From a candidate division FCPU426 bacterium (GTDB lineage: Bacteria > Oederibacteriota > Muellerivitia > Muellerivitales > Muellerivitaceae), in contig CAVYSE010000009.1 in the NCBI GenBank assembly GCA_963771075.1, positions 1 through 64,000 on the forward strand: a DNA stretch of 64,000 bases, read 5' to 3'. The notes beneath the pieces were generated by a model. It saw nothing but the letters and a program-made list of their open reading frames with translations, did no database searches and was not told where the DNA came from. How positions within the stretch are numbered: the stretch's first letter is position 1; each line of letters begins with the position of its first letter. Both the position numbers and the translations under genes were made by a program. This document shows positions 1-64,000 of this stretch, in pieces.

Positions 1-27
1 TCCGCGACCGACGAAAATAAGGGTTTT

Positions 28-1620
28 TTGCTAAACGGGAAAATCCTGCTTTCCCTGGCCGATCTGGAAGACCTGGCCCTGGTAGAAAAGGCCCTACGGG
101 AAGTCTTGGACGACTACCTGACCGAACCCCAGGTGAAGGGCCTGGTTGTCCATATCCAAGAAGGCGGAGCCGCGGAGGGCTACCGACCCACAGTTAAGTC
201 TAAAGTTAAACCTGAGCCAGGCTCCCCGGCAAAGGGCCCTTCTGCCCCCACACCCCATCCATCCGGCGCTATGCCCAAAGATCAACCCGGTCCCCATCAT
301 GATAAGAAGCCTCATTCCACCCATTCCCAACCCCAAGGCAATGGATCGATAAATACGGCAATCAAGAAAGATCCGGGTGAGTCTCACGCCGATACCCCAA
401 TGGTATCGGCACAGACAGGTCATGGTCGTCGCCTTGAGAGCGACGACCAGTCGTTATTTTGGGGCACAATGGCCGGCATCCCCTGGATCAAGGCCATTCG
501 GGCCAAAATCAAGGCAGGGCAAGACCTCGCCCTCTGGGAAAAGCTGTTCTTGGTGGCGGCCTTCTTTGGCCGGATCTTGCATTGGCTATGGCATACGACC
601 TGGCCCATTGCCAAGGGTTCTTTCAGGTGGGTTGGGCGACACCTGAAAAAGGCCTTGAACGCCACCCTGAGGCTCCTGGGGGAGGTGGTAGGCAAGCCCG
701 CCAAGAAAATAACCCAGGGCGTGGTGGGTATCGCCTTGGTAGTGGGCCTGGCTTATGGGCTCTATCTGTTCTTCTTCCACTCGGCGGGTTTGAGGGGGTT
801 GGTGAGCCGGACCGCCTCTGGGGTAATCCATTGGGTGGGGTCTTGGGTAAACCCTTGGGAAGGCGAAAGTAAAGCCATTCCTCAACCACTACCCACGACA
901 ATTCCAACCCCGGGAACTTCAAATCCAACACAAAGACACGAAGACACAAAGGAAGGCACGAATGTTGGTTTCAGTGAAACCCAAAACCCAACAACTTCCA
1001 CCACTCATATTTCGCCTAAAGCTTCCCTGCCCTCTGTTCCGAGGTCTCAAACCGAGGAACAAGGTTTGAGCGCGCCAATTCCGGAAAAGGGAATTGGTGC
1101 TCTGGCTGCGAACCGTCGACTGCCGACTAAATCGGCCCCATCGGCTACCGATAATAGACCTTCGACTAACCCTTCGGGCCAGTCCCAGTTGGATCTTCTC
1201 AACCAAATCAACGCGGAATCAAAAACCGCCCAGGCTTTCGCCCAGGCCTTTTACACGGCGGATTACAACGACCTGTTGGGCAGGAGAACCAAACTCAACA
1301 AATATTTGAGCCCAGGCTATTCCAGCGCTTTTTTCAAAGCCTTTCCAATCGCTTTGAAGATCAAGGAAATCGGCGAACATAAGCTGGTTGAAAGTTTCAA
1401 GCCCTCGGGCGACGCGAAACTTTTGAGGTCGGACGATCAATCGGAGGAATTCCAAGTGGAGGGCACCTTGGTCACCCGGAGTGAGATGGATATTACGGAC
1501 CCCGTCACCACCCAAAAACCCGCGGGGTTGGTGATTGACCTCTCCCGTGAGCCCGAGTCGAAGGGGCTGGTGACCGGCGTGAGGGAAATGGTTTTTCCGG
1601 GAAAAAAGGGTAGCCCGTAA
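28..1620 (+). CDS. Membrane-anchored hypothetical protein with Pro/Thr-rich linker and possible VirB8/TrbF-like C-terminal domain (probably 5'-truncated by the window edge)
   Basis: 530-aa ORF with hydrophobic segments (LWEKLFLVAAFFG; GVVGIALVVGLAYGLYLFFF) and low-complexity linkers. The C-terminal ~140 aa (AQAFAQAFYTADY...FQVEGTLVTR) resembles NTF2-fold conjugation proteins, judged by eye only. Confidence 0.55.
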   Translation: MLNGKILLSLADLEDLALVEKALREVLDDYLTEPQVKGLVVHIQEGGAAEGYRPTVKSKVKPEPGSPAKGPSAPTPHPSGAMPKDQPGPHHDKKPHSTHSQPQGNGSINTAIKKDPGESHADTPMVSAQTGHGRRLESDDQSLFWGTMAGIPWIKAIRAKIKAGQDLALWEKLFLVAAFFGRILHWLWHTTWPIAKGSFRWVGRHLKKALNATLRLLGEVVGKPAKKITQGVVGIALVVGLAYGLYLFFFHSAGLRGLVSRTASGVIHWVGSWVNPWEGESKAIPQPLPTTIPTPGTSNPTQRHEDTKEGTNVGFSETQNPTTSTTHISPKASLPSVPRSQTEEQGLSAPIPEKGIGALAANRRLPTKSAPSATDNRPSTNPSGQSQLDLLNQINAESKTAQAFAQAFYTADYNDLLGRRTKLNKYLSPGYSSAFFKAFPIALKIKEIGEHKLVESFKPSGDAKLLRSDDQSEEFQVEGTLVTRSEMDITDPVTTQKPAGLVIDLSREPESKGLVTGVREMVFPGKKGSP

Positions 1621-1867
1621 AACAATTCTTTAAGCACTTCAAGAAAAGATCCAATTACAAAGAAATAATTTTTATGCTCTTGCCTGCTCATGGCGGCGGC
1701 TCCGAAAACGACCCCTTCAACCCGCCCTGCAGGGCGGTACGGCTGGTCGCGCCGTGAGGGAAGCGGTTGTTTTAGCGGCCAAACTAGGGTGTCCACTAAA
1801 TCGGGGAAGTCCACATGACCAAAGGGGGTAAAATAGTCGTTATAGGGTTGCTATGAGGCCATTCCTC

Positions 1868-2050
1868 AAGTTCAATTAAGCCCACCCGTCAGCCTTTTGG
1901 TTTCGCGGATTCACGCTGCTATTCGTGCTCGAGGCACAAGTTAAAAATTCGATAATCCAGTAGGGAAGCCACCAGCTGTCCATCGTGCCTTACGGCACCA
2001 CCAAATTCCGTGGTCATTCCAAAGGGATCGAATCACAAAACCGAGGCTGA
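1868..2050 (-). ncRNA. Putative bridge/seek RNA of the IS1111-type element
   Basis: Non-coding ~200 bp downstream of the transposase. Contains TGTCCA (1977-1982, matches the target from the core) and CTGCTAT (1916-1922, matches the predicted circle junction ...ACC-TG-CTATG). Boundaries are approximate. Confidence 0.55.
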
Positions 2051-2057
2051 AACCTCT

Positions 2058-3128
2058 TTAGCGCATGGGCCGATACACTTCCTTCCGAACCAACATCGTC
2101 CAAAGGTGAATCAAAAGCTTGTGCGCCATTGCCACAATCGCCTTGTTGACGTGTCCCGTATTACGGACCAGTCGACGAAAAACACGGTAGGCCTGGGTAT
2201 CCTTTTGGATCCATGACCAGGCCGCTTCAACCAAGGTCGCTCTCAAAGTGCCTTTTCCGGCCTTCTGTAAATGGCCTTCCTTCCGGGTTTCACCGCTTTG
2301 CCTGATCCTAGGGGCCAACCCCACGTAAGCCGCCACTTGTTTGGCGTTTTCAAAGCGTTCCGGCTGGTAAATCTCCGTTAATACTTGCAGGGTCGTCACT
2401 TCGCCCACTCCTGGGTGGGTTCTCAGGATCTTGGCCTTTTTCTCGTAGGCCTTCTCCTTCATCATGACCCTCAAACGTATGTTCACGTCCTTGAGCTGCC
2501 TATCAAAGTAAAAAAGATCTTCCAATAGGCGATCCAAGGTGAACCTCAGGGCAGGTGGCAGTTCCATTTCCCGTAATATCCCAATGGCTTCGTGGGTCCA
2601 GTAATCCAACCCTCTGGGAGTTTTGAGCCCATATTGAAGGAAGAAGCTCTTGATCCTTTGTTTGGCCTTGCGTTTCTGCTCGACCATCGCGTTCCTCAAA
2701 CGAACCACCTGCCGGTCAGCTTCTTCCTGGAGGGTTGGGATCGCCACCGCCTTCAGCAATTCTTTCTCCGCATACTCCGCCAGTTTGCTACAGTCCAAAC
2801 GGTCGGATTTTGTTTCAAACTGCGACACGCGAGGAGTCTTGTGCGGGGCGATGACATCCAATGGGTATCCCTCCTCCCGAAGGCGGCGGGCCAGGCCAAA
2901 ACCGGTAGGGCCTGCCTCGTAGACGACCTTTTTCAACCCCACCCGATAAGGCGCCAGGACCTTCACCACCGCCTCCCAGTCCGCTGTCAGGGACTTTGTT
3001 CCGACTTCCTTTCCGTTAATCCTGATTGCCATATAAATACTTCGTTTGTGGACATCCAATCCCACAAACACAGCGTCCCGCTTGGATACCTCCTTGCCTC
3101 GGTATCCTTTTTTGCTAATCTGTTTCAT
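2058..3128 (-). CDS. IS110-family transposase/recombinase (DEDD RuvC-like plus C-terminal Tnp domain)
   Basis: Motifs FVGLDVHK, YEAGPTGF, KSDRLD, HPGVG, AAYVGLAP..QSG. A GGAGGA RBS precedes the ATG at 3128 (alternative start 3134). Confidence 0.93.
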   Translation of the reverse strand: MKQISKKGYRGKEVSKRDAVFVGLDVHKRSIYMAIRINGKEVGTKSLTADWEAVVKVLAPYRVGLKKVVYEAGPTGFGLARRLREEGYPLDVIAPHKTPRVSQFETKSDRLDCSKLAEYAEKELLKAVAIPTLQEEADRQVVRLRNAMVEQKRKAKQRIKSFFLQYGLKTPRGLDYWTHEAIGILREMELPPALRFTLDRLLEDLFYFDRQLKDVNIRLRVMMKEKAYEKKAKILRTHPGVGEVTTLQVLTEIYQPERFENAKQVAAYVGLAPRIRQSGETRKEGHLQKAGKGTLRATLVEAAWSWIQKDTQAYRVFRRLVRNTGHVNKAIVAMAHKLLIHLWTMLVRKEVYRPMR

Positions 3129-3203
3129 GGCCATTCCTCCTTGTGAGTTGCCTGCTCACCGGGACTAGTTTAATCCCGGCGGAGGAATGGCCTTCATGTT
3201 ACC

Positions 3204-3232
3204 TGTCCACGACGGGGACCCAGAGTGGACAA
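3204..3232 (+). repeat. 30-bp palindromic site R1 (left edge interrupted by the IS)
   Basis: TGTCCACGACGGGGACCCAGAGTGGACAA. Confidence 0.9.
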
Positions 3233-3250
3233 GTAAAAATAGGAAATTAA

Positions 3251-3676
3251 ATGAAGCGCGACATACCAAAAATCAAATACATCTCCCGAAACCAAAAAGA
3301 ATTCGGGAAAAAACTTCTTCACAAGTTATCGGCCTTCAACAAAAGCAAGGTGGGTGATGTTGGTTGGATGAGTCTAAACCTAGAGATGGTCGATAAGAAC
3401 GGGAAATTCATGGGTGGTCTCACCGGGTCCAGTTTTTTGTGATGGTTTTACGTGGACATCCTTTTCGTGGATGAGAAATATCGTGAGCAGGAAATCGGGA
3501 AAAGGCTTCTCCGAGAGGCCGAAACTTGGGCGAAGAAAAATGGATGCCGAAACATTAATTTGAACACAATCACTTTCCAAGCACCGGGATTTTATCGAAA
3601 GATGGGCTACTGGGTTTTTGGAAAATTAATCTATCCCAAGGGAAATGTCAGATACTATTTTAAGAAAAAGCTATAG
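3251..3676 (+). pseudogene. GNAT-family acetyltransferase with in-frame TGA at 3440-3442
   Basis: ORFs 3251-3442 and 3452-3676 share one frame: GGLTGSSFL*WFYVDILFVDEKYREQEIGKRLL...FQAPGFYRKMGY, with GNAT motifs A and B. Confidence 0.8.
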
Positions 3677-3677
3677 G

Positions 3678-3707
3678 TTGTCCACGACGGGGAGGTGGAA
3701 TGGATGA
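3678..3707 (+). repeat. 30-bp site R2 (left half intact, right half degenerate)
   Basis: TTGTCCACGACGGGGAGGTGGAATGGATGA, 1 bp after the GNAT stop codon. Confidence 0.75.
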
Positions 3708-3780
3708 TGCTCTAAGTGTTAGGGTTTAATATTCTCGCGCTACGGGGCAGTCAACGGAATGTTTGAAATCATCCCCGGCT

Positions 3781-5955
3781 TTAATGGGTGGGACGCAGGT
3801 CATAAAGTTGTTGGCCGCCCTGTCGTCTCCCGAAGCCCCCGTTGAAGTTGTTGGCCGCCGCGGCCATTCGGGCGTCTTCCCGTGGGTTCGACAATTTCCA
3901 TAATTTGAGGTCCACCGGCTTGCCGTTTTCCCGGACCCATTTGCTGATGTCCGCCTGAAAACCGCCCTGGTTTCCAAAACCACCCCCGCCCCAAACACCC
4001 CAGCCGCCCGCCGCGTTGGCGTTATTGGCATTGGCTGTTTGGACAGGCCGTTGGTTGGGCTCGGCTTGCTGGCCGTAAGGATTGCCAAAACCGCCGCCCA
4101 AAAGAAAATAACGGAATTGATGGTCCTTTACCATTTGCGCGAATTGCTCCACCGTGCAGGTGGCGTCGCGGCCGCCGAAGCCGCCGATGGCCAGCACGGG
4201 CGCGCCATATTTAATAATCAAGGGGGAAACAGCCATGCTGTTTTGGGCCGCCAGCAGGTATTTCTCGTCCTGGTGATTCGCCATTAAAAATTGCATGAGC
4301 TTATCGTTGTTCATGGTGTTTTGGCCGCCGCCGAACATTCCCCGGCCGCCGCGATCCCCACTGATCAAATTAGGATTGGCCTCCACCGAACCGCCGTTGC
4401 CCAGAACGGGCGTGAGGGCCCAGGCGAAGGGTGAAAGGAAAATCGCGAAAAGGGCCAGGGTGAAGGCCCGCTTTTCCCAGGTCAGGGGACCGGTTCGGGA
4501 CTTGGCCGAATCGGTCACGGAGGAAAGGCCGAGCAAGGCGAAGGTGAGCGCGATCAAAAGAATCGGAATCAGCCAGGCTCCCCAGTCCGGATAATCCGAA
4601 ATGAAATAAGCCTGCCAAACCCCTGTCAGAAAAAGCGTTAGGGGAAGAACGCGGCTTGGGGGTTTTTGGGTGTAATCCAACCAGAGGGCCCGGATGCCGA
4701 TGCCGGTCAGGGCCGCCAGGGGCGCCGACAGCATCACCAGGTAATAGTTATGCACGCCTGCGGCCATAAAACTGAAGACGGCGACGTACATGAAAACCCA
4801 TGCTCCCCACATGAAGAGGGTTTGATGATTTTCCAGCAAGGGTGATTTTTTTTGGCTTCGCCTCCACTGAACGATCAGGCCGATCAGGCATAAGGGTAAA
4901 AACCAGAGAACCTGTCCCGCCATGCCGGGATCGCCCAGCCTCAAAAGGCCGGGAACGCCCGTGGCGATCCACATCACGATGCGGTTGGGCGCGTTGGGCC
5001 CTCCCCGGCGGCCCCAGCCCCGAAACTGCGGGGGAGCTCCCGGCGGATTGCCTGTGGGGGTTTGAGCCGGGGCGGCGATGGACGAAGGCGCGGTTCCGGT
5101 AACGGACGCCGGGGTGGAGGTGGCGGGGGGGCGTTGGCGGCCCGGGTTGTGGATGATGCGCTGTAATCCGTTCCATCCCAGGGAAAGGCTAATCATGGAA
5201 CCATCCTGCGTGCTTCCTGCGAAGGGCCTTTGGCCGATCGGCGTGAAATCAAACGTGAGGGGCCAGGCCAGGGCCACCACGGCGACCACCAGGGTGGCCA
5301 GGGTAAGGTCTCTTAAACGTTTTTTTAAATTTCCGGGAGCGCCCAGGAAGTATAACAGGTAAAAAGCCGGCAGGACGATAAAGGCCACCATCATCTTGGT
5401 GTTGAAGCCGATCCCCACCAACACCATGGAGACCAGCAACCATTTCAGCTTGCCCCCTTCGGCGGCCTTGGCGATGAAGCAGGCGGCCAAAAGTAAAATC
5501 ATCGCCAAGCAGCCATCGGTGTCGTTGTACCGGTCCACCGCCACGCTGATAGGACAAACGGCCAAAGTGAAAGCGGCCAAAAGGGCCGCACACGAATCGA
5601 AACGGCGGCGAACCAAATAATAGACCAGGCCGATGGAGCAAAGCCCCTCCAGCATTTGGGGCAGGATCAACACGGGCACCTTATAACCGAACAACTTGGC
5701 GAAAATGGTTTGGACCCAGAGGGCCACCGGGGGTTTGTCCACCGTCACGAATCCGCCCGGGTCGAAGGAATCATAAAAGAAATTGTGCCAGCTCATGGTC
5801 ATGCTTCGGACCGTGGCGGCGTAATAGGAATTACAAAACCCGTTCTTCTGAACGTCCCAGAGACGGAGCGTGACGGCCAGAAGAAAGATGGCGGCCAAAA
5901 AAACCTTTTCCCAGAGCGGTTTGAGAGGGGATGCTGTTTTTGATGTTATGCCCAT
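3781..5955 (-). CDS. GT-C family 39 (ArnT/PMT-like, YkcB-like) membrane glycosyltransferase
   Basis: Motifs NSYYAATVRSM..SWHNFFY, FVTVDKPP, GFNTKM; many TM helices; Gly-rich inserts; C-terminal IGGFGGRD domain. Confidence 0.85.
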   Translation of the reverse strand: MGITSKTASPLKPLWEKVFLAAIFLLAVTLRLWDVQKNGFCNSYYAATVRSMTMSWHNFFYDSFDPGGFVTVDKPPVALWVQTIFAKLFGYKVPVLILPQMLEGLCSIGLVYYLVRRRFDSCAALLAAFTLAVCPISVAVDRYNDTDGCLAMILLLAACFIAKAAEGGKLKWLLVSMVLVGIGFNTKMMVAFIVLPAFYLLYFLGAPGNLKKRLRDLTLATLVVAVVALAWPLTFDFTPIGQRPFAGSTQDGSMISLSLGWNGLQRIIHNPGRQRPPATSTPASVTGTAPSSIAAPAQTPTGNPPGAPPQFRGWGRRGGPNAPNRIVMWIATGVPGLLRLGDPGMAGQVLWFLPLCLIGLIVQWRRSQKKSPLLENHQTLFMWGAWVFMYVAVFSFMAAGVHNYYLVMLSAPLAALTGIGIRALWLDYTQKPPSRVLPLTLFLTGVWQAYFISDYPDWGAWLIPILLIALTFALLGLSSVTDSAKSRTGPLTWEKRAFTLALFAIFLSPFAWALTPVLGNGGSVEANPNLISGDRGGRGMFGGGQNTMNNDKLMQFLMANHQDEKYLLAAQNSMAVSPLIIKYGAPVLAIGGFGGRDATCTVEQFAQMVKDHQFRYFLLGGGFGNPYGQQAEPNQRPVQTANANNANAAGGWGVWGGGGFGNQGGFQADISKWVRENGKPVDLKLWKLSNPREDARMAAAANNFNGGFGRRQGGQQLYDLRPTH

Positions 5956-6026
5956 GCGTATCTAGACGTTTGAGCGGATTGTTGCGTGTCAATGCTTAAG
6001 CGGAGTATTTATCCTGCATAGGGCAT

Positions 6027-6057
6027 AAAAAAGCCGAACGGCTTAGGCCGTCCGGCT
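6027..6057 (-). terminator. Intrinsic terminator after 6081-6455
   Basis: Stem GCCGAACGGC-ttag-GCCGTCCGGC next to an A6 run (U-tract on the minus strand). Confidence 0.7.
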
Positions 6058-6080
6058 CGCTGAAAAAGTTTTGCTGCTGG

Positions 6081-6455
6081 TTATTGAGGAATGACGCCGT
6101 TGTTCGCGGCCAGTTCGTCGTTAATCGCCTGGAGTTGATCGGGGGTCAAACCCTTGGTGCCGCTTTCACGGTTTTCCTTAAAGTCGGCCCGAATTTCTTC
6201 CTCGATCGATTTCAACTTGTCGTTGAGCGGGGCGGCGGTATCGGCGGTGAGTTTGCCGTTCTTCAGATCCGCCGCAATGAGCGCTTTTTGTGACTTGATC
6301 TGTTCGTGGATTTTCTCCATGACAGGATTTTTCTTCCAGGCGTGAGTCGGTGTGGTGCTGGCGGCAACGGGTGTGGAATCCTGCGCTAGAGCCAGACCGG
6401 TAGAGCCTATCAACAACAATGATGCGGCAAACGAAACCAAACGTTTCATGATCAT
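6081..6455 (-). CDS. Secreted helical hypothetical protein
   Basis: Signal peptide ending ALA-Q; GGAGGA RBS; followed by a terminator. Confidence 0.75.
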   Translation of the reverse strand: MIMKRLVSFAASLLLIGSTGLALAQDSTPVAASTTPTHAWKKNPVMEKIHEQIKSQKALIAADLKNGKLTADTAAPLNDKLKSIEEEIRADFKENRESGTKGLTPDQLQAINDELAANNGVIPQ

Positions 6456-6842
6456 TCCTCCAAAAATTATTTATTTTCCGGCTTATACCGTTTAGACGAA
6501 ACTGCCTTTTAAAAGGACTCGAAATCAAAGTTAAATTTATTCCTTTCACTTGGGCTATCAAAATGGGAATGGAACCCATTCAAGTTTTATCATCGGAATC
6601 ATCATCGGTAAGAGCCGGAAAGATATTTTTTAATGAATTAAGTATTCTCGTAACGGCTTAGATGCCCATGCGTCTAAATAACATTCAACCAACTGATAAA
6701 TATTTTTAGGAAAATTTATTGAGAATCTGAAAGCCCCTTTTATCCCCGGCCGAATCGTAAGGGCGATTGCCTTTAACTCGATCTATTCCGCTTGTTACGG
6801 AAAAAGACTCTCTTGAAAGGAGAATACCTTGAGTAACGAAAC

Positions 6843-7151
6843 ATGAGTAAAGACGAAATCTTTCTTGTTGGTTTTCTATATGTCCTCGTCATCCTCATCA
6901 GCGTTTCGATATCATCTTTTGGGAGCCAAGCCGCTTCACTTCCCTGGATAAAAACCCTGGTGATTCGGTTGAAAGAGCCGGTCTGTCAAGAGGGGCAACC
7001 CGAAAGGGTTACAGTCAAACCTGATCATTTGGCGCTTCTTATCCCAAAACCTGTTCACGGGTTACGGAAGACGTTTGCTTTACCGCAAACGAGTTTAAAC
7101 ACCGTAAAAAAGATTCCCGCCAAAACGGAAACCACAAAGACTGATACTTGA
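6843..7151 (+). CDS. Hypothetical protein with N-terminal TM/signal segment
   Basis: 102-aa ORF with a hydrophobic N-terminus; ends 56 bp before site R3. Confidence 0.45.
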   Translation: MSKDEIFLVGFLYVLVILISVSISSFGSQAASLPWIKTLVIRLKEPVCQEGQPERVTVKPDHLALLIPKPVHGLRKTFALPQTSLNTVKKIPAKTETTKTDT

Positions 7152-7207
7152 AAAAACCAAATAAAATTAGTAATTTGGCAATCGGATGGTGAATAAGGTT
7201 TGACGCT

Positions 7208-7237
7208 TTGTCCACGACGGGAAGTCTTAGTGGATAA
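7208..7237 (+). repeat. 30-bp site R3 (degenerate, isolated)
   Basis: TTGTCCACGACGGGAAGTCTTAGTGGATAA. Confidence 0.7.
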
Positions 7238-7427
7238 GCCCTTCAAAACCAATGCTTCGAAAAATGAGAAAATTGACCGCGCTTTCCCACCTTTCAAAAA
7301 ATGGATGACATGTCGGTTTCAGGTCATAAAAGTGCTTATTTTAAAGGACCACATCTGGCCTGCGCGACGTCTAAACGTTTGATCCGCGGAAACGCATCCA
7401 ACCTTCTTTTTTGAAAGAGGCAAGAAG

Positions 7428-8717
7428 ATGAATAGATTAACTATGGTATTACTGGCGATTTTTCCTTTCGCCGGGTTCGCTGTTTGGGCCGCGGAGCGGG
7501 AGGGGGGTGCTCCCGCCATGAGACCTGCTGCAGTCAGCCGGCCCGCGCCAGTGGCTCGACAACCTGTGGTTATCAATATGAGCCATGGTTCTAGCGGCGG
7601 ACAAAACCGTAATTTTCCCTCTCAACAACCCCAGATGAACAACCGGCAACCGGTTAACCCGCAACCTTCCTATGGTCAACTGCATTGGAATAACCAAGCC
7701 GCGGCTAGGCCCCCGCTTCAAACGCAAACTCAAGCCAATATCAAAGAAGGTGCGGTGTCGGGTACGGTTTATCAAAGGCCGAGTGTTCAAAATTATTCTC
7801 AGACAGGTGTCAGGGCGGCGGTCGCAGTTCATCACCATGCCTATGCCCAGGGTTATGTGCGCCAGAAATTACAAAAAATGGGTGTCAGCTCCGAGCCCAG
7901 TCTAATTACGGATCGTGCTGAGATGATGAATACGGATAAAACTCATTCCATTATTCGTTTCCCGCAAAAAGGCGCGGATCATCAGCCGATTACCGCGGCG
8001 GTTGTCTCCCCCCGTCATTTTAACGACGGTGTTGTCCGCGATAACATGAAACTGGTGAACAGTTCCGAGTGGCAAAACCATATAAATGGTTTTAATAGTA
8101 CTGAAAATCAAGTCGGTCATTACTATTGGCATAGCGACGAGGGGATCAACTATTGCCATTATCTTGATGCCTCCGGTTACAACTGGTACGGTTGGTATGC
8201 GGGCGACCAATATTTTTGGACCCGCAACTTCAATGGCCGCTGGTGGTGGTACGATTCGGACTTTAACCGCTGGTGCTTCTGGAACAATGACTTCTGGTGG
8301 TGGCAGGACCCCAACCACGTCGGCGACCTGTACTGCTACAACAATGACAATTATATCCCCTCTAACTCCGCCGAGGATCAGGTGGTGGTGACGGCTTCCA
8401 GCGACGCTAATATGCGGTCCATCCCCAGTTCGGATGGAACCCGAATCGTCAAACTGGATGAGCAAACCCAGGACGCTTTCCTTTATGACACTGCGAACCC
8501 GCCGAGTTTTGACCCGGTTTATCTGGCCTCCGGCGTTGAAAGCGTGGAGTTTTCGGATACGAGCAACGGCAGGCCGATGGAAATTATCCTGAAACTTAAC
8601 GACGGGTCTTTTGACCTGTTTGACGCCAAGGGGAACGCCTACAATCCTGGTCTATTGGACGCCGACGAGGCCAAACAGGGCGATACGCCCCCCGCTTCCG
8701 CGCAAACTGGCAGTTAG
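7428..8717 (+). CDS. Secreted hypothetical protein with Trp/Tyr-rich repeat region
   Basis: Signal peptide; Gln/Asn-rich linker; aromatic repeats HYYWH, YNWYGWY, RWWWYD, FWWWQD; acidic C-terminal domain. Confidence 0.8.
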   Translation: MNRLTMVLLAIFPFAGFAVWAAEREGGAPAMRPAAVSRPAPVARQPVVINMSHGSSGGQNRNFPSQQPQMNNRQPVNPQPSYGQLHWNNQAAARPPLQTQTQANIKEGAVSGTVYQRPSVQNYSQTGVRAAVAVHHHAYAQGYVRQKLQKMGVSSEPSLITDRAEMMNTDKTHSIIRFPQKGADHQPITAAVVSPRHFNDGVVRDNMKLVNSSEWQNHINGFNSTENQVGHYYWHSDEGINYCHYLDASGYNWYGWYAGDQYFWTRNFNGRWWWYDSDFNRWCFWNNDFWWWQDPNHVGDLYCYNNDNYIPSNSAEDQVVVTASSDANMRSIPSSDGTRIVKLDEQTQDAFLYDTANPPSFDPVYLASGVESVEFSDTSNGRPMEIILKLNDGSFDLFDAKGNAYNPGLLDADEAKQGDTPPASAQTGS

Positions 8718-8794
8718 TGACTTAGTTCTTAGGCTAGGATTTTATGGAGAGCCACTGACCAAGGGCTTCGACCACAGAGGACAGCCGCCCTTTT

Positions 8795-9109
8795 TCATAT
8801 TTTGATGTCAATGTGGGGGGTGGGGGAAAAAGGTGGCATGTCCTCTGGATCAGAAATTTTCTGCTTCTCCCCATCGGATTCATTTCTTGAGTCCTTTTCT
8901 GGATCGGCCCACTTGGAATGGGAACCCGAACCGCCTTGGGGATTGTTTTTGGCTTTGGATACTTGGTCCTCAAATTTTCGGATTTTTTCAGTGGCCTCGG
9001 AATCAACTTTGATTTGTTTGTGTTTTTGGTCAGCGTTCAAGGCCGCCAGAAGTTCGGCCTCCGTGGGGCCCAGGGATTTAAGATAATTCGCAATGTTATG
9101 AACGTGCAT
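8795..9109 (-). CDS. Hypothetical charged protein
   Basis: 104-aa ORF with plausible composition, ending HIDIKI; CGTCTA motif 6 nt upstream of the ATG. Confidence 0.55.
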   Translation of the reverse strand: MHVHNIANYLKSLGPTEAELLAALNADQKHKQIKVDSEATEKIRKFEDQVSKAKNNPQGGSGSHSKWADPEKDSRNESDGEKQKISDPEDMPPFSPTPHIDIKI

Positions 9110-9466
9110 GTCGTTTAGACGCTTCCCATGGATTAAACCAGCATTGGAATTTTATATCTTTTTGCCCTGCCCTTGTTTTTATAACCGGTCTTATTTCGCG
9201 GCTTTTTTTAAATAACCTGCTTTTCCGTTTCTCGAGGGACTGAATGCCCTAAAAGTCCGCTTGGATAGACTTTACTTTTGGCTTAAGGCGGGGGAGGGAA
9301 AGTTGTCCATTCCAAGGAGGTGGATTGGACAGACTAAAAGGGACTCGAACCTAATCTAATTAGGAACTTTTCGTGAAAACCGCAGGATTTTCACTTATGT
9401 CTTCCGCCCTTTAATTCAAGTTTCTCCAATCCTATTATTAATTAAATTTCACCCCGGGGAAAAGGA

Positions 9467-11143
9467 GTGCCTCGGCATTTCGCCGCCATCGTGGCAAGAG
9501 GCATTCCTGTGCAAAAAACAAATCCCCATGTTCTTTTCATTTATCCCCATTTCACCGCCCGGTCCTTCTGGAACTTCAAGGAAACCTGCGAACTGGTGGG
9601 CCGCAAGTATCCCACCTCGCCCTTAGGGCTTATCACGGTCGCGGCCATGCTGCCCCCGGCCTGGCCGGTGAAGCTGGTCGATTTGAATGTCCAAAAGCTG
9701 ACCAAGGCCCACGAACAATGGGCCGACCTGGTCTTTATCGGTGGGATGATTTTCCAGCAGCCCGACCACCTGAGGCTTATCCGCTATTTTAATTCCCTGG
9801 GAAAGAAGGTTGTGGTCGGGGGACCAGACCCCACTTCCAGCCCCCATCTTTATGACGAGGCCGACTGCCTGGTTTTGGGCGAGGCGGAAGTGACTTTCAA
9901 CCAGTTCCTGAATGACTTCCAGGCGGGCAAGACCCGTCACCTTTATTCGCCGGGCGATCAAAAGGCCGACATGCGAAAAAGCCCTCTCCCGCGTTTTGAG
10001 CTTTTGAATTTTAAAAACTACCTCCACGTCGGCATCCAGTGGAACCGGGGATGCCCGTTCCTGTGCGAATTTTGCGACATCATCGAGCTTTTCGGGCGGG
10101 TGCCCCGTGGCAAGGGAGTCGGCCAAGTGCTGTTGGAATTGCGAAAGCTTTACAGTCTAGGTTACCGGGGCCACGTGGAAATCGTGGACGACAACTTCAT
10201 CGGCAACAAGAAAGCGGTCAAGGAACTTTTGCCCCACCTGGCGGCCTGGCAGAAGGAAAAAAACTACCCCTTCGACTTCTCCACGGAGGCTTCGCTCAAC
10301 CTTTCGGATGACAAGCCCCTGATGAGTATGATGCGCCAGGCGGGGTTCTCCTGGATTTTCACGGGGATCGAAACCCCCGACGAAGAAACCCTGAAGTCCA
10401 CCCATAAACTCCAGAACACCCACCGATCCATCGCCGAAAGCGTGCGCCAGATCAACCAATACGGCATGGTAGTGCACGCGGGTTATATCGTAGGTTTCGA
10501 CCAGGATATCCCCGGGTCGGCCCAGGCCCTGTTGAAAAGTATCGAGGACACTTCCATCCCCGTGAGCATGGTGGGCCTTTTGTACGCCCTGCCCAATACC
10601 CAATTAACTCGGAGGCTTAAAAAGGAAGGGCGGCTGGGGGCATCGTTCGACGTGCCAGTCGACCAGGCGGCCTGCCAATGCACCACGGGACTGAACTTCA
10701 CCACCCTGAGGCCAAGGATGGATATATTGAAAGAATTCCACCGAGTCATCTCGGAATCCTTCTCAGCCGAGAAGTATTTTGGCCGGGTTAGACGTCTGGC
10801 CTTGCAGTTGAACTGCAAAGGAAAAAAACTGAATCTGCCGCTGTCCAACCGCCTGAGAGAAGCCCGGGCCTTTTTCATCCTGCCCTTCAAGATGGGATAT
10901 CAAAAAGGATTAAGGCGCCTTTATTTCAGCGTGATTTTCACCTGTCTTTTTCGGAATCCGCGGGCGTTGAACAAAGCCATCTCTCTCATGGCTCTTTACC
11001 TGCATTTCGGCAAGTTCCGGGGCGAGGTCCTCGCGCGGCTGGATAACGAGATCGGCCTGTTGAAACGCGAGGCCGAAACCGCCCAGCGCCTCGCCGCCCA
11101 GGCGATCCGGGAAAGAATGCCCCGGCCTAACCCAGTTTTGTAA
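9467..11143 (+). CDS. Cobalamin-binding radical SAM protein (DUF4070-type C-terminus)
   Basis: PLGLITVAAMLP and VVVGGP B12 domain; RGCPFLCEFC CxxxCxxC motif; DDNFIGN; GIET. The real start may be GTG at 9509. Confidence 0.9.
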   Translation: MPRHFAAIVARGIPVQKTNPHVLFIYPHFTARSFWNFKETCELVGRKYPTSPLGLITVAAMLPPAWPVKLVDLNVQKLTKAHEQWADLVFIGGMIFQQPDHLRLIRYFNSLGKKVVVGGPDPTSSPHLYDEADCLVLGEAEVTFNQFLNDFQAGKTRHLYSPGDQKADMRKSPLPRFELLNFKNYLHVGIQWNRGCPFLCEFCDIIELFGRVPRGKGVGQVLLELRKLYSLGYRGHVEIVDDNFIGNKKAVKELLPHLAAWQKEKNYPFDFSTEASLNLSDDKPLMSMMRQAGFSWIFTGIETPDEETLKSTHKLQNTHRSIAESVRQINQYGMVVHAGYIVGFDQDIPGSAQALLKSIEDTSIPVSMVGLLYALPNTQLTRRLKKEGRLGASFDVPVDQAACQCTTGLNFTTLRPRMDILKEFHRVISESFSAEKYFGRVRRLALQLNCKGKKLNLPLSNRLREARAFFILPFKMGYQKGLRRLYFSVIFTCLFRNPRALNKAISLMALYLHFGKFRGEVLARLDNEIGLLKREAETAQRLAAQAIRERMPRPNPVL

Positions 11144-11186
11144 CAACGGGTCTTAATCTCCGCGAAGCTGCGGTGAACGGGAAAGT

Positions 11187-11216
11187 TTGTCCACTCCACG
11201 GACCCAAAAGGAACAA
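11187..11216 (+). repeat. 30-bp site R4 (degenerate; first site of the array)
   Basis: TTGTCCACTCCACGGACCCAAAAGGAACAA aligns to the consensus without gaps. Confidence 0.65.
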
Positions 11217-11256
11217 TATTAGGAAGCAAAACTATTATTCGAGTTCGACCTAGGGA

Positions 11257-11643
11257 GTGTTTGTGATAAAGAATGTTTCTGAAATTTTTGTTTCCGACTT
11301 AAGTAAAAAAGTAATACTGTTTTTTATATGTTCATGGGGCGAGACTTTATCGATCTTTTTAATACTGGGAAATTTTCATCCGAAGATATTGGGAGCTGTT
11401 GTTATATTACTAGCGTTATTAATTCAATATATTTTTCTTACAGTTTCGAAAATTAATGATAACGGCAATTTTTATATAAAACTTGGCATTTCTTTATTCA
11501 TCCCTGTTAAATATTTCTTGATGGGATTATTTGCATTGTTACTACCAGAGGGGATGTTTTTATTTGGCGCATATTTTTTCTCAATGATTGCGGGATTTGT
11601 TTTCCTAAATATAGGCGCAAGAAAGAGTTTGAAGAAAAAATAA
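11257..11643 (+). CDS. AT-rich small multi-pass membrane protein (cassette 1)
   Basis: About four hydrophobic segments; the TAA stop directly abuts site R5. Confidence 0.7.
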   Translation: MFVIKNVSEIFVSDLSKKVILFFICSWGETLSIFLILGNFHPKILGAVVILLALLIQYIFLTVSKINDNGNFYIKLGISLFIPVKYFLMGLFALLLPEGMFLFGAYFFSMIAGFVFLNIGARKSLKKK

Positions 11644-11673
11644 TTGTCCACGATAGGGACCCATCGTGGACGA
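11644..11673 (+). repeat. 30-bp site R5
   Basis: TTGTCCACGATAGGGACCCATCGTGGACGA. Confidence 0.92.
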
Positions 11674-11692
11674 TGTTTTCAAGGGGATATTG

Positions 11693-12169
11693 ATGAAAAA
11701 ATTGATTCTTTTATTTGTTTTAATTTTGGGCTTTTCCGTCGCAGCGAATGCGACGAGTATCAAGCCAACCGACCTTTCGGTTCTTGTGACCCAGGCGGAC
11801 TATATCGTCGTGGGTAAAGTGGTGAAGATGGATATGATCGACGCAAATGGCCAGGAAATCTTCGACAAGAAGGCCAGAACAGGGCCGCGCTCGGGAAAAA
11901 TGATTCGCTATTTCGTTGCCGTGGATCGAAAGAAGACTCTTAAAGGTGACATCAAAAAGATTCCTCAGAGTCTTGTCCTTCCAGATTGGCCCATGTGGAT
12001 CAGGGGTATTGACGGTATGAAAGAGATGTATGAAGGTAAAAACTGTATTTTTCTCTTGGGAGCCCCTAATTTATTTCCTAAACCACAATCTCAATTTGTA
12101 AGGGATATTTCTGAAAAAAGTGAAATCGTAAGAATCCTTAGGTCGGAACACCGAAATACAAATCATTGA
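11693..12169 (+). CDS. Secreted hypothetical protein (cassette 2)
   Basis: MKKLILLFVLILGFSVAANA signal peptide after an AAGGGG RBS; LVTQADYIVVGKV resembles TIMP/OB-like hypothetical proteins. Confidence 0.75.
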   Translation: MKKLILLFVLILGFSVAANATSIKPTDLSVLVTQADYIVVGKVVKMDMIDANGQEIFDKKARTGPRSGKMIRYFVAVDRKKTLKGDIKKIPQSLVLPDWPMWIRGIDGMKEMYEGKNCIFLLGAPNLFPKPQSQFVRDISEKSEIVRILRSEHRNTNH

Positions 12170-12172
12170 GGT

Positions 12173-14149
12173 GCAGAGTAGAGCGCTGGCGCGTATGCCT
12201 TAGAGTACGGTGGCGAATCCAACCCTTTCGGATTGGGCCTCAGTCCGGCTCTCATCACCACGTTTCCAGCGCCCCCTCATCAAACCGTACGTGACCTTTT
12301 CGATCATACGGCTTTCCGACAACCTTTCAACCGGCAGCATTCAAGGCAAAAGCTGGAATCCAGTTCAAACCAAGGCGTTTCACTTCCTCGATCGACCATG
12401 TTCGTCCTTCCCAGGCGTACTTATGCCTCCGAAACAAAGTCAGCCTTTCGAGTACGTAAAATTGAAGCTTGGAAAAGTATGGCTGGCTGTCCCCAATTCG
12501 GAAATAGTTGGCCCACCCCCTTAACACCGGGTTCAAAGCCTTCGCTACATCCTCCATTGGAGATAAGAGCCGCTCTCGGCCCGCCGTCATCTGCTTCACT
12601 TTCTCGGCGATTTTCTTCATGGCCTTCCGGCTCGGCCAGCTCAGGCAACAGGTCTTACCCAATCCTACCACCGGCATACCTACTCGAAAGTGGAACCCAA
12701 GGAAGTCAAACCCTTCCTTCCCAGGCCCCATTTCCACCAGCCGTGTCTTTTCGGGGTGCAGTTCAAGCCCTAGTCGTCCCATCAATTCCTTGATGACTTC
12801 CAGGCTCTTTTCCGCATGGGCTTGGCTTCCGCACAACACCACAAAATCGTCGGCGTAGCGCACCAGCCTACCCAGTTTCCTGTGCCTCTTATTCCAAACC
12901 TTGTCCAGCAAGTGAAGGTAAACATTGGATAACAGCGGTGAGATCACCCCGCCTTGCGGTGTCCCTCGGAGAGTCGGCGTAAGCCTTCCTTCCTCAAACA
13001 CACCCGCCTTCAGCCACCCTCGGATCAGTTTCAAAACCTTCCGGTCACTGATCCTCTGGCGCACCAGCACCATCAGTTTGTCGTGGTCGATGGAATCGAA
13101 ATACTTCCGAATATCTCCATCCACCACCCATCTGTACCCGCCATTGATCCACTTCTTGATCTCCCGGTGGGCCTGCTGGGCTCCGCGTTTTGGCCGAAAT
13201 CCAAACGAGCCTTCCAGAAAGTCCGCCTCAAAGATGGGTTCCACCACCTTCCGGCAAGCCGCTTGAACTACCCGATCCCGAATTACCGGGATTCCCAACG
13301 GTCTCTTGCTTCCATCAGGCTTGGGTATTTCCACTCGTCTCACAGGTTTAGGCAGATACTTCCCAGCTTTGAGTTCTTCCTGGATGCCCTTCAGGAATGG
13401 AATAATTCCCACCTTCTCTTCGATCCATTCCAGCGTTTCCCCGTCCACTCCTCCTTGGCCTTTATTAGCCTTCACCTGTTTCCATGCCGCTGTCAGGACA
13501 TCCCATCGGGTCATCCTGTCATGCAGTACATGAAATCTCCGGCTTGGGCTCCTCTTGGCCGCTCGGTATAGCGCCCTTTGAAGGGTTCGCGCCTTGTCTT
13601 CGGAGTTGTTGGCCCTTTGGGGCATGCTCCAGCGCCTCCCTTTTGAAGGTTGCTTGGTTGAAGCAGGGGTCCTTCCCTCCAGGTGGTTTTGTTGTCCACC
13701 CTTCACAGGTATTGTGACCCCCTCCGACTTCCTCCCGCCCTTGCCCCTTTTCGGTTTTAGCCTTATAGCGGCAAGTCTTTTGGCGGGTAGGATCTCCCAG
13801 GTTGCTTGCAAAGCCTTTCCAGCATTCCGTTCCCCATACGCCGGAGGACTTGCCCCGCTTGCTCCAGATTCTTCAGCGGGATCGTGGCCTTCGCCGGTAG
13901 ACACGCGGCTCGGCATCCTCTTGCACCTTTCGGTGTCCCATTCACGACGCGGCAGGATTCACTTGATGTTGCGGACTGCTAGATTGTTCCCTCACTGAAT
14001 GAGGTTTATGACCCCGTTTCGGGCAGAACCTCTCGGTCCTACGCCGGGGGCTGACTTCCAGGCTCTCTGGCGATTACCTGGTCAGGATTTGGGCTGGCCC
14101 TCTTCGGCCTACTCCCTCACCTGCTGGCTCTACAAACCTTCGCTGGCAC
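12173..14149 (-). mobile_element. Group II intron (IIB-like, probably bacterial class E/F)
   Basis: 5' end GTGCCAGCG at 14149. Domain V GAAAGCCGTATGATCGAAAAGGTCACGTACGGTTTG with AGC triad, just after the ORF. Domain VI closes ...CCAGCGCTCTACTCTGC(AC). The 3' end is at 12173 or 12171. Confidence 0.85.
12327..13625 (-). CDS. ltrA: Group II intron reverse transcriptase/maturase, no endonuclease domain
   Basis: IPKPDGSKRPLGIP, GTPQGGVISPLLSN, RYADD, GFDFLGF, LRGWANYF (domain X). Start taken at MPQRANN. Confidence 0.93.
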   Translation of the reverse strand: MPQRANNSEDKARTLQRALYRAAKRSPSRRFHVLHDRMTRWDVLTAAWKQVKANKGQGGVDGETLEWIEEKVGIIPFLKGIQEELKAGKYLPKPVRRVEIPKPDGSKRPLGIPVIRDRVVQAACRKVVEPIFEADFLEGSFGFRPKRGAQQAHREIKKWINGGYRWVVDGDIRKYFDSIDHDKLMVLVRQRISDRKVLKLIRGWLKAGVFEEGRLTPTLRGTPQGGVISPLLSNVYLHLLDKVWNKRHRKLGRLVRYADDFVVLCGSQAHAEKSLEVIKELMGRLGLELHPEKTRLVEMGPGKEGFDFLGFHFRVGMPVVGLGKTCCLSWPSRKAMKKIAEKVKQMTAGRERLLSPMEDVAKALNPVLRGWANYFRIGDSQPYFSKLQFYVLERLTLFRRHKYAWEGRTWSIEEVKRLGLNWIPAFALNAAG

Positions 14150-14150
14150 G

Positions 14151-14180
14151 ATGTCTACGATGGGGACCCATAGTGAACGT
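14151..14180 (+). repeat. 30-bp site R6 (adjacent to the intron 5' end)
   Basis: ATGTCTACGATGGGGACCCATAGTGAACGT. Confidence 0.88.
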
Positions 14181-14217
14181 CGAATCGTAAAAAAACGTTC
14201 AAAGTTAGGATGTATTA

Positions 14218-14544
14218 ATGACGAATAATGACTACTTGGAACATTTCAAGAATATGGATCGTCTCGTATTAAAATTTCTAATTACATTCATTCTGTGGCC
14301 CGTCATAACATTTTTTATAATGGAATTAGCCACAAGGTTGGGTTTTGGTAAGTTTGGTTCCTTTTTTATTGCGATGCCTTTTTTTATTTATTTCGCCGTT
14401 CAATGTGTTATTGCGAAAGAAAAATATTTACGGATCTTATGCCCGAGATGCGGACAAAGTTTTTTTCCTTTTTTCAAATTAAATCCTTTTAGACGTGTGT
14501 GTAGTTATTGTGGTCTGAAGAATGAAAAGAAGATTGAAGAGTAA
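14218..14544 (+). CDS. AT-rich two-TM protein with C-terminal CxxC...CxxC zinc ribbon (cassette 3)
   Basis: Two hydrophobic helices, then CPRC...CSYC; stop 13 bp before site R7. Confidence 0.75.
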   Translation: MTNNDYLEHFKNMDRLVLKFLITFILWPVITFFIMELATRLGFGKFGSFFIAMPFFIYFAVQCVIAKEKYLRILCPRCGQSFFPFFKLNPFRRVCSYCGLKNEKKIEE

Positions 14545-14557
14545 GTGCGTATAAAAG

Positions 14558-14587
14558 CTGTTCACGATGGGGACCCGTCGTGAACAG
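14558..14587 (+). repeat. 30-bp site R7 (perfect arms with compensatory changes)
   Basis: CTGTTCACGATGGGGACCCGTCGTGAACAG. Confidence 0.9.
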
Positions 14588-14599
14588 TGGTTACAGGTT

Positions 14600-15550
14600 C
14601 TAAACCAAATATTTCCTGAACCAATCCCTCTCCGCCTTGAAGGCGTCCTCAAAAAACGCGCCCTCGTAAACGTCGTAATGCCCAGCGCCCTTGACGATAT
14701 GCAGGCTCTTGGGTTCCAGCGCGTTCCCAAACAGCGAGTGGGATTCCTGGACCGGGTTGACCTCATCCTTTTCCGCGCCCACAATCAAAATGGGAATAGC
14801 GACCTCCTTCAACCTTTGTTCCGGGTGGTATTCCAGCGTGTGCCTGAGGAACGAAATGGAAATCTTGGATTCCAGCTGGGGAAATTCCTTCACGGACCTG
14901 GCGAAAAACGCCTTGGATTGGGGGTCGGTTAAGAGGTTGTCGATGGGAAGCATCATGGGTTTGCCCTTCTGCGTTTCCCTTTGCCAGGCCTTGGTGAGCA
15001 TAGAGGATAACTTTTCCTTCTGTTGCGGGGTTTGCCCGCCGGTGATGACCCTTTCCCCATCGCCGAAGGAGATCTGGGCCACCAGGCACTTCACCCGCTT
15101 ATCCTGCGCGGCGGTTTCGATGACGTTCGCGCCCCCGTAGGATGTCCCCCAGAGGCCTATTTTTTCCGGATCCACTTCCGGCAGGGTTTCGGCGAAGGTG
15201 ACGGCGTTTCGGATATCGCGCACCTGTTCCCTCCAGACGAGCTGGCCCTTGTCACCCCCGCTGGCCCCGAACCCCCGATAGTCAAATACCAGGGCGGCAA
15301 AACCATTTTCAGCGAAGGCCCGCGCGAAGGCGGGCAAAAGCAGTTCCTTGAACCCCGCGAAACCGTGGCACAGGATCACGCAAGGCCATTGGGAGCCGGG
15401 CGTTGGGCCCACGGGCGAAGGGCCATCGGGCGAATGCCCGTCGGACGAAGGGCCATCGGACGGATGTCCATCGGGCGAATGCCCGTCGGGAAGGTAGAGA
15501 TGGCCCTGGATGAGGCTGGTTTCGGAATAAAACTGGATGTCCCGGCGCAT
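14600..15550 (-). CDS. Alpha/beta-fold hydrolase
   Basis: LCHGFAG, FDYRGFGASGG, nucleophile elbow GTSYGG, D...GAGH. A GGAG RBS precedes MRRDIQ. Confidence 0.88.
   Translation of the reverse strand: MRRDIQFYSETSLIQGHLYLPDGHSPDGHPSDGPSSDGHSPDGPSPVGPTPGSQWPCVILCHGFAGFKELLLPAFARAFAENGFAALVFDYRGFGASGGDKGQLVWREQVRDIRNAVTFAETLPEVDPEKIGLWGTSYGGANVIETAAQDKRVKCLVAQISFGDGERVITGGQTPQQKEKLSSMLTKAWQRETQKGKPMMLPIDNLLTDPQSKAFFARSVKEFPQLESKISISFLRHTLEYHPEQRLKEVAIPILIVGAEKDEVNPVQESHSLFGNALEPKSLHIVKGAGHYDVYEGAFFEDAFKAERDWFRKYLV
15413..15487. repeat. In-frame 5 x 15-bp tandem repeat
   Basis: Units gggcgaagggccatc / gggcgaatgcccgtc / ggacgaagggccatc / ggacggatgtccatc / gggcgaatgcccgtc. Confidence 0.9.
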
Positions 15551-15708
15551 AGGTTTCTCCCCAAAAGAATTGGAACCGCAAATTGCAAGACCCCCGCATG
15601 AAATCGGGGGAAAAACACCGGACAAATTTAACACGACTATTAACAGCCGCGAAACCTTCGAATCAAGAAGGCGACTAAGATCAACCCATCCCTGAGCGGG
15701 GAGGTGTT

Positions 15709-16701
15709 GTGATGAAGCTTCAAATCGCTAACCCTTCCGACACTTACAATCACATGGTAAAACCCAAGATCAACGACCTCATCCACCGCCTGATGGCGCC
15801 GGTGGCTCCCGTGGAGCCGACGGTGGCCTGCGGCGAGGTCTATCGGCTGTTCGCCGAGGACCGGTCGGTCCAATCCATCGCGGTGGTTTCGGGCGATGCC
15901 CCCATCGGGCTGGTCAACCGTTTCGCCCTGATCGACCGCTTTTCCCGCAGGTTCTTCCGGGAAATCTACGAACGCCGGCCCATCACGGCCCTGATGGAAA
16001 AATCCCCCCTGATCGTGGACTGCGGAATCGGGCTGGACGACCTGAGTTCCATCATCGCCGACGAGGAGGAAAAATACCTCTTCGAGGGCTTCATCATCAC
16101 CCAGGAGGGCAGGTACCTGGGCATCGGCACGGGCCACCGCCTCATCAAGGAAGTCACCGAGCGCAAACAGGCCCAGCTTTACCACCTGGCGCACCACGAC
16201 ACCCTGACCGGATTGCCCAACCGCCTGCTCTTTTTCGACCGCCTGAGCCAGGCCCTGACCCAGTCCGACCGGTCTTCCAAGTCCCTGGGGGTGCTTTTCG
16301 TCGACCTGGACCATTTTAAGAAGGTGAATGATACCTACGGCCACCCCGTCGGGGACCTCTTGCTCAAGGAGGTCGCCCAATGGCTTCAACTTTGCCTGAG
16401 GGAGGGGGATACGGTGGCCCGGCAGGGAGGGGATGAGTTCACGGTCATCCTGACCGACCTCTCCGACCCGCAGGACCTGGAAAGGGTCTGCCAAAAAATA
16501 CTCGGCGTTTTCGCCATGCCCTTCAAGATATCAGGCCACGACATTTCGATCACTTGCAGTATCGGCGCCAGCCTATTTCCCAGGGATGGGGATGAAATGG
16601 ACCCTCTCATCCAAAAAGCCGACACGGCGGTTTACCTGGCCAAACAAAACCGCAATTGTTACCGGATTTACGAAGGCCAGGGAATTGAAAGGGCTAACTA
16701 A
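15709..16701 (+). CDS. CBS-like plus GGDEF diguanylate cyclase
   Basis: HDTLTGLPNR, DLDHFKKVNDTYGH, ARQGGDEF, RxxD I-site (REGD). Confidence 0.9.
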   Translation: MMKLQIANPSDTYNHMVKPKINDLIHRLMAPVAPVEPTVACGEVYRLFAEDRSVQSIAVVSGDAPIGLVNRFALIDRFSRRFFREIYERRPITALMEKSPLIVDCGIGLDDLSSIIADEEEKYLFEGFIITQEGRYLGIGTGHRLIKEVTERKQAQLYHLAHHDTLTGLPNRLLFFDRLSQALTQSDRSSKSLGVLFVDLDHFKKVNDTYGHPVGDLLLKEVAQWLQLCLREGDTVARQGGDEFTVILTDLSDPQDLERVCQKILGVFAMPFKISGHDISITCSIGASLFPRDGDEMDPLIQKADTAVYLAKQNRNCYRIYEGQGIERAN

Positions 16702-16978
16702 TTGGTCGCTTTGCAAAGTTATCCCCCCCCCTTCCCCCATGCCCCATTGGAAAGAATGACATGGGGCATGGGGACGTCCCCATTTCATTTTTTAATACTT
16801 AATGGTGAACTGGGGGTGAAAAAGGGAGGAAGGGGGGTATTAGCTTTTGTTGTGTAACACCCAGAGGCTAACTCCCCCTTTATCCCCCTCTTTCAGAGGG
16901 GGGAAGATTAAAAATTAAACCACAGGTGCATTGCGCATAAGCATGCGCAATTCAAGACCTGATCCCTTCGTTCGAAAC

Positions 16979-17012
16979 AAAAAAGGCCCCAGCTGGATTT
17001 AGCGGGGGCCTT
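16979..17012 (-). terminator. Intrinsic terminator after tpx
   Basis: A-tract plus GGCCCCC...GGGGGCC stem. Confidence 0.65.
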
Positions 17013-17040
17013 CCCTATAAGTCTCTATTAATGCTTAAGC

Positions 17041-17547
17041 CTATGCCAAGGCGGCGCGGAGGGCCGCGTCGTAATTGGGCTCTTCGGTGACTTCTTTCAC
17101 GATTTCGACATGCTTCACCTTGCCGTCCTTGCCGATGACAAACAGGGAACGGGCTTCCAGGCGCAGTTCCTGGATGTGCGTCCCGTAGGCGTCGCCAAAG
17201 GACATGTTCCGGTGGTCCGAAAGGGTCTGGATCTTGATGTTTTCCGCGCCGCAGAAACGGGCCTGGGCGAAAGGCAGGTCGGCGGTGACCGTGACCACCA
17301 CCACATCCGCGGGCAGTTTGCCGGTTTCCTGGTTGAACCGGCGGGTCTGGATGGCGCAAACCGGCGTATCCAGCGAGGGGGCCACGGAAAGGATGAGGGT
17401 CTTCCCCTTGAACTGGTCCAGGGTGACGTCCTGGAGGCTGTTGTTTAAAAGCTTGAAGGCGGGCGCCGTATCCCCCACCTTGATCTCGGGTCCAATCAGG
17501 GTCAAGGGCCCGCCCTTAAAAGTAATCACGCCTTTTCGTTCTTGCAT
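17041..17547 (-). CDS. tpx: Thiol peroxidase (atypical 2-Cys peroxiredoxin)
   Basis: PSLDTPVC, DLPFAQARFC, EPNYDAAL. Confidence 0.93.
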   Translation of the reverse strand: MQERKGVITFKGGPLTLIGPEIKVGDTAPAFKLLNNSLQDVTLDQFKGKTLILSVAPSLDTPVCAIQTRRFNQETGKLPADVVVVTVTADLPFAQARFCGAENIKIQTLSDHRNMSFGDAYGTHIQELRLEARSLFVIGKDGKVKHVEIVKEVTEEPNYDAALRAALA

Positions 17548-17914
17548 GGAAATCTCCTTTGGAAAATCAGTTCACAGCTGGCCCAAATTGATATTCGCAA
17601 TTTGGATTACCCAATCCCACCCCTCGGCTTGTGGCCTCGTGGTAGGTAACAGTTGGCAGCCCACAGAAATAAAAACCAAGCCATAGTTTTATACAGACCT
17701 GGGGTGAAGAAAATAAAGCCTGACTTAAAATAAAAAAGCCCGCCCCAATTGCCCTAAGCAATTGGGACTACCAAGGCCCGCTATTCGCCTTGTAGGCTCA
17801 TAGCAGGTGGCAATTCGCAGCCCGTTCGGCTCACACCATTCGCTCAAGACTTGTCGGCAGCTAGGTTTTTAAAGACTTCCCTGCGGACTGTGGACTGCGG
17901 ACTGCCAACTGCCT

Positions 17915-19003
17915 TTAGATATATTCTTTGTAGATCAGGTACTCAGCCACCAATATTCCGCCCTTGGCGGCGCCCATCTTGGTGTTATGGGACACCAGCA
18001 TGTATTTCACCCCGTTGGCCAGGGCGTGGTCCGCGCGGACGCGCCCGACGGAGGTGACCATGCCCCCCAGGTTGTCCCGGTCCAGCTTGGGTTGGGGACG
18101 GAAAGGGTCCTCCGTAACATCAATCAATCGGGGAGGGCATGTCGGCAAGTTCAAACTGATAAAACCCTTGTCTCCCTTGCCCCAATCCGACATGGCTCGC
18201 TTCACCTGGTCTATATTCGCGTTTTTTTTCAACGAAACATAAACCGCCTCGGTATGGGCTTCCAAAACCGGTACCCGGGTACAGGTGGCCGAAACCGGGA
18301 AAGCGGCGTCTCGGATGCCCTCGCCCTCGAAAACCCCCAGGATCTTCTGGGTTTCCTTCTCAACCTTCTCTTCTTCCTTCGGAATATAGGGGATCACGTT
18401 GTCGATGATATCCAGCGCCGCGACTCCGGGCGAGCGGCCCGCGCCGGAACAGGCCTGCATGGAGGTCATCAGGACTTGTTGGATGCCAAAGTGCTCATGA
18501 AGGGGTTTTAAGGTCATGGCCAGGCCGGTGGTGGTGCAGTTGGGCACGGGGGTGACGAAACCTTTCCAGCCCCTGTTCTTCTTCTGGACGGAGATGAGGC
18601 GGTCGTGGTCCTCATTGACCCCGGGGATGAAGATGGGAACGTCCTTCTCATAACGGAAGGCGGAGGCGGTGGACACGACCGGGGTGGTCTTGGCGTAGCG
18701 GGGTTCCAGGTCCTTGGCGGCGTCCGATTCCACGGCGGTGAAGATCAAATCCACGGTGGAGGCGTCGAGCTTCGAGGCGTCCTGCACGGTTATTTTGGCG
18801 AAGGCCGGGTCCAGGGGTTCCTGGCAATACCAGCGGAAGGCGCCGGAGGCGTCGGTGATGGCGTCCTTATAAACCTTGCCCGCCGAACGCTCGCTGGCGG
18901 CCAAAGCCACCACCTCGAACCAGGGATGGCCCGAGAGGGAGGCCAGGAACTGCTGGCCCGCCACCCCCGTGGCGCCGATGACCGCGACTGTTTTCTTTTT
19001 CAT
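17915..19003 (-). CDS. asd: Aspartate-semialdehyde dehydrogenase
   Basis: GATGVAG, PNCTT, CTRVPV, SHNTKMGAA. Confidence 0.92.
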   Translation of the reverse strand: MKKKTVAVIGATGVAGQQFLASLSGHPWFEVVALAASERSAGKVYKDAITDASGAFRWYCQEPLDPAFAKITVQDASKLDASTVDLIFTAVESDAAKDLEPRYAKTTPVVSTASAFRYEKDVPIFIPGVNEDHDRLISVQKKNRGWKGFVTPVPNCTTTGLAMTLKPLHEHFGIQQVLMTSMQACSGAGRSPGVAALDIIDNVIPYIPKEEEKVEKETQKILGVFEGEGIRDAAFPVSATCTRVPVLEAHTEAVYVSLKKNANIDQVKRAMSDWGKGDKGFISLNLPTCPPRLIDVTEDPFRPQPKLDRDNLGGMVTSVGRVRADHALANGVKYMLVSHNTKMGAAKGGILVAEYLIYKEYI

Positions 19004-19130
19004 GGTTAAACCCCCGTGAATAATGGACCGGCCCGGCCGGGAATGGCATGCAAGATAGCATATTTGGGCCGGGTTTCAATTAAAACGGCGGGGGGGGTAC
19101 TGTCTCAATTTGAAGAGAAAACTTTATTTC

Positions 19131-19303
19131 ACCCTCACCCCAACCCTCTCCCGTCGAGGGAGAGGGAGAAAAAAACATTAAAAACCCTCGCCCCTGGTGG
19201 GAGAGGGTATGCCGACCTTCCATGAAGCTTTACAGAAGTCGGTATGACCTCAAATATCCTTTGAAATATTTTCAAATATGAAATTTGAGATAGGGTGAGG
19301 GGT
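19131..19303. repeat. Intergenic palindromic element (CCCTCACCCCAACCCTCTCCC...GGGAGAGGG type)
   Basis: Two CCCTCTCCC/GGGAGAGGG hairpins with outer arms ACCCTCACCC and GGGTGAGGGGT; a partial copy lies near 29747-29771. Confidence 0.6.
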
Positions 19304-19352
19304 GAACCTTATGGCGCCTTAATAACCAAACTGAGACACTACCGGCGGGGGG

Positions 19353-20045
19353 CTAGGGAATCTCGGTTTTGGAACTGGATTCGTAAACCTTCTTCTTCAC
19401 CGCGACGTCAATGAAACAAAGGTAGATGCCCGGCGGCATGGGACGGTTCTGTTCGTCCTTGCAGTCCCATTTGAATTCATGGGTACCCTTGGCCAGGAAA
19501 TCGGGGCTGTCGACCTTATTGAACTCAAAAGACCTCACCAGCCTGAAACCGGAGGAATAGACTTTCAGGTAGACCTTTTCCGCCGGGATATTGACCTTCC
19601 ACTTAAAACTGATTTTCTTTTCCGAGTCGGGTTTCGGGGAGATCTTGAACAGGGCCACGCCGGGGGTCACCGTGGGCGTGGGGGTGATGGTGGGGGTACG
19701 GGTGATAGTGGCGGTGGGGGTGCCCGTTTGGGTGGGGCTTCGGGTGATGGTTGGGGTATAGGTTTTAGTCGGGGACCGGGTAATCGTGGGGCTGAGCGTG
19801 ATCGTGCGGGTAAAGGTTAAGGTGGAGGTCGGCGTGGGCGTCCAGGTGGCGGGCTGGGTGCCCGTGGTGGTGAGGGTGGGCGTGAAGGTGGGGGACGCGC
19901 TGGGGGTAAGGGTAGCCGTGAGGGTGGGCGTAAGGGTTAGGGTCGGCGTCGCAGTCGGGTTCGTCCCGGCACCCCAGGCGCCGTTCACCCAAAGGCACAA
20001 CCCGATCCAGAGAGCGACCTTCATCCGTAACCGGCCCCGATCCAT
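19353..20045 (-). CDS. Secreted Thr/Pro-rich protein with C-terminal FlgD Ig-like domain
   Basis: Signal peptide, (TPT)n stalk, KVYSSGFRLVR...WDCKD...PPGIY. Confidence 0.8.
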   Translation of the reverse strand: MDRGRLRMKVALWIGLCLWVNGAWGAGTNPTATPTLTLTPTLTATLTPSASPTFTPTLTTTGTQPATWTPTPTSTLTFTRTITLSPTITRSPTKTYTPTITRSPTQTGTPTATITRTPTITPTPTVTPGVALFKISPKPDSEKKISFKWKVNIPAEKVYLKVYSSGFRLVRSFEFNKVDSPDFLAKGTHEFKWDCKDEQNRPMPPGIYLCFIDVAVKKKVYESSSKTEIP

Positions 20046-20048
20046 GCC

Positions 20049-21188
20049 TTATCCGATCTCGGCGCAAACGGCGTCGCCCATTTGGGGACAGGTGATGGCC
20101 TTTTCGCCCTTTTTCGCCAGGTCGGCGGTGCGCAAACCCTTTCGTAGCACCTTCTCCACCGCGTTTTCCACGGCGTCCGATTCTTTCTGGAGCTGGAAGC
20201 TGTATTTGAGCATCATGCCGATGGAAAGGATCATGGCCAGGGGGTTGGCCTTTCCCGTCCCCGCGATATCGGGCGCCGAGCCGTGGGAGGGCTCATAAAG
20301 CCCAAAGCGGATGCTTGCGGGGGCATCCGCACCGGCAACCCCCGGACCTCGGCTTGGGGCCTCGGCCCAGCCAGCTTTTCCCCCAAGGGAAGCGGAAGGC
20401 AGCATCCCTAAGGACCCGGTCAGCATGGAAGCCTCGTCGGAGAGGATGTCCCCGAACATGTTAGTGGTCACCAGCACGTCGAATTGTTTCGGTTTTAGGA
20501 TCAACTGCATGGCCGCGTTGTCCACGATCTGGTGCTCAAAGGCCAGGTCGGGATATTTCTTGGAAACCTCTTCCGCCACGTCGTGCCAAAGGCGGGAGGA
20601 TTCCAAAACGTTGAACTTGTCCACGCTGGTCACTTTTTTGCGCCGCAACCGGGCCAGGTCGCAGGCGAGGGTCACGATGCGCTCGACCTCGGGGGTGCGG
20701 TAGATCTCGGTGTTGACCCCGTAACGGTCCTTCCCTTCCCCGTGGATGCCCCGGGGCTCGCCGAAATAGATGCCCGAGATGAGCTCCCGGACGATGAGCA
20801 TGTCCACGCCCTCGATGACCTCGCTCTTGAGGGTGGAGGCGTCCTTCAAGGCGTCATAAAGCTTGACCGGGCGCAGGTTGGCGTAAAGGTCGAGTCCCTT
20901 GCGGAGGCCCAAAATGCCCGCCTCGGGCCTTTTTTTGTTCTCGATCTTGTCCCACTTGGGGCCGCCCATCGGGGCCTTCAGCACCGCCTGGGACGCCTGG
21001 CAGGCCCGGAGGGTGTGGTCCGGAAGGGGGCTGTCGAACTTGTCGATGGCGATCCCGCCCGCGTCCTGGGGTTCGTATTCGAACTTGTGAGCGAACACTT
21101 CCCCGACCCGGTTGAGGACCTTTTGCGACTCCGCGCAGATTTCCGGCCCGATGCCGTCCCCGGCAAGAACGACGATGTGAAAGTTCAT
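20049..21188 (-). CDS. leuB: 3-isopropylmalate dehydrogenase
   Basis: GDGIGPE, RELISGIYFG, NMFGDILSDEA, YEPSHGSAPDIAG. Confidence 0.96.
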   Translation of the reverse strand: MNFHIVVLAGDGIGPEICAESQKVLNRVGEVFAHKFEYEPQDAGGIAIDKFDSPLPDHTLRACQASQAVLKAPMGGPKWDKIENKKRPEAGILGLRKGLDLYANLRPVKLYDALKDASTLKSEVIEGVDMLIVRELISGIYFGEPRGIHGEGKDRYGVNTEIYRTPEVERIVTLACDLARLRRKKVTSVDKFNVLESSRLWHDVAEEVSKKYPDLAFEHQIVDNAAMQLILKPKQFDVLVTTNMFGDILSDEASMLTGSLGMLPSASLGGKAGWAEAPSRGPGVAGADAPASIRFGLYEPSHGSAPDIAGTGKANPLAMILSIGMMLKYSFQLQKESDAVENAVEKVLRKGLRTADLAKKGEKAITCPQMGDAVCAEIG

Positions 21189-21458
21189 GGTTAGAAAAGT
21201 TCCTTTGGTTTATTGGACACAACGCCCCATTCGGGAAAGGGGTAGTTTAACCAATGAAGATGGGGCCATAAAGAAGCAAAGTAACCGTTCAGGCCCGACA
21301 AACCCACGGCCAACACGAAGACACAAAGACACCAAGAAAGGCAAAACAAAGATGAATTTTCCAAGATTTATCAAAACCTTTTCCTTTCCCCGTTCTTTGC
21401 GTCTTTGTGCCTTTGTGTTGGAAGTTTTTTTCTTGCCGCTGAACTATGACCTTGTCTT

Positions 21459-21908
21459 TTATTTCCGTTTCCGGCGCTTCGGCCTGGGTTTGCCCGCGTC
21501 ATAAGACGCTGGAGGTTCGCCCAGAAGGGGCGGTTCCTCAAGGCGGGAAGCGGCCAAGTCCCTGAAATGCCGGGCGTGTTCCAACAAATTCCGGAGGCTG
21601 GCGGCGGAAAGTTCCGCTTCCCAGTCATAGTCCCCCGCCAGCCGTTGGTCGAAGGCCTCCCGGAGCCATTGGTGGGTTGGGGCGGGCATGAGCCCCGTTT
21701 TCACGAACCTTTCGCCGAACGCCGAGATGACCCCCTTGTGCGTTGAATAGGAAAGTCCTTTCGTGGACAAGAGCGCCACGGCGCAATAAAACATCGCGTA
21801 ATACAGCCGCGAGGCGGACGAATCAAGGTCGCCGTCGCGCAGGAGGAGTTCGGCGGAGCGCAGGTAACGGTCGGCTTTCCGGATAATCCTCCGCGAGTCG
21901 GGTTTCAA
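21459..21908 (-). CDS. HEPN-domain protein
   Basis: SRLYYAMFY, THKGVISAF, RLAGDY; overlaps the upstream MNT gene by 4 bp. Confidence 0.85.
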   Translation of the reverse strand: MKPDSRRIIRKADRYLRSAELLLRDGDLDSSASRLYYAMFYCAVALLSTKGLSYSTHKGVISAFGERFVKTGLMPAPTHQWLREAFDQRLAGDYDWEAELSAASLRNLLEHARHFRDLAASRLEEPPLLGEPPASYDAGKPRPKRRKRK

Positions 21909-22267
21909 AGCGCCACCAGGTCGGGCCGGATGTTGCGGAGGAAGGGCGTTGAGGCCTTCCGGAATCGGTCGGATGAAACCGGCATGGTTGAAAGCAGTTG
22001 GTTGTACTTCAGGCTCACCCGGGAGGCGGTTTCCGCCATGGCGTGGATTTCACGGCCGGCATTCACCGGGCCCCGCAAAACCACCAGGAGGTCCAGGTCG
22101 GAACCTGCGTTCCAGGTCCCTTTGGCGTAGGAGCCGTAGAGGTAGAGCGCCTCTAACCGGCGGCCATATAGGCGGCGCAGGTCCACCGCGAAATCGGCCA
22201 GGGCTTTCCCGGCCCCCGACCGGATGGAAGCGGTGGATTTGAGGCCGGTTTTCATGACGATTTCCAT
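21905..22267 (-). CDS. Minimal nucleotidyltransferase (MNT)
   Basis: LYGSYAKG...SDLDLLVV motif. Confidence 0.88.
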   Translation of the reverse strand: MEIVMKTGLKSTASIRSGAGKALADFAVDLRRLYGRRLEALYLYGSYAKGTWNAGSDLDLLVVLRGPVNAGREIHAMAETASRVSLKYNQLLSTMPVSSDRFRKASTPFLRNIRPDLVAL

Positions 22268-22464
22268 ATATTCTTCAGCAGTTCTTCATGCGATATCGTC
22301 CGCTTTTCCCAAATATCCGATTCGCCTTTTTCGATCTTTTGGAGGAGATAGAAGCGATACATAAGATCTTCCAGGTCTATTTTTTCGGGAAGGTTCTTGA
22401 CCATCTCCGCAACTTGACCTTTCGTTACCGTCAGTGAAGCACCCCCATCCCACGCTTTACCCAT
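22252..22464 (-). CDS. Small antitoxin-like hypothetical protein
   Basis: LPEKIDLEDLMYRFYLLQKIEKGESDI...ISHEEL resembles small proteins encoded upstream of ParE/RelE toxins. Confidence 0.6.
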   Translation of the reverse strand: MGKAWDGGASLTVTKGQVAEMVKNLPEKIDLEDLMYRFYLLQKIEKGESDIWEKRTISHEELLKNIWKSS

Positions 22465-22557
22465 TTCATTGTATCAAACCCCAAAAAGAAGTTGGCAGAT
22501 GGCAGCTGGCAGTTAAAGTCTAACTGCGAACCGCGAACTGCGAACTGCCAACTAGTG

Positions 22558-24168
22558 TTAAAGCTTAAGCCCCTTCTGGATATCAAAAGCCTCCTTGGGG
22601 CCTTTCCGCTCGTGCTTCAAGAGAAGCTTGTTCACCCCGTTCAAGTAAGCCTTGGCGGAAGCCTCGATGATGTCGGTGGAAACGCCCCGGCCGTTGGCCT
22701 CTTCCCCATCGGAGGAAACCGTGACCGTGACCTCGCCCTGGGCGTCCCGGCCCTGGGTGAGGGCCTTGAGGGAATAGTTTTCCAGTTTTCCCTTGAAGCC
22801 GGTGGCCCGGTCGATGGCGTTGAACACCGCGTCCACGGGGCCGTCCCCGGTGGCGGCCTCCTCCTTCACGGCCTCCCCCTTCTTGACGCGCAGGGTGGCC
22901 GTCGGAAGGGTGGTCGTTCCCGCCGAGGTGTGCAGGTAGGTCATCTGGAACTGGTTGGCCGAGGTGTCGAGCTTCTCCTCGATCAGGGCCTCGATATCCT
23001 CGTCATAGACGCCCTTTTTCTTGTCCGCCAGGTCCTTGAACTTGGCGAAGACCGCGTCGATGGCCTCGGGCGAAAGGCGGTAGCCCATGTCCTCCAGCCT
23101 TTTGCTGAAGGCGTGGCGGCCCGAGTGCTTGCCGAGAACCAAGCGGCTTTCGGGCACCCCGATGTCCTGGGGCGTCATGATCTCGTAGGTCTGCCGGTAT
23201 TTGAGGATCCCGTCCTGGTGGATGCCGCTCTCATGGGCGAAGGCGTTGGAGCCCACGATGGCCTTGTTGGGCTGCAGCATGAAACCCGTCAGGGTCGAGA
23301 CCAAACGACTGGCCTTGTAGATCTCCCGGGTGTTGATGCCCGTCTGGTAGGGATAGAGGTCGTGGCGGGTTTTCAGCACCATGACGATCTCCTCCAGGCT
23401 GGCGTTGCCGGCCCTTTCCCCGATGCCGTTGACGGTGCATTCCACCTGCCGGGCCCCGTTGCGGATGGCCGAGAGGGAATTGGCGACCGCCAGCCCCAGG
23501 TCATCATGGCAGTGGACCGACAGGATCGCCTTGTTGATGTTGGGCACCCGGTTCTTCAGGGTTGCGAGCATATGGCCGTATTCGGTCGGTATGGCGTAAC
23601 CGACGGTGTCCGGAACGTTCACCGTTTTGGCGCCGCTCTTGATGGCCGTTTCCACCATGCGGCACAGGAAATCCGGGTTGGACCGGGAGGCGTCCTGGGC
23701 CGAGAATTCCACGTCATCGGTGAATCGGCGGGCGTACTTCACCGAGTCCGCCGTCGCGTCCAGGGCCTGCTCCCGCGTCTTCTTGAACAGGTAATTCAAG
23801 TGGATGTCGGAGGAGGAAATGAAGGTGTGGATGCGGGGGCGCTTGGCGGGTTTCAAGGCCTTTGCGCAGGCGTCGATATCCTTTCGCATGGCCCGGGAGA
23901 GGCCGGCGACGACGGTTTTTTTCAGTATGCGGGATACCTTTTCGACGGCGTCCAGGTCGCCGGGGGAAGCCGCCGGAAACCCCGCCTCGATGATATCCAC
24001 GCCCAGTTTTTCCAGCTGGACCGCGATCTTCAGTTTTTCGGCGGTGTTCAGGCTGGCGCCGGGGGCCTGTTCCCCGTCGCGCAGGGTGGTATCGAAGATA
24101 TAAACACGCTCACCCGCGGGCGCGGAAGGGGCGGATGCGGAGTTTTTATTTGTCTTTTTGGTTTTCAT
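22558..24168 (-). CDS. leuA: 2-isopropylmalate synthase
   Basis: DTTLRDGEQ, HCHDDLG, GIGERAGN, HESGIHQDG, regulatory domain GDGPVDA. Confidence 0.96.
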   Translation of the reverse strand: MKTKKTNKNSASAPSAPAGERVYIFDTTLRDGEQAPGASLNTAEKLKIAVQLEKLGVDIIEAGFPAASPGDLDAVEKVSRILKKTVVAGLSRAMRKDIDACAKALKPAKRPRIHTFISSSDIHLNYLFKKTREQALDATADSVKYARRFTDDVEFSAQDASRSNPDFLCRMVETAIKSGAKTVNVPDTVGYAIPTEYGHMLATLKNRVPNINKAILSVHCHDDLGLAVANSLSAIRNGARQVECTVNGIGERAGNASLEEIVMVLKTRHDLYPYQTGINTREIYKASRLVSTLTGFMLQPNKAIVGSNAFAHESGIHQDGILKYRQTYEIMTPQDIGVPESRLVLGKHSGRHAFSKRLEDMGYRLSPEAIDAVFAKFKDLADKKKGVYDEDIEALIEEKLDTSANQFQMTYLHTSAGTTTLPTATLRVKKGEAVKEEAATGDGPVDAVFNAIDRATGFKGKLENYSLKALTQGRDAQGEVTVTVSSDGEEANGRGVSTDIIEASAKAYLNGVNKLLLKHERKGPKEAFDIQKGLKL

Positions 24169-24217
24169 CGGGAACCTCGTTTTCGGTTTAGGGGTGATCG
24201 TTTACTAGGGATTCGGG

Positions 24218-25096
24218 CTAATTCTTGGTTGGGGCCTTTGCAGGCTTCCTAAGTCGGCCCAGGCTTTTGCGGGTCAGGAACTTGATGATTCCCCAGAACA
24301 GGTAAAGGGTTAAAAAGGTAAAGGAGGCTATTTCGAAATCCTCCACCAGGGCGATCAAGACCAGGCCGATGAAGGCCAGGGTCCAGGGCTTGATGAATTC
24401 CCGGTTCAGCCTCTTGAGGCTGGGAAAGGGGATGGTGGAAACCATGACCAATGCGATGATGACCGTCAGGATGGGCACCCCGTAGATCTCAAAGGCGTTC
24501 TGGTTTTCCTCGTACCAGCCCATGACCTTGTTCAGGAAAACGCCCTTAAAACCGCTCCAGCGCGACAGCATCACGTAGCTGGCCAAAATGCCTGCCGCGG
24601 CCGGGCTGGGCAGGCCCATGAAGGAAGTCTTTTCCTCCACCTGGGCCTGGACGTTGAACCGGGCCAGGCGGATTGCGGCGCAGACCACGTAGAGAAAGGT
24701 GATGGCCAGGCCCCAATCGCCCATGTAGCGCAAAACCGACAGGTAGATCAGGATGGCCGGGGCCATGCCGAAGGACACCAGGTCGGACATGCTGTCGAAC
24801 TCCTGGCCGAACTTGGAGGTAGTGTGGGTGGCCCGGGCCACCATGCCGTCGAAGAGGTCGAGGAAAGCGGCGATGACGATCAACCGGGCCGGCCACATGA
24901 AGGGGATGTTGTTGCTGCCCGGGAAAAGGGAGAGGGTCAGCGAATCCTTGATGCCCCAGGTGATGGACCAGATACCGGCCACCATGTTGGCCGCGGTGAA
25001 CATGTTGGGCAGGAGGTAGATGGTCTTGCGCAGGCGGGAGGAGGCGGGCTTTTCCGCCGCATCGGCCCTGTAGGTTTTGGGTTTGAAGACCGCCAT
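24218..25096 (-). CDS. pssA: CDP-diacylglycerol--serine O-phosphatidyltransferase
   Basis: LPNMFT, DLFDGMVAR...FGQEFDSMSDLVSFG, RLARFN, FMGLPSP. Confidence 0.92.
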   Translation of the reverse strand: MAVFKPKTYRADAAEKPASSRLRKTIYLLPNMFTAANMVAGIWSITWGIKDSLTLSLFPGSNNIPFMWPARLIVIAAFLDLFDGMVARATHTTSKFGQEFDSMSDLVSFGMAPAILIYLSVLRYMGDWGLAITFLYVVCAAIRLARFNVQAQVEEKTSFMGLPSPAAAGILASYVMLSRWSGFKGVFLNKVMGWYEENQNAFEIYGVPILTVIIALVMVSTIPFPSLKRLNREFIKPWTLAFIGLVLIALVEDFEIASFTFLTLYLFWGIIKFLTRKSLGRLRKPAKAPTKN

Positions 25097-25097
25097 T

Positions 25098-25775
25098 TTA
25101 AAATTCTCCTAACACCGTCACTCCAGCCCGGACTGGGTCCCCCTTTTTCACCTTGGGTTTAAACCCCCTCGGCAAAAACAGGTCCACCCGGGAACCCAGC
25201 AAAATCCTCCCCAAACGTTCGCCCCGCGCCAACACCACGCCCTTTTCGGCGTCGGTCTTGACCCGGCGGCACAATAAACCCGCGATCTGCTTCAACACCG
25301 CCCGGCCCGGGGCCTTGAAATCCTTGCTTCCCTTCAGGTCGATCACCAGGTGGCACTGTTCGTTTACCAGGTCGGCCTTGTCGTCATAGGCGGCCAAGAA
25401 TTTCCCGGGATAGTAAACCTTCCTGGCCACCTTCCCGTCGAAGGGCATCCGCTGGACGTGGTTGTTCAGGGGGTTCATGAAAATGGCGATATGCACCGAT
25501 TTTTTCCCCAGGTAAAACTTTTCCACCGCGTCCGTGAGGATCACGATCTTGCCGTCCGCAGGGCTGAGGACCTCCCGGGGCGACAAGGGCCTCAAGGGCC
25601 TTCTCTCGAAATCCCTGAAAAAATTCAGGATCAAACCCGCCAAAACCAGGATGACCCCGGCGAGGATTTCGAAACCCCAACCGCCCGTTTCAACGCCCCA
25701 AAGCATCACGGCGATCCCCGCCCCCAGGACGGGAAGGGCCATGGACCAGGTTTCAGGCATGAAGGGCAGTCTCAT
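25098..25775 (-). CDS. psd: Phosphatidylserine decarboxylase proenzyme
   Basis: FFRD, SPADG, QIAG, LGSRVD cleavage motif. Confidence 0.92.
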   Translation of the reverse strand: MRLPFMPETWSMALPVLGAGIAVMLWGVETGGWGFEILAGVILVLAGLILNFFRDFERRPLRPLSPREVLSPADGKIVILTDAVEKFYLGKKSVHIAIFMNPLNNHVQRMPFDGKVARKVYYPGKFLAAYDDKADLVNEQCHLVIDLKGSKDFKAPGRAVLKQIAGLLCRRVKTDAEKGVVLARGERLGRILLGSRVDLFLPRGFKPKVKKGDPVRAGVTVLGEF

Positions 25776-25818
25776 CGTTTCTCCCCCGCCGGCGGTCTTG
25801 GGCCGGCTTGCGCTTCGA

Positions 25819-26808
25819 TTACTTCTTGAACCAGCTGAACATGCTGCGGATCTGGGTTCCCACCTTCTCGATCATGTGCTGGGAATCGTTCTTCAGCAGC
25901 GCGTTGTAGACCGGCCGGTTGGCCTGGTTTTCCAGGATGAATTCCCGGGCGAAGGAGCCGGATTGGATCTCCGCGAGGATCCTCTGCATCTCGTGGCGGG
26001 TGTTGTCGTTGATGATGCGGCGGCCCCGGGTTATATCCCCGTACTTGGCGGTAGTGGAAATCCCGTCCCGCATGCCCGAAATGCCCTTTTCGTAGATCAA
26101 ATCCACGATCAGCTTCACCTCATGCAGGCACTCGAAATAGGCCACTTCCGGCTGGTAGCCCGCCGCCACCAGGGTCTCAAAACCCGCCCGGATGAGCTCG
26201 GTCAAACCGCCGCAAAGGACCACCTGCTCCCCGAAGAGGTCGGTTTCGGTCTCTTCCTTGAAGGTCGTTTCCATGACCCCGGCGCGGGTGCAGCCGATCG
26301 CCTTTCCGTAGGCGAGGGCGATTTTCAGGGCGTTGCCCGTCCCGTTCTGGTGAACCGCCACTAGGGCCGGGACCCCCTTGCCTTCCACATAGGTCGAACG
26401 GACCAGGTGGCCCGGGCTCTTGGGCGCGATCATGAACACGTCCACGTCCGGCGGGGGGATGATCTGGCCGAAATGGATGTTGAAACCGTGGGAGAACATG
26501 AGGGCCTTGCCGCCCTTGAGGTTCGCCTTGATGTCGTTCTTGTAGATGGCGGCCTGGAGGTCGTCCTGGGTCAGGACCTGGATGATGTCCGCCTTGACCG
26601 CGATGTCCTTGGCGTCCGTCACCTCGAACCCGTCCGCCTTGGCCTGCTTGATGGCCGGCTCGGACAGCTCGCCGATGATCACCTTGATGCCCGAATCCTT
26701 CAGGTTCAGGGCCTGGTTGCGGCCCTGGTTCCCGTAGCCGATGATCCCGACGGTTTTTCCCTTCAGAATATTCAGATCCGCGTCCTGTTCGTAATAAATC
26801 TTAGCCAT
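25819..26808 (-). CDS. ilvC: Ketol-acid reductoisomerase
   Basis: [28 protein letters not shown]. Confidence 0.97.
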
Positions 26809-26883
26809 TGCTTTCTCCTTGGATGTTTCGCCCTGGGGCGTTTTGAACCTGTGGGTGGCCAGGCTCCAGCCGCCTTCCTCTTC

Positions 26884-27426
26884 CTAAAGATTAGACTGGG
26901 AGGCCTTCCCTTCCTTCACCTTGATCTTCTTCTCGACTTCCTCATGAACCTTCTTGCCCCGGGAAATCGCCACCTCCCCGGTGCGGACCATCTCGATGAT
27001 GCCGTAGTTCCTCAACAGATCGATCATGCCGTTGATCTTGCTTTCCTTGCCCGTGACCTCGACGATGAAGCTTTTGAGGGCCACGTCCACGATCTTGCCG
27101 TCAAAGCATTGGACGATTTCCATCACCTGGCTTCGGCTTTGGGGCTCGGCCTTGACCTTGATCAAGGCGAGGTCCCGGGCGATGAAATCGTCCTGGGTCA
27201 AATCGACCACCTGGATGGTGTCCACGAGCTTGTTGAGCTGCTTTTCCACCTGGTCGATCACCCGATCATCCCCCCGCACCACGATGGTCATGCGGGAAAC
27301 CTTCGGGTTGTCCGTCACCCCCACCACCAAGCTGTCGATGTTGTAGCCCCGGGCTGAGAACAGGTTGGAAACTCGGGACAGGACCCCCGCGTTGTTATGC
27401 ACCAGGACCGAAATGGTGTGCCTCAT
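26884..27426 (-). CDS. ilvN: Acetolactate synthase small subunit
   Basis: MRHTISVLVHNNAGVLSRVSNLFSARGYNIDSL ACT domain; the real start lies inside the longer track ORF. Confidence 0.94.
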   Translation of the reverse strand: MRHTISVLVHNNAGVLSRVSNLFSARGYNIDSLVVGVTDNPKVSRMTIVVRGDDRVIDQVEKQLNKLVDTIQVVDLTQDDFIARDLALIKVKAEPQSRSQVMEIVQCFDGKIVDVALKSFIVEVTGKESKINGMIDLLRNYGIIEMVRTGEVAISRGKKVHEEVEKKIKVKEGKASQSNL

Positions 27427-29190
27427 TTGCGCCCTCCCTTGGAGCGGGGCGCGAACGCCTTGGCCTGGGCGACGACCCTTTCCCGATCCTGTTCCTTGGA
27501 AACCACGATGTCCTTCACCGATCCGCCCGCGGGAACCATGGGATACACGTGCTCCTCCGGGTCCACCACCAGGTCCACGATGCAGGGTTCCTTCGAGCGG
27601 AACACCTCCTCGAGGGTTTTCGTGGCGTCCTTGGGCGTTTCCGCCCGGTAGCCCTTGATGCCGTAGGCCTCGGCCAGCTTGACGAAATCGGGCTGGGCCG
27701 GGATGGAGGTGGAAGCGTACCGCTTCCCGAAAAACAGGTCCTGCCATTGCTTGACCATGCCCAGGAATTTGTTGTTGAGGATGATCACCTTCACGTTCAG
27801 GTTGTGCTGTTTCACCACGGCCAGTTCCTGGAGCGTCATCTGGAAACTGCCGTCCCCGGCGATATCCACCACCGTGGCGTCTGGGAAAGCGAAAGCGGCC
27901 CCGATGGCGGCCGGAAAGCCGAAACCCATGGTGCCCAAGCCGCCCGACGTGATCCACCGGCGGGGCTTGTTGAAGCGGTAATACTGGGCCGCCCACATCT
28001 GGTGCTGGCCCACCTCGGTCGTGATGATGGCGTCCCCTTTGGTCAGGCGGTAAATCTCATCCACGGCGAACTGGGGCAGGATGGGCCCGTTGGGATCTTG
28101 CTTGAACGCGAGCGGGTATTTTTTGTGCCAGGCATCCAACTGGTCATACCACTCATCGTAGTCATGCGAACCCACTTTTTTCGAGAGGGTGTCCAGGATG
28201 ATCCGCATGTCGCCGAGCACATGCGCGTCCACCTTGACATTTTTATCGATGGAGGTCGGGTCCACGTCGATGTGGATCTTCTTGGAGAGCGGCGAGAACT
28301 CGGATATCTTTCCCGTCACCCGGTCGTCGAACCGGCTGCCCACGGCGATCAGCAGGTCGCAATGGGACAGGGCCATATTGGCCCGGTAGGACCCGTGCAT
28401 GCCCAGCATGTCGATGAATTGCCGGTCATTGGCCGGATAAGCCCCCAAACCCATCAGGGTCAGGGTGACCGGTATATTCGTCTTGCGCGTGAACTTGTAA
28501 AAGGCGTCCGAGGCCCCCGCGTTGATGATCCCGCCCCCGGCGTAAAGGAGGGGACGGCTGCGCGTGTCGGATGAGTTCGGCCATCTTATCGATCTGGGAA
28601 TAATCGATGGGCGGCACGAACTTCGAGAGGGAGATGGTGGAATGCTTGGGATAGGGCACTTCCGCGGAGGAGGCCGCGATGTCCTTGGGGATATCCACCA
28701 AAACCGGCCCGGGCCTTCCTGAGCGGGCGATGAAAAAGGCGTTCCGCAGGATCTGCGGGAGTTCCTGGATGCTTTTCACGAGGTAATTGTGTTTCGTGCA
28801 GGAGCGAGTGATGCCCACCACGTCCGCTTCCTGGAATGCGTCGGTGCCGATCATGGCCGAGTGCACCTGCCCCGTGATGGCCACGAGGGGAACGGAATCC
28901 ATGAGGGCGTCGGTCAAACCGGTGATCAGGTTCGTTGCCCCAGGACCGGAGGTGGCGATGCAGACCCCCACCTTTCCGGTGACCTTGGCGTACCCTTCCG
29001 CCATATGAATGGCGCCCTGCTCATGGCGCGTGTCGATGAGCCGGATGCGGTCTTTGTTCTGGTAGAAAGCATCGAATATCGGGAGAACCGCCCCACCGGT
29101 GAGTCCCCAAAGCATTTCCACGCCCTCATCCACTAAAATATCCACCACCATTTGGGCTCCGGTTTTGAGCTTGGGTTTATGTTTTTTCAT
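27423..29190 (-). CDS. ilvB: Acetolactate synthase large subunit, frameshifted near 28555-28565
   Basis: N-terminal part RHEQGA, TSGPGATN; C-terminal part LGMHG, GSRFDDRV, GDGSFQM; the two parts are in different frames. Confidence 0.9.
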
Positions 29191-29364
29191 CTTTTTTCTC
29201 CTTACAAGGCTTCCCCCAAGGGGGAAAGCGCTAGATTTTACAATAATTCACCAATTGCGGTAATAAATAGTGGTTAAAACCCAATAAACAATAGGCTTTT
29301 ATTGCTTTTAACCATTAATACCAAGCTGGGTGAACCATCAGGGGGGAAAACCGGGGCTTAAAAT

Positions 29365-29400
29365 AAAAAAGCCGCGGAACCCCTGGCGGGGCTCCGCGGC
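29365..29400 (-). terminator. Attenuator terminator upstream of ilvB
   Basis: Minus strand GCCGCGGAGCCCCGCCAGGGGTTCCGCGGC followed by TTTTTT, 13 bp after the leader peptide stop. Confidence 0.85.
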
Positions 29401-29413
29401 CTGGTAGCCGTCT

Positions 29414-29491
29414 TTAGGAGCGAACCGCCTCCGGACGCAATACAAGTACCAGTACCAAAAGCACTAAGTTGATTGCGATCCCGAAGGCCAT
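29414..29491 (-). CDS. ilv/leu operon leader peptide (not in ORF track)
   Basis: MAFGIAINLVLLVLVLVLRPEAVRS*; AAGGAG RBS; run of Leu/Val/Ile codons followed by a terminator. Confidence 0.88.
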   Translation of the reverse strand: MAFGIAINLVLLVLVLVLRPEAVRS

Positions 29492-29850
29492 GGAAAACTC
29501 CTTGAATGAACTGCAGGGGAAATATACCTTCCTTGGGTTTGGGTGTCAAGAGAAGCGCGTTTGTCTATATATTCCAACCCCTTTTGCTGAATTTTCCCAA
29601 TGAGTCACGAAAAAAGGCCTGCCCTTCATGGACAAATTTAGAACTTATTTTAGGAGAGATGGGCAAGTCGTTTTTTCCTATAAATCTTAACGGGACAATG
29701 GCTTTGACATAAGTTATTCAAGAAAGATTTAGTTGTTGCGGTTTTCACCTTCTCCCCTGGAGGGAGAGGGTTTGTTTTTAAGTTATGCCAAGTGCATAGT
29801 TCTGAATCTTAATAAGAAAAATGACTGGGCTTCTTCCCATCGCGCGAGGA

Positions 29851-30555
29851 TCAAGAGGACCCGATCCATTGGATAACAATAAAAAATATAACCGCAATGA
29901 TGATCAATACCAATCCATAACCGCGGATATCCTCCCACCAAATCAGGCCATCCTTCCGGGTAAGGGACCGCTTCAACCGTCCCCAAAAGAACAAAACCAA
30001 AGGCAACAACACAATGAATACCAAAGCTCCAACAGCTACATCATTTTGCAGATCAGGCTTTTTGAGCATCCTCATCGCAATGAAAACAGCCATCAAGGCG
30101 GATAGGGCGTGGAACATCCAAAAGAGAACGTATTTCAAAAGGGATGGGGGAACTTGGAAAAAAACCAGGGAGGGATGGTTGATTTTGACAGGATTAGAAT
30201 GGATTTCCCGGGGAAGACGAGTCCCGCAGCGAAGGCAGAATCGAAGATGCTTCCCGTGGATAAAAACACTTGGCTGGGCATAACAATGTTTATGGGGACA
30301 AACTTGAATGATCCACGCAAGGGAGACAGCGAACCATGCGCACAGGACCCCCTGGAGTAATAGCCCTAGATATAGGAACCGATACTCGAAGGAACCCGTC
30401 ACAAATGTTAAAAATATATTCAGGAAAAAAAACCAGAACCAGGGCTCGAGGATTCGAATGGTTTTAAATTCTTCTGAAACCTCAATGAAAAATCGCCATC
30501 CCTTGCCAACCGCCCACAATACTATGACGAAAACCAATATTGTTTCCCAACTCAC
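29851..30555 (-). CDS. Hypothetical membrane protein with central Cys cluster
   Basis: Multiple TM segments; CPHKHC...FCLRCG. Confidence 0.7.
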   Translation of the reverse strand: MSWETILVFVIVLWAVGKGWRFFIEVSEEFKTIRILEPWFWFFFLNIFLTFVTGSFEYRFLYLGLLLQGVLCAWFAVSLAWIIQVCPHKHCYAQPSVFIHGKHLRFCLRCGTRLPREIHSNPVKINHPSLVFFQVPPSLLKYVLFWMFHALSALMAVFIAMRMLKKPDLQNDVAVGALVFIVLLPLVLFFWGRLKRSLTRKDGLIWWEDIRGYGLVLIIIAVIFFIVIQWIGSS

Positions 30556-30721
30556 GCTTCGTCTCCTCTAATTATTCACCTATTTTAGGCATGAACCCCA
30601 CGGCAACGAAATGGGATAAACTTTTTAACGAATAAAAATATATAGGTATTTTATGGGATGCGAATACCCAAAAACGAAGAATCCCCTCGCCGGATCACCG
30701 GAAAACGGAACAACCCATGAA

Positions 30722-31435
30722 TTAACCGCGAATCCATGCAAGGATTAGTCCGATGGCTAATAGGAATATCCAGAGGGAAAAAAACCACCGGGCTGTTTTT
30801 GAAAAACGGTCAATGGGATCGCCCGATAATTTCCGCACCTGAAGAACCAAAAGATAATTCAAAAAACAAAGGAAATAAGCCCCGAAAGCCAGGGGGGCCC
30901 TTTGTCCCATGAAACGAAAGGACTGAAATAAGAGAAGGCAGGAAAGCCCAAAATAAAAACCCATCCAACCCCACACGCTTTGAATGATCCAAGAGGGAGC
31001 GGATCTTTTATCCTTCGGATTTTCATTCAAGCCAAACCCAAATATTTCAAGCCCATGAAAATAGAGCCGGACCCAAACGAATCCCAAGCCTAAAACCGCG
31101 AGGAAAGATAAGGAGTGTGATTCTTGATAAAGCGCCGTGGCTGTATCAACCCACAAAAAGAAATAGGACAAGGCCCAAAGATTTCCAATCACCCCCGGGG
31201 AAATATTAGGAATCCACTCCACCATAAGGGTTCCTAAGGTTGTAACCAAAAGCGCTGAAAATAAAATCAACCCCTTTACCCAAACCGCCATGGAAAGATC
31301 GGCCCATTCGTTGAGTGCCAGAAGCCCATGGTTTTCATAAAAAAGGGGAATATTGATGATAAAAAGAAAATATAGTGCGGAAGAAAGAACCAAGAAAAGG
31401 AACCCTTGAAAAGCCACACCCCATTTGAAAGCCAC
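30722..31435 (-). CDS. Hypothetical multi-pass membrane protein
   Basis: 237-aa ORF with about seven hydrophobic segments. Confidence 0.7.
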   Translation of the reverse strand: MAFKWGVAFQGFLFLVLSSALYFLFIINIPLFYENHGLLALNEWADLSMAVWVKGLILFSALLVTTLGTLMVEWIPNISPGVIGNLWALSYFFLWVDTATALYQESHSLSFLAVLGLGFVWVRLYFHGLEIFGFGLNENPKDKRSAPSWIIQSVWGWMGFYFGLSCLLLFQSFRFMGQRAPLAFGAYFLCFLNYLLVLQVRKLSGDPIDRFSKTARWFFSLWIFLLAIGLILAWIRG

Positions 31436-31715
31436 GTTGATACCTTTTTTTCGTTTTTTAACAGGGTAATTAAACGTTAGGACAATAGAGGTTTTTCAGT
31501 GGTTTTTATAGCTTTTTCGCAATCATGATTTGTCGCATAATTTATATTTTTAATCTGTGTTAGTTTTGATTTGTCTTAGTTCTTTTATAAATATACGAAT
31601 TAATAAGGTTTATAAGTCGTTGAATCATAATATAACGCAATATAACATAACGTTGCTTTCGTTATGAGTCTAATTTATCTAACAAGCTAAATAGATAGTT
31701 AATCCAAGGAGGAAA

Positions 31716-32183
31716 GTGATGAAGCAGAAATGGTCTAAAGAAAAGATCGTAGAGACAATTAAGGATTTACAGCGCCAATCCATAGACATCTCTGCGAGCA
31801 ATATCTCAAGGAATTACATACCCCTTTTCACGGCTGCCTGCTCCAGACGTTATTTCTCCAGCTGGGCCAACGCCGTAAAAGCCGCCGGGATTGATTACGA
31901 TCAAATTTTGGAAGCTGGTAAGGCTCGTCGCCGCAAGAAACTTACGAAATGGTCGAAAGAAGAGGTTTTAGAACAGGTACGGTTAGCGGAATCAAAAAAC
32001 CTTTTAACGACTTATCGGGATCGTTTGGCCCTCTATTCAGCCGCCCGCCGGGAGTTTGGGAGTTGGAAACAAGCCTTGGAGGTCGCAGGCTACCGCCTGA
32101 CAAAGGGTGCCCATAAAAATTCAAATCAAATATTCAAAAAGGAAGAGGCTGCCGCCTTAAACCAGGCCCCTTCCCTCTCTTAA
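31716..32183 (+). CDS. Protein of two homing-endonuclease-associated-like helical repeats (putative DNA binding)
   Basis: WSKEKIV...YFSSWANAVKAAG and WSKEEVL...EFGSWKQALEVAG; strong AAGGAGG RBS. Confidence 0.75.
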   Translation: MMKQKWSKEKIVETIKDLQRQSIDISASNISRNYIPLFTAACSRRYFSSWANAVKAAGIDYDQILEAGKARRRKKLTKWSKEEVLEQVRLAESKNLLTTYRDRLALYSAARREFGSWKQALEVAGYRLTKGAHKNSNQIFKKEEAAALNQAPSLS

Positions 32184-32206
32184 ACCGAGCCTCGGGGAAC
32201 CAGTCT

Positions 32207-33739
32207 TTATCGGATAAGGGCCAGTTTTTTCGTTACCGACTGGTTCCCTGAACTAATGTTATAAATATAGATCCCGCTCGCTAAACGGCTCCCCGCTTGA
32301 TTGACCCCGTTCCACGAAACCTGATTAACCCCCGCTTGCGTTTGTCCTGCGTTGACGGCCTGTGAATAGACCAGGATCCCTGAGATATCAAATATTTTTA
32401 TCACGACATTTTGTTGGGTTGGAAGGGTAAAGGCAAAGGTGAGGCGGCCATCCCGGCTCGGATTCGGAAAGCAAAGTGTGGTGTTTTCTGAAAATTTGAG
32501 ATCCCCAAACGAAACCAGCATGGGGGTGGGAGAGGCGGTTGGAACCTCTTCTTGGGTCAGAATCTTTATTGAGTTTGTCCGCATATGGGTCGTGACCAAA
32601 TCCACGGTACCTGAGTTCTTCGTGTCCAAGGCGGCGACTTCCACCGGGCCAAAACTGGAAACCGCATCGGAGGCGACCTTTAAACTTTGTAAGGCTTGAA
32701 ACAAACTGCCATTCCATTGAAAAAGATCCAAAAGATCAGAGTCGCGGTTGGCGATGACAACAACCGGCGCTTCCCCCTTGTTAAGATTTGCGACGGCCAG
32801 GCCGTTAGGATGGGCCCCGCTCGTAGTCAAAGGCGGCTGTAAAACGAGCGTCCCATCTTTATGTTGAAGATATATCCAAACCGTGTTTTTTGTAAAATCG
32901 GTCGTTACCAAATCGGCCCTTCCATCCTGGTTTATATCGGCAATTCGAAGGTCGGAAAGATTCGCTCCAGGGGTTGGGCAGAGCGTCTCCGTGAGGGTAT
33001 AAGAAGAAAGATCATTCGGGGATGAGATGGATGGACGCAAGACCGCCAATTGCCCAGTCCCTAGGCAGGCCACGACGATTTCATTCACCCCATCCCCATG
33101 CAAATCGCCCACTGCGACTTGCGCCGGGCCAGGCGGCACGTTGTAATCGTGACGAACCCCCAATTTACCGTTTTTTATTTCGTACAGAGAGATTTGGTTC
33201 GCTCCATACTCGGCAACCGCCGCAAAAGCCGCTCCTCCAACCTTGGTTGTCCCGTAACTTACCCCGACAGGCTGGGAAAGGGTCGGGCTTTCATCCGTTT
33301 TTTGAAACTTCGCCCCATCCCACCCGAACATTTGCAAAAGCCCTGCATCGTAACAGGAGACAAGGAGATCATCTTGACCTGAAAGATTGGGAACCGTCGC
33401 CAATCCACGGGGACTCCAACCGGTAGAAATTTCCGTCAATAGGGACAATCCTGATGAAGTGGCGGTAAAAACTTGGATACGGGGAATTTGTTGATTGAGT
33501 ATGCTTTGAGGGGTTGATTGTCCTATGAATGTGGAAGAACCAAAATCCGCAACCGCGAGGCAAGACGCGGAGGATCTTATGAAATGCCCAACCGCCAAGC
33601 CCCTGGGGGAGGATCCTGTTAAAATGGAACCGGGTTGTTTAAAGTTATAAACTCCACCCCAAAGGAATACCGGGAACGAAACTACATAAAAAACAAAAAT
33701 CAGTTTTAAATTTTCAACCATCCTTTTCTCCTCCTGCAT
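32207..33739 (-). CDS. Secreted FG-GAP/VCBS-repeat protein with C-terminal FlgD Ig/sorting-like domain
   Basis: GDLHGDGVNEIVV and ADINQDGRADLV repeats; FPNP...IKIFDISG...WNG...LASGIY...KKLALIR. Confidence 0.82.
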   Translation of the reverse strand: MQEEKRMVENLKLIFVFYVVSFPVFLWGGVYNFKQPGSILTGSSPRGLAVGHFIRSSASCLAVADFGSSTFIGQSTPQSILNQQIPRIQVFTATSSGLSLLTEISTGWSPRGLATVPNLSGQDDLLVSCYDAGLLQMFGWDGAKFQKTDESPTLSQPVGVSYGTTKVGGAAFAAVAEYGANQISLYEIKNGKLGVRHDYNVPPGPAQVAVGDLHGDGVNEIVVACLGTGQLAVLRPSISSPNDLSSYTLTETLCPTPGANLSDLRIADINQDGRADLVTTDFTKNTVWIYLQHKDGTLVLQPPLTTSGAHPNGLAVANLNKGEAPVVVIANRDSDLLDLFQWNGSLFQALQSLKVASDAVSSFGPVEVAALDTKNSGTVDLVTTHMRTNSIKILTQEEVPTASPTPMLVSFGDLKFSENTTLCFPNPSRDGRLTFAFTLPTQQNVVIKIFDISGILVYSQAVNAGQTQAGVNQVSWNGVNQAGSRLASGIYIYNISSGNQSVTKKLALIR

Positions 33740-33861
33740 ACCAATGATGATGACATTTTACCCCCGATTTCATAAAACTATCAAAAGACTAGGACAGGGA
33801 AAAAACTCAATGATTTAAGGAATTTTTAATGTAATCAGAAATAAATTTTTGGATCGGGAAG

Positions 33862-34383
33862 TTAAAACTTACAAGCCATCGCTAGGATTGGATGGTTGTT
33901 CTCAAACAAAACAACGGGGTTTAAACCGTGTTCATTATTGTAATCCTGCGCGGCGGTGGGAGCATGAGCCATGTCAACAATCCAAAAGCCACCAAAAGCT
34001 ATAATACCACCCCAAATTAGGTTCGTTCCTATCGCCGTGGCATTATTGGTGTCTCCTAATAGGCCCCCAGAAAAATCTGTTGTGTCGGACTTAATCAAGG
34101 CGCCCAAACCCACCGAAAGCACCGACAAAACTTCTCCACCTAATAAAACATCACCCGTAATGTCGTCACCCGCGTAAAAATGCCCGTACCCGTGAATAAG
34201 TAAGCCAGGGAATAAAGCTAAAAGAAAAGCTTTGTTGGGATCTTTATAAAAATATGTTTGATGGTTGGTTTCAAGGCTTCCTGAAAGACCAGGGTCGGAA
34301 ATTTGGGCCGAAAGGAAAGTTTGGCTTAATATTAAAAACATTCCCAATAAGAGAAAAATAAACCGCCGAGAAATGAATGTCAT
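33862..34383 (-). CDS. Hypothetical exported/membrane protein
   Basis: Signal peptide; KDPNKAFLLALFPG...GYGHFY (TM2/DUF5683-like pattern). Confidence 0.7.
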   Translation of the reverse strand: MTFISRRFIFLLLGMFLILSQTFLSAQISDPGLSGSLETNHQTYFYKDPNKAFLLALFPGLLIHGYGHFYAGDDITGDVLLGGEVLSVLSVGLGALIKSDTTDFSGGLLGDTNNATAIGTNLIWGGIIAFGGFWIVDMAHAPTAAQDYNNEHGLNPVVLFENNHPILAMACKF

Positions 34384-34460
34384 AGTTTTCTCATTTTACG
34401 TAACGGAATGGAAGCGGTCAAAAGAAAATTCCAATAACAATGGAATTAGTCCCAAACCTT

Positions 34461-34940
34461 TTATGACGTAACAACCTCTTTTGAGGCCTTAGAATCCCCG
34501 GTCGTTTTTACGCCCTCTTCCGTTGCTTCTTTACCTTTTTTCGTCTTTTTAACTGTAGCTGGTTCGGTCGGCTTTTCCTCAACAGGGCGGTCAACTAACT
34601 CAAGAAAGACCATTTCCGCGCCATCACCTGCGCGAAATCCCAGTTTTAGAATTCGTGTATACCCACCCTTGCGTTGGGCATAACGATAAATCAAAGTTTT
34701 AAATAGTTTGTTGACAACTTCTCTTTCTCTCAAAAACCCAAGCGCTTCCCTTTTTGAGGCAAGAGTTTCCTTTTTGGCGGTGGTGATCATCTTCTCGGCA
34801 AACCGGCGAACTTCTTTCGCACGCATTTTGGTGGTTTTGATCCGCTCGTGCTTGAATAACGAGGTCACCATGTTTCTTACCATAGCTCGGCGATGGGCCG
34901 GTTGGACCCCCAATCGTCCATGGTGGGACTTATGCCGCAT
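34461..34940 (-). CDS. rplQ: 50S ribosomal protein L17
   Basis: MRHK...RIKTT...GGYTRILK..RAGDGAEM. Confidence 0.97.
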   Translation of the reverse strand: MRHKSHHGRLGVQPAHRRAMVRNMVTSLFKHERIKTTKMRAKEVRRFAEKMITTAKKETLASKREALGFLREREVVNKLFKTLIYRYAQRKGGYTRILKLGFRAGDGAEMVFLELVDRPVEEKPTEPATVKKTKKGKEATEEGVKTTGDSKASKEVVTS

Positions 34941-34966
34941 TGATGTTCTCCTATCGTTACTTTGGG

Positions 34967-35980
34967 TTAAACTGCAGCTTCCACACGGGGAAGGGCGGGT
35001 GATTTACCTTTGGCCAGGATCGCATCCACGTCCATACCAAAAGACAAACCCATCCCGCTCAGGATTTCTTTGATTTCATTCAAGGATTTCCGTCCGAAAT
35101 TCTTGTATTTCAACATGTCGGTTTCGGTTTTCCGAACCAAATCCCCGATGGTCTTGATGCTAGCGGTTTTAAGACAATTCGCCGATCGGACGGACAACTC
35201 CAGTTCCTCAACGCTTTCATTCAGCAATTCCCGGAGCCTTTCTTCTTCTTCGCTAACAGCGTCATCTTGAGCGGACGGTTCTTCCTCAAAATTAATGAAA
35301 ATCTGGACCGAATCTCGCAAGATTTTAGCGGAATGGGCGAGTGCATCTTCCGGATGAATACGACCATCCGTCCAAATTTCAATGATGAGCTTATCATAGT
35401 CTGTCATTTGTCCAATACGGGCTGACTCGACCGAATATTTAACCTGGGTAACCGGGGTAAAAACCGAATCAATCGGGATCACCCCGATCGATTGGCCTTC
35501 CCGCTTATTTCGATCTGAAGGCGCATAACCCCGGCCTTCCGCGATCTCAATGGTAACATCCAAAAGAGCGTCTTCTTCCGTCAGGGTGGCCAAATGCAAT
35601 TGGGGGTTAAGTATCTCCACATCGGAATCGATCTGGATATCCGCTCCAGTAACCTTACGCTCCCCTTTGACATTGAGCCGGAGGGTTTTAGACCCCGAAC
35701 CAAACATTTTTATTTTAAGTTCCTTGAGGTTTAAAATTATTTCCGTCGTATCTTCCACCACTCCTGGAATCGATGAGTATTCGTGGGAGACGCCCTCGAA
35801 TTTCACGGAAGTAACTGCCGCCCCCGAAATAGAAGACAGCAATACCCTCCTTAACGAGTTTCCAATCGTATGGCCATAACCTCTTTCAAAAGGTTCGGCG
35901 ATAAATTTTCCATAGGTCGGGCTTAAGGATTCCTTTTCATAATCTAAAAACTTTGGAATCTGAACATTACCGATTTGCAT
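34967..35980 (-). CDS. rpoA: RNA polymerase alpha subunit
   Basis: [35 protein letters not shown]. Confidence 0.98.
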
Positions 35981-36005
35981 GATCCCTCCTGCGGGGTTGT
36001 CCTAG

Positions 36006-36626
36006 TTACTTTGAATATAATTCGACGATGAGTTGTTCCTGCACCGGCAAGGCTATTTCTTCTTTGGTCGGCACCTTCTTAAAAACACCCGAAAGAGTGC
36101 CCGTGTCCACATCTAACCATTCCGGAACGCCCCTTTTTTGAAGCTGTTCCATGGATTTTTTCAAGATCACGTTTTCTTTGTATTTTTCGGTGACAGCTAC
36201 CTTATCCCCCGCTTTCAACGTATAGCTGGGAATGTCGACCTTTTTCCCGTTCACCAGCACCTGTCCATGACGGACCACTTGACGCGCTTGTGTGCGTGAT
36301 TCGGCAAAACCCATCCTATAAATCGTATTATCCAAACGCTGTTCCAATAATTGGAGCAGGGTTTCGCCCGTTACCCCTTTTTTACGGGAAGCGATAACGA
36401 AATATCTGCGGAATTGTTTTTCCAACACGCCGTAAATGCGTTTAACTTTTTGCTTCTCACGCAATTGAAGTCCATATTCGGTGTCTTTACGGCGTTTTTG
36501 GCCGTGTTGACCGGGAGCATATCCGCGCCGTTCAAAAGCGCATTTATCCGTTTCACAACGGGTTCCCTTCAAATAAAGCTTCATTCCCTCCCGCCGACAA
36601 ATCCGGCATACGGACTGGTCACTCAT
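36006..36626 (-). CDS. rpsD: 30S ribosomal protein S4
   Basis: [27 protein letters not shown]. Confidence 0.97.
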
Positions 36627-36638
36627 TCAGAGGCTCCT

Positions 36639-37082
36639 TTACACGCGCCGGCGCTTGGGCGGCCGGCAGCCATTATGGGGGACGGGGGTCACGTCCTTTA
36701 TCATTGTAATCACCAGACCGCTGGTTTGAATGGCGCGGATGGCGGCTTCACGGCCCGACCCAGGACCTTTCACGTAAACTTCCACTGACTTCATCCCCGC
36801 ATCGACGGCCTTTTTGCCTGCCGTCTCAGCTGCGACTTGGGCAGCAAATGGCGTCGACTTACGACTTCCTTTAAAATTCATTGATCCCGCCGAAGACCAA
36901 GCCACCACATTTCCCCTTGGATCGGTTACAGTTACCAACGTGTTGTTAAAAGTACACTGGATGTGGACCACCCCATTACGGGGGGCCTTTTTCCCTTTTT
37001 TGGATGCGACTGAAGGTGAAGTTTTATCCGTGACCGCAGGGGTCTCAGCCTTCACTTCTTTTGAATCCGGTTTTTCTGTCAC
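36639..37082 (-). CDS. rpsK: 30S ribosomal protein S11
   Basis: [31 protein letters not shown] start after AAGGAG. Confidence 0.96.
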
Positions 37083-37128
37083 TCGTTTCTCCTTCATTTC
37101 CCCTAAAAAAGCGGGCACTTAAACAATC

Positions 37129-37509
37129 CTATTCTTCCTTTTTACGACCGCTTCCTACCGTCTTTTTGGGCCCTTTACGGGTCCGTGCATTCGTTTTGGT
37201 CCTTTGGCCTCTCACCGGTAGCCCTTTCCGATGCCGACTTCCCCTAAAAGTTCCAATGTCGATCAAACGCTTGATATTCATGGAAATTTCCCGCCGCAAA
37301 TCACCTTCCACTTTGATGTTTTCAGTATTTAGGGTATTCGTGATCCGGGCCACTTCATCATCCTTTAAGTTTTTGACCCTTACGTCAGGATTAACATTCG
37401 CCTTCGTCAAAATTTTGCGGGCCAGATTAGGTCCAATCCCGTATATATAAGTCAATCCCACTTCCACACGTTTTTCCTTTGGTAAATCCACTCCAGCTAT
37501 ACGTGCCAT
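37129..37509 (-). CDS. rpsM: 30S ribosomal protein S13
   Basis: [24 protein letters not shown]. Confidence 0.98.
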
Positions 37510-37519
37510 AATTCTCCTC

Positions 37520-37633
37520 TTAACCCTGACGTTGCTTGTGTTTGGGATTGATGCAAATCACACGAACCACACCCTTCCGGCGTATGACCTTACATTTATC
37601 ACAAATCGGCTTAACGGATGACCGAACCTTCAT
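37520..37633 (-). CDS. rpmJ: 50S ribosomal protein L36 (not in ORF track)
   Basis: [37 protein letters not shown]. Confidence 0.97.
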
Positions 37634-37669
37634 TTTCAACCTTCTTTCAATCTTTGTGGTTTTAGTATC

Positions 37670-37888
37670 TCACTTAAACCGGTAGGTTATCCTACCCCGG
37701 TTTAAATCATAAGGAGACAATTCCACCGTTACCCTATCACCCGGAAGGATACGAATAAAATTCATTCGCATTTTTCCGGAAACATGCGCGAGAACAACGT
37801 GCTTGTTTTCCAGCTCCACCCTGAAACTGGCGTTCGGAAGGGCCTCGATGACCGTTCCTTCTACCGAAATCGCTTCTTCCTTGGCCAT
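37670..37888 (-). CDS. infA: Translation initiation factor IF-1
   Basis: [34 protein letters not shown]. Confidence 0.98.
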
Positions 37889-37906
37889 AAGCCTCCATCC
37901 CGAGGA

Positions 37907-38656
37907 CTATGCTACCCGGGTCAGGTTTTGAGGCCCCTCGGCCAAGACTGCGATGGTATCCTCAAAATGGGCGGAGAATTTACCATCTTTCGTCACCACT
38001 GTCCAGCTATCCTCCAGGACCTTCACTTCATCAACACCTGCGTTTACCATTGGCTCCAATGCCAAACACATACCCGCTATAATCCGGGCACCTTGGTGGG
38101 GAATCCCATAATTCGGGATTTGCGGCTCTTCATGCATCGCCTTGCCTATTCCGTGGCCTACATAATCTTTAACCACTGAAAAGCCGGCTTTTTCCACAAA
38201 TGTTTGAATCGAGTAACCGATATCTGAAATACGGTTTCCAACCTTCACTGCATCAATTCCAATATCCAAAGCTTGTTGCGTGATATCCAACAACCGCTTT
38301 ACTTCTTGAGAAACTTTACCGACAGGAAAGCTTCTAGCCGAATCACCGCAAAAACCTTTGTAAAAAGCCCCGATATCGATGCCGACAATATCCCCTTCTT
38401 CCAAGATACGCTTGCTTGGTATACCATGTACCACTTGTTCATTTACAGAGGTGCAAATGGTTGCGGGATACCCGTGATAACCTAGAAAAGCCGGGATACA
38501 ATCATGCTTTTTGAGGAAATCGCTAGCGAAACGATCCAACTCCTTGGTCGTAACACCCGGTCTAATTTTATTTCCCAGTTCTAAAAGCGCTTCTCCAACT
38601 ACCCTTCCACTGATCTGCATGAGTTTTAATTCTGATTCGGTCTTGATTGTAATCAC
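37907..38656 (-). CDS. map: Methionine aminopeptidase type I
   Basis: SVNEQVVHGIP, GHGIG..MHEEP, SAHFE. Confidence 0.96.
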   Translation of the reverse strand: MITIKTESELKLMQISGRVVGEALLELGNKIRPGVTTKELDRFASDFLKKHDCIPAFLGYHGYPATICTSVNEQVVHGIPSKRILEEGDIVGIDIGAFYKGFCGDSARSFPVGKVSQEVKRLLDITQQALDIGIDAVKVGNRISDIGYSIQTFVEKAGFSVVKDYVGHGIGKAMHEEPQIPNYGIPHQGARIIAGMCLALEPMVNAGVDEVKVLEDSWTVVTKDGKFSAHFEDTIAVLAEGPQNLTRVA

Positions 38657-39312
38657 GACCCTAAGGCCACCTTTTCCAAAACCTCAATAATTCGAGGAAA
38701 AGAGATTTCAAAAATTTCCTCGCATGAAACACGTTTTAATAATCCTTTCTTTTCATAGAAGGATATCAAAGGCTCAGTGTCTTTTTTATATACCATCAAC
38801 CTATTTTCAATGGTCTCAGGTTTATCATCTGTTCGTTGAATCAGCTCTTTACCGCACTTGTCACAAATCCCCTCGAGCAGAGGTTTCATCGTTTCCACGT
38901 TATAGGTCGCACCACAAGCAGGGCAAACCCTTCTTCCTGTTAACCGGCGAATGAGAACTTGATGGCTTACTTCTATTTTTAAAACACCATCCAGTTTTAT
39001 TTTCATTTCTTTAAGCATACCTTCAAGACTCTCGGCCTGAGGGACAGTGCGCGGAAAACCATCTAGAATAAAACCGGAATGGGCATCTTCTTTTTTTATG
39101 CGTTCACGGATTAATTCTATGACAACGGAATCAGGAACTAATTCACCTCGCTTCATGAATTCCTGGGCCTTCAAGCCTAATTCTATTCCCGCCTTGATCG
39201 CTGAACGGAGCATGTCGCCAGTCGAAATTTGAGGAATGGAGTATTTTTTCACCAATGCAGAAGAGTAAGTTCCCTTCCCCGCACCCGGTTCGCCTAAAAG
39301 GATAATTCGCAT
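38653..39312 (-). CDS. adk: Adenylate kinase
   Basis: GEPGAGKGT, STGDMLR, LDGFPRT, zinc lid. Confidence 0.97.
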   Translation of the reverse strand: MRIILLGEPGAGKGTYSSALVKKYSIPQISTGDMLRSAIKAGIELGLKAQEFMKRGELVPDSVVIELIRERIKKEDAHSGFILDGFPRTVPQAESLEGMLKEMKIKLDGVLKIEVSHQVLIRRLTGRRVCPACGATYNVETMKPLLEGICDKCGKELIQRTDDKPETIENRLMVYKKDTEPLISFYEKKGLLKRVSCEEIFEISFPRIIEVLEKVALGS

Positions 39313-40652
39313 TAGAACGCGCTCCGTCCTTTTAGTCGACCCTTTTTCATAAAACCGTCGTAATGCCGCATTAATAAATGAGATTCAATTTGCTTCATGG
39401 TATCCAAAGCGACTCCGACAATGATCAAAAGGGACGTCCCGCCGAAATAAATTGGAATATTCAAGTTTCTAACGAACAAGTCAGGGAATACTGCCACGGC
39501 ACAAACCGCCAATGCGCCCCAAATGGTAATACGGGTCAACGTTCGATCAATAAATTCGGCGGTTTGCTGACCAGGTCTAATCCCGGGTATAAAACCGCCG
39601 TATTTTTTCATGTTTTCCGCAAGATCCGTCGGATTGAAGGCAATAGCGGTGTAAAAGTAACAAAAGAAAACAATTAATAGGGAATAAAGGCCGTAATAAA
39701 TGAGGGCCCCTGGCGCTAAATTTCTTGTAACAAAATCCATCAATTCATAAGCCCAACTTTGTTCCAACCCTCTTTCCGATAGAACACCTTGAACATATTT
39801 GGCAATCTGAGAAGGAAATACCAAAATTGAAGAAGCAAAAATAACTGCGATAACTCCAGAATAGTCTACTTTTAATGGCAATTGAGTTGATTGTCCTTTA
39901 AATACTTGTCGTCCCACAACACGAGTTGCGTATTGAACCGGAATTTTCCTCGCACCTTGTTGCAAAATTACAATGAAGGCAATGGTGGCCACAGTGAAAG
40001 CAATGAAAAATAGGACGGCTAATAAATTAACGGATCCAATTCGGACCAGTCGAAATGTATCCCGTAATTGACCGGGTAAGCCCGCCACAATTCCAGCGAA
40101 AATGATCAGTGAAATTCCGTTTCCAACGCCGTATTCCGTAATTTGTTCCCCCAACCACATGATGAAAATCGTGCCAGTGGTCAAGGCTAAGACCGTCATC
40201 AATTGAAAACCGATTCCCCAATGGTAAACAGCGTTATCTCCGAAGGATTTCAATAGATAAGTGGTTCCCGTTCCTTGAATGATACAAAGGCCTACCGTGC
40301 CAATGCGGGTGTATTGGGTGATCTTTCTACGCCCCGTCTCCCCTTCTTTCGATAGTTTTTCCAAGGTTGGAATCACCGCAGTTAAGAGTTGAAGGATAAT
40401 GGACATGCTAATATAAGGCATAACACCTAATGCGAAGACGGATGATTGTTTTAAAGCTCCGCCGGAGAACAGGTTTAAAAATCCCAATATCCCTCCCCCT
40501 TGGCCTGAAAAATACTGGTTTAGAAATAAAATATTGATGCCAGGAATGGGGATATGAATGCCAATGCGGTAAACCAAGAGGATTAAAAAGGTAAAGATAA
40601 CCCTATTTTTTAATTCTGGTACCCGGAAAATATTTGCGAAGGCCGAAAACAC
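39312..40652 (-). CDS. secY: Preprotein translocase SecY
   Basis: FALGVMPYI, GNGISLIIF, IPGIRPG, GGTSLLIIV. Confidence 0.97.
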   Translation of the reverse strand: MFSAFANIFRVPELKNRVIFTFLILLVYRIGIHIPIPGINILFLNQYFSGQGGGILGFLNLFSGGALKQSSVFALGVMPYISMSIILQLLTAVIPTLEKLSKEGETGRRKITQYTRIGTVGLCIIQGTGTTYLLKSFGDNAVYHWGIGFQLMTVLALTTGTIFIMWLGEQITEYGVGNGISLIIFAGIVAGLPGQLRDTFRLVRIGSVNLLAVLFFIAFTVATIAFIVILQQGARKIPVQYATRVVGRQVFKGQSTQLPLKVDYSGVIAVIFASSILVFPSQIAKYVQGVLSERGLEQSWAYELMDFVTRNLAPGALIYYGLYSLLIVFFCYFYTAIAFNPTDLAENMKKYGGFIPGIRPGQQTAEFIDRTLTRITIWGALAVCAVAVFPDLFVRNLNIPIYFGGTSLLIIVGVALDTMKQIESHLLMRHYDGFMKKGRLKGRSAF

Positions 40653-41090
40653 TTACAGGACCTCCGTGCTTCCGCCAGCCGACTTGATTTTATCAATTGC
40701 GGATTTACTAAACGCATTGGCCTTGACCGTAAGAGATACCTTACATTCTCCTTCGCCCAAAACCTTTACCAGATCACCTGTCTTTATAAGGCCCTTTTCT
40801 TTTAGTTGCAAAGGACCCACCATTGTTCCAGTGGGAAATATTGAAAGTGCTCCCACATTCACCACTTCATATTTGATTTTATCTAAACTCTTAAAACCAC
40901 GAATAGGAAGACGACGGTAAATCGGGGTTTGTCCACCTTCAAAACCAGGCCGTACACCCCCGCCGGTTCTGGAATTTTGACCTTTACTTCCGCGGGTCGC
41001 CGTTTTTCCATGACCCGAACCTGGACCCTTTCCAACAATTTTTTTTCGTTTAACTGAACCCTTTTTAGGTTTCAATTCTGAGATTTTCAT
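40653..41090 (-). CDS. rplO: 50S ribosomal protein L15
   Basis: GSGHGKT, FEGGQTP. Confidence 0.96.
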   Translation of the reverse strand: MKISELKPKKGSVKRKKIVGKGPGSGHGKTATRGSKGQNSRTGGGVRPGFEGGQTPIYRRLPIRGFKSLDKIKYEVVNVGALSIFPTGTMVGPLQLKEKGLIKTGDLVKVLGEGECKVSLTVKANAFSKSAIDKIKSAGGSTEVL

Positions 41091-41102
41091 TCCTAAGCCT
41101 TT

Positions 41103-41279
41103 TTATTTTTGAATTTGGATTAAATAATCAATTTTGGACAACATACCCCGGATGACTGGGGTATCGGGCTTAATTACCGTTTGACGAATTTTCCTTAATC
41201 CCAAAGCCTCTGCAATACGCACATGCTGGGGGTGACGGCCATTAAGACTCTTCGTAAGTTTTATTTTAAGTTCAGTCAT
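41103..41279 (-). CDS. rpmD: 50S ribosomal protein L30 (not in ORF track)
   Basis: [15 protein letters not shown]...[21 protein letters not shown]; lies between rpsE and rplO. Confidence 0.94.
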
Positions 41280-41788
41280 GATTTCACCGGACCCGTAAGA
41301 CTTTCGACGGTTTTACCCCGGAGAACCGCAACCATTTCGGGAGAACGGATCTCACTTAGTCCCTTTAAAGCAGCTTGAACCACGTTAAACACGTTATCCG
41401 ACTGAATAGATTTGGTTAACACATCATGAATTCCGGCCAGTTCACAAACAGCTCGGACACCACCACCAGCAATGATTCCCGTTCCCGGAGCAGCCGGTTT
41501 GAGCAAAACCCGAGATGCTTTAAATACTCCGATCACTTCGTGATAAATCGTCACGCCTTTCAATGGCACTTGGATTAAATTTTTCTTGGCGTCGTCAACC
41601 GCCTTTCGGATCGCGTCAGGAACCTCACTTGCTTTTCCCGTTCCGATCCCGACAAAACCATGCCCGTCACCCACCACCACTAAAACGGAAAAGCTAAACC
41701 GCCGACCCCCCTTGACCACTTTGGCCACGCGGTTGATATGTACTACTTTTTCTTTTAAATCAAGTTTGGAAGAATCAATTCGAGCCAT
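41276..41788 (-). CDS. rpsE: 30S ribosomal protein S5
   Basis: [25 protein letters not shown]. Confidence 0.97.
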
Positions 41789-41800
41789 GGTATTCCTTCT

Positions 41801-42166
41801 TTAAAATTTAAGGCCGTTCGCACGAGCGGCTTCTGCCAAGGCTTTGATCCGGCCATGATAGATGTAACCACCCCTATCAAACACGACTTGAGTGATGGAT
41901 TTTTCCTTAGCTAATTTGGCGATTTCTTCCCCCACCGCTTTTGCCGCTTGCAAATTACCACCGTTTTTTAATTGGCTTCTCATTTGGTGGTCAAAGCTTG
42001 CCGCCGCCGCCAAAGTAACTCCCTTTGAATCATCAACTATTTGCGCCGTGATATTTTTAGCGCCACGGTGCACCACCAAACGGGGACGCTCAGAAGATCC
42101 AGATACCTTTTTCCGAATCCGCTCGTGACGATGACTACGCTTATGATGTTGTAATTGCGACTGCAT
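41801..42166 (-). CDS. rplR: 50S ribosomal protein L18
   Basis: [24 protein letters not shown]. Confidence 0.97.
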
Positions 42167-42178
42167 TCAGTAACTCCT

Positions 42179-42748
42179 CTATTTAGCGCCGGCTTTTCCA
42201 GTCGCGCCGGTTTTTCCTACCTTTTTACGGACTCGTTCTCCCAAATATCGTATTCCTGTTCCTTTATAGACTTCAGGTGGTTTCACCCTTCGTATTTTTG
42301 AGGCGGTTTCACCTACCAGATATTTATTAATACCTTTAACCGTCAAAAGGGTTTGCTTTTCAATGTCAACGACGATCCCTTTGGGTAAATCCATCACTAC
42401 CGGATGGCTAAATCCCAGAGTCATGGTCAACTTGCCCTTTTCCAAGGCCGCCCTATAGCCCACACCTTGAATTTCAAGTTTTTTCTCAAACCCGGTTGAT
42501 ACGCCTATAACCATATTTTTTATGAGTGCGTGGATTAACCCGTGTTGGGCCCCGGCTTCTCGAGTGTTTCCTAAGGGCCCTTCAATGATCGAGACTTTTA
42601 ATTGTTTATCCTGTGTTTCCACCTTCAAGCTCGGAAGAATTTCCTGTGTTAAGGTTCCCTTCGGGCCTTCCACGGTCACTAATTTTCCATCAACCTTTAC
42701 CTTCACTCCGGGCGGCAGATCCATCGGTTTTTTGGCGATACGGGCCAT
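42179..42748 (-). CDS. rplF: 50S ribosomal protein L6
   Basis: GPKGTL, GVGYRA, LGFSHP, PEVYKGTGIRY. Confidence 0.97.
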   Translation of the reverse strand: MARIAKKPMDLPPGVKVKVDGKLVTVEGPKGTLTQEILPSLKVETQDKQLKVSIIEGPLGNTREAGAQHGLIHALIKNMVIGVSTGFEKKLEIQGVGYRAALEKGKLTMTLGFSHPVVMDLPKGIVVDIEKQTLLTVKGINKYLVGETASKIRRVKPPEVYKGTGIRYLGERVRKKVGKTGATGKAGAK

Positions 42749-42779
42749 GACTTCTCCTAATTATTCAACTTAAACGTCA

Positions 42780-43181
42780 TCAATGAATGAGGCACAAAAC
42801 TTCACCGCCCACACCCTGCTGACGGGCTTGCTGATCCGTTAATAGCCCTTTCGAGGTGGAAATGATCGCGATACCCAAGCCACCAATGACTTTAGGTACG
42901 GTTGATTTTCCAGTGTAATGGCGACGGCCAGAACGGCTAATCCGATCGATTTTTGTAATAACTCTCTCTCTCTTATCACCATATTTCATGGAAATACGGA
43001 TTACGGAGGCTTTGCCTTTTTCTTCAACCACCTTGTAATTCTTGATGAAACCTTCTTCCGACAGTATTCTTGCGATTTCCAACTTTAACTTAGAGAAAGG
43101 GATATCCACTTTCTCTTTATACATGTGGTTCGCATTACGAATCCGGGTCAACATGTCCGCGATAGGGTCCGACATTGCCAT
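42780..43181 (-). CDS. rpsH: 30S ribosomal protein S8
   Basis: [25 protein letters not shown]. Confidence 0.97.
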
Positions 43182-43194
43182 TTTATTTCTCCTG

Positions 43195-43380
43195 TTACCA
43201 GCTTGCCTTAACCACGCCGGGAATTTTTCCCTCACCAGCGAGATTTCGGAAACATATACGACACATCCCGAATTTTCTAATGTAAGCCCTTGGGCGGCCA
43301 CAAAGATTACAACGGGTATAAGCCCTAACCTTAAATTTAGGTTTTTTCTTTTGTTTGTTAATCAAGCACTTTTTTGCCAT
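43195..43380 (-). CDS. rpsN: 30S ribosomal protein S14 (zinc-binding type Z)
   Basis: RCNLCGRP...CRICFR, 61 aa. Confidence 0.97.
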
Positions 43381-43388
43381 TGAATCTC

Positions 43389-43949
43389 CTAGTTCCTAAA
43401 GGGCATGCCCAAAAGCCTCAACAATTCTTTAGCTTTTTCGTCATCCTTAGCGGAAGTCGCAAAGGTAATATCCATTCCATGAATGGATTGAACGTTATCA
43501 AAATTGATTTCAGGGAAAATGATCTGTTCTTTTAACCCCAATGTGTAATTTCCCCTACCGTCAAAGGATCGAGTGGGAACTCCCCGGAAATCTCGGATTC
43601 GGGGTAACGCCACCATGAATAATCTTTCCATGAATTGGTACATACGATCCCCTCGAAGGGTAACCTTCGCCCCCAATGGCTGGTTGGCACGCAGTTTAAA
43701 ATTAGAAATTGCCTTTTTGGAGCGCGTTACCGATGGCTTTTGCCCACTAATCAACGCGAGTTCATCAACCGCCATGTCCAACAACTTGATGTTATTTTCC
43801 GAAGCCGCCTTACCAACACAAACGTTGATGACAATCTTATCAACTTTAGGAACCTGCATTATGTTACCGATTCCAAATTTACTCATCAAAGCGGGAACAA
43901 CTTCCTTAAAGTATTTTTCTTTTAGTATCGTGCTAGTTACCGTAGCCAT
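43389..43949 (-). CDS. rplE: 50S ribosomal protein L5
   Basis: [21 protein letters not shown]. Confidence 0.97.
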
Positions 43950-43951
43950 CG

Positions 43952-44272
43952 TTACTTTTCCTTATCCAGTATTTCACCGCATTTTTTACAGGAACGTACT
44001 TTTTGCCCGTTTGCAAGGATCTTATGGGCTATTCGTGTCGCCTTTGTGCACTTTGTGCAGATGATTTGGAGATTGGAAATGTGAATAGGAGCTTCTTTTT
44101 CCAAAATCCCTCCTTGAGGGAGTTGTTGATTCGGCCGAGTATGCCGTTTGACTAAATTTATTTTTTCAACCAAGGCTGTTTCGGTTTTTGGAAATAATCG
44201 TATGACCCGACCTTTTTTACCTCGGTCCTTGCCCGTAAGAACCATTACCGTGTCTTCCCGATGAACATGCAT
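43952..44272 (-). CDS. rplX: 50S ribosomal protein L24
   Basis: [16 protein letters not shown]. Confidence 0.96.
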
Positions 44273-44275
44273 GGC

Positions 44276-44644
44276 TTAAAGAACCTCCGGGGCTAAAGAA
44301 ATAATTTTCATGAAATTCTTTTCACGCAACTCACGAGTCACCGGGCCAAAAATGCGGGTACCCCGAGGAGCCATCTGGTCATTAATAATGACCGCAGCAT
44401 TTTCATCAAAACGAATATTCGACCCATCTGGACGGGCAAACACCCTCTTTTGACGAACCACAACCGCTTTCACCACTTCACTCTTTTTAACACCCGCTCC
44501 AGGAATCGCTTCCTTAACGGCCGCCACGATGATATCGCCAATGGCCGCATAACGACGGCGGGTTCCGCCCAGAACGTGAATACACATAATCTTGGTCGCA
44601 CCACTGTTATCGGCCACATTGAGCATGGTTTGAGGCATGATCAT
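44276..44644 (-). CDS. rplN: 50S ribosomal protein L14
   Basis: [22 protein letters not shown]. Confidence 0.98.
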
Positions 44645-44928
44645 ATTTTGGCCTCCTCGATTTCGACCGCTTTTTTAACAATCTTCAAAAGTCGCCAATG
44701 TTTATCAGCGCTAATTGGCCTGGTTTCCACGATCAAAACCACATCCCCTTTTTTTGTTTCATTTTTGGGGTCGTGTATTTTAAATTTGCTCCGACGTCTA
44801 ATCAACTTCTGGTAAAGGGGATGTTTGACAACCCTCTCGATGGAAACCACCGCAGTCTTGTCCATTTTCCGGCTTAATACAACAGCCGTTTTAACTCGAT
44901 TTTCTTTTCGCTTCGCTTCCATCGTCAT
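44641..44928 (-). CDS. rpsQ: 30S ribosomal protein S17
   Basis: KMDKT, HPLY, ETRPIS. Confidence 0.95.
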
Positions 44929-44945
44929 TCTTTAACCTTCCTTTT

Positions 44946-45149
44946 TCAGGCTTTTGGACCTTTTTCTTTTTCGTGAAGGATCGATTTCAAACGGGCCACT
45001 TGCCGCCGGGCTTCTCGGATCTTCATTGGATTTTCCAATTGTTTGGTCGACAACTGAATTTTTAAATTAAAAAGCTCTTCTTCCTTGTTAATGATTTGTT
45101 GTTTCAATTGTTCCAAGTTCAAATCGCGAATTTCATTTTGTTTCATCAA
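44946..45149 (-). CDS. rpmC: 50S ribosomal protein L29
   Basis: ELFNLK...[17 protein letters not shown]; operon position. Confidence 0.93.
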
Positions 45150-45565
45150 GCGCCTCCCTGTGTACGGGAAATATACTTGGTTTTAACCGGAAGTTTATGG
45201 GAAGCTAGAACGAATGCTTCCTTGGCGATTGGTTCAGGACAGCCACTCACCTCAAAAAGTATCCGGCCAGGTTTTACAACGGCCGCCCAATGATCCGGAG
45301 CGCCCTTTCCCCCGCCCATGCGGACTTCGGCTGGTTTTCTCGTGATAGGTTTATCTGGGAATATTCGAACCCAAAGTTTGCCCACACGCTTCATATGCCT
45401 ATTAATCGCAACCCGAGCAGCCTCGATCTGGCGGTCCGTAACATAACTCGCTTCCAAGGATTTCAACCCATATTCGCCAAAAGCGAAGGCAGCCCCATTT
45501 TTGGTTTTCCCTCGCATGCGACCCTTCATGGTTTTGCGGTACTTGACACGCTTTGGCATTAACAT
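45146..45565 (-). CDS. rplP: 50S ribosomal protein L16
   Basis: [18 protein letters not shown]. Confidence 0.98.
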
Positions 45566-45581
45566 TTCTATTTCCTCTTCT

Positions 45582-46319
45582 TTAAACCCTGGTCTGGGGT
45601 TTTTGTGTTTTCAGATCGGGTTGACGACGTTCTCGATGGGGTGGCCTGATTTTAGGAGCCGGCGTTTCCTCCACCATTTTGTCCTTGGCGCCGAATATTT
45701 CTTTCTTAAATACCCAGCATTTGATTCCAATAATTCCATACGTCGTCGTGGCAACCGCAACACCAAAATCAATGTCCGCTCTAAGAGTATGAAGTGGAAC
45801 CCGACCCTCGCGGTACCACTCGGTCCTTGCAATTTCAGCTCCAGCGAGGCGTCCCGAACACATGATTTTAATGCCCTTGGCTCCGCCATCCAAAGCGCTT
45901 TGAATACACTTTTTCATGGCCCGACGAAAAGCGACCCTTTTCTCCAATTGACCTGCGACATTTTCTGCAATAAGAGTAGCGTTTGTTTCAGGATGCTTTT
46001 CCTCGTTAATATTTATTCGCACATCCTTCTTGGTGAACTTTTGGAGTTCCTCTTTCAGCTTATCGACTTCCGAACCCTTTTTCCCAATTACAATCCCTGG
46101 CCGTGATGCGAAAATATCAACTTCCACCGTTTCACCCTTGCGTTTTAATACAACTTTGGCGATACCGGCATGCTTAAGGCGTTCTTTTACAAACTTACGA
46201 ATTTCAATGTCCTCTAGTAAAGTTTGTGTGTAAGTGGCTTTACGCGCGTTGAACCATAAGGATTCCCAATCGCGGATAATTCCAACCCTTAATCCAATAG
46301 GGTTAATTTTTTGTCCCAA
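45582..46319 (-). CDS. rpsC: 30S ribosomal protein S3
   Basis: [34 protein letters not shown] start. Confidence 0.97.
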
Positions 46320-46351
46320 AAGATCCTCCAAGCATTTTTGTTAAAAGTTTT

Positions 46352-46699
46352 TTATTTCCCCTCATCTGAAACAACCACTTTGATGTGGCTGGTACGGTGA
46401 TGAAGAGCACTGGCTCGACCCATTGCCCTCGGTATAAATCTTTTTGTATTTTTCATCATGGGACCGCCATCCACTTGGATGGAAAGAATACGGAGCTTTT
46501 CCAGGTCGACACGAGAATTTTGTCCGGCATTGGCCATCGCCGCCTTTAATATCTTCGATAATTCACCGGCCGCTCTTTTTTTAGTAAATGCTAAAATATT
46601 TAATGCTTCCACGACCGGTTTACGACGAATTAAACCTACTACTTGTCTAGCTTTCCGGGGGGTAACCCGGGTATATCGGGAAACGGCTTGTGCTTGCAT
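46352..46699 (-). CDS. rplV: 50S ribosomal protein L22
   Basis: TPRKARQV, PRAMGRA, RTSHI. Confidence 0.96.
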   Translation of the reverse strand: MQAQAVSRYTRVTPRKARQVVGLIRRKPVVEALNILAFTKKRAAGELSKILKAAMANAGQNSRVDLEKLRILSIQVDGGPMMKNTKRFIPRAMGRASALHHRTSHIKVVVSDEGK

Positions 46700-46712
46700 G
46701 TTTTCTCCTGGA

Positions 46713-47000
46713 TTACTTCAAAGCCACGGCTTTTTCACTCTTCACCTGTCCATGGCTTTTAAAAGTACGGGTTGGGGCGAATTCGCCCAATTTGTGGCCA
46801 ACCATATTTTCTGTAATGAAAACTGGAATAAATTTTTTTCCATTATGAATCGCAAAGGTATGTCCCACCATTTCGGGATGAACAGAACACCGCCGAACAT
46901 AGGTTTTAATGACCTTTTTTTCGTTTCCCCTGTTCATCTTTTGAATCACATTCAAAAGCTTGGCATCAACATAGGGTCCTTTTTTAAGAGATCGACTCAT
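46713..47000 (-). CDS. rpsS: 30S ribosomal protein S19
   Basis: [22 protein letters not shown]. Confidence 0.98.
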
Positions 47001-47035
47001 TTTTACGTATCCTTTGCCCTTTCCGGATCCAACCG

Positions 47036-47860
47036 CTATTTACGACGTTTAACAATAAATTTATCAGTGAGTTTGTTTTGACGAGTCTTATAACCCTTCG
47101 TTGGTTTTCCCCACGGGGTTGTAGGGTGGCGACCACCTGACGATTTTCCTTCACCACCACCCATCGGATGACCATCACCTGGCCGGGTTACCACACCACG
47201 GGATTGGGGGCGGACTCCCATCCAACGCATGCGACCCGCTTTTCCAATAGTTACATTATTGTGATCCAAATTTCCAACCTGGCCGACTGAGGCCATGCAT
47301 TCAACGTGAATCAGCCTCATTTCCCCCGAGGGCAATTTAATGGTCGCGAACTCACCTTCCCGGGCCATGAGTTGAGCCACCGCCCCAGCGGAACGAACCA
47401 GCTGGCCACCCTTTCCAGGACGCATTTCAATGTTGTGAATCAGAGAACCCAGAGGTATATCTTTAAGTTTCATCGCATGCCCAGGCTTAACGTCAGCCCC
47501 AGGGCCGGAAAGAACTTGATCGTCAACCTTCAAACCATCCGGGGCTAAGATGTAACGCTTATCCCCATCAAGATATTGAAGTAACGCGATTCGCGAGGAG
47601 CGGTTAGGATCATATTCCACCGATATTACCTTTGCTGTCATACCGGGTTTATCCCTTTTCAAATCGATAATGCGGAATTGACGTTTATGGCCCGCACCCT
47701 GATGTCGACTCGTGATGCGGCCATGCATGTTTCGACCGCCTTTGCCTTTGAGGGGTCTTACGAGAGATTTTTCGGGTGCTTTTTTTGTTAAATTTTCACC
47801 TGTGAGAGCGGTCATGCCGCGGCGACCTGGTGATGTTGGTTTGTAGGCTTTAATCCCCAT
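47036..47860 (-). CDS. rplB: 50S ribosomal protein L2
   Basis: [29 protein letters not shown]. Confidence 0.96.
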
Positions 47861-47862
47861 GG

Positions 47863-48159
47863 TTACGCTCCCTCGAAAAATTCTAGTTTTTGACCAGGTT
47901 TCAAGGTCACGATTGCTTTTTTCCAACGATAACCTTTTGATAAAAAGCGTCCGAAACGCCGGACTTTAGAGGGCACCTTCGCCGTGTTGACCTTTAACAC
48001 TTCCACTTTTTCCTTCTTAAAAATGAGCTCAACTGCGTTCTTAATCTCTTGTTTGGTGGCGTTGGGATGAACTTCAAATGAATATTTTCCTTTTTCCTTC
48101 ATTTGGGTACTGCGTTCGGTCACCAATGGGCGAACGATAACTTCTTGGATATTTTTCAT
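47863..48159 (-). CDS. rplW: 50S ribosomal protein L23
   Basis: [22 protein letters not shown]. Confidence 0.95.
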
Positions 48160-48806
48160 TAAACCGTCTCCTTCGCCGATGCGGGGCTCGGGGTTCCTAA
48201 TTGCTTAAGAGTTTCCTGAGTTAACACCAAAACCTCATGATTCACGATTTCATAGGTATTCAGGTTTTCCTTAAACAGCACCTTGGCCAACGGAAGATTT
48301 CGAAAGCTTTTGATGGTCGGAACATGATTATGGTCCAGGACCAAAAGACATTTTTTCCCTTCCAATCCCAACCCCTTCAAAAAGGTCAGTGCTTGCTTTG
48401 TTTTCGGACTCTCAAAAAGTATTTTTTCCACAACAAATATTTTCCCCTGTTGAGCTTTGTCCGAAAGGGATTCCGCCAGAGCCTGTCTTCTCATTTTTTT
48501 GGGAAGGTCTTTAGAGTAATCACGGGGTTTGGGTCCATGGGCAATACCCCCACCGACAAACTGAACCGCACGTATGGAGCCTTGACGGGCATTTCCGGTT
48601 CCCTTCTGCTTAAAAGGTTTTTTTCCACCGCCCGAGACTTCACCTTTACGCTTCGTTTTGACAGTTCCAAGGCGTTGATTCGATAAATGGGTCGTCACAC
48701 TGCGCCAAAGATGATGTTCTCTAGGTTTTAAGCCAAACACCGATTCGGGTAGTTCCACTTGCCCTGTGGATTGGCCGCTGACATTGTAAACATTCGCTTT
48801 AAGCAT
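48159..48806 (-). CDS. rplD: 50S ribosomal protein L4
   Basis: VSGGGKKPFKQKGTGNARQGS. Confidence 0.97.
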   Translation of the reverse strand: MLKANVYNVSGQSTGQVELPESVFGLKPREHHLWRSVTTHLSNQRLGTVKTKRKGEVSGGGKKPFKQKGTGNARQGSIRAVQFVGGGIAHGPKPRDYSKDLPKKMRRQALAESLSDKAQQGKIFVVEKILFESPKTKQALTFLKGLGLEGKKCLLVLDHNHVPTIKSFRNLPLAKVLFKENLNTYEIVNHEVLVLTQETLKQLGTPSPASAKETV

Positions 48807-49461
48807 TGGATTTCACCTTATGTTGCTTCTTCACACTGGGGCGAACCGTAACAAGTCCACCATCCGCACCCGGTACAGCTCCCTGGACGAAAAGAAGATT
48901 ATTATCAAAATCAACCTTGATCACCCGAAGGTTCAGGATAGTGTTTTTATCTGTTCCCATATGGCCCGGCATCCGAGAACCAGGATAAACACGCGAAGGG
49001 TCCGAAGAAGCTCCGATCCCGCCAGGAGCCCGATGAAACATACTTCCGTGGGAATTTCTACCCCCTTTGAATCCATGCCGACGCACTCCGCCTTGAAAGC
49101 CCTTCCCTTTTGTAACACCTGTCACATCCACCCAGTGAACATCCTTGTATATCTCAACAGTCAGAGACTGCCCCACTTGAAAAGGCGAAACATCTTTCAC
49201 CCGAATTTCCTGCAAAACCGCCTTGGGAGTCGCGCCCGATTTTTTGAAATGGGCCTGAAGCGCTTTGGTGGTGTGCTTTTCTTTCTTCTCACCGTAGCCA
49301 AGTTGGAGTGCGTTATAGCCCTCTTTTTCCTGGCTTTTCTTTTGAATCACGACACAGGGACCCACTTCCAGCACCGTTACGTGAGACGCCTTGCCGTTTT
49401 CTTCAAAAAAAGTGGTTTGACCTAGCTTTTTTCCTAACAAAGGTTGGACATTATCGCTCAT
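48799..49461 (-). CDS. rplC: 50S ribosomal protein L3
   Basis: LGKKLG, KGKGFQG, HRAPG, MPGHMG. Confidence 0.97.
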   Translation of the reverse strand: MSDNVQPLLGKKLGQTTFFEENGKASHVTVLEVGPCVVIQKKSQEKEGYNALQLGYGEKKEKHTTKALQAHFKKSGATPKAVLQEIRVKDVSPFQVGQSLTVEIYKDVHWVDVTGVTKGKGFQGGVRRHGFKGGRNSHGSMFHRAPGGIGASSDPSRVYPGSRMPGHMGTDKNTILNLRVIKVDFDNNLLFVQGAVPGADGGLVTVRPSVKKQHKVKSNA

Positions 49462-49471
49462 AGGTCTTTCC

Positions 49472-49789
49472 TCACAACTTGATCTCGACATCAACCCCAG
49501 CGGGTAAGTCGAGTTTCATCAGGGAATCAATCGTCCGCTGGTTCGGATTCACGATATCCACCAACCGCTTATGGGTTCGAATCTCGAATTGCTCCCGGGA
49601 TTTCTTATCCACATGGGGGCTCCGAAGAACCGTATAACGGTTGATTTCGGTAGGCAGAGGCACTGGCCCTAGAACGATAGCGCCCGTGCGTCGCACCGTT
49701 TCGATAATTTCAACCGTTGACCGGTCGAGTAAACGATGGTCATAGGCTTTTAACTTGATACGGATTTTTTGACTCGTGGCCGTGGCCAT
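49472..49789 (-). CDS. rpsJ: 30S ribosomal protein S10
   Basis: [24 protein letters not shown]. Confidence 0.98.
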
Positions 49790-49825
49790 TCTTCCCCTGC
49801 CTTTTCTTAAGTGTTCTTTTGAATG

Positions 49826-51017
49826 CTATTCGATGATTTCCGTGACCACTCCGGCGCCCACGGTATGTCCGCCTTCCCGAATGGCGAACCGCAGTTCCTT
49901 CTCCATCGCCACCGGCACAATCAACTCGATATCCATCGTGATGTTGTCCCCCGGCATGCACATCTCCGTCCCCGAAGGCAACTGCACGCTTCCCGTCACG
50001 TCCGTCGTCCGGAAGAAGAATTGCGGCTTGTATCCATTGAAAAACGGCGTGTGCCGGCCGCCCTCTTCCTTCGTCAACACGTACACTTCCCCCTTAAACT
50101 TCTTGTGCGGCGTGATCGATTTGGGCTTCGCCAATACCTGCCCGCGCTCGATGTCCTTCTTTTCCACGCCCCTCAACAGGGCTCCAATGTTGTCTCCTGC
50201 CTGCGCGTCGTCCAGCAGTTTCCGGAACATTTCAACGCCCGTCACCACCGTTTCCCGCGTCGGCTTGATCCCCACGATTTCAACCGTGTCCCCCACCTTC
50301 ACCTTCCCACGCTCCACACGGCCCGTTGCCACCGTACCTCGGCCCGTGATCAGGAACACGTCCTCCACCGCCATCAGGAAATCCTTGTCGATATCCCGCT
50401 TCGGCTCGGGTACGTAGCTGTCCACCGCTTCCACCAGTTGTAGGATGGCCTTTTCCCCGATCTCGCTCGTATCCCCTTCCAGGGCCTTCGTCGCTGATCC
50501 TTTGATAATCGGCGTCTTGTCTCCGGGAAATCCGTACTTGGTCAAGAGGTCCCGCACTTCCTCCTCCACCAGTTCCAGCAGTTCCTTGTCATCGACCATG
50601 TCGCACTTGTTCAAAAACACCACGATGTAAGGCACACCGACCTGGCGGGCCAAAAGAATGTGTTCCCGCGTTTGGGGCATGGGGCCGTCGGCCGCCGACA
50701 CCACCAGAATCGCTCCGTCCATCTGCGCCGCACCCGTCACCATGTTCTTGATATAGTCCGCGTGACCCGGGCAGTCCACATGCGCGTAATGCCGCTTGTC
50801 CGACTGGTACTCCACGTGGCTCGTATTGATCGTCACCCCGCGTTCCCTCTCCTCGGGCGCGTTGTCGATGTCCGCATATCCCTTCGCCGTCGCCAATCCC
50901 TTCTTCGGCCAGTACGGTCGTGATCGCCGCCGTCAAAGTGGTCTTGCCGTGGTCCACGTGTCCAATCGTCCCGATATTCACATGCGGCTTTGAGCGTACG
51001 AATTTTTCCTTCGACAT
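49826..51017 (-). CDS. tuf: Elongation factor Tu, apparent 1-nt insertion near 50908
   Basis: [27 protein letters not shown] in one frame; [26 protein letters not shown] in another. Confidence 0.95.
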
Positions 51018-51057
51018 AAACAATCCTCCTCTTCCACCCTACCGGGTGGGCATAAAA

Positions 51058-53136
51058 TCAACCCTTCACTTTTGCGATAATTTCCTGTTGAACCGATTTG
51101 GGCGTCTCTTCGTAATGGGCGAATTGCATAGTGTACGTGGCACGGCCTTGGGTCATAGAACGCAAATTCGTGGAATATCCAAACATTTCTGACAAAGGCA
51201 CTTTCGAGCGTATGGTTTGCATCGTTCCGCGAAGTTCCATTCCCTCAATTTTTCCGCGCTTGGATTGAAGGTCACCCATCACCGGGCCCATAAAATCATC
51301 CGGGGTCACCACTTCCACATCCATCACGGGCTCCAAAATAATCGGGTCTGCTTTTTTCATCGCTTCTTTGAAAGCCATTGAAGCGGCAATTTTGAAAGCC
51401 ATTTCATTGGAATCCACTTCATGATAGGAACCGTCGGTCAAGGTAACCTTGAAATCGACCACCGGATATCCCGCTAGGACACCCGTATCTTTGGCTTCAT
51501 TAATACCTTTTTCGACCGCCGGAATATATTCCCGGGGTACCGTACCACCCACAATCGCATTCACAAATTCGATGCCCTTTCCAGGCGTTTGAGGTTCCAT
51601 TGTGATATAAACATGCCCGTATTGCCCGCGTCCACCCGTTTGACGGATATATTTTCCTTCCGCCTCAACGCTTTTGCGGATGGTTTCCCGATAAGCCACT
51701 TGGGGCTTACCCACATTCGCCTGTACATTGAATTCGCGCATCATCCGATCCACAATAATTTCCAGGTGAAGCTCACCCATGCCGGCAATAATCGTTTGTC
51801 CCGTCTCTTCGTCCGTCTTCACACGGAAGGATGGATCCTCCTCAGCGAGTTTGCTTAAAGCCATCCCCATTTTTTCTTGGTCGGCTTTTGTCTTTGGTTC
51901 GATCGCGATGAAAATAACCGGATCGGGAAAAACCATCTTTTCCAGAATAATTGGCTTTTCTTCGGAACAAAGGGTGTCACCGGTAGTAATGGCTTTAATG
52001 CCAACGGTTGCAGCAATTTCCCCGGCGTGGACCTCTTTGATCTCCTCACGTTTATTGGCATGCATTTGAAGTAAGCGGCCCACCCGTTCCCGGCTCCCTT
52101 TGGTTGAGTTATAAACGTAGGAACCAGTAGATAAAGTCCCAGAATAGACGCGGAAATACACCAATTTTCCTACGTGGGGATCGGTCATGATCTTGAAAGC
52201 TAAGGCCGAAAATGGCGCATCATCACTCGTATCTCGAGTTTCTTCTTCATTGGTATCCGCGTTGTGACCTTTGACGGGAGGAATATCAATCGGCGAAGGA
52301 AGGTAATTTACAACTGCATCTAACAGTGGTTGAACACCCTTATTTTTAAAGGCCGAACCACAAAAGACGGGATTAAATTTGTTGGCAATTGTTCCAATAC
52401 GAATGCATTTATTGATTTCTTCAGAGGTTATTTCATGCCCATCCAAGTATTTTTGCATGATTACATCGTCAAATTCGGCGACCGCCTCCACTAATTCATG
52501 CCGATATTTTTTAGCCATATCCACCATATCGGCCGGGATATCCTCGACTTCGAATTTGGCGCCCAAGCTATCATCCAACCAACGGTAGCGTTTCATCTCC
52601 ACCAAATGAATAATTCCATCGAATTTTTCTTCAGCTCCAACAGGAAGAGTGACCGGGTGGGCATTGGCATTCAACCGCTTCCGCATGGCTTCAATTGCGG
52701 CGAAATAATCACCTCCGACTCGATCCATCTTGTTTACAAAAGCTATACGAGGGACGCCATAACGGGTTGCTTGACGCCAAACAGTCTCGGACTGTGGCTC
52801 TACCCCTTCCACGGCTCCGAAGACGCCAATGGCGCCGTCCAAAACCCTTAAAGACCGTTCCACCTCGATTGTAAAATCGACGTGACCCGGGGTATCAATA
52901 ATATTGATACGGTTATTTTGCCAGAAACAAGTCGTGGCGGCGGAGGTAATGGTTATACCCCGCTCTTGCTCTTGGGCCATCCAATCCATGGTCGCAGTCC
53001 CATCGTGGACCTCTCCGATCTTATGGGTTCGACCCGTGTAATAAAGGATACGTTCGGTCAAAGTGGTCTTGCCGGCGTCAATATGAGCCATGATCCCAAT
53101 GTTGCGGGTCTTAGCGAGAGGAATCTGTCGTGCCAA
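51058..53136 (-). CDS. fusA: Elongation factor G
   Basis: [29 protein letters not shown]. Confidence 0.98.
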
Positions 53137-53151
53137 TTTTTTACCTCAGAA

Positions 53152-53622
53152 CTACCAACGATAGTGGGCGAAAGCCTGATTGGCCTCGGCCATCTTGTGG
53201 GTATCTTCTTTTTTCTTGATCGCCGTGCCTTGGTTTTTAAAGGCATCAGCCAATTCAGCAGCTAACTTTTCAGCCACCGTTTTTTCCTTACGAGAGCGAG
53301 CTGCCGTCAAAATCCAGCGAATTGCCAACGACGTTCGGCGCTCAGGTCGAATTTCAACCGGCACTTGATAGGTCGCCCCGCCCACACGGCGTGATTTAAC
53401 CTCCAAGACCGGCTTTACGTTATCAATAGCGGTCTTGAAAACATTCAAGGCGCCTTCCCCATGTCTTTGGCCCAAAACATCCATCGCACCATAAAAACTG
53501 CGGGCAGCTACCATTTTTTGGCCGTGGTACATCATGGAATTAATGAATTTGGTGACGAGTTTATTGTTATAACGGGAGTCGGCCTCGACCTCTCGTTTGG
53601 CAGCGACTTTTCGGCGGGGCAT
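53152..53622 (-). CDS. rpsG: 30S ribosomal protein S7
   Basis: [25 protein letters not shown]. Confidence 0.98.
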
Positions 53623-53631
53623 TTTTTCTCC

Positions 53632-54027
53632 TTAAGCTTTCTTAACAGCTGCTTCTTTTTTAGGACGCTTCATGCCATATTTAGACCTACCCTGTTTGCG
53701 ATCCGCCACACCAGCCGCGTCTAAAGTCCCGCGCACAATGTGGTAACGAACGCCCGGAAGATCCTTCACACGCCCTCCCCGAATCAACACAATCGAGTGC
53801 TCCTGAAGGTTGTGTCCGACCCCGGGTATATAACAGGTAACTTCCATTCCATTGGTGAGCCTGACACGGGCTATTTTTCTTAACGCCGAATTCGGCTTTT
53901 TAGGAGTCATGGTAGCCACCTTGACACAAACACCGCGCTTTTGAGGGCAGGCTTTCAGAGCCGGGGATTTAGTTTTATGTCTGCTTTTAGCACGTCCAAA
54001 CCGGACCAATTGATTGAGGGTCGGCAA
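53632..54027 (-). CDS. rpsL: 30S ribosomal protein S12
   Basis: [30 protein letters not shown] start. Confidence 0.98.
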
Positions 54028-54257
54028 TTCTTCCTCCCAGTTGCTCTTAAAAACAAAAAAGGCAAAGACAGTGAGCTCCGCCTTTGCCGAGTGGTAAATC
54101 ACGAAACTGTCCGGGATAGAAACCCCGGTGAATCGTAAGCAAAGCCCTCCTCTTGCTCACCATTTGAAAAAGCCCGACGGCTCTTTCAAAAGGAGGATTT
54201 TCTTCACTTTTCAGCCAAAAAGCACTTCAAACGCGGACGGTTAAGATACCTAAAGGC

Positions 54258-57200
54258 TTATGCCTGGTCAAGGCTTTTTTTCTCTGAAATCTCCAATTCG
54301 CCTTTAAATTCACCATCATCCAAAATCATCTCCGCCACTGGAGGAGCCGAAGCAATGCCAGCAGGCAAGGCCTCCTCCGGTTCGTCGACGTTGATAACCA
54401 ACGACTTGTAGCTGGGGCTACCCGTACCCGCTGGAATTAAATGACCCATAATCACATTTTCTTTAAGTCCCCGCAGATCATCGACTTTTCCCGATACAGC
54501 CGCCTCGGTTAAAACCTTGGTGGTTTCCTGGAAACTTGCCGCAGAAATGAAACTTTCTGTTCCTAAGGAAGCCTTCGTAATTCCCAAGAGAATTGGCCGG
54601 GCTGTCGCGGGTTTTTGATCCTTGTCCGACACCCGATCATTTTCTTTTTTAAATTTTCCTTTATCGACCTGCTGTTTGGGTAGGAACTCTGTTTCCCCGG
54701 GTTCTTGAATCACGACCTTGCGCATCATTTGGCGAACAATCACCTCAATGTGCTTGTCGTTAATACGAACCCCCTGAAGGCGGTAAACTTCCTGAACCTT
54801 TGAGAGCAGATATTCTTGAACAGCCGCTTCCCCCTGTACCTCAAGGATATCGTGGGGATCAACCGCTCCATCCGTAAGAGCGTCCCCAGCGCGTACAAAA
54901 TCTCCTTCATGCGTATTCATGTGTTTGCCATAGGGTATGGCATATTCCTCTTCAACCGTCTTCTTCCCTTCAGTGTTAGTCAAAATAATGCGCTGGTACC
55001 CCTTGGACGCCGTACCATAACCCACGGTTCCACTGATTTTTGCTATGACGGCGTTGTTTTTGGGGCGCCGGGCCTCAAAAAGCTCTGCGACTCGAGGGAG
55101 ACCGCCGGTAATGTCTCGGGTTTTCGAAATTTCTCGGGGTATCTTCGCAAGCACATCTCCGGCCATAATTTTATCCCCATCCATCGCGTTAATGAGGGAA
55201 CCCGTAGGAAGACGATAACTCTTAATTGCCTCCCCGGTTTCATGGTTCATGATTACGCAACGAGGTGATAAATTTTCGTCCTTGTACTCCATGATGGCTC
55301 GTTCCATGAGCCCGGTTGATTCATCAATTTCTTCCCGAACCGTGACACCCCTTATAACGTCCTGAAGTTTAATAGTCCCGCTCACTTCTGTAAAAATCGG
55401 AACTTTGTAGAGATCCCAATGAGCAAGAATCTGGCCTTCTTTAACCTGTCCGTCTTCCCTGACCTTCAGGGTTGATCCGAAGGGAACCACAAAATTTTCC
55501 ATGGCCCTTCCCTTTTCGTCATAAACAGAAATTTCACCGTTTCGATTTAAAACGATGTATTCCTTATTTCGGTTCTCAACTAACTTCAAGTTATGAAAAC
55601 GAACCCTTCCATTTTTGGTAGATTCGATTTTGGATTGCTCTAAAGCGCGGCTGGCTGCTCCACCGACGTGGAAAGTCCGGAGGGTCAACTGGGTTCCGGG
55701 TTCGCCGATGGATTGGGCTGCAATAATCCCCACCGCTTCCCCAATTTGAACCAAACGGCCATTCGCCATATTTACGCCGTAACATTTTGCGCAAACACCT
55801 CGTTCCAACTCGCATGTCAGGACTGAACGAACCCGAATCTGTTCAATTCCAGCTTCTTCCAGCTTTTCACCTATTTCTTCCGTGATTACCTGGCCGGATT
55901 TTACGATAACCTCGCTGGTCAGCAGGTTGGCCACATTATCCACAGCGATACGACCCGCGATACGATCCCTCAAAGGTTCAATGATCTCAATGCCTTCTTT
56001 GATGGCCCCTACGCGGATTCCGTTCACCGTTTTACAATCCTCGGCGTTGATAATTACTTCTTGAGCCACATCCACCAATCGGCGTGTCAAATAACCGGCA
56101 TCGGCTGTTTTCAGGGCTGTGTCCGCCAAACCCTTCCGGGCTCCGTGCGTTGAAATGAAGTATTCCAGGACCGTTAGACCTTCCCTGAAATTTGCAGTAA
56201 TAGGCGATTCGATAATTTCCCCGATCGACCCGGTGATCTTTTGCAGAGGTTTCGCCATAAGACCGCGCATCCCAGCCAGCTGGCGTATTTGCATTTTCGA
56301 TCCGCGTGCCCCGGAATCGGCCATCATATAAATAGGATTAAAACCATAGGCGTCTTTTTTCAAATTCTCGAACATGACCTCAGCGATCTCGTCCGTCGTA
56401 TGTGTCCAGATATCGATGACTTTGTTATAGCGCTCACCCGCAGTTATGATTCCTTTTTTATATTGGTTCTCAATCTCAGCCACTTCTTTATATGAGCGCT
56501 TTAAAATTTCAGGTTTGTCTTTCGGAATCTTCATATCTTCGATGGAAACGGTGATCCCCGCCCGAGTGGCAAAACGGAAACCAATATCCTTTATATTGTC
56601 CAAAAGCTTGACCGTTACATCCTGGCCCAATTTTTCATAAGAAAGAGCTACCAAATCACCCAATTCTTTCTTGGTCATAACCCTGTTTACATAGGGCAGA
56701 TCGGCCGGAATGATCTGGTTGAAAAGAACTCGTCCAACCGTTGTATCGATCAATTTGCTCCCATTGGGCCGTACCTTGATTTTGGCGTGAATTCCGACCT
56801 TCTTTTCCTCAAACGCTATAATCACCTCTTGTGGACTGGAAAAAACTTTCCCCTCTCCCAAATCCCCCGGTTTTTCTTTCGTTAAATAATAGGAACCCAG
56901 AACGATGTCCTGGGTCGGCGTGACAATAGGCCGACCATTTGAAGTGGAATTGATGTTATTGGTTGAAAGCATCAGGAATCTGGCTTCCATTTGAGCTTCA
57001 CTCGATAGGGGAACATGGACAGCCATCTGGTCCCCGTCAAAATCCGCATTAAAAGCCGTGCAAACGAGGGGATGAATCTGAATCGCACGCCCCTCAATCA
57101 ATACCGGCTGGAATGCTTGAATGCCTTGGCGATGAAGGGTCGGAGCTCGATTGAGCAATACATGGTGGTCCCGAATGACTTCCGCCAGGATATCCCAAAC

Positions 57201-58508
57201 TTCAGGCTTGACCCTTTCCACCATCTTTCGAGCGCTTTTAATAGTATGGACATACCCACGGTCTTCCAATTTTTTGATGATGAAAGGTTTGAAGAGTTCT
57301 AAGGCCATTTTTTTCGGAAGGCCGCATTGATGCATTTTTAGCTCGGGTCCCACCACAATGACCGAACGGCCCGAATAATCCACGCGTTTCCCAAGAAGAT
57401 TTTGGCGGAATCGGCCTTGCTTTCCCTTCAACATATCTGAAAGGGATTTCAGGGGTCGGTTACCAGGCCCTCGCACGGCGTGGCCACGACGTCCATTATC
57501 CAAAAGGGCATCGACCGCTTCCTGCAACATGCGTTTTTCATTTCGCACGATAACTTCCGGCGCGTGCAATTCCAGGAGTTTTTTCAACCGGTTGTTGCGG
57601 TTGATCACCCGGCGATATAGATCGTTCAAATCGGAAGTGGCGAATCGGCCCCCGTCCAGCGGAACCAACGGACGAAGCTCGGGTGGGATAACCGGAAGAA
57701 CTTCCAGGAACATCCATTCAGGTTTGTTGTCACTTTTTCGAAAGCTTTCGATCACCTTTAGTCGTTTGATTAAGGTCTTACGTTTTTGCTCGCTGGTGGT
57801 CTGCTTCATTTGAACCCGCAATTTTTTGTCGAGATCTTCCAGATCGACAGCGCGAATCAAATCCCGGACCGCTTCCGCTCCCATCTTGGCCTTCAATGAA
57901 GCTCCATATTCAACGCGGAGTTTTTGATATTCATCCTCGCTTAAAAGCTGTCCTATTTCTGCAGGTGCTTTCCCAGGGTCCGTGACCACATAAGACTCGT
58001 AGTAAATAACCCTTTCCAAGTTCCGAGTGGACATCTCCAATAAATAGCCCATCCGTGAAGGAACACCCTTCAGGTACCATATATGGGAAACCAAACACGC
58101 GAGTTCGATATGTCCCATGCGTTCCCGGCGGACCTTGGCCTGGGTAACTTCAACACCGCATCGATCACAAATGACATCCTTATATTTAATCCGCTTATAT
58201 TTGCCACAAGCGCATTCCCAGTCCTTGGTGGGACCAAAAATCTTCTCGCAAAACAACCCATTCTTTTCGGGTTTAAAAGTTCGATAATTGATAGTTTCAG
58301 GCTTTTTCACTTCTCCATGGGACCAGGAGCGAATGGTTTCCGGTGATGCCAACCCAATTTTAATTGCATCAAACCTTTGGGTTTCCCTCATCAGGTTCTC
58401 TAATACGGTTTTTTTCTCGGCAACCGAAGTGATGGAAGGAGCCTCCATTGGCTCCAAAGCGGCCATTTCATTATTTTCTTCGGGGGCTGTGGGTTTGGTT
58501 TGACTCAT
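54258..58508 (-). CDS. rpoC: RNA polymerase beta' subunit
   Basis: NADFDGD, zinc finger, [19 protein letters not shown]. Confidence 0.99.
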
Positions 58509-58518
58509 GGGTCCCCTC

Positions 58519-61500
58519 CTAATTGGAATTTTTCAGCAATTTAACATCCAAACAAAGACCTTGTAGTTCCTTGACCAATACGTTAAACGACTCGGGCACA
58601 CCCGGTTCGGGGGAGTTTTTGCCCTTGACAATCGATTCATAAACTTTGGTCCGGCCTTGCACGTCATCCGACTTTACAGTCAATAGCTCCTGCAATGTAT
58701 AAGCCGCTCCATAAGCTTCTAAGGCCCAGACCTCCATTTCTCCGAAGCGCTGACCACCGAATTGAGCCTTACCGCCTAGAGGTTGTTGCGTTATCAGTGA
58801 ATAGGGCCCGATCGATCGTGCGTGAATCTTGTCATCCACCAAATGGGCCAGTTTCAAGATATATATATATCCCACAGTCACTTCCTGATCGAACTGCTCT
58901 CCAGACATTCCGTCAAATAGATTGATCTTTCCCGTCTCGGGCAAGCCTTGTTCCTTGAGAGCTTTGCGAATCTCTTCTTCCCGCGCTCCGTCAAACACAG
59001 GAGATGAAACATGATATCCACCCTCAGCTGCGGCCCATCCCAGGTGTGTTTCCAATATCTGACCCACGTTCATACGAGAAGGAACGCCGAGGGGATTGAG
59101 TATGATGTCCACCGGCCGACCATTGGGCAGGTACGGCATGTCTTCCACAGGTACAATCTTGGAGACAACACCTTTATTCCCATGGCGTCCTGCCATCTTA
59201 TCCCCAACGGAAAGCTTCCGTTTCTTGGCGATATATACCTTCACCAGTTTGATGACACCCGGGGGAAGTTCATCCCCTTTTTTGACTTTTTCGATCTCGT
59301 TGTTCTTGTCCCGTTCAATATCACGGACTCGGTTTTCCAAAACCTCTTTCAAGCGCTTGATTTCCTCATCATTCTTTTCTTCCAGTTCAGACCTTTCCGA
59401 TTTGTTCAACCCTTGAGATTTCTCTTCCAGTTGTTTTTGAAGGGAAGCTATACGATTCTCATTTTCTTTTTCGAGTTGACGGACCTGATGGGCAGAATCT
59501 TTTTCGATGGCCTTCACCAGGGAGGCGTCCCGGCCCTTAATTTTTTCGTCTTTTTCCTTGCGTTTGAACACCTTGACATCTATGACCTTGCCCTCAACCC
59601 CCGGGGGAACCCTTAAAGAGGCGTCTCTCACATCGCCGGCTTTTTCCCCGAAAATGGCGCGCAACAGTTTTTCCTCAGGTGTCAATTCAGTCTCACCCTT
59701 CGGGGTCACTTTTCCAACCAAGATATCGCCTGGAACAACCTCCGCTCCTATTCGAACGATGCCATCTTCGTCCAAATCTTTCAGTGCCTCATCCCCGACA
59801 TTGGGGATATCCCTCGTTATTTCCTCTTTGCCCAGCTTGGTATCACGGGCCTCCAACTCGAACTCCTCGACGTGGACGGAGGTGAAATAGTCCTCCCGCA
59901 CCAATTTTTCAGAAACAATAATGGCATCTTCAAAGTTAAACCCCCTCCAGGGCATGAAAGCCACCAGCAAATTCCGGCCCAGCGCCAATTCACCCTGGTC
60001 CGTGGAAGGTCCATCGGCGATTACATCGCCCTTTTTGACTTTTTCGCCTTTTTTCACGATGGGTCGTTGATTGATACAGGTGTCTTGGTTGGAACGTTTA
60101 TATTTAGTTAGTTTGTAAATATCGACTGAGCCCGTTATGTCTTCCCCATCGGCGAAAATAATAATCTCGTCCGATGAAACGCCTGCCACCACCCCGTCTC
60201 GCTTTGCGATAACCAAGACTCCCGAATCATAGGCGGCTTTGTATTCCATGCCCGTTCCCACAAAGGGTGCCTCAGTTCGGATCAAGGGCACAGCCTGACG
60301 TTGCATGTTAGAGCCCATGAGGGCGCGGTTAGCGTCATCATGTTCCAAAAAAGGGATCAGGGAGGTAGCCACCGAAAACAACTGCCGTGGGGAAACATCC
60401 ATGTAATGAATATCATTGGCCGTCACCAAGGGAAAATCATCTTTTGATCGGGCTGCAATGATATCACCTGAAAATTTGCTATTTTCATCCAGGGGGGTGT
60501 TCGCCTGGGCAATAATATATTTATCCGCGTCATCCGCCGGTAAGAATTCAATTTTTTTCGAGACTTTTCCCCCTTCCACACGACGTAAGGGAGTGGTCAC
60601 GAAACCATATTCGTTGATCTGGGCGTAAGTGGAAAGGGACGCAATCAAACCAATATTGGGACCTTCCGGGGTCTCGATGGGGCAAACCCGCCCATAATGT
60701 GTGTGATGAACGTCTCGAACCTCGAAACCAGCCCTTTCCCGGTTCAAACCGCCTGGACCCAAGGCTGATAGACGGCGCTTGTGTGTTAATTCCGCAAGAG
60801 GGTTAGTTTGATCCATAAATTGAGATAACTGGGAGGTACCGAAAAATTCCTTGACAGCTGCCGTAATGGGTTTGGTGGAAATCAATTGGCTTGGCATAGG
60901 ATTCATATCCATATCAACGATAGACATGCGCTCCCGTACCGCTCGCTCCATCCGGGTGAAACCAAGACGTAGTTTATTCTCCAGTAATTCCCCGGCGGTC
61001 CGAACCCGGCGGTTTCCCAAATGATCGATATCGTCCTTTTCTCCTTTGCCGTTGCAAAGATCGAAAAGATACCGAATGATGCAAACCAAATCTTCCTTTG
61101 AGATCGTCCGCTGATCCATGAGAGTCTTCAGTCCCAGTTTCTTATTCATTTTATAGCGGCCCACGCGGGCCAAGTCGTACCGGCGTTTGTTGAAGAAAAG
61201 GTTATCCATCAAGTTCTTTGCGTTCTCTAGGGTCGGTGGATCCCCGGGGCGCATTTTTTTGTAAACCTCAACCAGAGCCGTTTCAGTCGAGTGAGTATTG
61301 TCTTTGCGGATGGTGTTGAGGACGGAAACTTCACTCGGGTTTGACGGCACAGCCTTGACCGATTTCACGTTGAGTTTCTTCAGAACAGCAATGACCTCGG
61401 AAGCAAAATCCGCACCAGCCTCCACGATCACTTCTCCAGTTTCGGGGTTGGCCACATCTTGGGCCGCCGCCTTGCCCGCAAGTTTTTTCTCTGAAACTTC

Positions 61501-62208
61501 ACAGTTCTCAACATCGAAAAATATTTTCAAAATGTCCTCATCCGAGGAAAAACCCCAGGCGCGCAAAAGGGTGGATGCCACAAATTTTCGTTTTCGATCA
61601 ATGCGGGCAAATAAAATACCGTTCACGTCAAATTCGAACTCCAGCCAGCTGCCGTGGTAGGGAATGACGCTGGTCATGTACATTTTTTTGCCGGAACTGG
61701 AAAGTTTTCCGTCGTCTTCATCGAACGTCACGCCCGGAGAACGGTGAAGCTGGGAAACAATAACCCTTTCCGCCCCATTGATGAGGAAAGTTCCACGGTC
61801 CGTCATCATTGGGAGATCACAAAAGAACACTTCCTGTTCGCGAATATCCTTGACCTTCTTGGTTCCTGTTTCGGGATCTTCCTCTCGGATCACCAGACGC
61901 AGGGTTACCTTCATTGGGACGGAATAAGTCATTCCTCTTTCCTGGCATTCCCGGACATTGTATTTAGGATCTAACAAGGCGTAAGAAACGAATTCCAATG
62001 AGGAAACTTCATTAAAGTCCCAGATGGGGAACACACTAGCGAAAACTGATTGCAAACCCACATCTTGTCGGTTATCGCTCGTGTTGTCTTTCTGAAGAAA
62101 TGAGTCGTAAGACTTGCGTTGAAAATCAATAAGATCTGGCATCTCCATGATGCCGGGAATACGGCTGAAATCGATGCGTTCGCGACGACCATATTTCACT
62201 TTTTTCAC
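58519..62208 (-). CDS. rpoB: RNA polymerase beta subunit
   Basis: [39 protein letters not shown]. Confidence 0.99.
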
Positions 62209-62319
62209 TTAAAAGCCCTCCGGGATGAAAAGGGGATGAACCCAAAAAAGAAAAACGAGAAAGGGGGTTTCTCGTTTTGGGCAAAGAGGGGTGATTATAC
62301 TGATATGATTTTCCAATAG

Positions 62320-63198
62320 TCAACGCATTCTTGGGGTTTCTAGGCACAAAACCCGGGACAGACCCTGCAGGTCCGCAATAACCCTTTGACGCCCTGGAAA
62401 ACCCGAAAATATATTTCTGATTTTGTCAACGTTATTTGAATGTAATTCCAAGAAAGCCGCTCCGCCCTCATCCAGTTTTTGAGAAAGCAACTGGCCAATT
62501 TCTCGATAAACCCGTAAACCGTCCTGGCCCCCAAAAAGCGCCTCTTTTGGTTCAAAAAGCCTTATTTCCTCGTCCAATTCTTCTTTTTCCCCTTCCAAGA
62601 GATAGGGGGGGTTACTGATAATAACTTGAAATTTGTCTGGATCGGCTGGATTTAAAGCCTCAAAACAATTTCCCAATCGCCAATGGTAAATTCCGTCCGG
62701 ATGAATGGTTCTAGCGTTTTCTTTGGCTATTTCCAGGGCCTTTTCCGAAAGGTCCACCGCCCAAACTTCGACCGGCCATTCCTTCCCAATCGAAATGGCA
62801 ATACATCCGCTTCCCGTTCCCAGATCTAATACTTTGGAGTGGGGGCAGGCATTGCCTCTTAAAAACTCCAAAGCGGTTTCAACCAAATGCTCCGTTTCGG
62901 GCCTAGGGATAAGAACTCCCGGGTTCACCTTAAAAGAATGTCCAAAGAATTCCCTTTTTCCGAGAATGTATTGCAATGGCTCGCGCCCGGCCCGACGTTT
63001 CATGAAATTTCTGAGGTGGTCAAGTTCCTCCATGCTTAATGGACGGTCGAATTGAAGATAAACTTTCAACCGGTCAATTCCCAATGCATGGGCAATCATG
63101 CATTCTGCGTCAAGGCGAGCGGTTTTAATCCCCTTTTGGCTTAAATATGGGATTGCCCACTGAAGGATTTTTAAAGGAGTCCAAACTTCCCGACTCAT
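62320..63198 (-). CDS. prmC: Release factor glutamine methyltransferase
   Basis: EPLQYI, VLIPRPETE, DLGTGSG, SNPPY; start taken at MSREVW. Confidence 0.95.
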   Translation of the reverse strand: MSREVWTPLKILQWAIPYLSQKGIKTARLDAECMIAHALGIDRLKVYLQFDRPLSMEELDHLRNFMKRRAGREPLQYILGKREFFGHSFKVNPGVLIPRPETEHLVETALEFLRGNACPHSKVLDLGTGSGCIAISIGKEWPVEVWAVDLSEKALEIAKENARTIHPDGIYHWRLGNCFEALNPADPDKFQVIISNPPYLLEGEKEELDEEIRLFEPKEALFGGQDGLRVYREIGQLLSQKLDEGGAAFLELHSNNVDKIRNIFSGFPGRQRVIADLQGLSRVLCLETPRMR

Positions 63199-63274
63199 AT
63201 CAGCCCTTTCTAAATCCCGAGGAATTAGACTCTCAAATTGTTGGTTGAACCGATTCAGTGAAAATCGATATCCC

Positions 63275-64000
63275 TTATGGTTCAATTTCCTGGAGTTTTT
63301 CCTCTTGATCCGCCAATGCCAGCGCATTGATAAATTCGTCGATTTCGCCGTCCATTACGCGGTCTAGTTTATAGATCGTCAAACCGATTCTGTGATCGGT
63401 CACTCGATTTTGAGGGAAATTATATGTTCGGATTTTTTCACTTCGATCCCCGCTTCCAACCATGCTCTTGCGCGTTGCGGAAACCTTAGCATTGGCTTCC
63501 TCATCGGCCTTTTCCTGAAGACGTGCGGCAAGAACCTTCATTGCTTTGGCCTTGTTCTTCAACTGGGAACGTTCATCCTGGCATTGCACCACTAACCCGG
63601 AGGGAAGGTGTGTGATTCGTACCGCCGAATAGGTTGTGTTCACGCTTTGACCACCCGCACCCGAGGAACAAAAGGTGTCGATTTTCAGGTCCATTTCCTT
63701 AATCTGGATCTCCACCTCATCCACTTCGGGTAGTACAGCGACCGTTGCCGCAGAAGTATGGATACGGCCCGATGCTTCCGTCCGAGGAACACGTTGAACC
63801 CGGTGAGTCCCGCTTTCATATCGCAATTTTCCGTAAGCGCCCTTTCCCAAAACATTGAATACGACCTCCTTGAATCCGCCGATTTCCGTGGATGTGGTGG
63901 AAATCAATTCCATGCGGAAACCCGCTCGCTCCAAGTATCGAGAATACATTCGCAAAAGGTCTGAGGCAAAGAGCGCCGCCTCCTCACCCCCGGTCCCAGC
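63275..64000 (-). CDS. prfA: Peptide chain release factor 1 (5'-truncated by the window edge)
   Basis: [10 protein letters not shown] (PxT motif), [15 protein letters not shown]. Confidence 0.96.

Follow-up and report, generated by a model that had tools for sequence, protein, structure and literature searches.

This 64,000-nucleotide stretch, which we refer to as the window, contains single genes that alternate with copies of a short palindrome. The arrangement raises the questions of whether the genes are mobile cassettes and which enzyme moves them. The initial annotation had described an array of four 30-bp palindromic sites (R4 to R7), with one short ORF in each interval, and ascribed it to a recombinase of tyrosine type encoded outside the window. 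The four sites were confirmed, but the array extends upstream to further sites at 3204, 3679, 7209, and, in degenerate form, 9304, for a total of eight co-oriented sites in window positions 3204–14586 (table 1). Each site is a 28-bp palindrome with 13-bp arms around an asymmetric GA, and the 30-mer first described is this core plus one base on each side. R4 to R7 share one orientation, as had been noted, and all read 13-GA-13 on the + strand. Their palindromic character was upheld for R5 and R7, which fold well, but not for R4 and R6, which fold poorly.

The three ORFs between R4 and R7 were recovered at the positions first given. Their stops lie 1, 2 (intron removed), and 14 bp before the next 28-bp core and their starts 41, 20, and 38 bp after the previous one, agreeing with the tight spacing first reported. 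Cassettes 1 and 3 are indeed AT-rich (GC of 0.30 and 0.33, with 0.42 for cassette 2, vs. 0.53 for the genome). One short ORF per interval holds for these units but not for the interval between 9304 and 11188, where a 558-aa gene is probably a larger cassette; units are therefore not always short, AT-rich ORFs. No + strand promoter was found in 11100–14700. The conserved array head is a possible platform or promoter, which we offer as a lead, and a -10-like hexamer occurs upstream of 13 of 70 head sites versus 23 of 317 inner sites.

Table 1. Coordinates of the cassette array and its associated features in the window.
Feature	Position	Strand	Basis or remark
Array head, arm-like extra half-sites and TAAAAT hexamer	1790..1848	+	Conserved; directly before first site at C21, C3, C13, C5
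IS110-family element	1849..3203	-	At outer edge of first site; transposase 2058-3134; NF033542 243 bits (cut-off 140)
Cassette site, first of array	3204..3231	+	
Cassette ORF, one in-frame stop	3251..3671	+	Frame translation; GC 0.405
Hybrid site	3679..3706	+	Perfect left arm and GA, divergent sequence beyond
Site, probably decayed	7209..7236	+	Center AA, divergent right arm
Degenerate site	9304..9331	+	Profile score 17.5
B12-binding radical SAM gene	9467..11143	+	Pfam; stop 44 bp before site
Site R4	11188..11215	+	Degenerate left arm; right-arm type elsewhere found beside recombinase gene; fold z +1.05
Cassette 1 ORF, 128 aa, hydrophobic	11257..11643	+	No Pfam match over cut-off
Site R5	11645..11672	+	Fold z -3.9
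Cassette 2 ORF, 158 aa, signal-peptide-like start	11693..12169	+	No Pfam family
Group II intron with RT/maturase	12172..14151 (boundary ambiguous by 2 bp)	-	ORF frame 12327-13916; at outer edge of R6
Site R6	14152..14179	+	Fold z -0.12
Cassette 3 ORF, 108 aa, two hydrophobic stretches, C-terminal CxxC...CxxC	14218..14544	+	
Site R7, last of array	14559..14586	+	Fold z -5.5; convergent hydrolase gene downstream

The first cassette ORF looks GNAT-like on a motif reading. Cassette 2, for which we took the ATG at 11693 as the start (the longest frame begins at 11666), falls in Atlas clusters of hypothetical proteins at 0.95–0.96 and has a homolog in another genome with a 69% DNA match (G023:C203). 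The zinc-ribbon match of cassette 3 is weak and under cut-off, and neither cassette 3 nor cassette 1 has a counterpart in 416 cassettes or among the family matches listed. The sites are themselves targets of insertion by two intron types and an IS110. The junction of the IS110 element is fixed by comparison with an IS-free head on contig C21, and a second copy adjoins a site on C5. The group II intron matches RF00029 and RF02003 above gathering score and its RT/maturase matches TIGR04416 (422 bits); intron families are the only ones above threshold in an Rfam scan of window positions 1–20000. Ten full-length copies are at least 99.3% identical, and 12 of 12 intron junctions lie at a site edge.

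Across the genome, a scan with the site profile, as the initial annotation had advised, recovered ∼99 copies and, at the same threshold, found none once the genome had been block-shuffled. The left 15 bases of the site are present in 28/30 to 29/31 genomes of the family, whose members are uncultured peat and soil bacteria. In a symmetric-profile search, 604 of 630 sites have GA/TC at the center and, judged by this center alone, 443 of 449 neighboring pairs are co-oriented (6 are opposite). Clustering is strong (80 of 90 oriented sites in the genome vs. ∼20 expected), and arrays are many and short, with 2–13 sites per array and a median unit of ∼0.8 kb. The longest ORF is forward in 296 of 312 units and the left arm is joined after a stop codon at a median of 18 bp, both from a set with one contig counted twice. 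Leading/lagging bias of arrays is mixed and skew is weak. Many cassettes carry toxin–antitoxin genes, and genes of unassigned family also occur.

Cassette content varies among relatives. Of 33 pairs of shared cassettes, 21 of them between genomes, both neighbors differ in 29; one pair on C26 with both neighbors identical is a local inverted duplication. Among pairs with at least 95% identity, upstream sites differ 15 times in the left half and once in the right (five and zero when one intron-broken site is subtracted), and downstream sites differ three times in the left half and 22 times in the right. As read from these alignments, each unit brings with it half of either flanking site, the right half upstream and the left half downstream, and such units have evidently moved among arrays and genomes, with their ends lying inside sites. 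The proposal of a mobile cassette array is thus sustained. In four peat and permafrost runs with short contigs, joints between sites have 27–29 matching letters on one side; this is the repeat itself, so the joints show neither circles nor shuffling.

Half-site linkage places the exchange point between site positions 11 and 16. Conservation falls between positions 15 and 16, with a consensus match of 1.00 at position 13 versus 0.83 at its mirror position 16. Among 23 hybrid sites, picked only because one 11-bp arm is exact and the far hexamer is foreign, the final matching position is 15 in 13, 16 in one, 17 in none, 18 or beyond in six, and 12 in three. Another histogram has 58 of 90 breaks at position 15 but requires a GA center, and we place weight on the set of 23. 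The 11-8-11 layout of a tyrosine-recombinase site is not what these data indicate, given the step at 15/16 and hybrids that break after the GA. Exchange appears to map to the center of the site, as predicted for a serine enzyme, but may have followed a tyrosine route needing 4-bp homology. Right-arm variants look like tRNA T-arm antisense (best 14/18, picked after the fact).

A candidate serine enzyme adjoins the ends of some arrays. It is a protein of 277 aa (G000:C8:80002-80835; 275–283 aa in its clade) with catalytic and recombinase domains only, PF00239 and PF07508 over cut-off, an intact serine motif, and invariant catalytic motifs. The genome has a single PF00239 match, and a gap of 14 bp separates its end from a terminal site. 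Three copies of the gene, truncated at the 5' end, adjoin terminal sites of other arrays. In family genomes, five of five full-length genes have a convergent site 8–36 bp after the stop, whereas none of 48 loci from other relatives, most of them long, has a site. In the loci read, the far side of the short gene never has a site. The short proteins, 20 in number, group in a single clade (SH-aLRT 99), and all end ahead of the zinc ribbon present in long relatives and have no coiled coil. Estimates of dN/dS, where dS is unsaturated, indicate that the short recombinase is under purifying selection (0.02–0.06 in the catalytic and 0.10–0.25 in the recombinase domain). Long relatives in the same family, next to tRNA-Gln, have 56% identity to it; far ends of their islands were looked for and not found. 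Of 32 viral relatives, none is a clade member and the best full-length match is 58%; viral contigs have no exact match to the left 18-mer of the site, and 138 plasmid records are all below 60% identity.

We suggest, with a probability of about two in three, that the arrays are a gene-cassette system run by this short serine recombinase. The enzyme would be a shortened derivative of a large serine recombinase, its gene lying convergent and just past the final site in some arrays. In a dimer, each subunit would bind one of the 13-bp arms; a tetramer would pair any two sites, and strands would be exchanged at the GA, which is not palindromic and would set orientation. In LI integrase, the footprint of the recombinase domain is 13 bp (PMC3783163), which fits the arms. 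Without its coiled coil, LI integrase excises all four tested site pairings but fails to integrate, and without its zinc domain it binds DNA poorly (PMC3783163); a natural short enzyme would therefore need compensating changes. PLE integrase does not lack the zinc ribbon. Lacking both zinc ribbon and coiled coil, the enzyme is proposed not to distinguish attP from attB, so that directly repeated sites would excise cassettes. An excised cassette would be a circle with one site that reinserts at another, and toxin–antitoxin cassettes would limit loss. Most arrays, including this one, are without the gene, consistent with the view that the recombinase lies outside the window; they would either rely on an enzyme acting in trans or lie dormant.

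Some observations weigh against the serine recombinase model. Sites with a good left and poor right arm outnumber the converse 131 to 16, an asymmetry not expected from a symmetric reaction. Of seven informative downstream comparisons, three differ at position 9 or 10 as well, and the hybrids matching through position 18 or beyond are likewise unfavorable. An intact gene was found in just 5 of the 31 family genomes, far fewer than the 29 of 31 with the site, and even with 3' remnants beside a site the count is 10 of 31; PF00239 has no match in four genomes that have sites and are 90–99% complete (G002, G003, G005, and G008). It is therefore conceivable, though in our estimate unlikely, that the cassettes are mobilized by some other protein found throughout the family, or by a process involving single strands or reverse transcription, and that the short recombinase merely targets or rides the sites. 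The much wider distribution of sites would be explained, and arm asymmetry together with left arms joined just after stops suggests a step acting on one side. Parasites of the sites already include two intron types and IS110, and the PLE1 integrase assay has VCR (V. cholerae repeat) as its chromosomal site (PMC6002521). This alternative must nevertheless account for a central exchange point, for a short gene never flanked by a site on its far side, and for an arm-length fit that would be coincidence.

A second alternative, which we judge decidedly unlikely, assigns the sites to the single Xer-like tyrosine recombinase of the family (G000:C6:114198-115235), recombining them as 11-6-11 in the manner of XerCD on Acinetobacter pdif. 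The search for a co-occurring tyrosine recombinase did yield this gene, and its distribution matches that of the site. It occurs in 23 of the 24 family genomes and in the only one from the order (1 of 1), and none of 15 others has a match at E 1e-40, but any core gene could match so. The parse is valid, and excerpts of PMC13141974 describe tolerance of spacer mismatch in pdif recombination. However, the gene has its own, unrelated dif-like site: a different 11-6-11 palindrome, TATAA-N6-WTATA, lies just before the Xer start codon in 16 of 17 genomes and is degenerate in the 17th. Its arms covary, no cassette site is nearby, and a second palindrome of this type is on C12; we infer that it is the host dif. 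Hybrid breaks also fall within the would-be spacer. The enzyme encoded next to terminal sites belongs to the serine recombinases, and the expectation of a tyrosine recombinase was not borne out.

A reading of the palindromes as REP-like repeats or as terminators, dispersed by a Y1 transposase around genes that are not cassettes, is highly improbable. The genome has 20 Y1_Tnp matches, one of 100 cassette ORFs is Y1_Tnp, and good site copies fold as hairpins, but sites are clustered and share orientation rather than being scattered at random, identical cassettes recur with new neighbors, a T-rich tail follows only 34 of 604 sites, and positions 10 and 19 lack compensatory pairing (polymorphisms independent, p = 0.67, in the set with one contig counted twice). 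Cassette movement with half-site linkage largely refutes this reading. A very short, atypical attC of an integrase-less integron (CALIN) is barely credible despite the integron-like layout, toxin–antitoxin content, and intron and IS parasites, because, as first claimed, the sites are not attC: they are 28 bp versus 57–141 bp (PMC3053210), RYYYAAC...GTTRRRY encloses 5 of 598 (control 1/427) and none of eight in the window, exchange is central rather than at the hairpin foot, and no IntI was found in the 96.7% complete genome (best TIGR02249 match 41.8 bits vs. cut-off 265).

Known systems share parts of this organization. Like integrons and CALINs, the arrays are co-oriented, with mostly single-gene cassettes whose stops are next to a site, include many toxin–antitoxin and unknown genes, can lack an enzyme, and have group II introns at sites (group IIC-attC introns in excerpts of PMC3001079). 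They differ in a 28-bp site without core sites or extrahelical bases, in central exchange, in a candidate serine recombinase, convergent at the downstream end, in place of IntI, and in many short arrays per genome. SCC/SCCmec elements (CcrAB/CcrC) also use the large-serine-recombinase family and have tandem units between repeated att sites that are excised singly or together, but as excerpted in PMC11470126 their units are 17–26 kb at one locus with full-length enzymes, compared with small units, many arrays, and a candidate enzyme ending after its recombinase domain. Acinetobacter pdif modules have 28-bp sites around small, shuffled accessory modules (excerpts of PMC13141974), with IS targeted beside sites (excerpts of PMC10132070). 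As that first source partially describes them, pdif sites alternate in orientation and have distinct XerC/XerD arms and variable 6-bp spacers, in contrast to the single orientation, near-identical arms, and fixed center here; the cassette site is also unrelated to the Xer-adjacent palindrome. Phage-type integrases of LI/A118 share the catalytic and recombinase domains (PMC3783163), but here there is no zinc ribbon or coiled coil and one symmetric site type replaces attP and attB. Literature searches found no system of this kind.

To our knowledge, integrons are the sole well-known means of stocking and reordering single-gene cassettes. We consider the odds somewhat better than even that these arrays represent a second, independently evolved integron, in which a large serine integrase that targeted tRNAs shed both the zinc ribbon and the coiled coil and became a direction-free recombinase of one 28-bp site. 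It would capture and shuffle single-gene cassettes family-wide, catching new genes at GA-containing pseudo-sites that are often RBS-like, and would have its own intron and IS parasites. Tools detect integrons by IntI and attC, so arrays of this kind would be missed. If the model is true, a serine recombinase of 277 aa that works naturally on a symmetric site of 28 bp shows how far the family can shrink, a limit of interest because the engineered zinc-domain deletion binds poorly, and it could become a small tool for genome engineering. Cassette birth would be testable in a second system, because the ends of hundreds of sites are young and hybrid. The cassettes also form a reservoir of accessory genes, and among 100 that were sampled, 43 have no Pfam family.

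In the window, the array of cassettes is delimited by a 28-bp palindrome of consensus TGTCCACGAYGGG-GA-CCCRTCGTGGACA, with 13-bp arms around the central GA. A repeat search and ORF reading place four sites and three ORFs where the initial annotation had them, with the same ORF-to-site distances and GC content. The repeat search found seven copies in positions 1-30000 and a profile search added an eighth, degenerate copy; these eight sites set the extent of the array (table).

Coordinates of features in the window, its genome (G000) and relatives (C, contig of G000; L, fetched locus)
Feature	Location	Remark
ORF of 530 aa	window 28-1620	head of array; no Pfam match
IS110 element	window 1849-3203	adjoins outer edge of a cassette site
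Cassette array	window 3204-14586	eight sites
Degenerate site copy	window 9304	
Group II intron	window 12172-14151	adjoins outer edge of a cassette site
Small palindromic insertion	C3 near 347235; C26 near 136855 and 73654	mid-site, flanked by two partial site copies
Second group II-like element	L067, L121, L122, L130, L137	between site positions 11 and 12
Inverted duplication	C26:138321-143721	three cassettes
Short serine recombinase gene	C8:80002-80835	277 aa
Intact recombinase and its array	C8:72000-92000 (L001)	among ArdC, RadC and DUF2958 genes
TGCACA-ended repeat	C8 near 32100, 42240 and 90560; C12 near 19150	37-50 bp, inverted ends
Xer-like gene	C6:114198-115235	
11-6-11 palindrome	C6:114166-114193 (= L066:6167-6194); L211-L226	precedes Xer-like gene; arms covary
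Second 11-6-11 copy	C12 near 14581	different spacer; mobile region with coupling-protein gene

Usual group II introns have ends of the form GUGYG...AY. Those of the intron in the window differ, with extra bases common to all copies at both ends, and the outer edges of both arms serve as entry points for copies (eight right, four left). The second group II-like element starts with GTGCG and occurs in three relatives (G020, G021, and G044). At least eight other contigs carry parts of the ORF at the head of the array.

With an iterated profile, the genome yields 99 site copies; once shuffled, it yields none. A neighbor lies within 6 kb for 80 of 90 oriented copies (∼20 expected); the genome-wide scan thus argues against the scattered, REP-like distribution that the initial annotation had set against its reading. 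The left 15 bases are present in 28 of 30 other genomes of the family, the single genome from the order, and, as one match each, 2 of 67 genomes from elsewhere in the phylum. Sites of relatives come from array regions, not whole genomes, of 19 relatives picked by pattern matches, and were called with a symmetric arm profile. The center is GA/TC in 604 of the resulting 630 sites. With orientation read from the center alone, 443 of 449 neighboring pairs are co-oriented. Among units of 200-1600 bp, with one contig counted twice, 296 of 312 have a co-oriented longest ORF and the median distance from stop to next site is 18 bp. A sample of 100 from 289 cassette ORFs, tallied by hand, includes 43 without a Pfam family, 24 toxin-antitoxin types, and 4 GNATs.

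Cassette content is not invariant. Of 443 cassettes compared, 33 pairs from 25 families can be aligned over their full length at ≥80%, 21 of them spanning two genomes, and both neighbors differ in 29 of the 33. A 388-bp cassette is identical between G000 and relative G024, as is one of 1217 bp at two locations in G004. We estimate a probability of about 0.93 that these are real arrays of mobile cassettes built on a site other than attC. In pairs ≥95% identical, the differences at the upstream site fall in its left arm and those at the downstream site in its right arm. Counted as events, this holds for 4 of 4 informative upstream comparisons (one additionally at position 19) and 7 of 7 downstream (three additionally at 9 or 10), which places the exchange near the site center. 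In hybrid sites, where an exact 11-bp arm meets a foreign far end, the match ends directly after GA in 13 of 23, a count excluding six insertion-broken sites. Positions 10 and 19 vary independently of each other (one contig counted twice), so the arms are not maintained as a single hairpin. Fourteen of the 23 hybrids have G at position 16, which frequently makes a GGAGG-type ribosome-binding motif; such motifs may be capture points for new cassettes. The inverted duplication on C26 reflects a rearrangement or an assembly artefact. In read data from short contigs, site joints match on one side over the repeat alone, giving no evidence for circles.

The arrays are probably driven by a short serine recombinase, the only serine enzyme beside eight tyrosine recombinases in the genome. 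The initial annotation was right to look outside the window, where a candidate gene lies on C8, but had expected a tyrosine recombinase. The gene and its array converge, leaving 14 bp between the end of the gene and the array's last site, and three 5'-truncated copies adjoin the last sites of other arrays. A site also follows the stop of intact genes in G004 (34 bp), G020 (36 bp), G024 (8 bp), and G044 (14 bp), and likewise at one metagenome locus. A protein search returned 19 clusters of 275-283 aa at 68-96% identity, with next matches at ≤61%. The short proteins form one clade (SH-aLRT 99; quick tree of 75 of 121 rows), end before the zinc ribbon, and, across five genes, are under purifying selection. 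No cassette site lies in any of 48 loci of the other, mostly long relatives. In LI, a large serine integrase, the recombinase domain spans 13 bp beside the crossover and excision becomes promiscuous without the coiled coil (PMC3783163); the 13+2+13 geometry would fit this footprint. The genes around the C8 locus indicate a conjugative or mobilisable island. The TGCACA-ended repeat recurs around it and also lies where one recombinase copy is truncated; it may be the terminus of another mobile element. Within the family and order, the nearest long relatives (L012 and L013) end within the antisense of tRNA-Gln; a search there for island ends found none.

Several observations count against the serine recombinase. 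With only 16 candidates scored per genome, 5 of 31 genomes carry the intact gene and five more a remnant beside a site; four well-assembled site-bearing genomes lack the resolvase domain, though arrays often break contigs. LI integrase binds poorly without its zinc domain and does not integrate without its coiled coil (PMC3783163). Left arms are also kept much better than right (131 vs 16 sites). Action on the site by the family's single Xer-like tyrosine recombinase is the alternative: this protein follows the distribution of the site across genomes more closely than the serine enzyme. However, in 16 of 17 genomes its gene has, directly upstream, a palindrome of its own that is conserved, follows the usual Xer pattern and bears no relation to the cassette site; this makes the alternative unlikely. 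The protein scores under every XerC, XerD, and IntI cut-off, and its 11-6-11 palindrome is probably its dif site.

For the short serine recombinase, SCC offers a parallel, as tandem cassettes there show this enzyme family able to excise repeated units, although those units are 17-26 kb at a single locus (PMC11470126). The pdif modules are alike in their 28-bp boundaries and shuffling, but their orientation alternates and they depend on XerCD (PMC13141974). A mostly abstract-level search, with subscription literature thinly covered, found no published account of this cassette design. The claim that the sites are not attC stands: we found no IntI in the genome, and attC core sites enclose 5 of 598 cassette sites (1 of 427 controls) and none of the eight in the window. 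The cassette sites are also shorter than attC (PMC3053210). The cassette system is integron-like in operation, yet is no integron.

Follow-up and report, generated by a model that had tools for sequence, protein, structure and literature searches.

A group II intron that likely retrohomes to a 28-bp palindrome between gene cassettes of an uncultured soil bacterium

The intron and its cassette array

The window, a 64,000-nt stretch of DNA from an uncultured soil bacterium, contains a group II intron inserted among small gene cassettes separated by copies of a 28-bp imperfect palindrome (Table 1). The palindrome has an 11-6-11 structure and about 100 copies in the genome; a matrix built on the genome's own copies found 100 sites, and none in the reversed genome. 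The intron lies opposite to the cassette genes and leaves cassette 2 intact, as stated in the preliminary description of this DNA. Both flanking ORFs are on the plus strand, and the stop codon of cassette 2 is 3 nt outside the intron. Elsewhere in the window an alpha/beta hydrolase gene has at least four in-frame 15-bp tandem units (15397-15471).

Table 1. Positions of the intron, the palindromic sites, the cassettes and the insertion sequence in the window.
Feature	Position	Strand	Remarks
IS1111-type element (IS110 superfamily)	1849..3203	minus	inserted 0-2 nt from the bond used by the intron
28-bp site	3204..3231	plus	left edge bears the IS
Degenerate site	11188..11215	plus	right arm also beside the short serine recombinase gene; below matrix cut-off
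Cassette 1 ORF	11257..11643	plus	AT-rich; no family match
28-bp site	11645..11672	plus	ahead of cassette 2
Cassette 2 ORF	11693..12169 (alternative start 11666)	plus	intact; no Pfam or NCBIfam match
First 3' exon base	12172	minus	A; candidate IBS3
Group II intron	12173..14151	minus	1979 nt; 5' UCGUG ... ACUCUGC 3'
Domain VI	12173..12278	minus	long; bulged A 12179 (position -7), from fold
Domain V	12282..12314	minus	33 nt; AGC triad 12313-12311; AC bulge
Intron-encoded RT/maturase	12327..13625	minus	432 aa; YADD; without endonuclease domain
EBS1 (UGUCUA)	13898..13903	minus	ID3 loop positions 3-8; register set by relatives
EBS2 (AUGGG)	13937..13941	minus	pairing with exon -13..-9; covariation in relatives
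28-bp palindromic site (11-6-11)	14152..14179	plus	left arm is 5' exon; IBS1 14152-14157, IBS2 14160-14164
Cassette 3 ORF	14218..14544	plus	AT-rich; no family match
28-bp site	14559..14586	plus	array end

Domains I-VI, including the catalytic domain V and the bulged A of domain VI, are all present in the intron. Matches to the Rfam D1-D4 and DV/DVI models, above their gathering scores, place domain I at 13964-14100 and domains V-VI at 12173-12316. The ORF for the RT/maturase sits in domain IV. Its product contains only the RVT_1 and GIIM domains and scores 422 bits against TIGR04416 (cut-off 300); the start codon at 13625 was chosen from an SD-like stretch before the ATG and the point where alignments of relatives begin. 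The textbook length of domain V is 34 nt. Domain V had been described as full length with an AGC triad; the triad is there, and the length is one nucleotide under the textbook value. This 33-nt length is that of most relatives, and the class C control (L179) has the 30-nt CGC form.

The intron's 5' end had been placed at 14149, 1 bp from the site (there called R6). This end, which would give an exon ending in GACATC, was ruled out. The TC preceding GTGCC is common to all 11 genomic 5' ends found at first, and relatives have GC or GT in its place, which makes their 5' ends GCGUG or the canonical GUGUG, so that both bases vary within NYGYG. Furthermore, the EBS1 loop register of distant relatives places the exon end two bases further out than 14149. 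A relative of the intron in genome G004 occupies a different repeat, an empty form of which is present in genome G000. Because this empty target equals exon plus exon only in the register with the intron beginning at 14151, that base was taken as the start. The TC thus belongs to the intron, the 5' end is flush with the palindrome, and the 5' exon ends ...CGTAGACA. In empty alleles of two cassettes the base next to the site is T, not GA (4/4 cases). A 5' extension like that of C.te.I1 is unneeded since UCGUG aligns with GUGYG. Compared with the group II consensus of 5' GUGYG and 3' AY, both intron ends are variants (UCGUG and GC); among close relatives the 5' end is GUGUG or GCGUG and the 3' end is UAC. 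The earlier proposal that the site forms the 5' exon is borne out, for IBS1 and IBS2 lie in its left arm. The first 3' exon base is A after 10/10 full copies and G after two relatives.

Contigs from seven read runs cover the intron and contain no intron-skipping joint, empty allele or splice junction; cassettes 2 and 3 are uncovered in them. Intron contigs of 99-100% identity come from one peat RNA run, although contigs cannot show transcription. A promoter scan gave 2 matches where 3.5 were expected.

Genomic copies, target pairing and intron lineage

Ten full copies of the intron are present in the genome. Seven are identical to the window copy, one has a single change and one is nine nucleotides shorter. 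Counting every intron 5' end gives 13, and 13/13 abut the 28-bp palindrome. The full copies carry ten different 3' flanks and are therefore separate insertions, and the identity of eight of them leaves little time for selection. Near-identical copies at different flanks imply that the intron has probably moved recently. Near a contig end (G000:C26:138261-143781) there is an inverted duplication with two head-to-head partial introns that may be an assembly artefact.

Eight of the 13 copies are at the right edge of the site in the sense of the array, four are at the left edge in antisense and one is ambiguous. Consequently the antisense, left-edge polarity expected from the window copy is true there but is not a rule. 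The insertion side mostly follows GC skew. The G-rich strand carries 11/13 copies, one of them near zero skew (p 0.022), and among suitable site ends 9/54 are filled on the G-rich strand and 2/65 on the other (p 0.022). Around some copies the skew is slight, and two copies occupy the C-rich strand. The G-rich strand is, as a rule, the leading strand. If this holds here, the bias fits the lagging-template bias of endonuclease-less introns described in PMC4615759. The window array runs against the skew, which would explain why the window copy is antisense.

Pairing of the EBS loops with the exon end, a check proposed at the outset, was found. In the window, EBS1 and the final six arm bases form 6/6 Watson-Crick pairs, and EBS2 pairs with exon positions -13 to -9. 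The loop could be read in 12 of the 13 genomic copies, and in all 12 EBS1 pairs at 6/6 positions with one or two G-T pairs; 3/12 have an EBS2 mismatch (CCCTT). The EBS1 register is kept in distant relatives with other targets (6/6 pairs in L054, L012 and L086). EBS2 covaries with its target: AUGGG/CCCAT here, ACACC/GGTGT in L131, GAGAG/CTCTC in L132 and AAGGG/CCCTT in L211 and L212. In L132, the G004 relative, EBS1 is altered as well (UUCAUG, facing CATGGR in the target). In a sister sub-lineage at the palindrome (L133, L141, L155, L105, L125) EBS2 pairs at 5/6 positions in a shifted register by our reading of the rows.

Flanks of relatives were also compared. Their 26 5' ends include 20 that abut a clear site, 2 at a degenerate site and 4 at unrelated targets, and the EBS sequences of these four match the targets they occupy. 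Hence the expectation that copies and close relatives would share the cassette site holds for all 13 of the genome's own copies but only in part for the relatives. Introns of about 750-800 nt from the same lineage, ORF-less or deleted, are also found at the palindrome (G027 L210-L215, G008 L105, G020 L106, G000:C2:57252-58050), several of them in near-identical copies.

IBS1 and IBS2 sit inside the 3' arm of the predicted palindrome stem, so a folded hairpin would hide both, and intron-exon pairing would need the hairpin open. The exon hairpin is weak or absent in three relatives (L131, -0.8; L228, 0.0; L153, -2.6 kcal/mol). Comparable pairing outside the listed sites occurs at 36 positions, several of which are site remnants; 0/36 are filled compared with 13/77 at sites. 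Folding is more stable at filled sites than at empty sites suitable for insertion (-9.5 vs -6.8 kcal/mol, p 0.02), a difference confounded with consensus match. The empty look-alikes, the better folding of filled sites and the weaker EBS2 of the sister lineage together call for a further determinant beyond pairing. By analogy with RmInt1 and RmInt2, this is most likely the intron's protein reading distal exon bases.

RT trees were built with FastTree (112 rows) and IQ-TREE (30 chosen rows). The FastTree tree was built without duplicate rows, without fragments shorter than 330 aa and without 4 rows that were broken or short. Labels for class C, class D and endonuclease-bearing references were assigned from an integron setting, the form of domain V, the length of the C-terminus or Toro's tables and are not all curated names; g4, g5, named class E and named class A references are absent. 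In both trees the RT shares a clade with RTs of family relatives, of a Planctomycetales intron and of an intron on a Leptospira plasmid (support 100/97 in IQ-TREE). One clade with four class C rows is rejected (p-AU 0.0013). The intron RT is not class C, and the AGC triad and 33-nt domain V agree with the original view that the intron is not class C-like. The class C arrangement, a hairpin upstream of a short IBS1 with no EBS2, is also not what is found here, as the 6-bp IBS1 lies within the stem. The g2 and g3 references form a separate node (82/87). On a tree with an unresolved backbone and without g4, g5 and class E references, the RT lies among the class F-like and unclassified endonuclease-less introns of PMC3552965. 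The best named matches are Rh.sp.I1 (47.5%) and Ni.ha.I1 (40.8%). Traits of class F (g2-g5) found in the intron are the lack of an endonuclease domain and the IIB-like RNA. Assignment to g2 was rejected on the YADD motif, which is FADD in g2.

More distant relatives have other targets. Among L013-L084, which span many phyla, the exon ends in ATG in 25/35 relatives with a 5' end read, and TANNNT lies within 14 nt upstream in 25/27 of those ending in a start-like codon (control 1.6%). These introns appear to insert behind leaderless start codons, judging from exon sequences; a literature search on such insertion returned nothing relevant. AGC-triad, non-class C introns of Paenibacillus and Neobacillus (L026-L028, L033, L053, L054, L056) are located just after terminator-like hairpins with T-tracts. 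The G004 relative of the window intron homes to the 3' end of an imperfect hairpin repeat of about 80 nt. Two genes for 370-aa tyrosine integrases are about 2.3 kb away from this repeat (G000:C7:100353 and 111030, L261; G004 L132, L216).

The palindrome, its cassettes and its other insertions

The exact site pattern was found in 24/30 family genomes and 0/30 genomes outside the family. Within clusters the sites are directly oriented, and in 39/44 short site-to-site segments the longest ORF has the orientation of the site. These segments have a mean GC of 43%, compared with 47-56% for whole contigs. A homologue of cassette 2 in G023, a genome of another genus, has 69% DNA identity and lies between two sites 528 bp apart, which is the window spacing around cassette 2 minus the intron. 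One cassette recurs site-to-site in two arrays at 87%, and another lies between sites in 3/3 congeneric genomes with different neighbours. Homology between shared cassettes stops at the sites. For cassette 3, no homologue was found beyond the sites in 30 family genomes. These are arrays of single-gene cassettes between directly oriented sites, as in integrons. A stretch of about 100 bp or more at 1640-1848 of the window occurs behind a palindromic site in six genomic locations with 93-99% identity; it is a repeated array-end module.

The site is not an attC site. The attC cores RYYYAAC or GTTRRRY were found within 40 bp of 0/7 window sites, and the best match to the integron integrase model TIGR02249 scored 41.8 bits against a cut-off of 265 in a genome that is 96.7% complete. 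Assignment to attC and IntI was rejected on both grounds. A single Xer-like tyrosine recombinase is core to the family (29/30 genomes). Directly upstream of its gene is a symmetric 11-6-11 dif-like site (L003:1072-1099, G000:C6), different from the cassette palindrome, which is presumably the dif site of the host Xer. The idea that the cassette palindrome is the dif site of this Xer was dropped on this account, and also for the serine recombinase that adjoins the palindrome. The only Resolvase match in the genome is a 277-aa serine recombinase (G000:C8:80002-80832) with a palindrome 14 bp after its stop codon. The palindrome is likewise near the short form of this recombinase in G027, G024, G004, G029 and G021, compared with 0/6 long-form loci. 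A search for the short recombinase (E<=1e-30) matched 8/30 family genomes, some with only long forms, and sites occur in 24/30. The short serine recombinase is therefore only a candidate enzyme, being missing from most of the site-bearing genomes searched, and it is the best candidate offered by gene neighbourhood. The palindrome itself is most likely the recombination site of a non-integron gene-cassette system.

Further recombinase loci were seen. Three 5'-truncated serine recombinase gene copies (97-98%) are each followed by the same variant site (G000:C6:158404, C8:42239, C28:107693), and three adjacent tyrosine recombinase genes at G000:C5:132584-134984 form a layout that we take to be a RIT element.

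The palindrome receives other elements. The insertion sequence in the window has subterminal inverted repeats with 7- and 3-nt extensions and a non-coding region downstream of tnp, and it belongs to the IS1111 family as the available text of PMC11187229 defines it. It is at the left edge of the site in 2/2 full copies, and five empty alleles of its window target occur elsewhere in the genome. A guide match was sought in its non-coding region; a single 6-nt match to the target is too short to call. A second IS110-type element was at the palindrome edge in 0/7 copies. A g2-type (FADD) intron inserts after palindrome position 11 in G020, G021 and G027, and G000 has a broken copy of it. In G004 a third intron lineage is inserted after position 19, and 3' ends that match it are present in G014. 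Insertions at these two positions split the palindrome. The preliminary description had two unrelated elements striking the same left edge in the same orientation. In the window this is correct, the IS110-superfamily element and the intron being on the same strand, but it does not extend to a rule since the intron uses both edges. Its broader suggestion that a different intron lineage has converged on cassette sites is upheld by the 13/13 5' ends of a non-class C intron at the site, and unrelated elements do likewise.

Interpretation and comparison with known systems

The intron, an endonuclease-less, non-class C element with ten near-identical full copies, likely retrohomes to the 28-bp palindrome through pairing of EBS1 and EBS2 with the arm. 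From the observed boundaries, copy number, placement, complementarity and covariation we infer the following steps. The intron would be transcribed from a host promoter and would splice as a lariat from the bulged A. In the RNA-protein particle, EBS1 would pair with the last 6 bases of the arm (TRGACR) and EBS2 with positions -13 to -9 (CCCRT), and the first 3' exon base would have to be a purine. A near-symmetric site would offer a target on either strand, with the lagging-strand template exposed at the fork favoured, and this would set the left or right edge. Specificity beyond pairing may be supplied by the protein or by selection against insertions in genes. Since insertion at the outer edge leaves the site and the cassette gene intact, a moving cassette would carry the intron along as cargo.

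Several other explanations were weighed. The folded hairpin could be required, as for group IIC-attC introns, with the protein reading a stem-loop on single-stranded DNA and a short pairing completing recognition. More stable folding at filled sites is what this predicts, and it would also account for the lack of insertion at the 36 non-site look-alikes and for relatives located behind other hairpins (another long hairpin in G004, terminator-like hairpins in Bacillota). Yet the stem contains IBS1 and IBS2, the intron has an EBS2 that covaries, insertions are also seen behind exons without structure, and the RT is not class C. The T-tract of the terminator-type relatives is matched by an A-run at their EBS2 position. 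Dependence on the hairpin is thus unlikely. Separate insertions, as indicated by ten different 3' flanks, and the short time for selection indicated by eight identical copies speak against looser homing, in which the tie to the palindrome would come from loss of insertions in genes or from passive spread by cassette duplication. We consider looser homing very improbable, even though many of the 36 unfilled look-alikes are probably in genes and C26 carries two partial copies that are inverted duplicates of each other.

The nature of the palindrome was weighed in the same way. If it were an extragenic repeat of the REP kind, or a dif-like site at which the host Xer acts, the intron would simply home to a repeat. 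This would agree with the 11-6-11 geometry, with one terminator-like match at 11671-11646 and with a single Xer-like recombinase core to the family, but the symmetric 11-6-11 site found directly upstream of the Xer gene is a different one. Moreover the cassette sites are in direct orientation, enclose single ORFs of low GC and mark the ends of cassette homology, and one follows the short serine recombinase gene at 14 bp, a neighbourhood repeated with the short form in five relatives and with none of six long forms. A repeat or dif identity seems to us quite unlikely.

A wider reading, for which the case is evenly poised, makes the palindrome the crossover site of an integron-like serine-recombinase cassette system with its own parasites, independent of attC. 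As part of this reading, the parasites would comprise the IS1111 element together with group II introns of three unrelated lineages, one inserting at 11|12, one at 19|20 and one at the outer edge. The edge-inserting lineage would be benign, keeping the site whole and riding inside cassettes. The wider intron group would have repeatedly reprogrammed EBS1 and EBS2 to landmarks of the genome, namely cassette sites, terminators and leaderless start codons. 

On the retrohoming explanation given first, the window intron occupies a niche resembling that of attC but reaches it through ordinary base pairing, and the cassette system it inhabits has no integron parts. Cassette sites then draw mobile elements irrespective of how recombination proceeds, and such elements in turn mark the palindrome as a functional site. 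The mechanism of the intron appears ordinary and the surprise lies mostly in the cassette system. The natural series of EBS and target pairs supplies existing test cases for the rules of targeting in an intron class that has received little study.

A search of a literature collection that lacks most subscription papers found no earlier description of this intron or palindrome. According to the available text of a 2015 review, the target habits of bacterial group II introns comprise homing sites, terminators and attC sites (PMC4424553). Group IIC-attC introns have a CGC triad and a short domain V and insert in the bottom strand of attC (PMC7923331, PMC4424553, PMC3001079); in IIC introns the hairpin replaces IBS2 (PMC7923331). 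The window intron resembles these introns in its location at cassette-separating sites, and the window copy is antisense and spares the gene. Unlike them it has an AGC triad, a 33-nt domain V and a covarying EBS2, uses both strands and has no attC. The parallel with IIC-attC introns drawn in the preliminary description therefore fails for mechanism and polarity, as the site is not attC, both edges and orientations are used and EBS2 covaries with the target. Single cases of non-IIC introns next to attC have already been published (PMC7923331). The halophile IIB introns of integrons and CALINs (UHB.I2, H.ha.F1/F2) are likewise non-IIC introns at cassette sites, one of them in sense orientation; they differ in being single or truncated copies at true attC sites, with no repeated target shown in the available text of that paper (PMC7923331). 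Like IS1111-attC elements and REP-targeting IS1111/IS110 elements, the IS of the window targets one end of a repeated site, but its target is the palindrome and not attC or REP (PMC11187229).

Introns of class F/g2-g5 and unclassified endonuclease-less introns, with Rh.sp.I1, Ni.ha.I1 and B.th.I3 among them, as described in PMC3552965 and PMC4244168, share with the window intron the lack of an endonuclease domain, an RT of about 430 aa, a length of about 1.9-2.0 kb and IIB-like RNA. In contrast to class F/g2-g5, the window intron is in its own supported clade with the Leptospira and Planctomycetales introns, on a tree from which g4/g5 references are absent. The closest functional likeness is to RmInt1 and RmInt2 of Sinorhizobium meliloti (class D), as described in PMC4615759. 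Homing of RmInt2 by EBS pairing into a symmetric repeat has been shown experimentally (PMC4615759). The window intron likely shares their EBS-based homing and lagging-strand template bias; both systems are endonuclease-less, with a 2-nt linker and tolerance of an EBS2 mismatch, and both have an inverted-repeat target usable on either replication strand (PMC4615759). RmInt1 and RmInt2 home by EBS1, EBS2 and EBS3 (PMC4615759), the last of which was not located in the window intron. Their targets are IS ends (PMC4615759), whereas the window intron, whose RT is of another class, is found at a 28-bp palindrome that separates cassettes and has about 100 copies.
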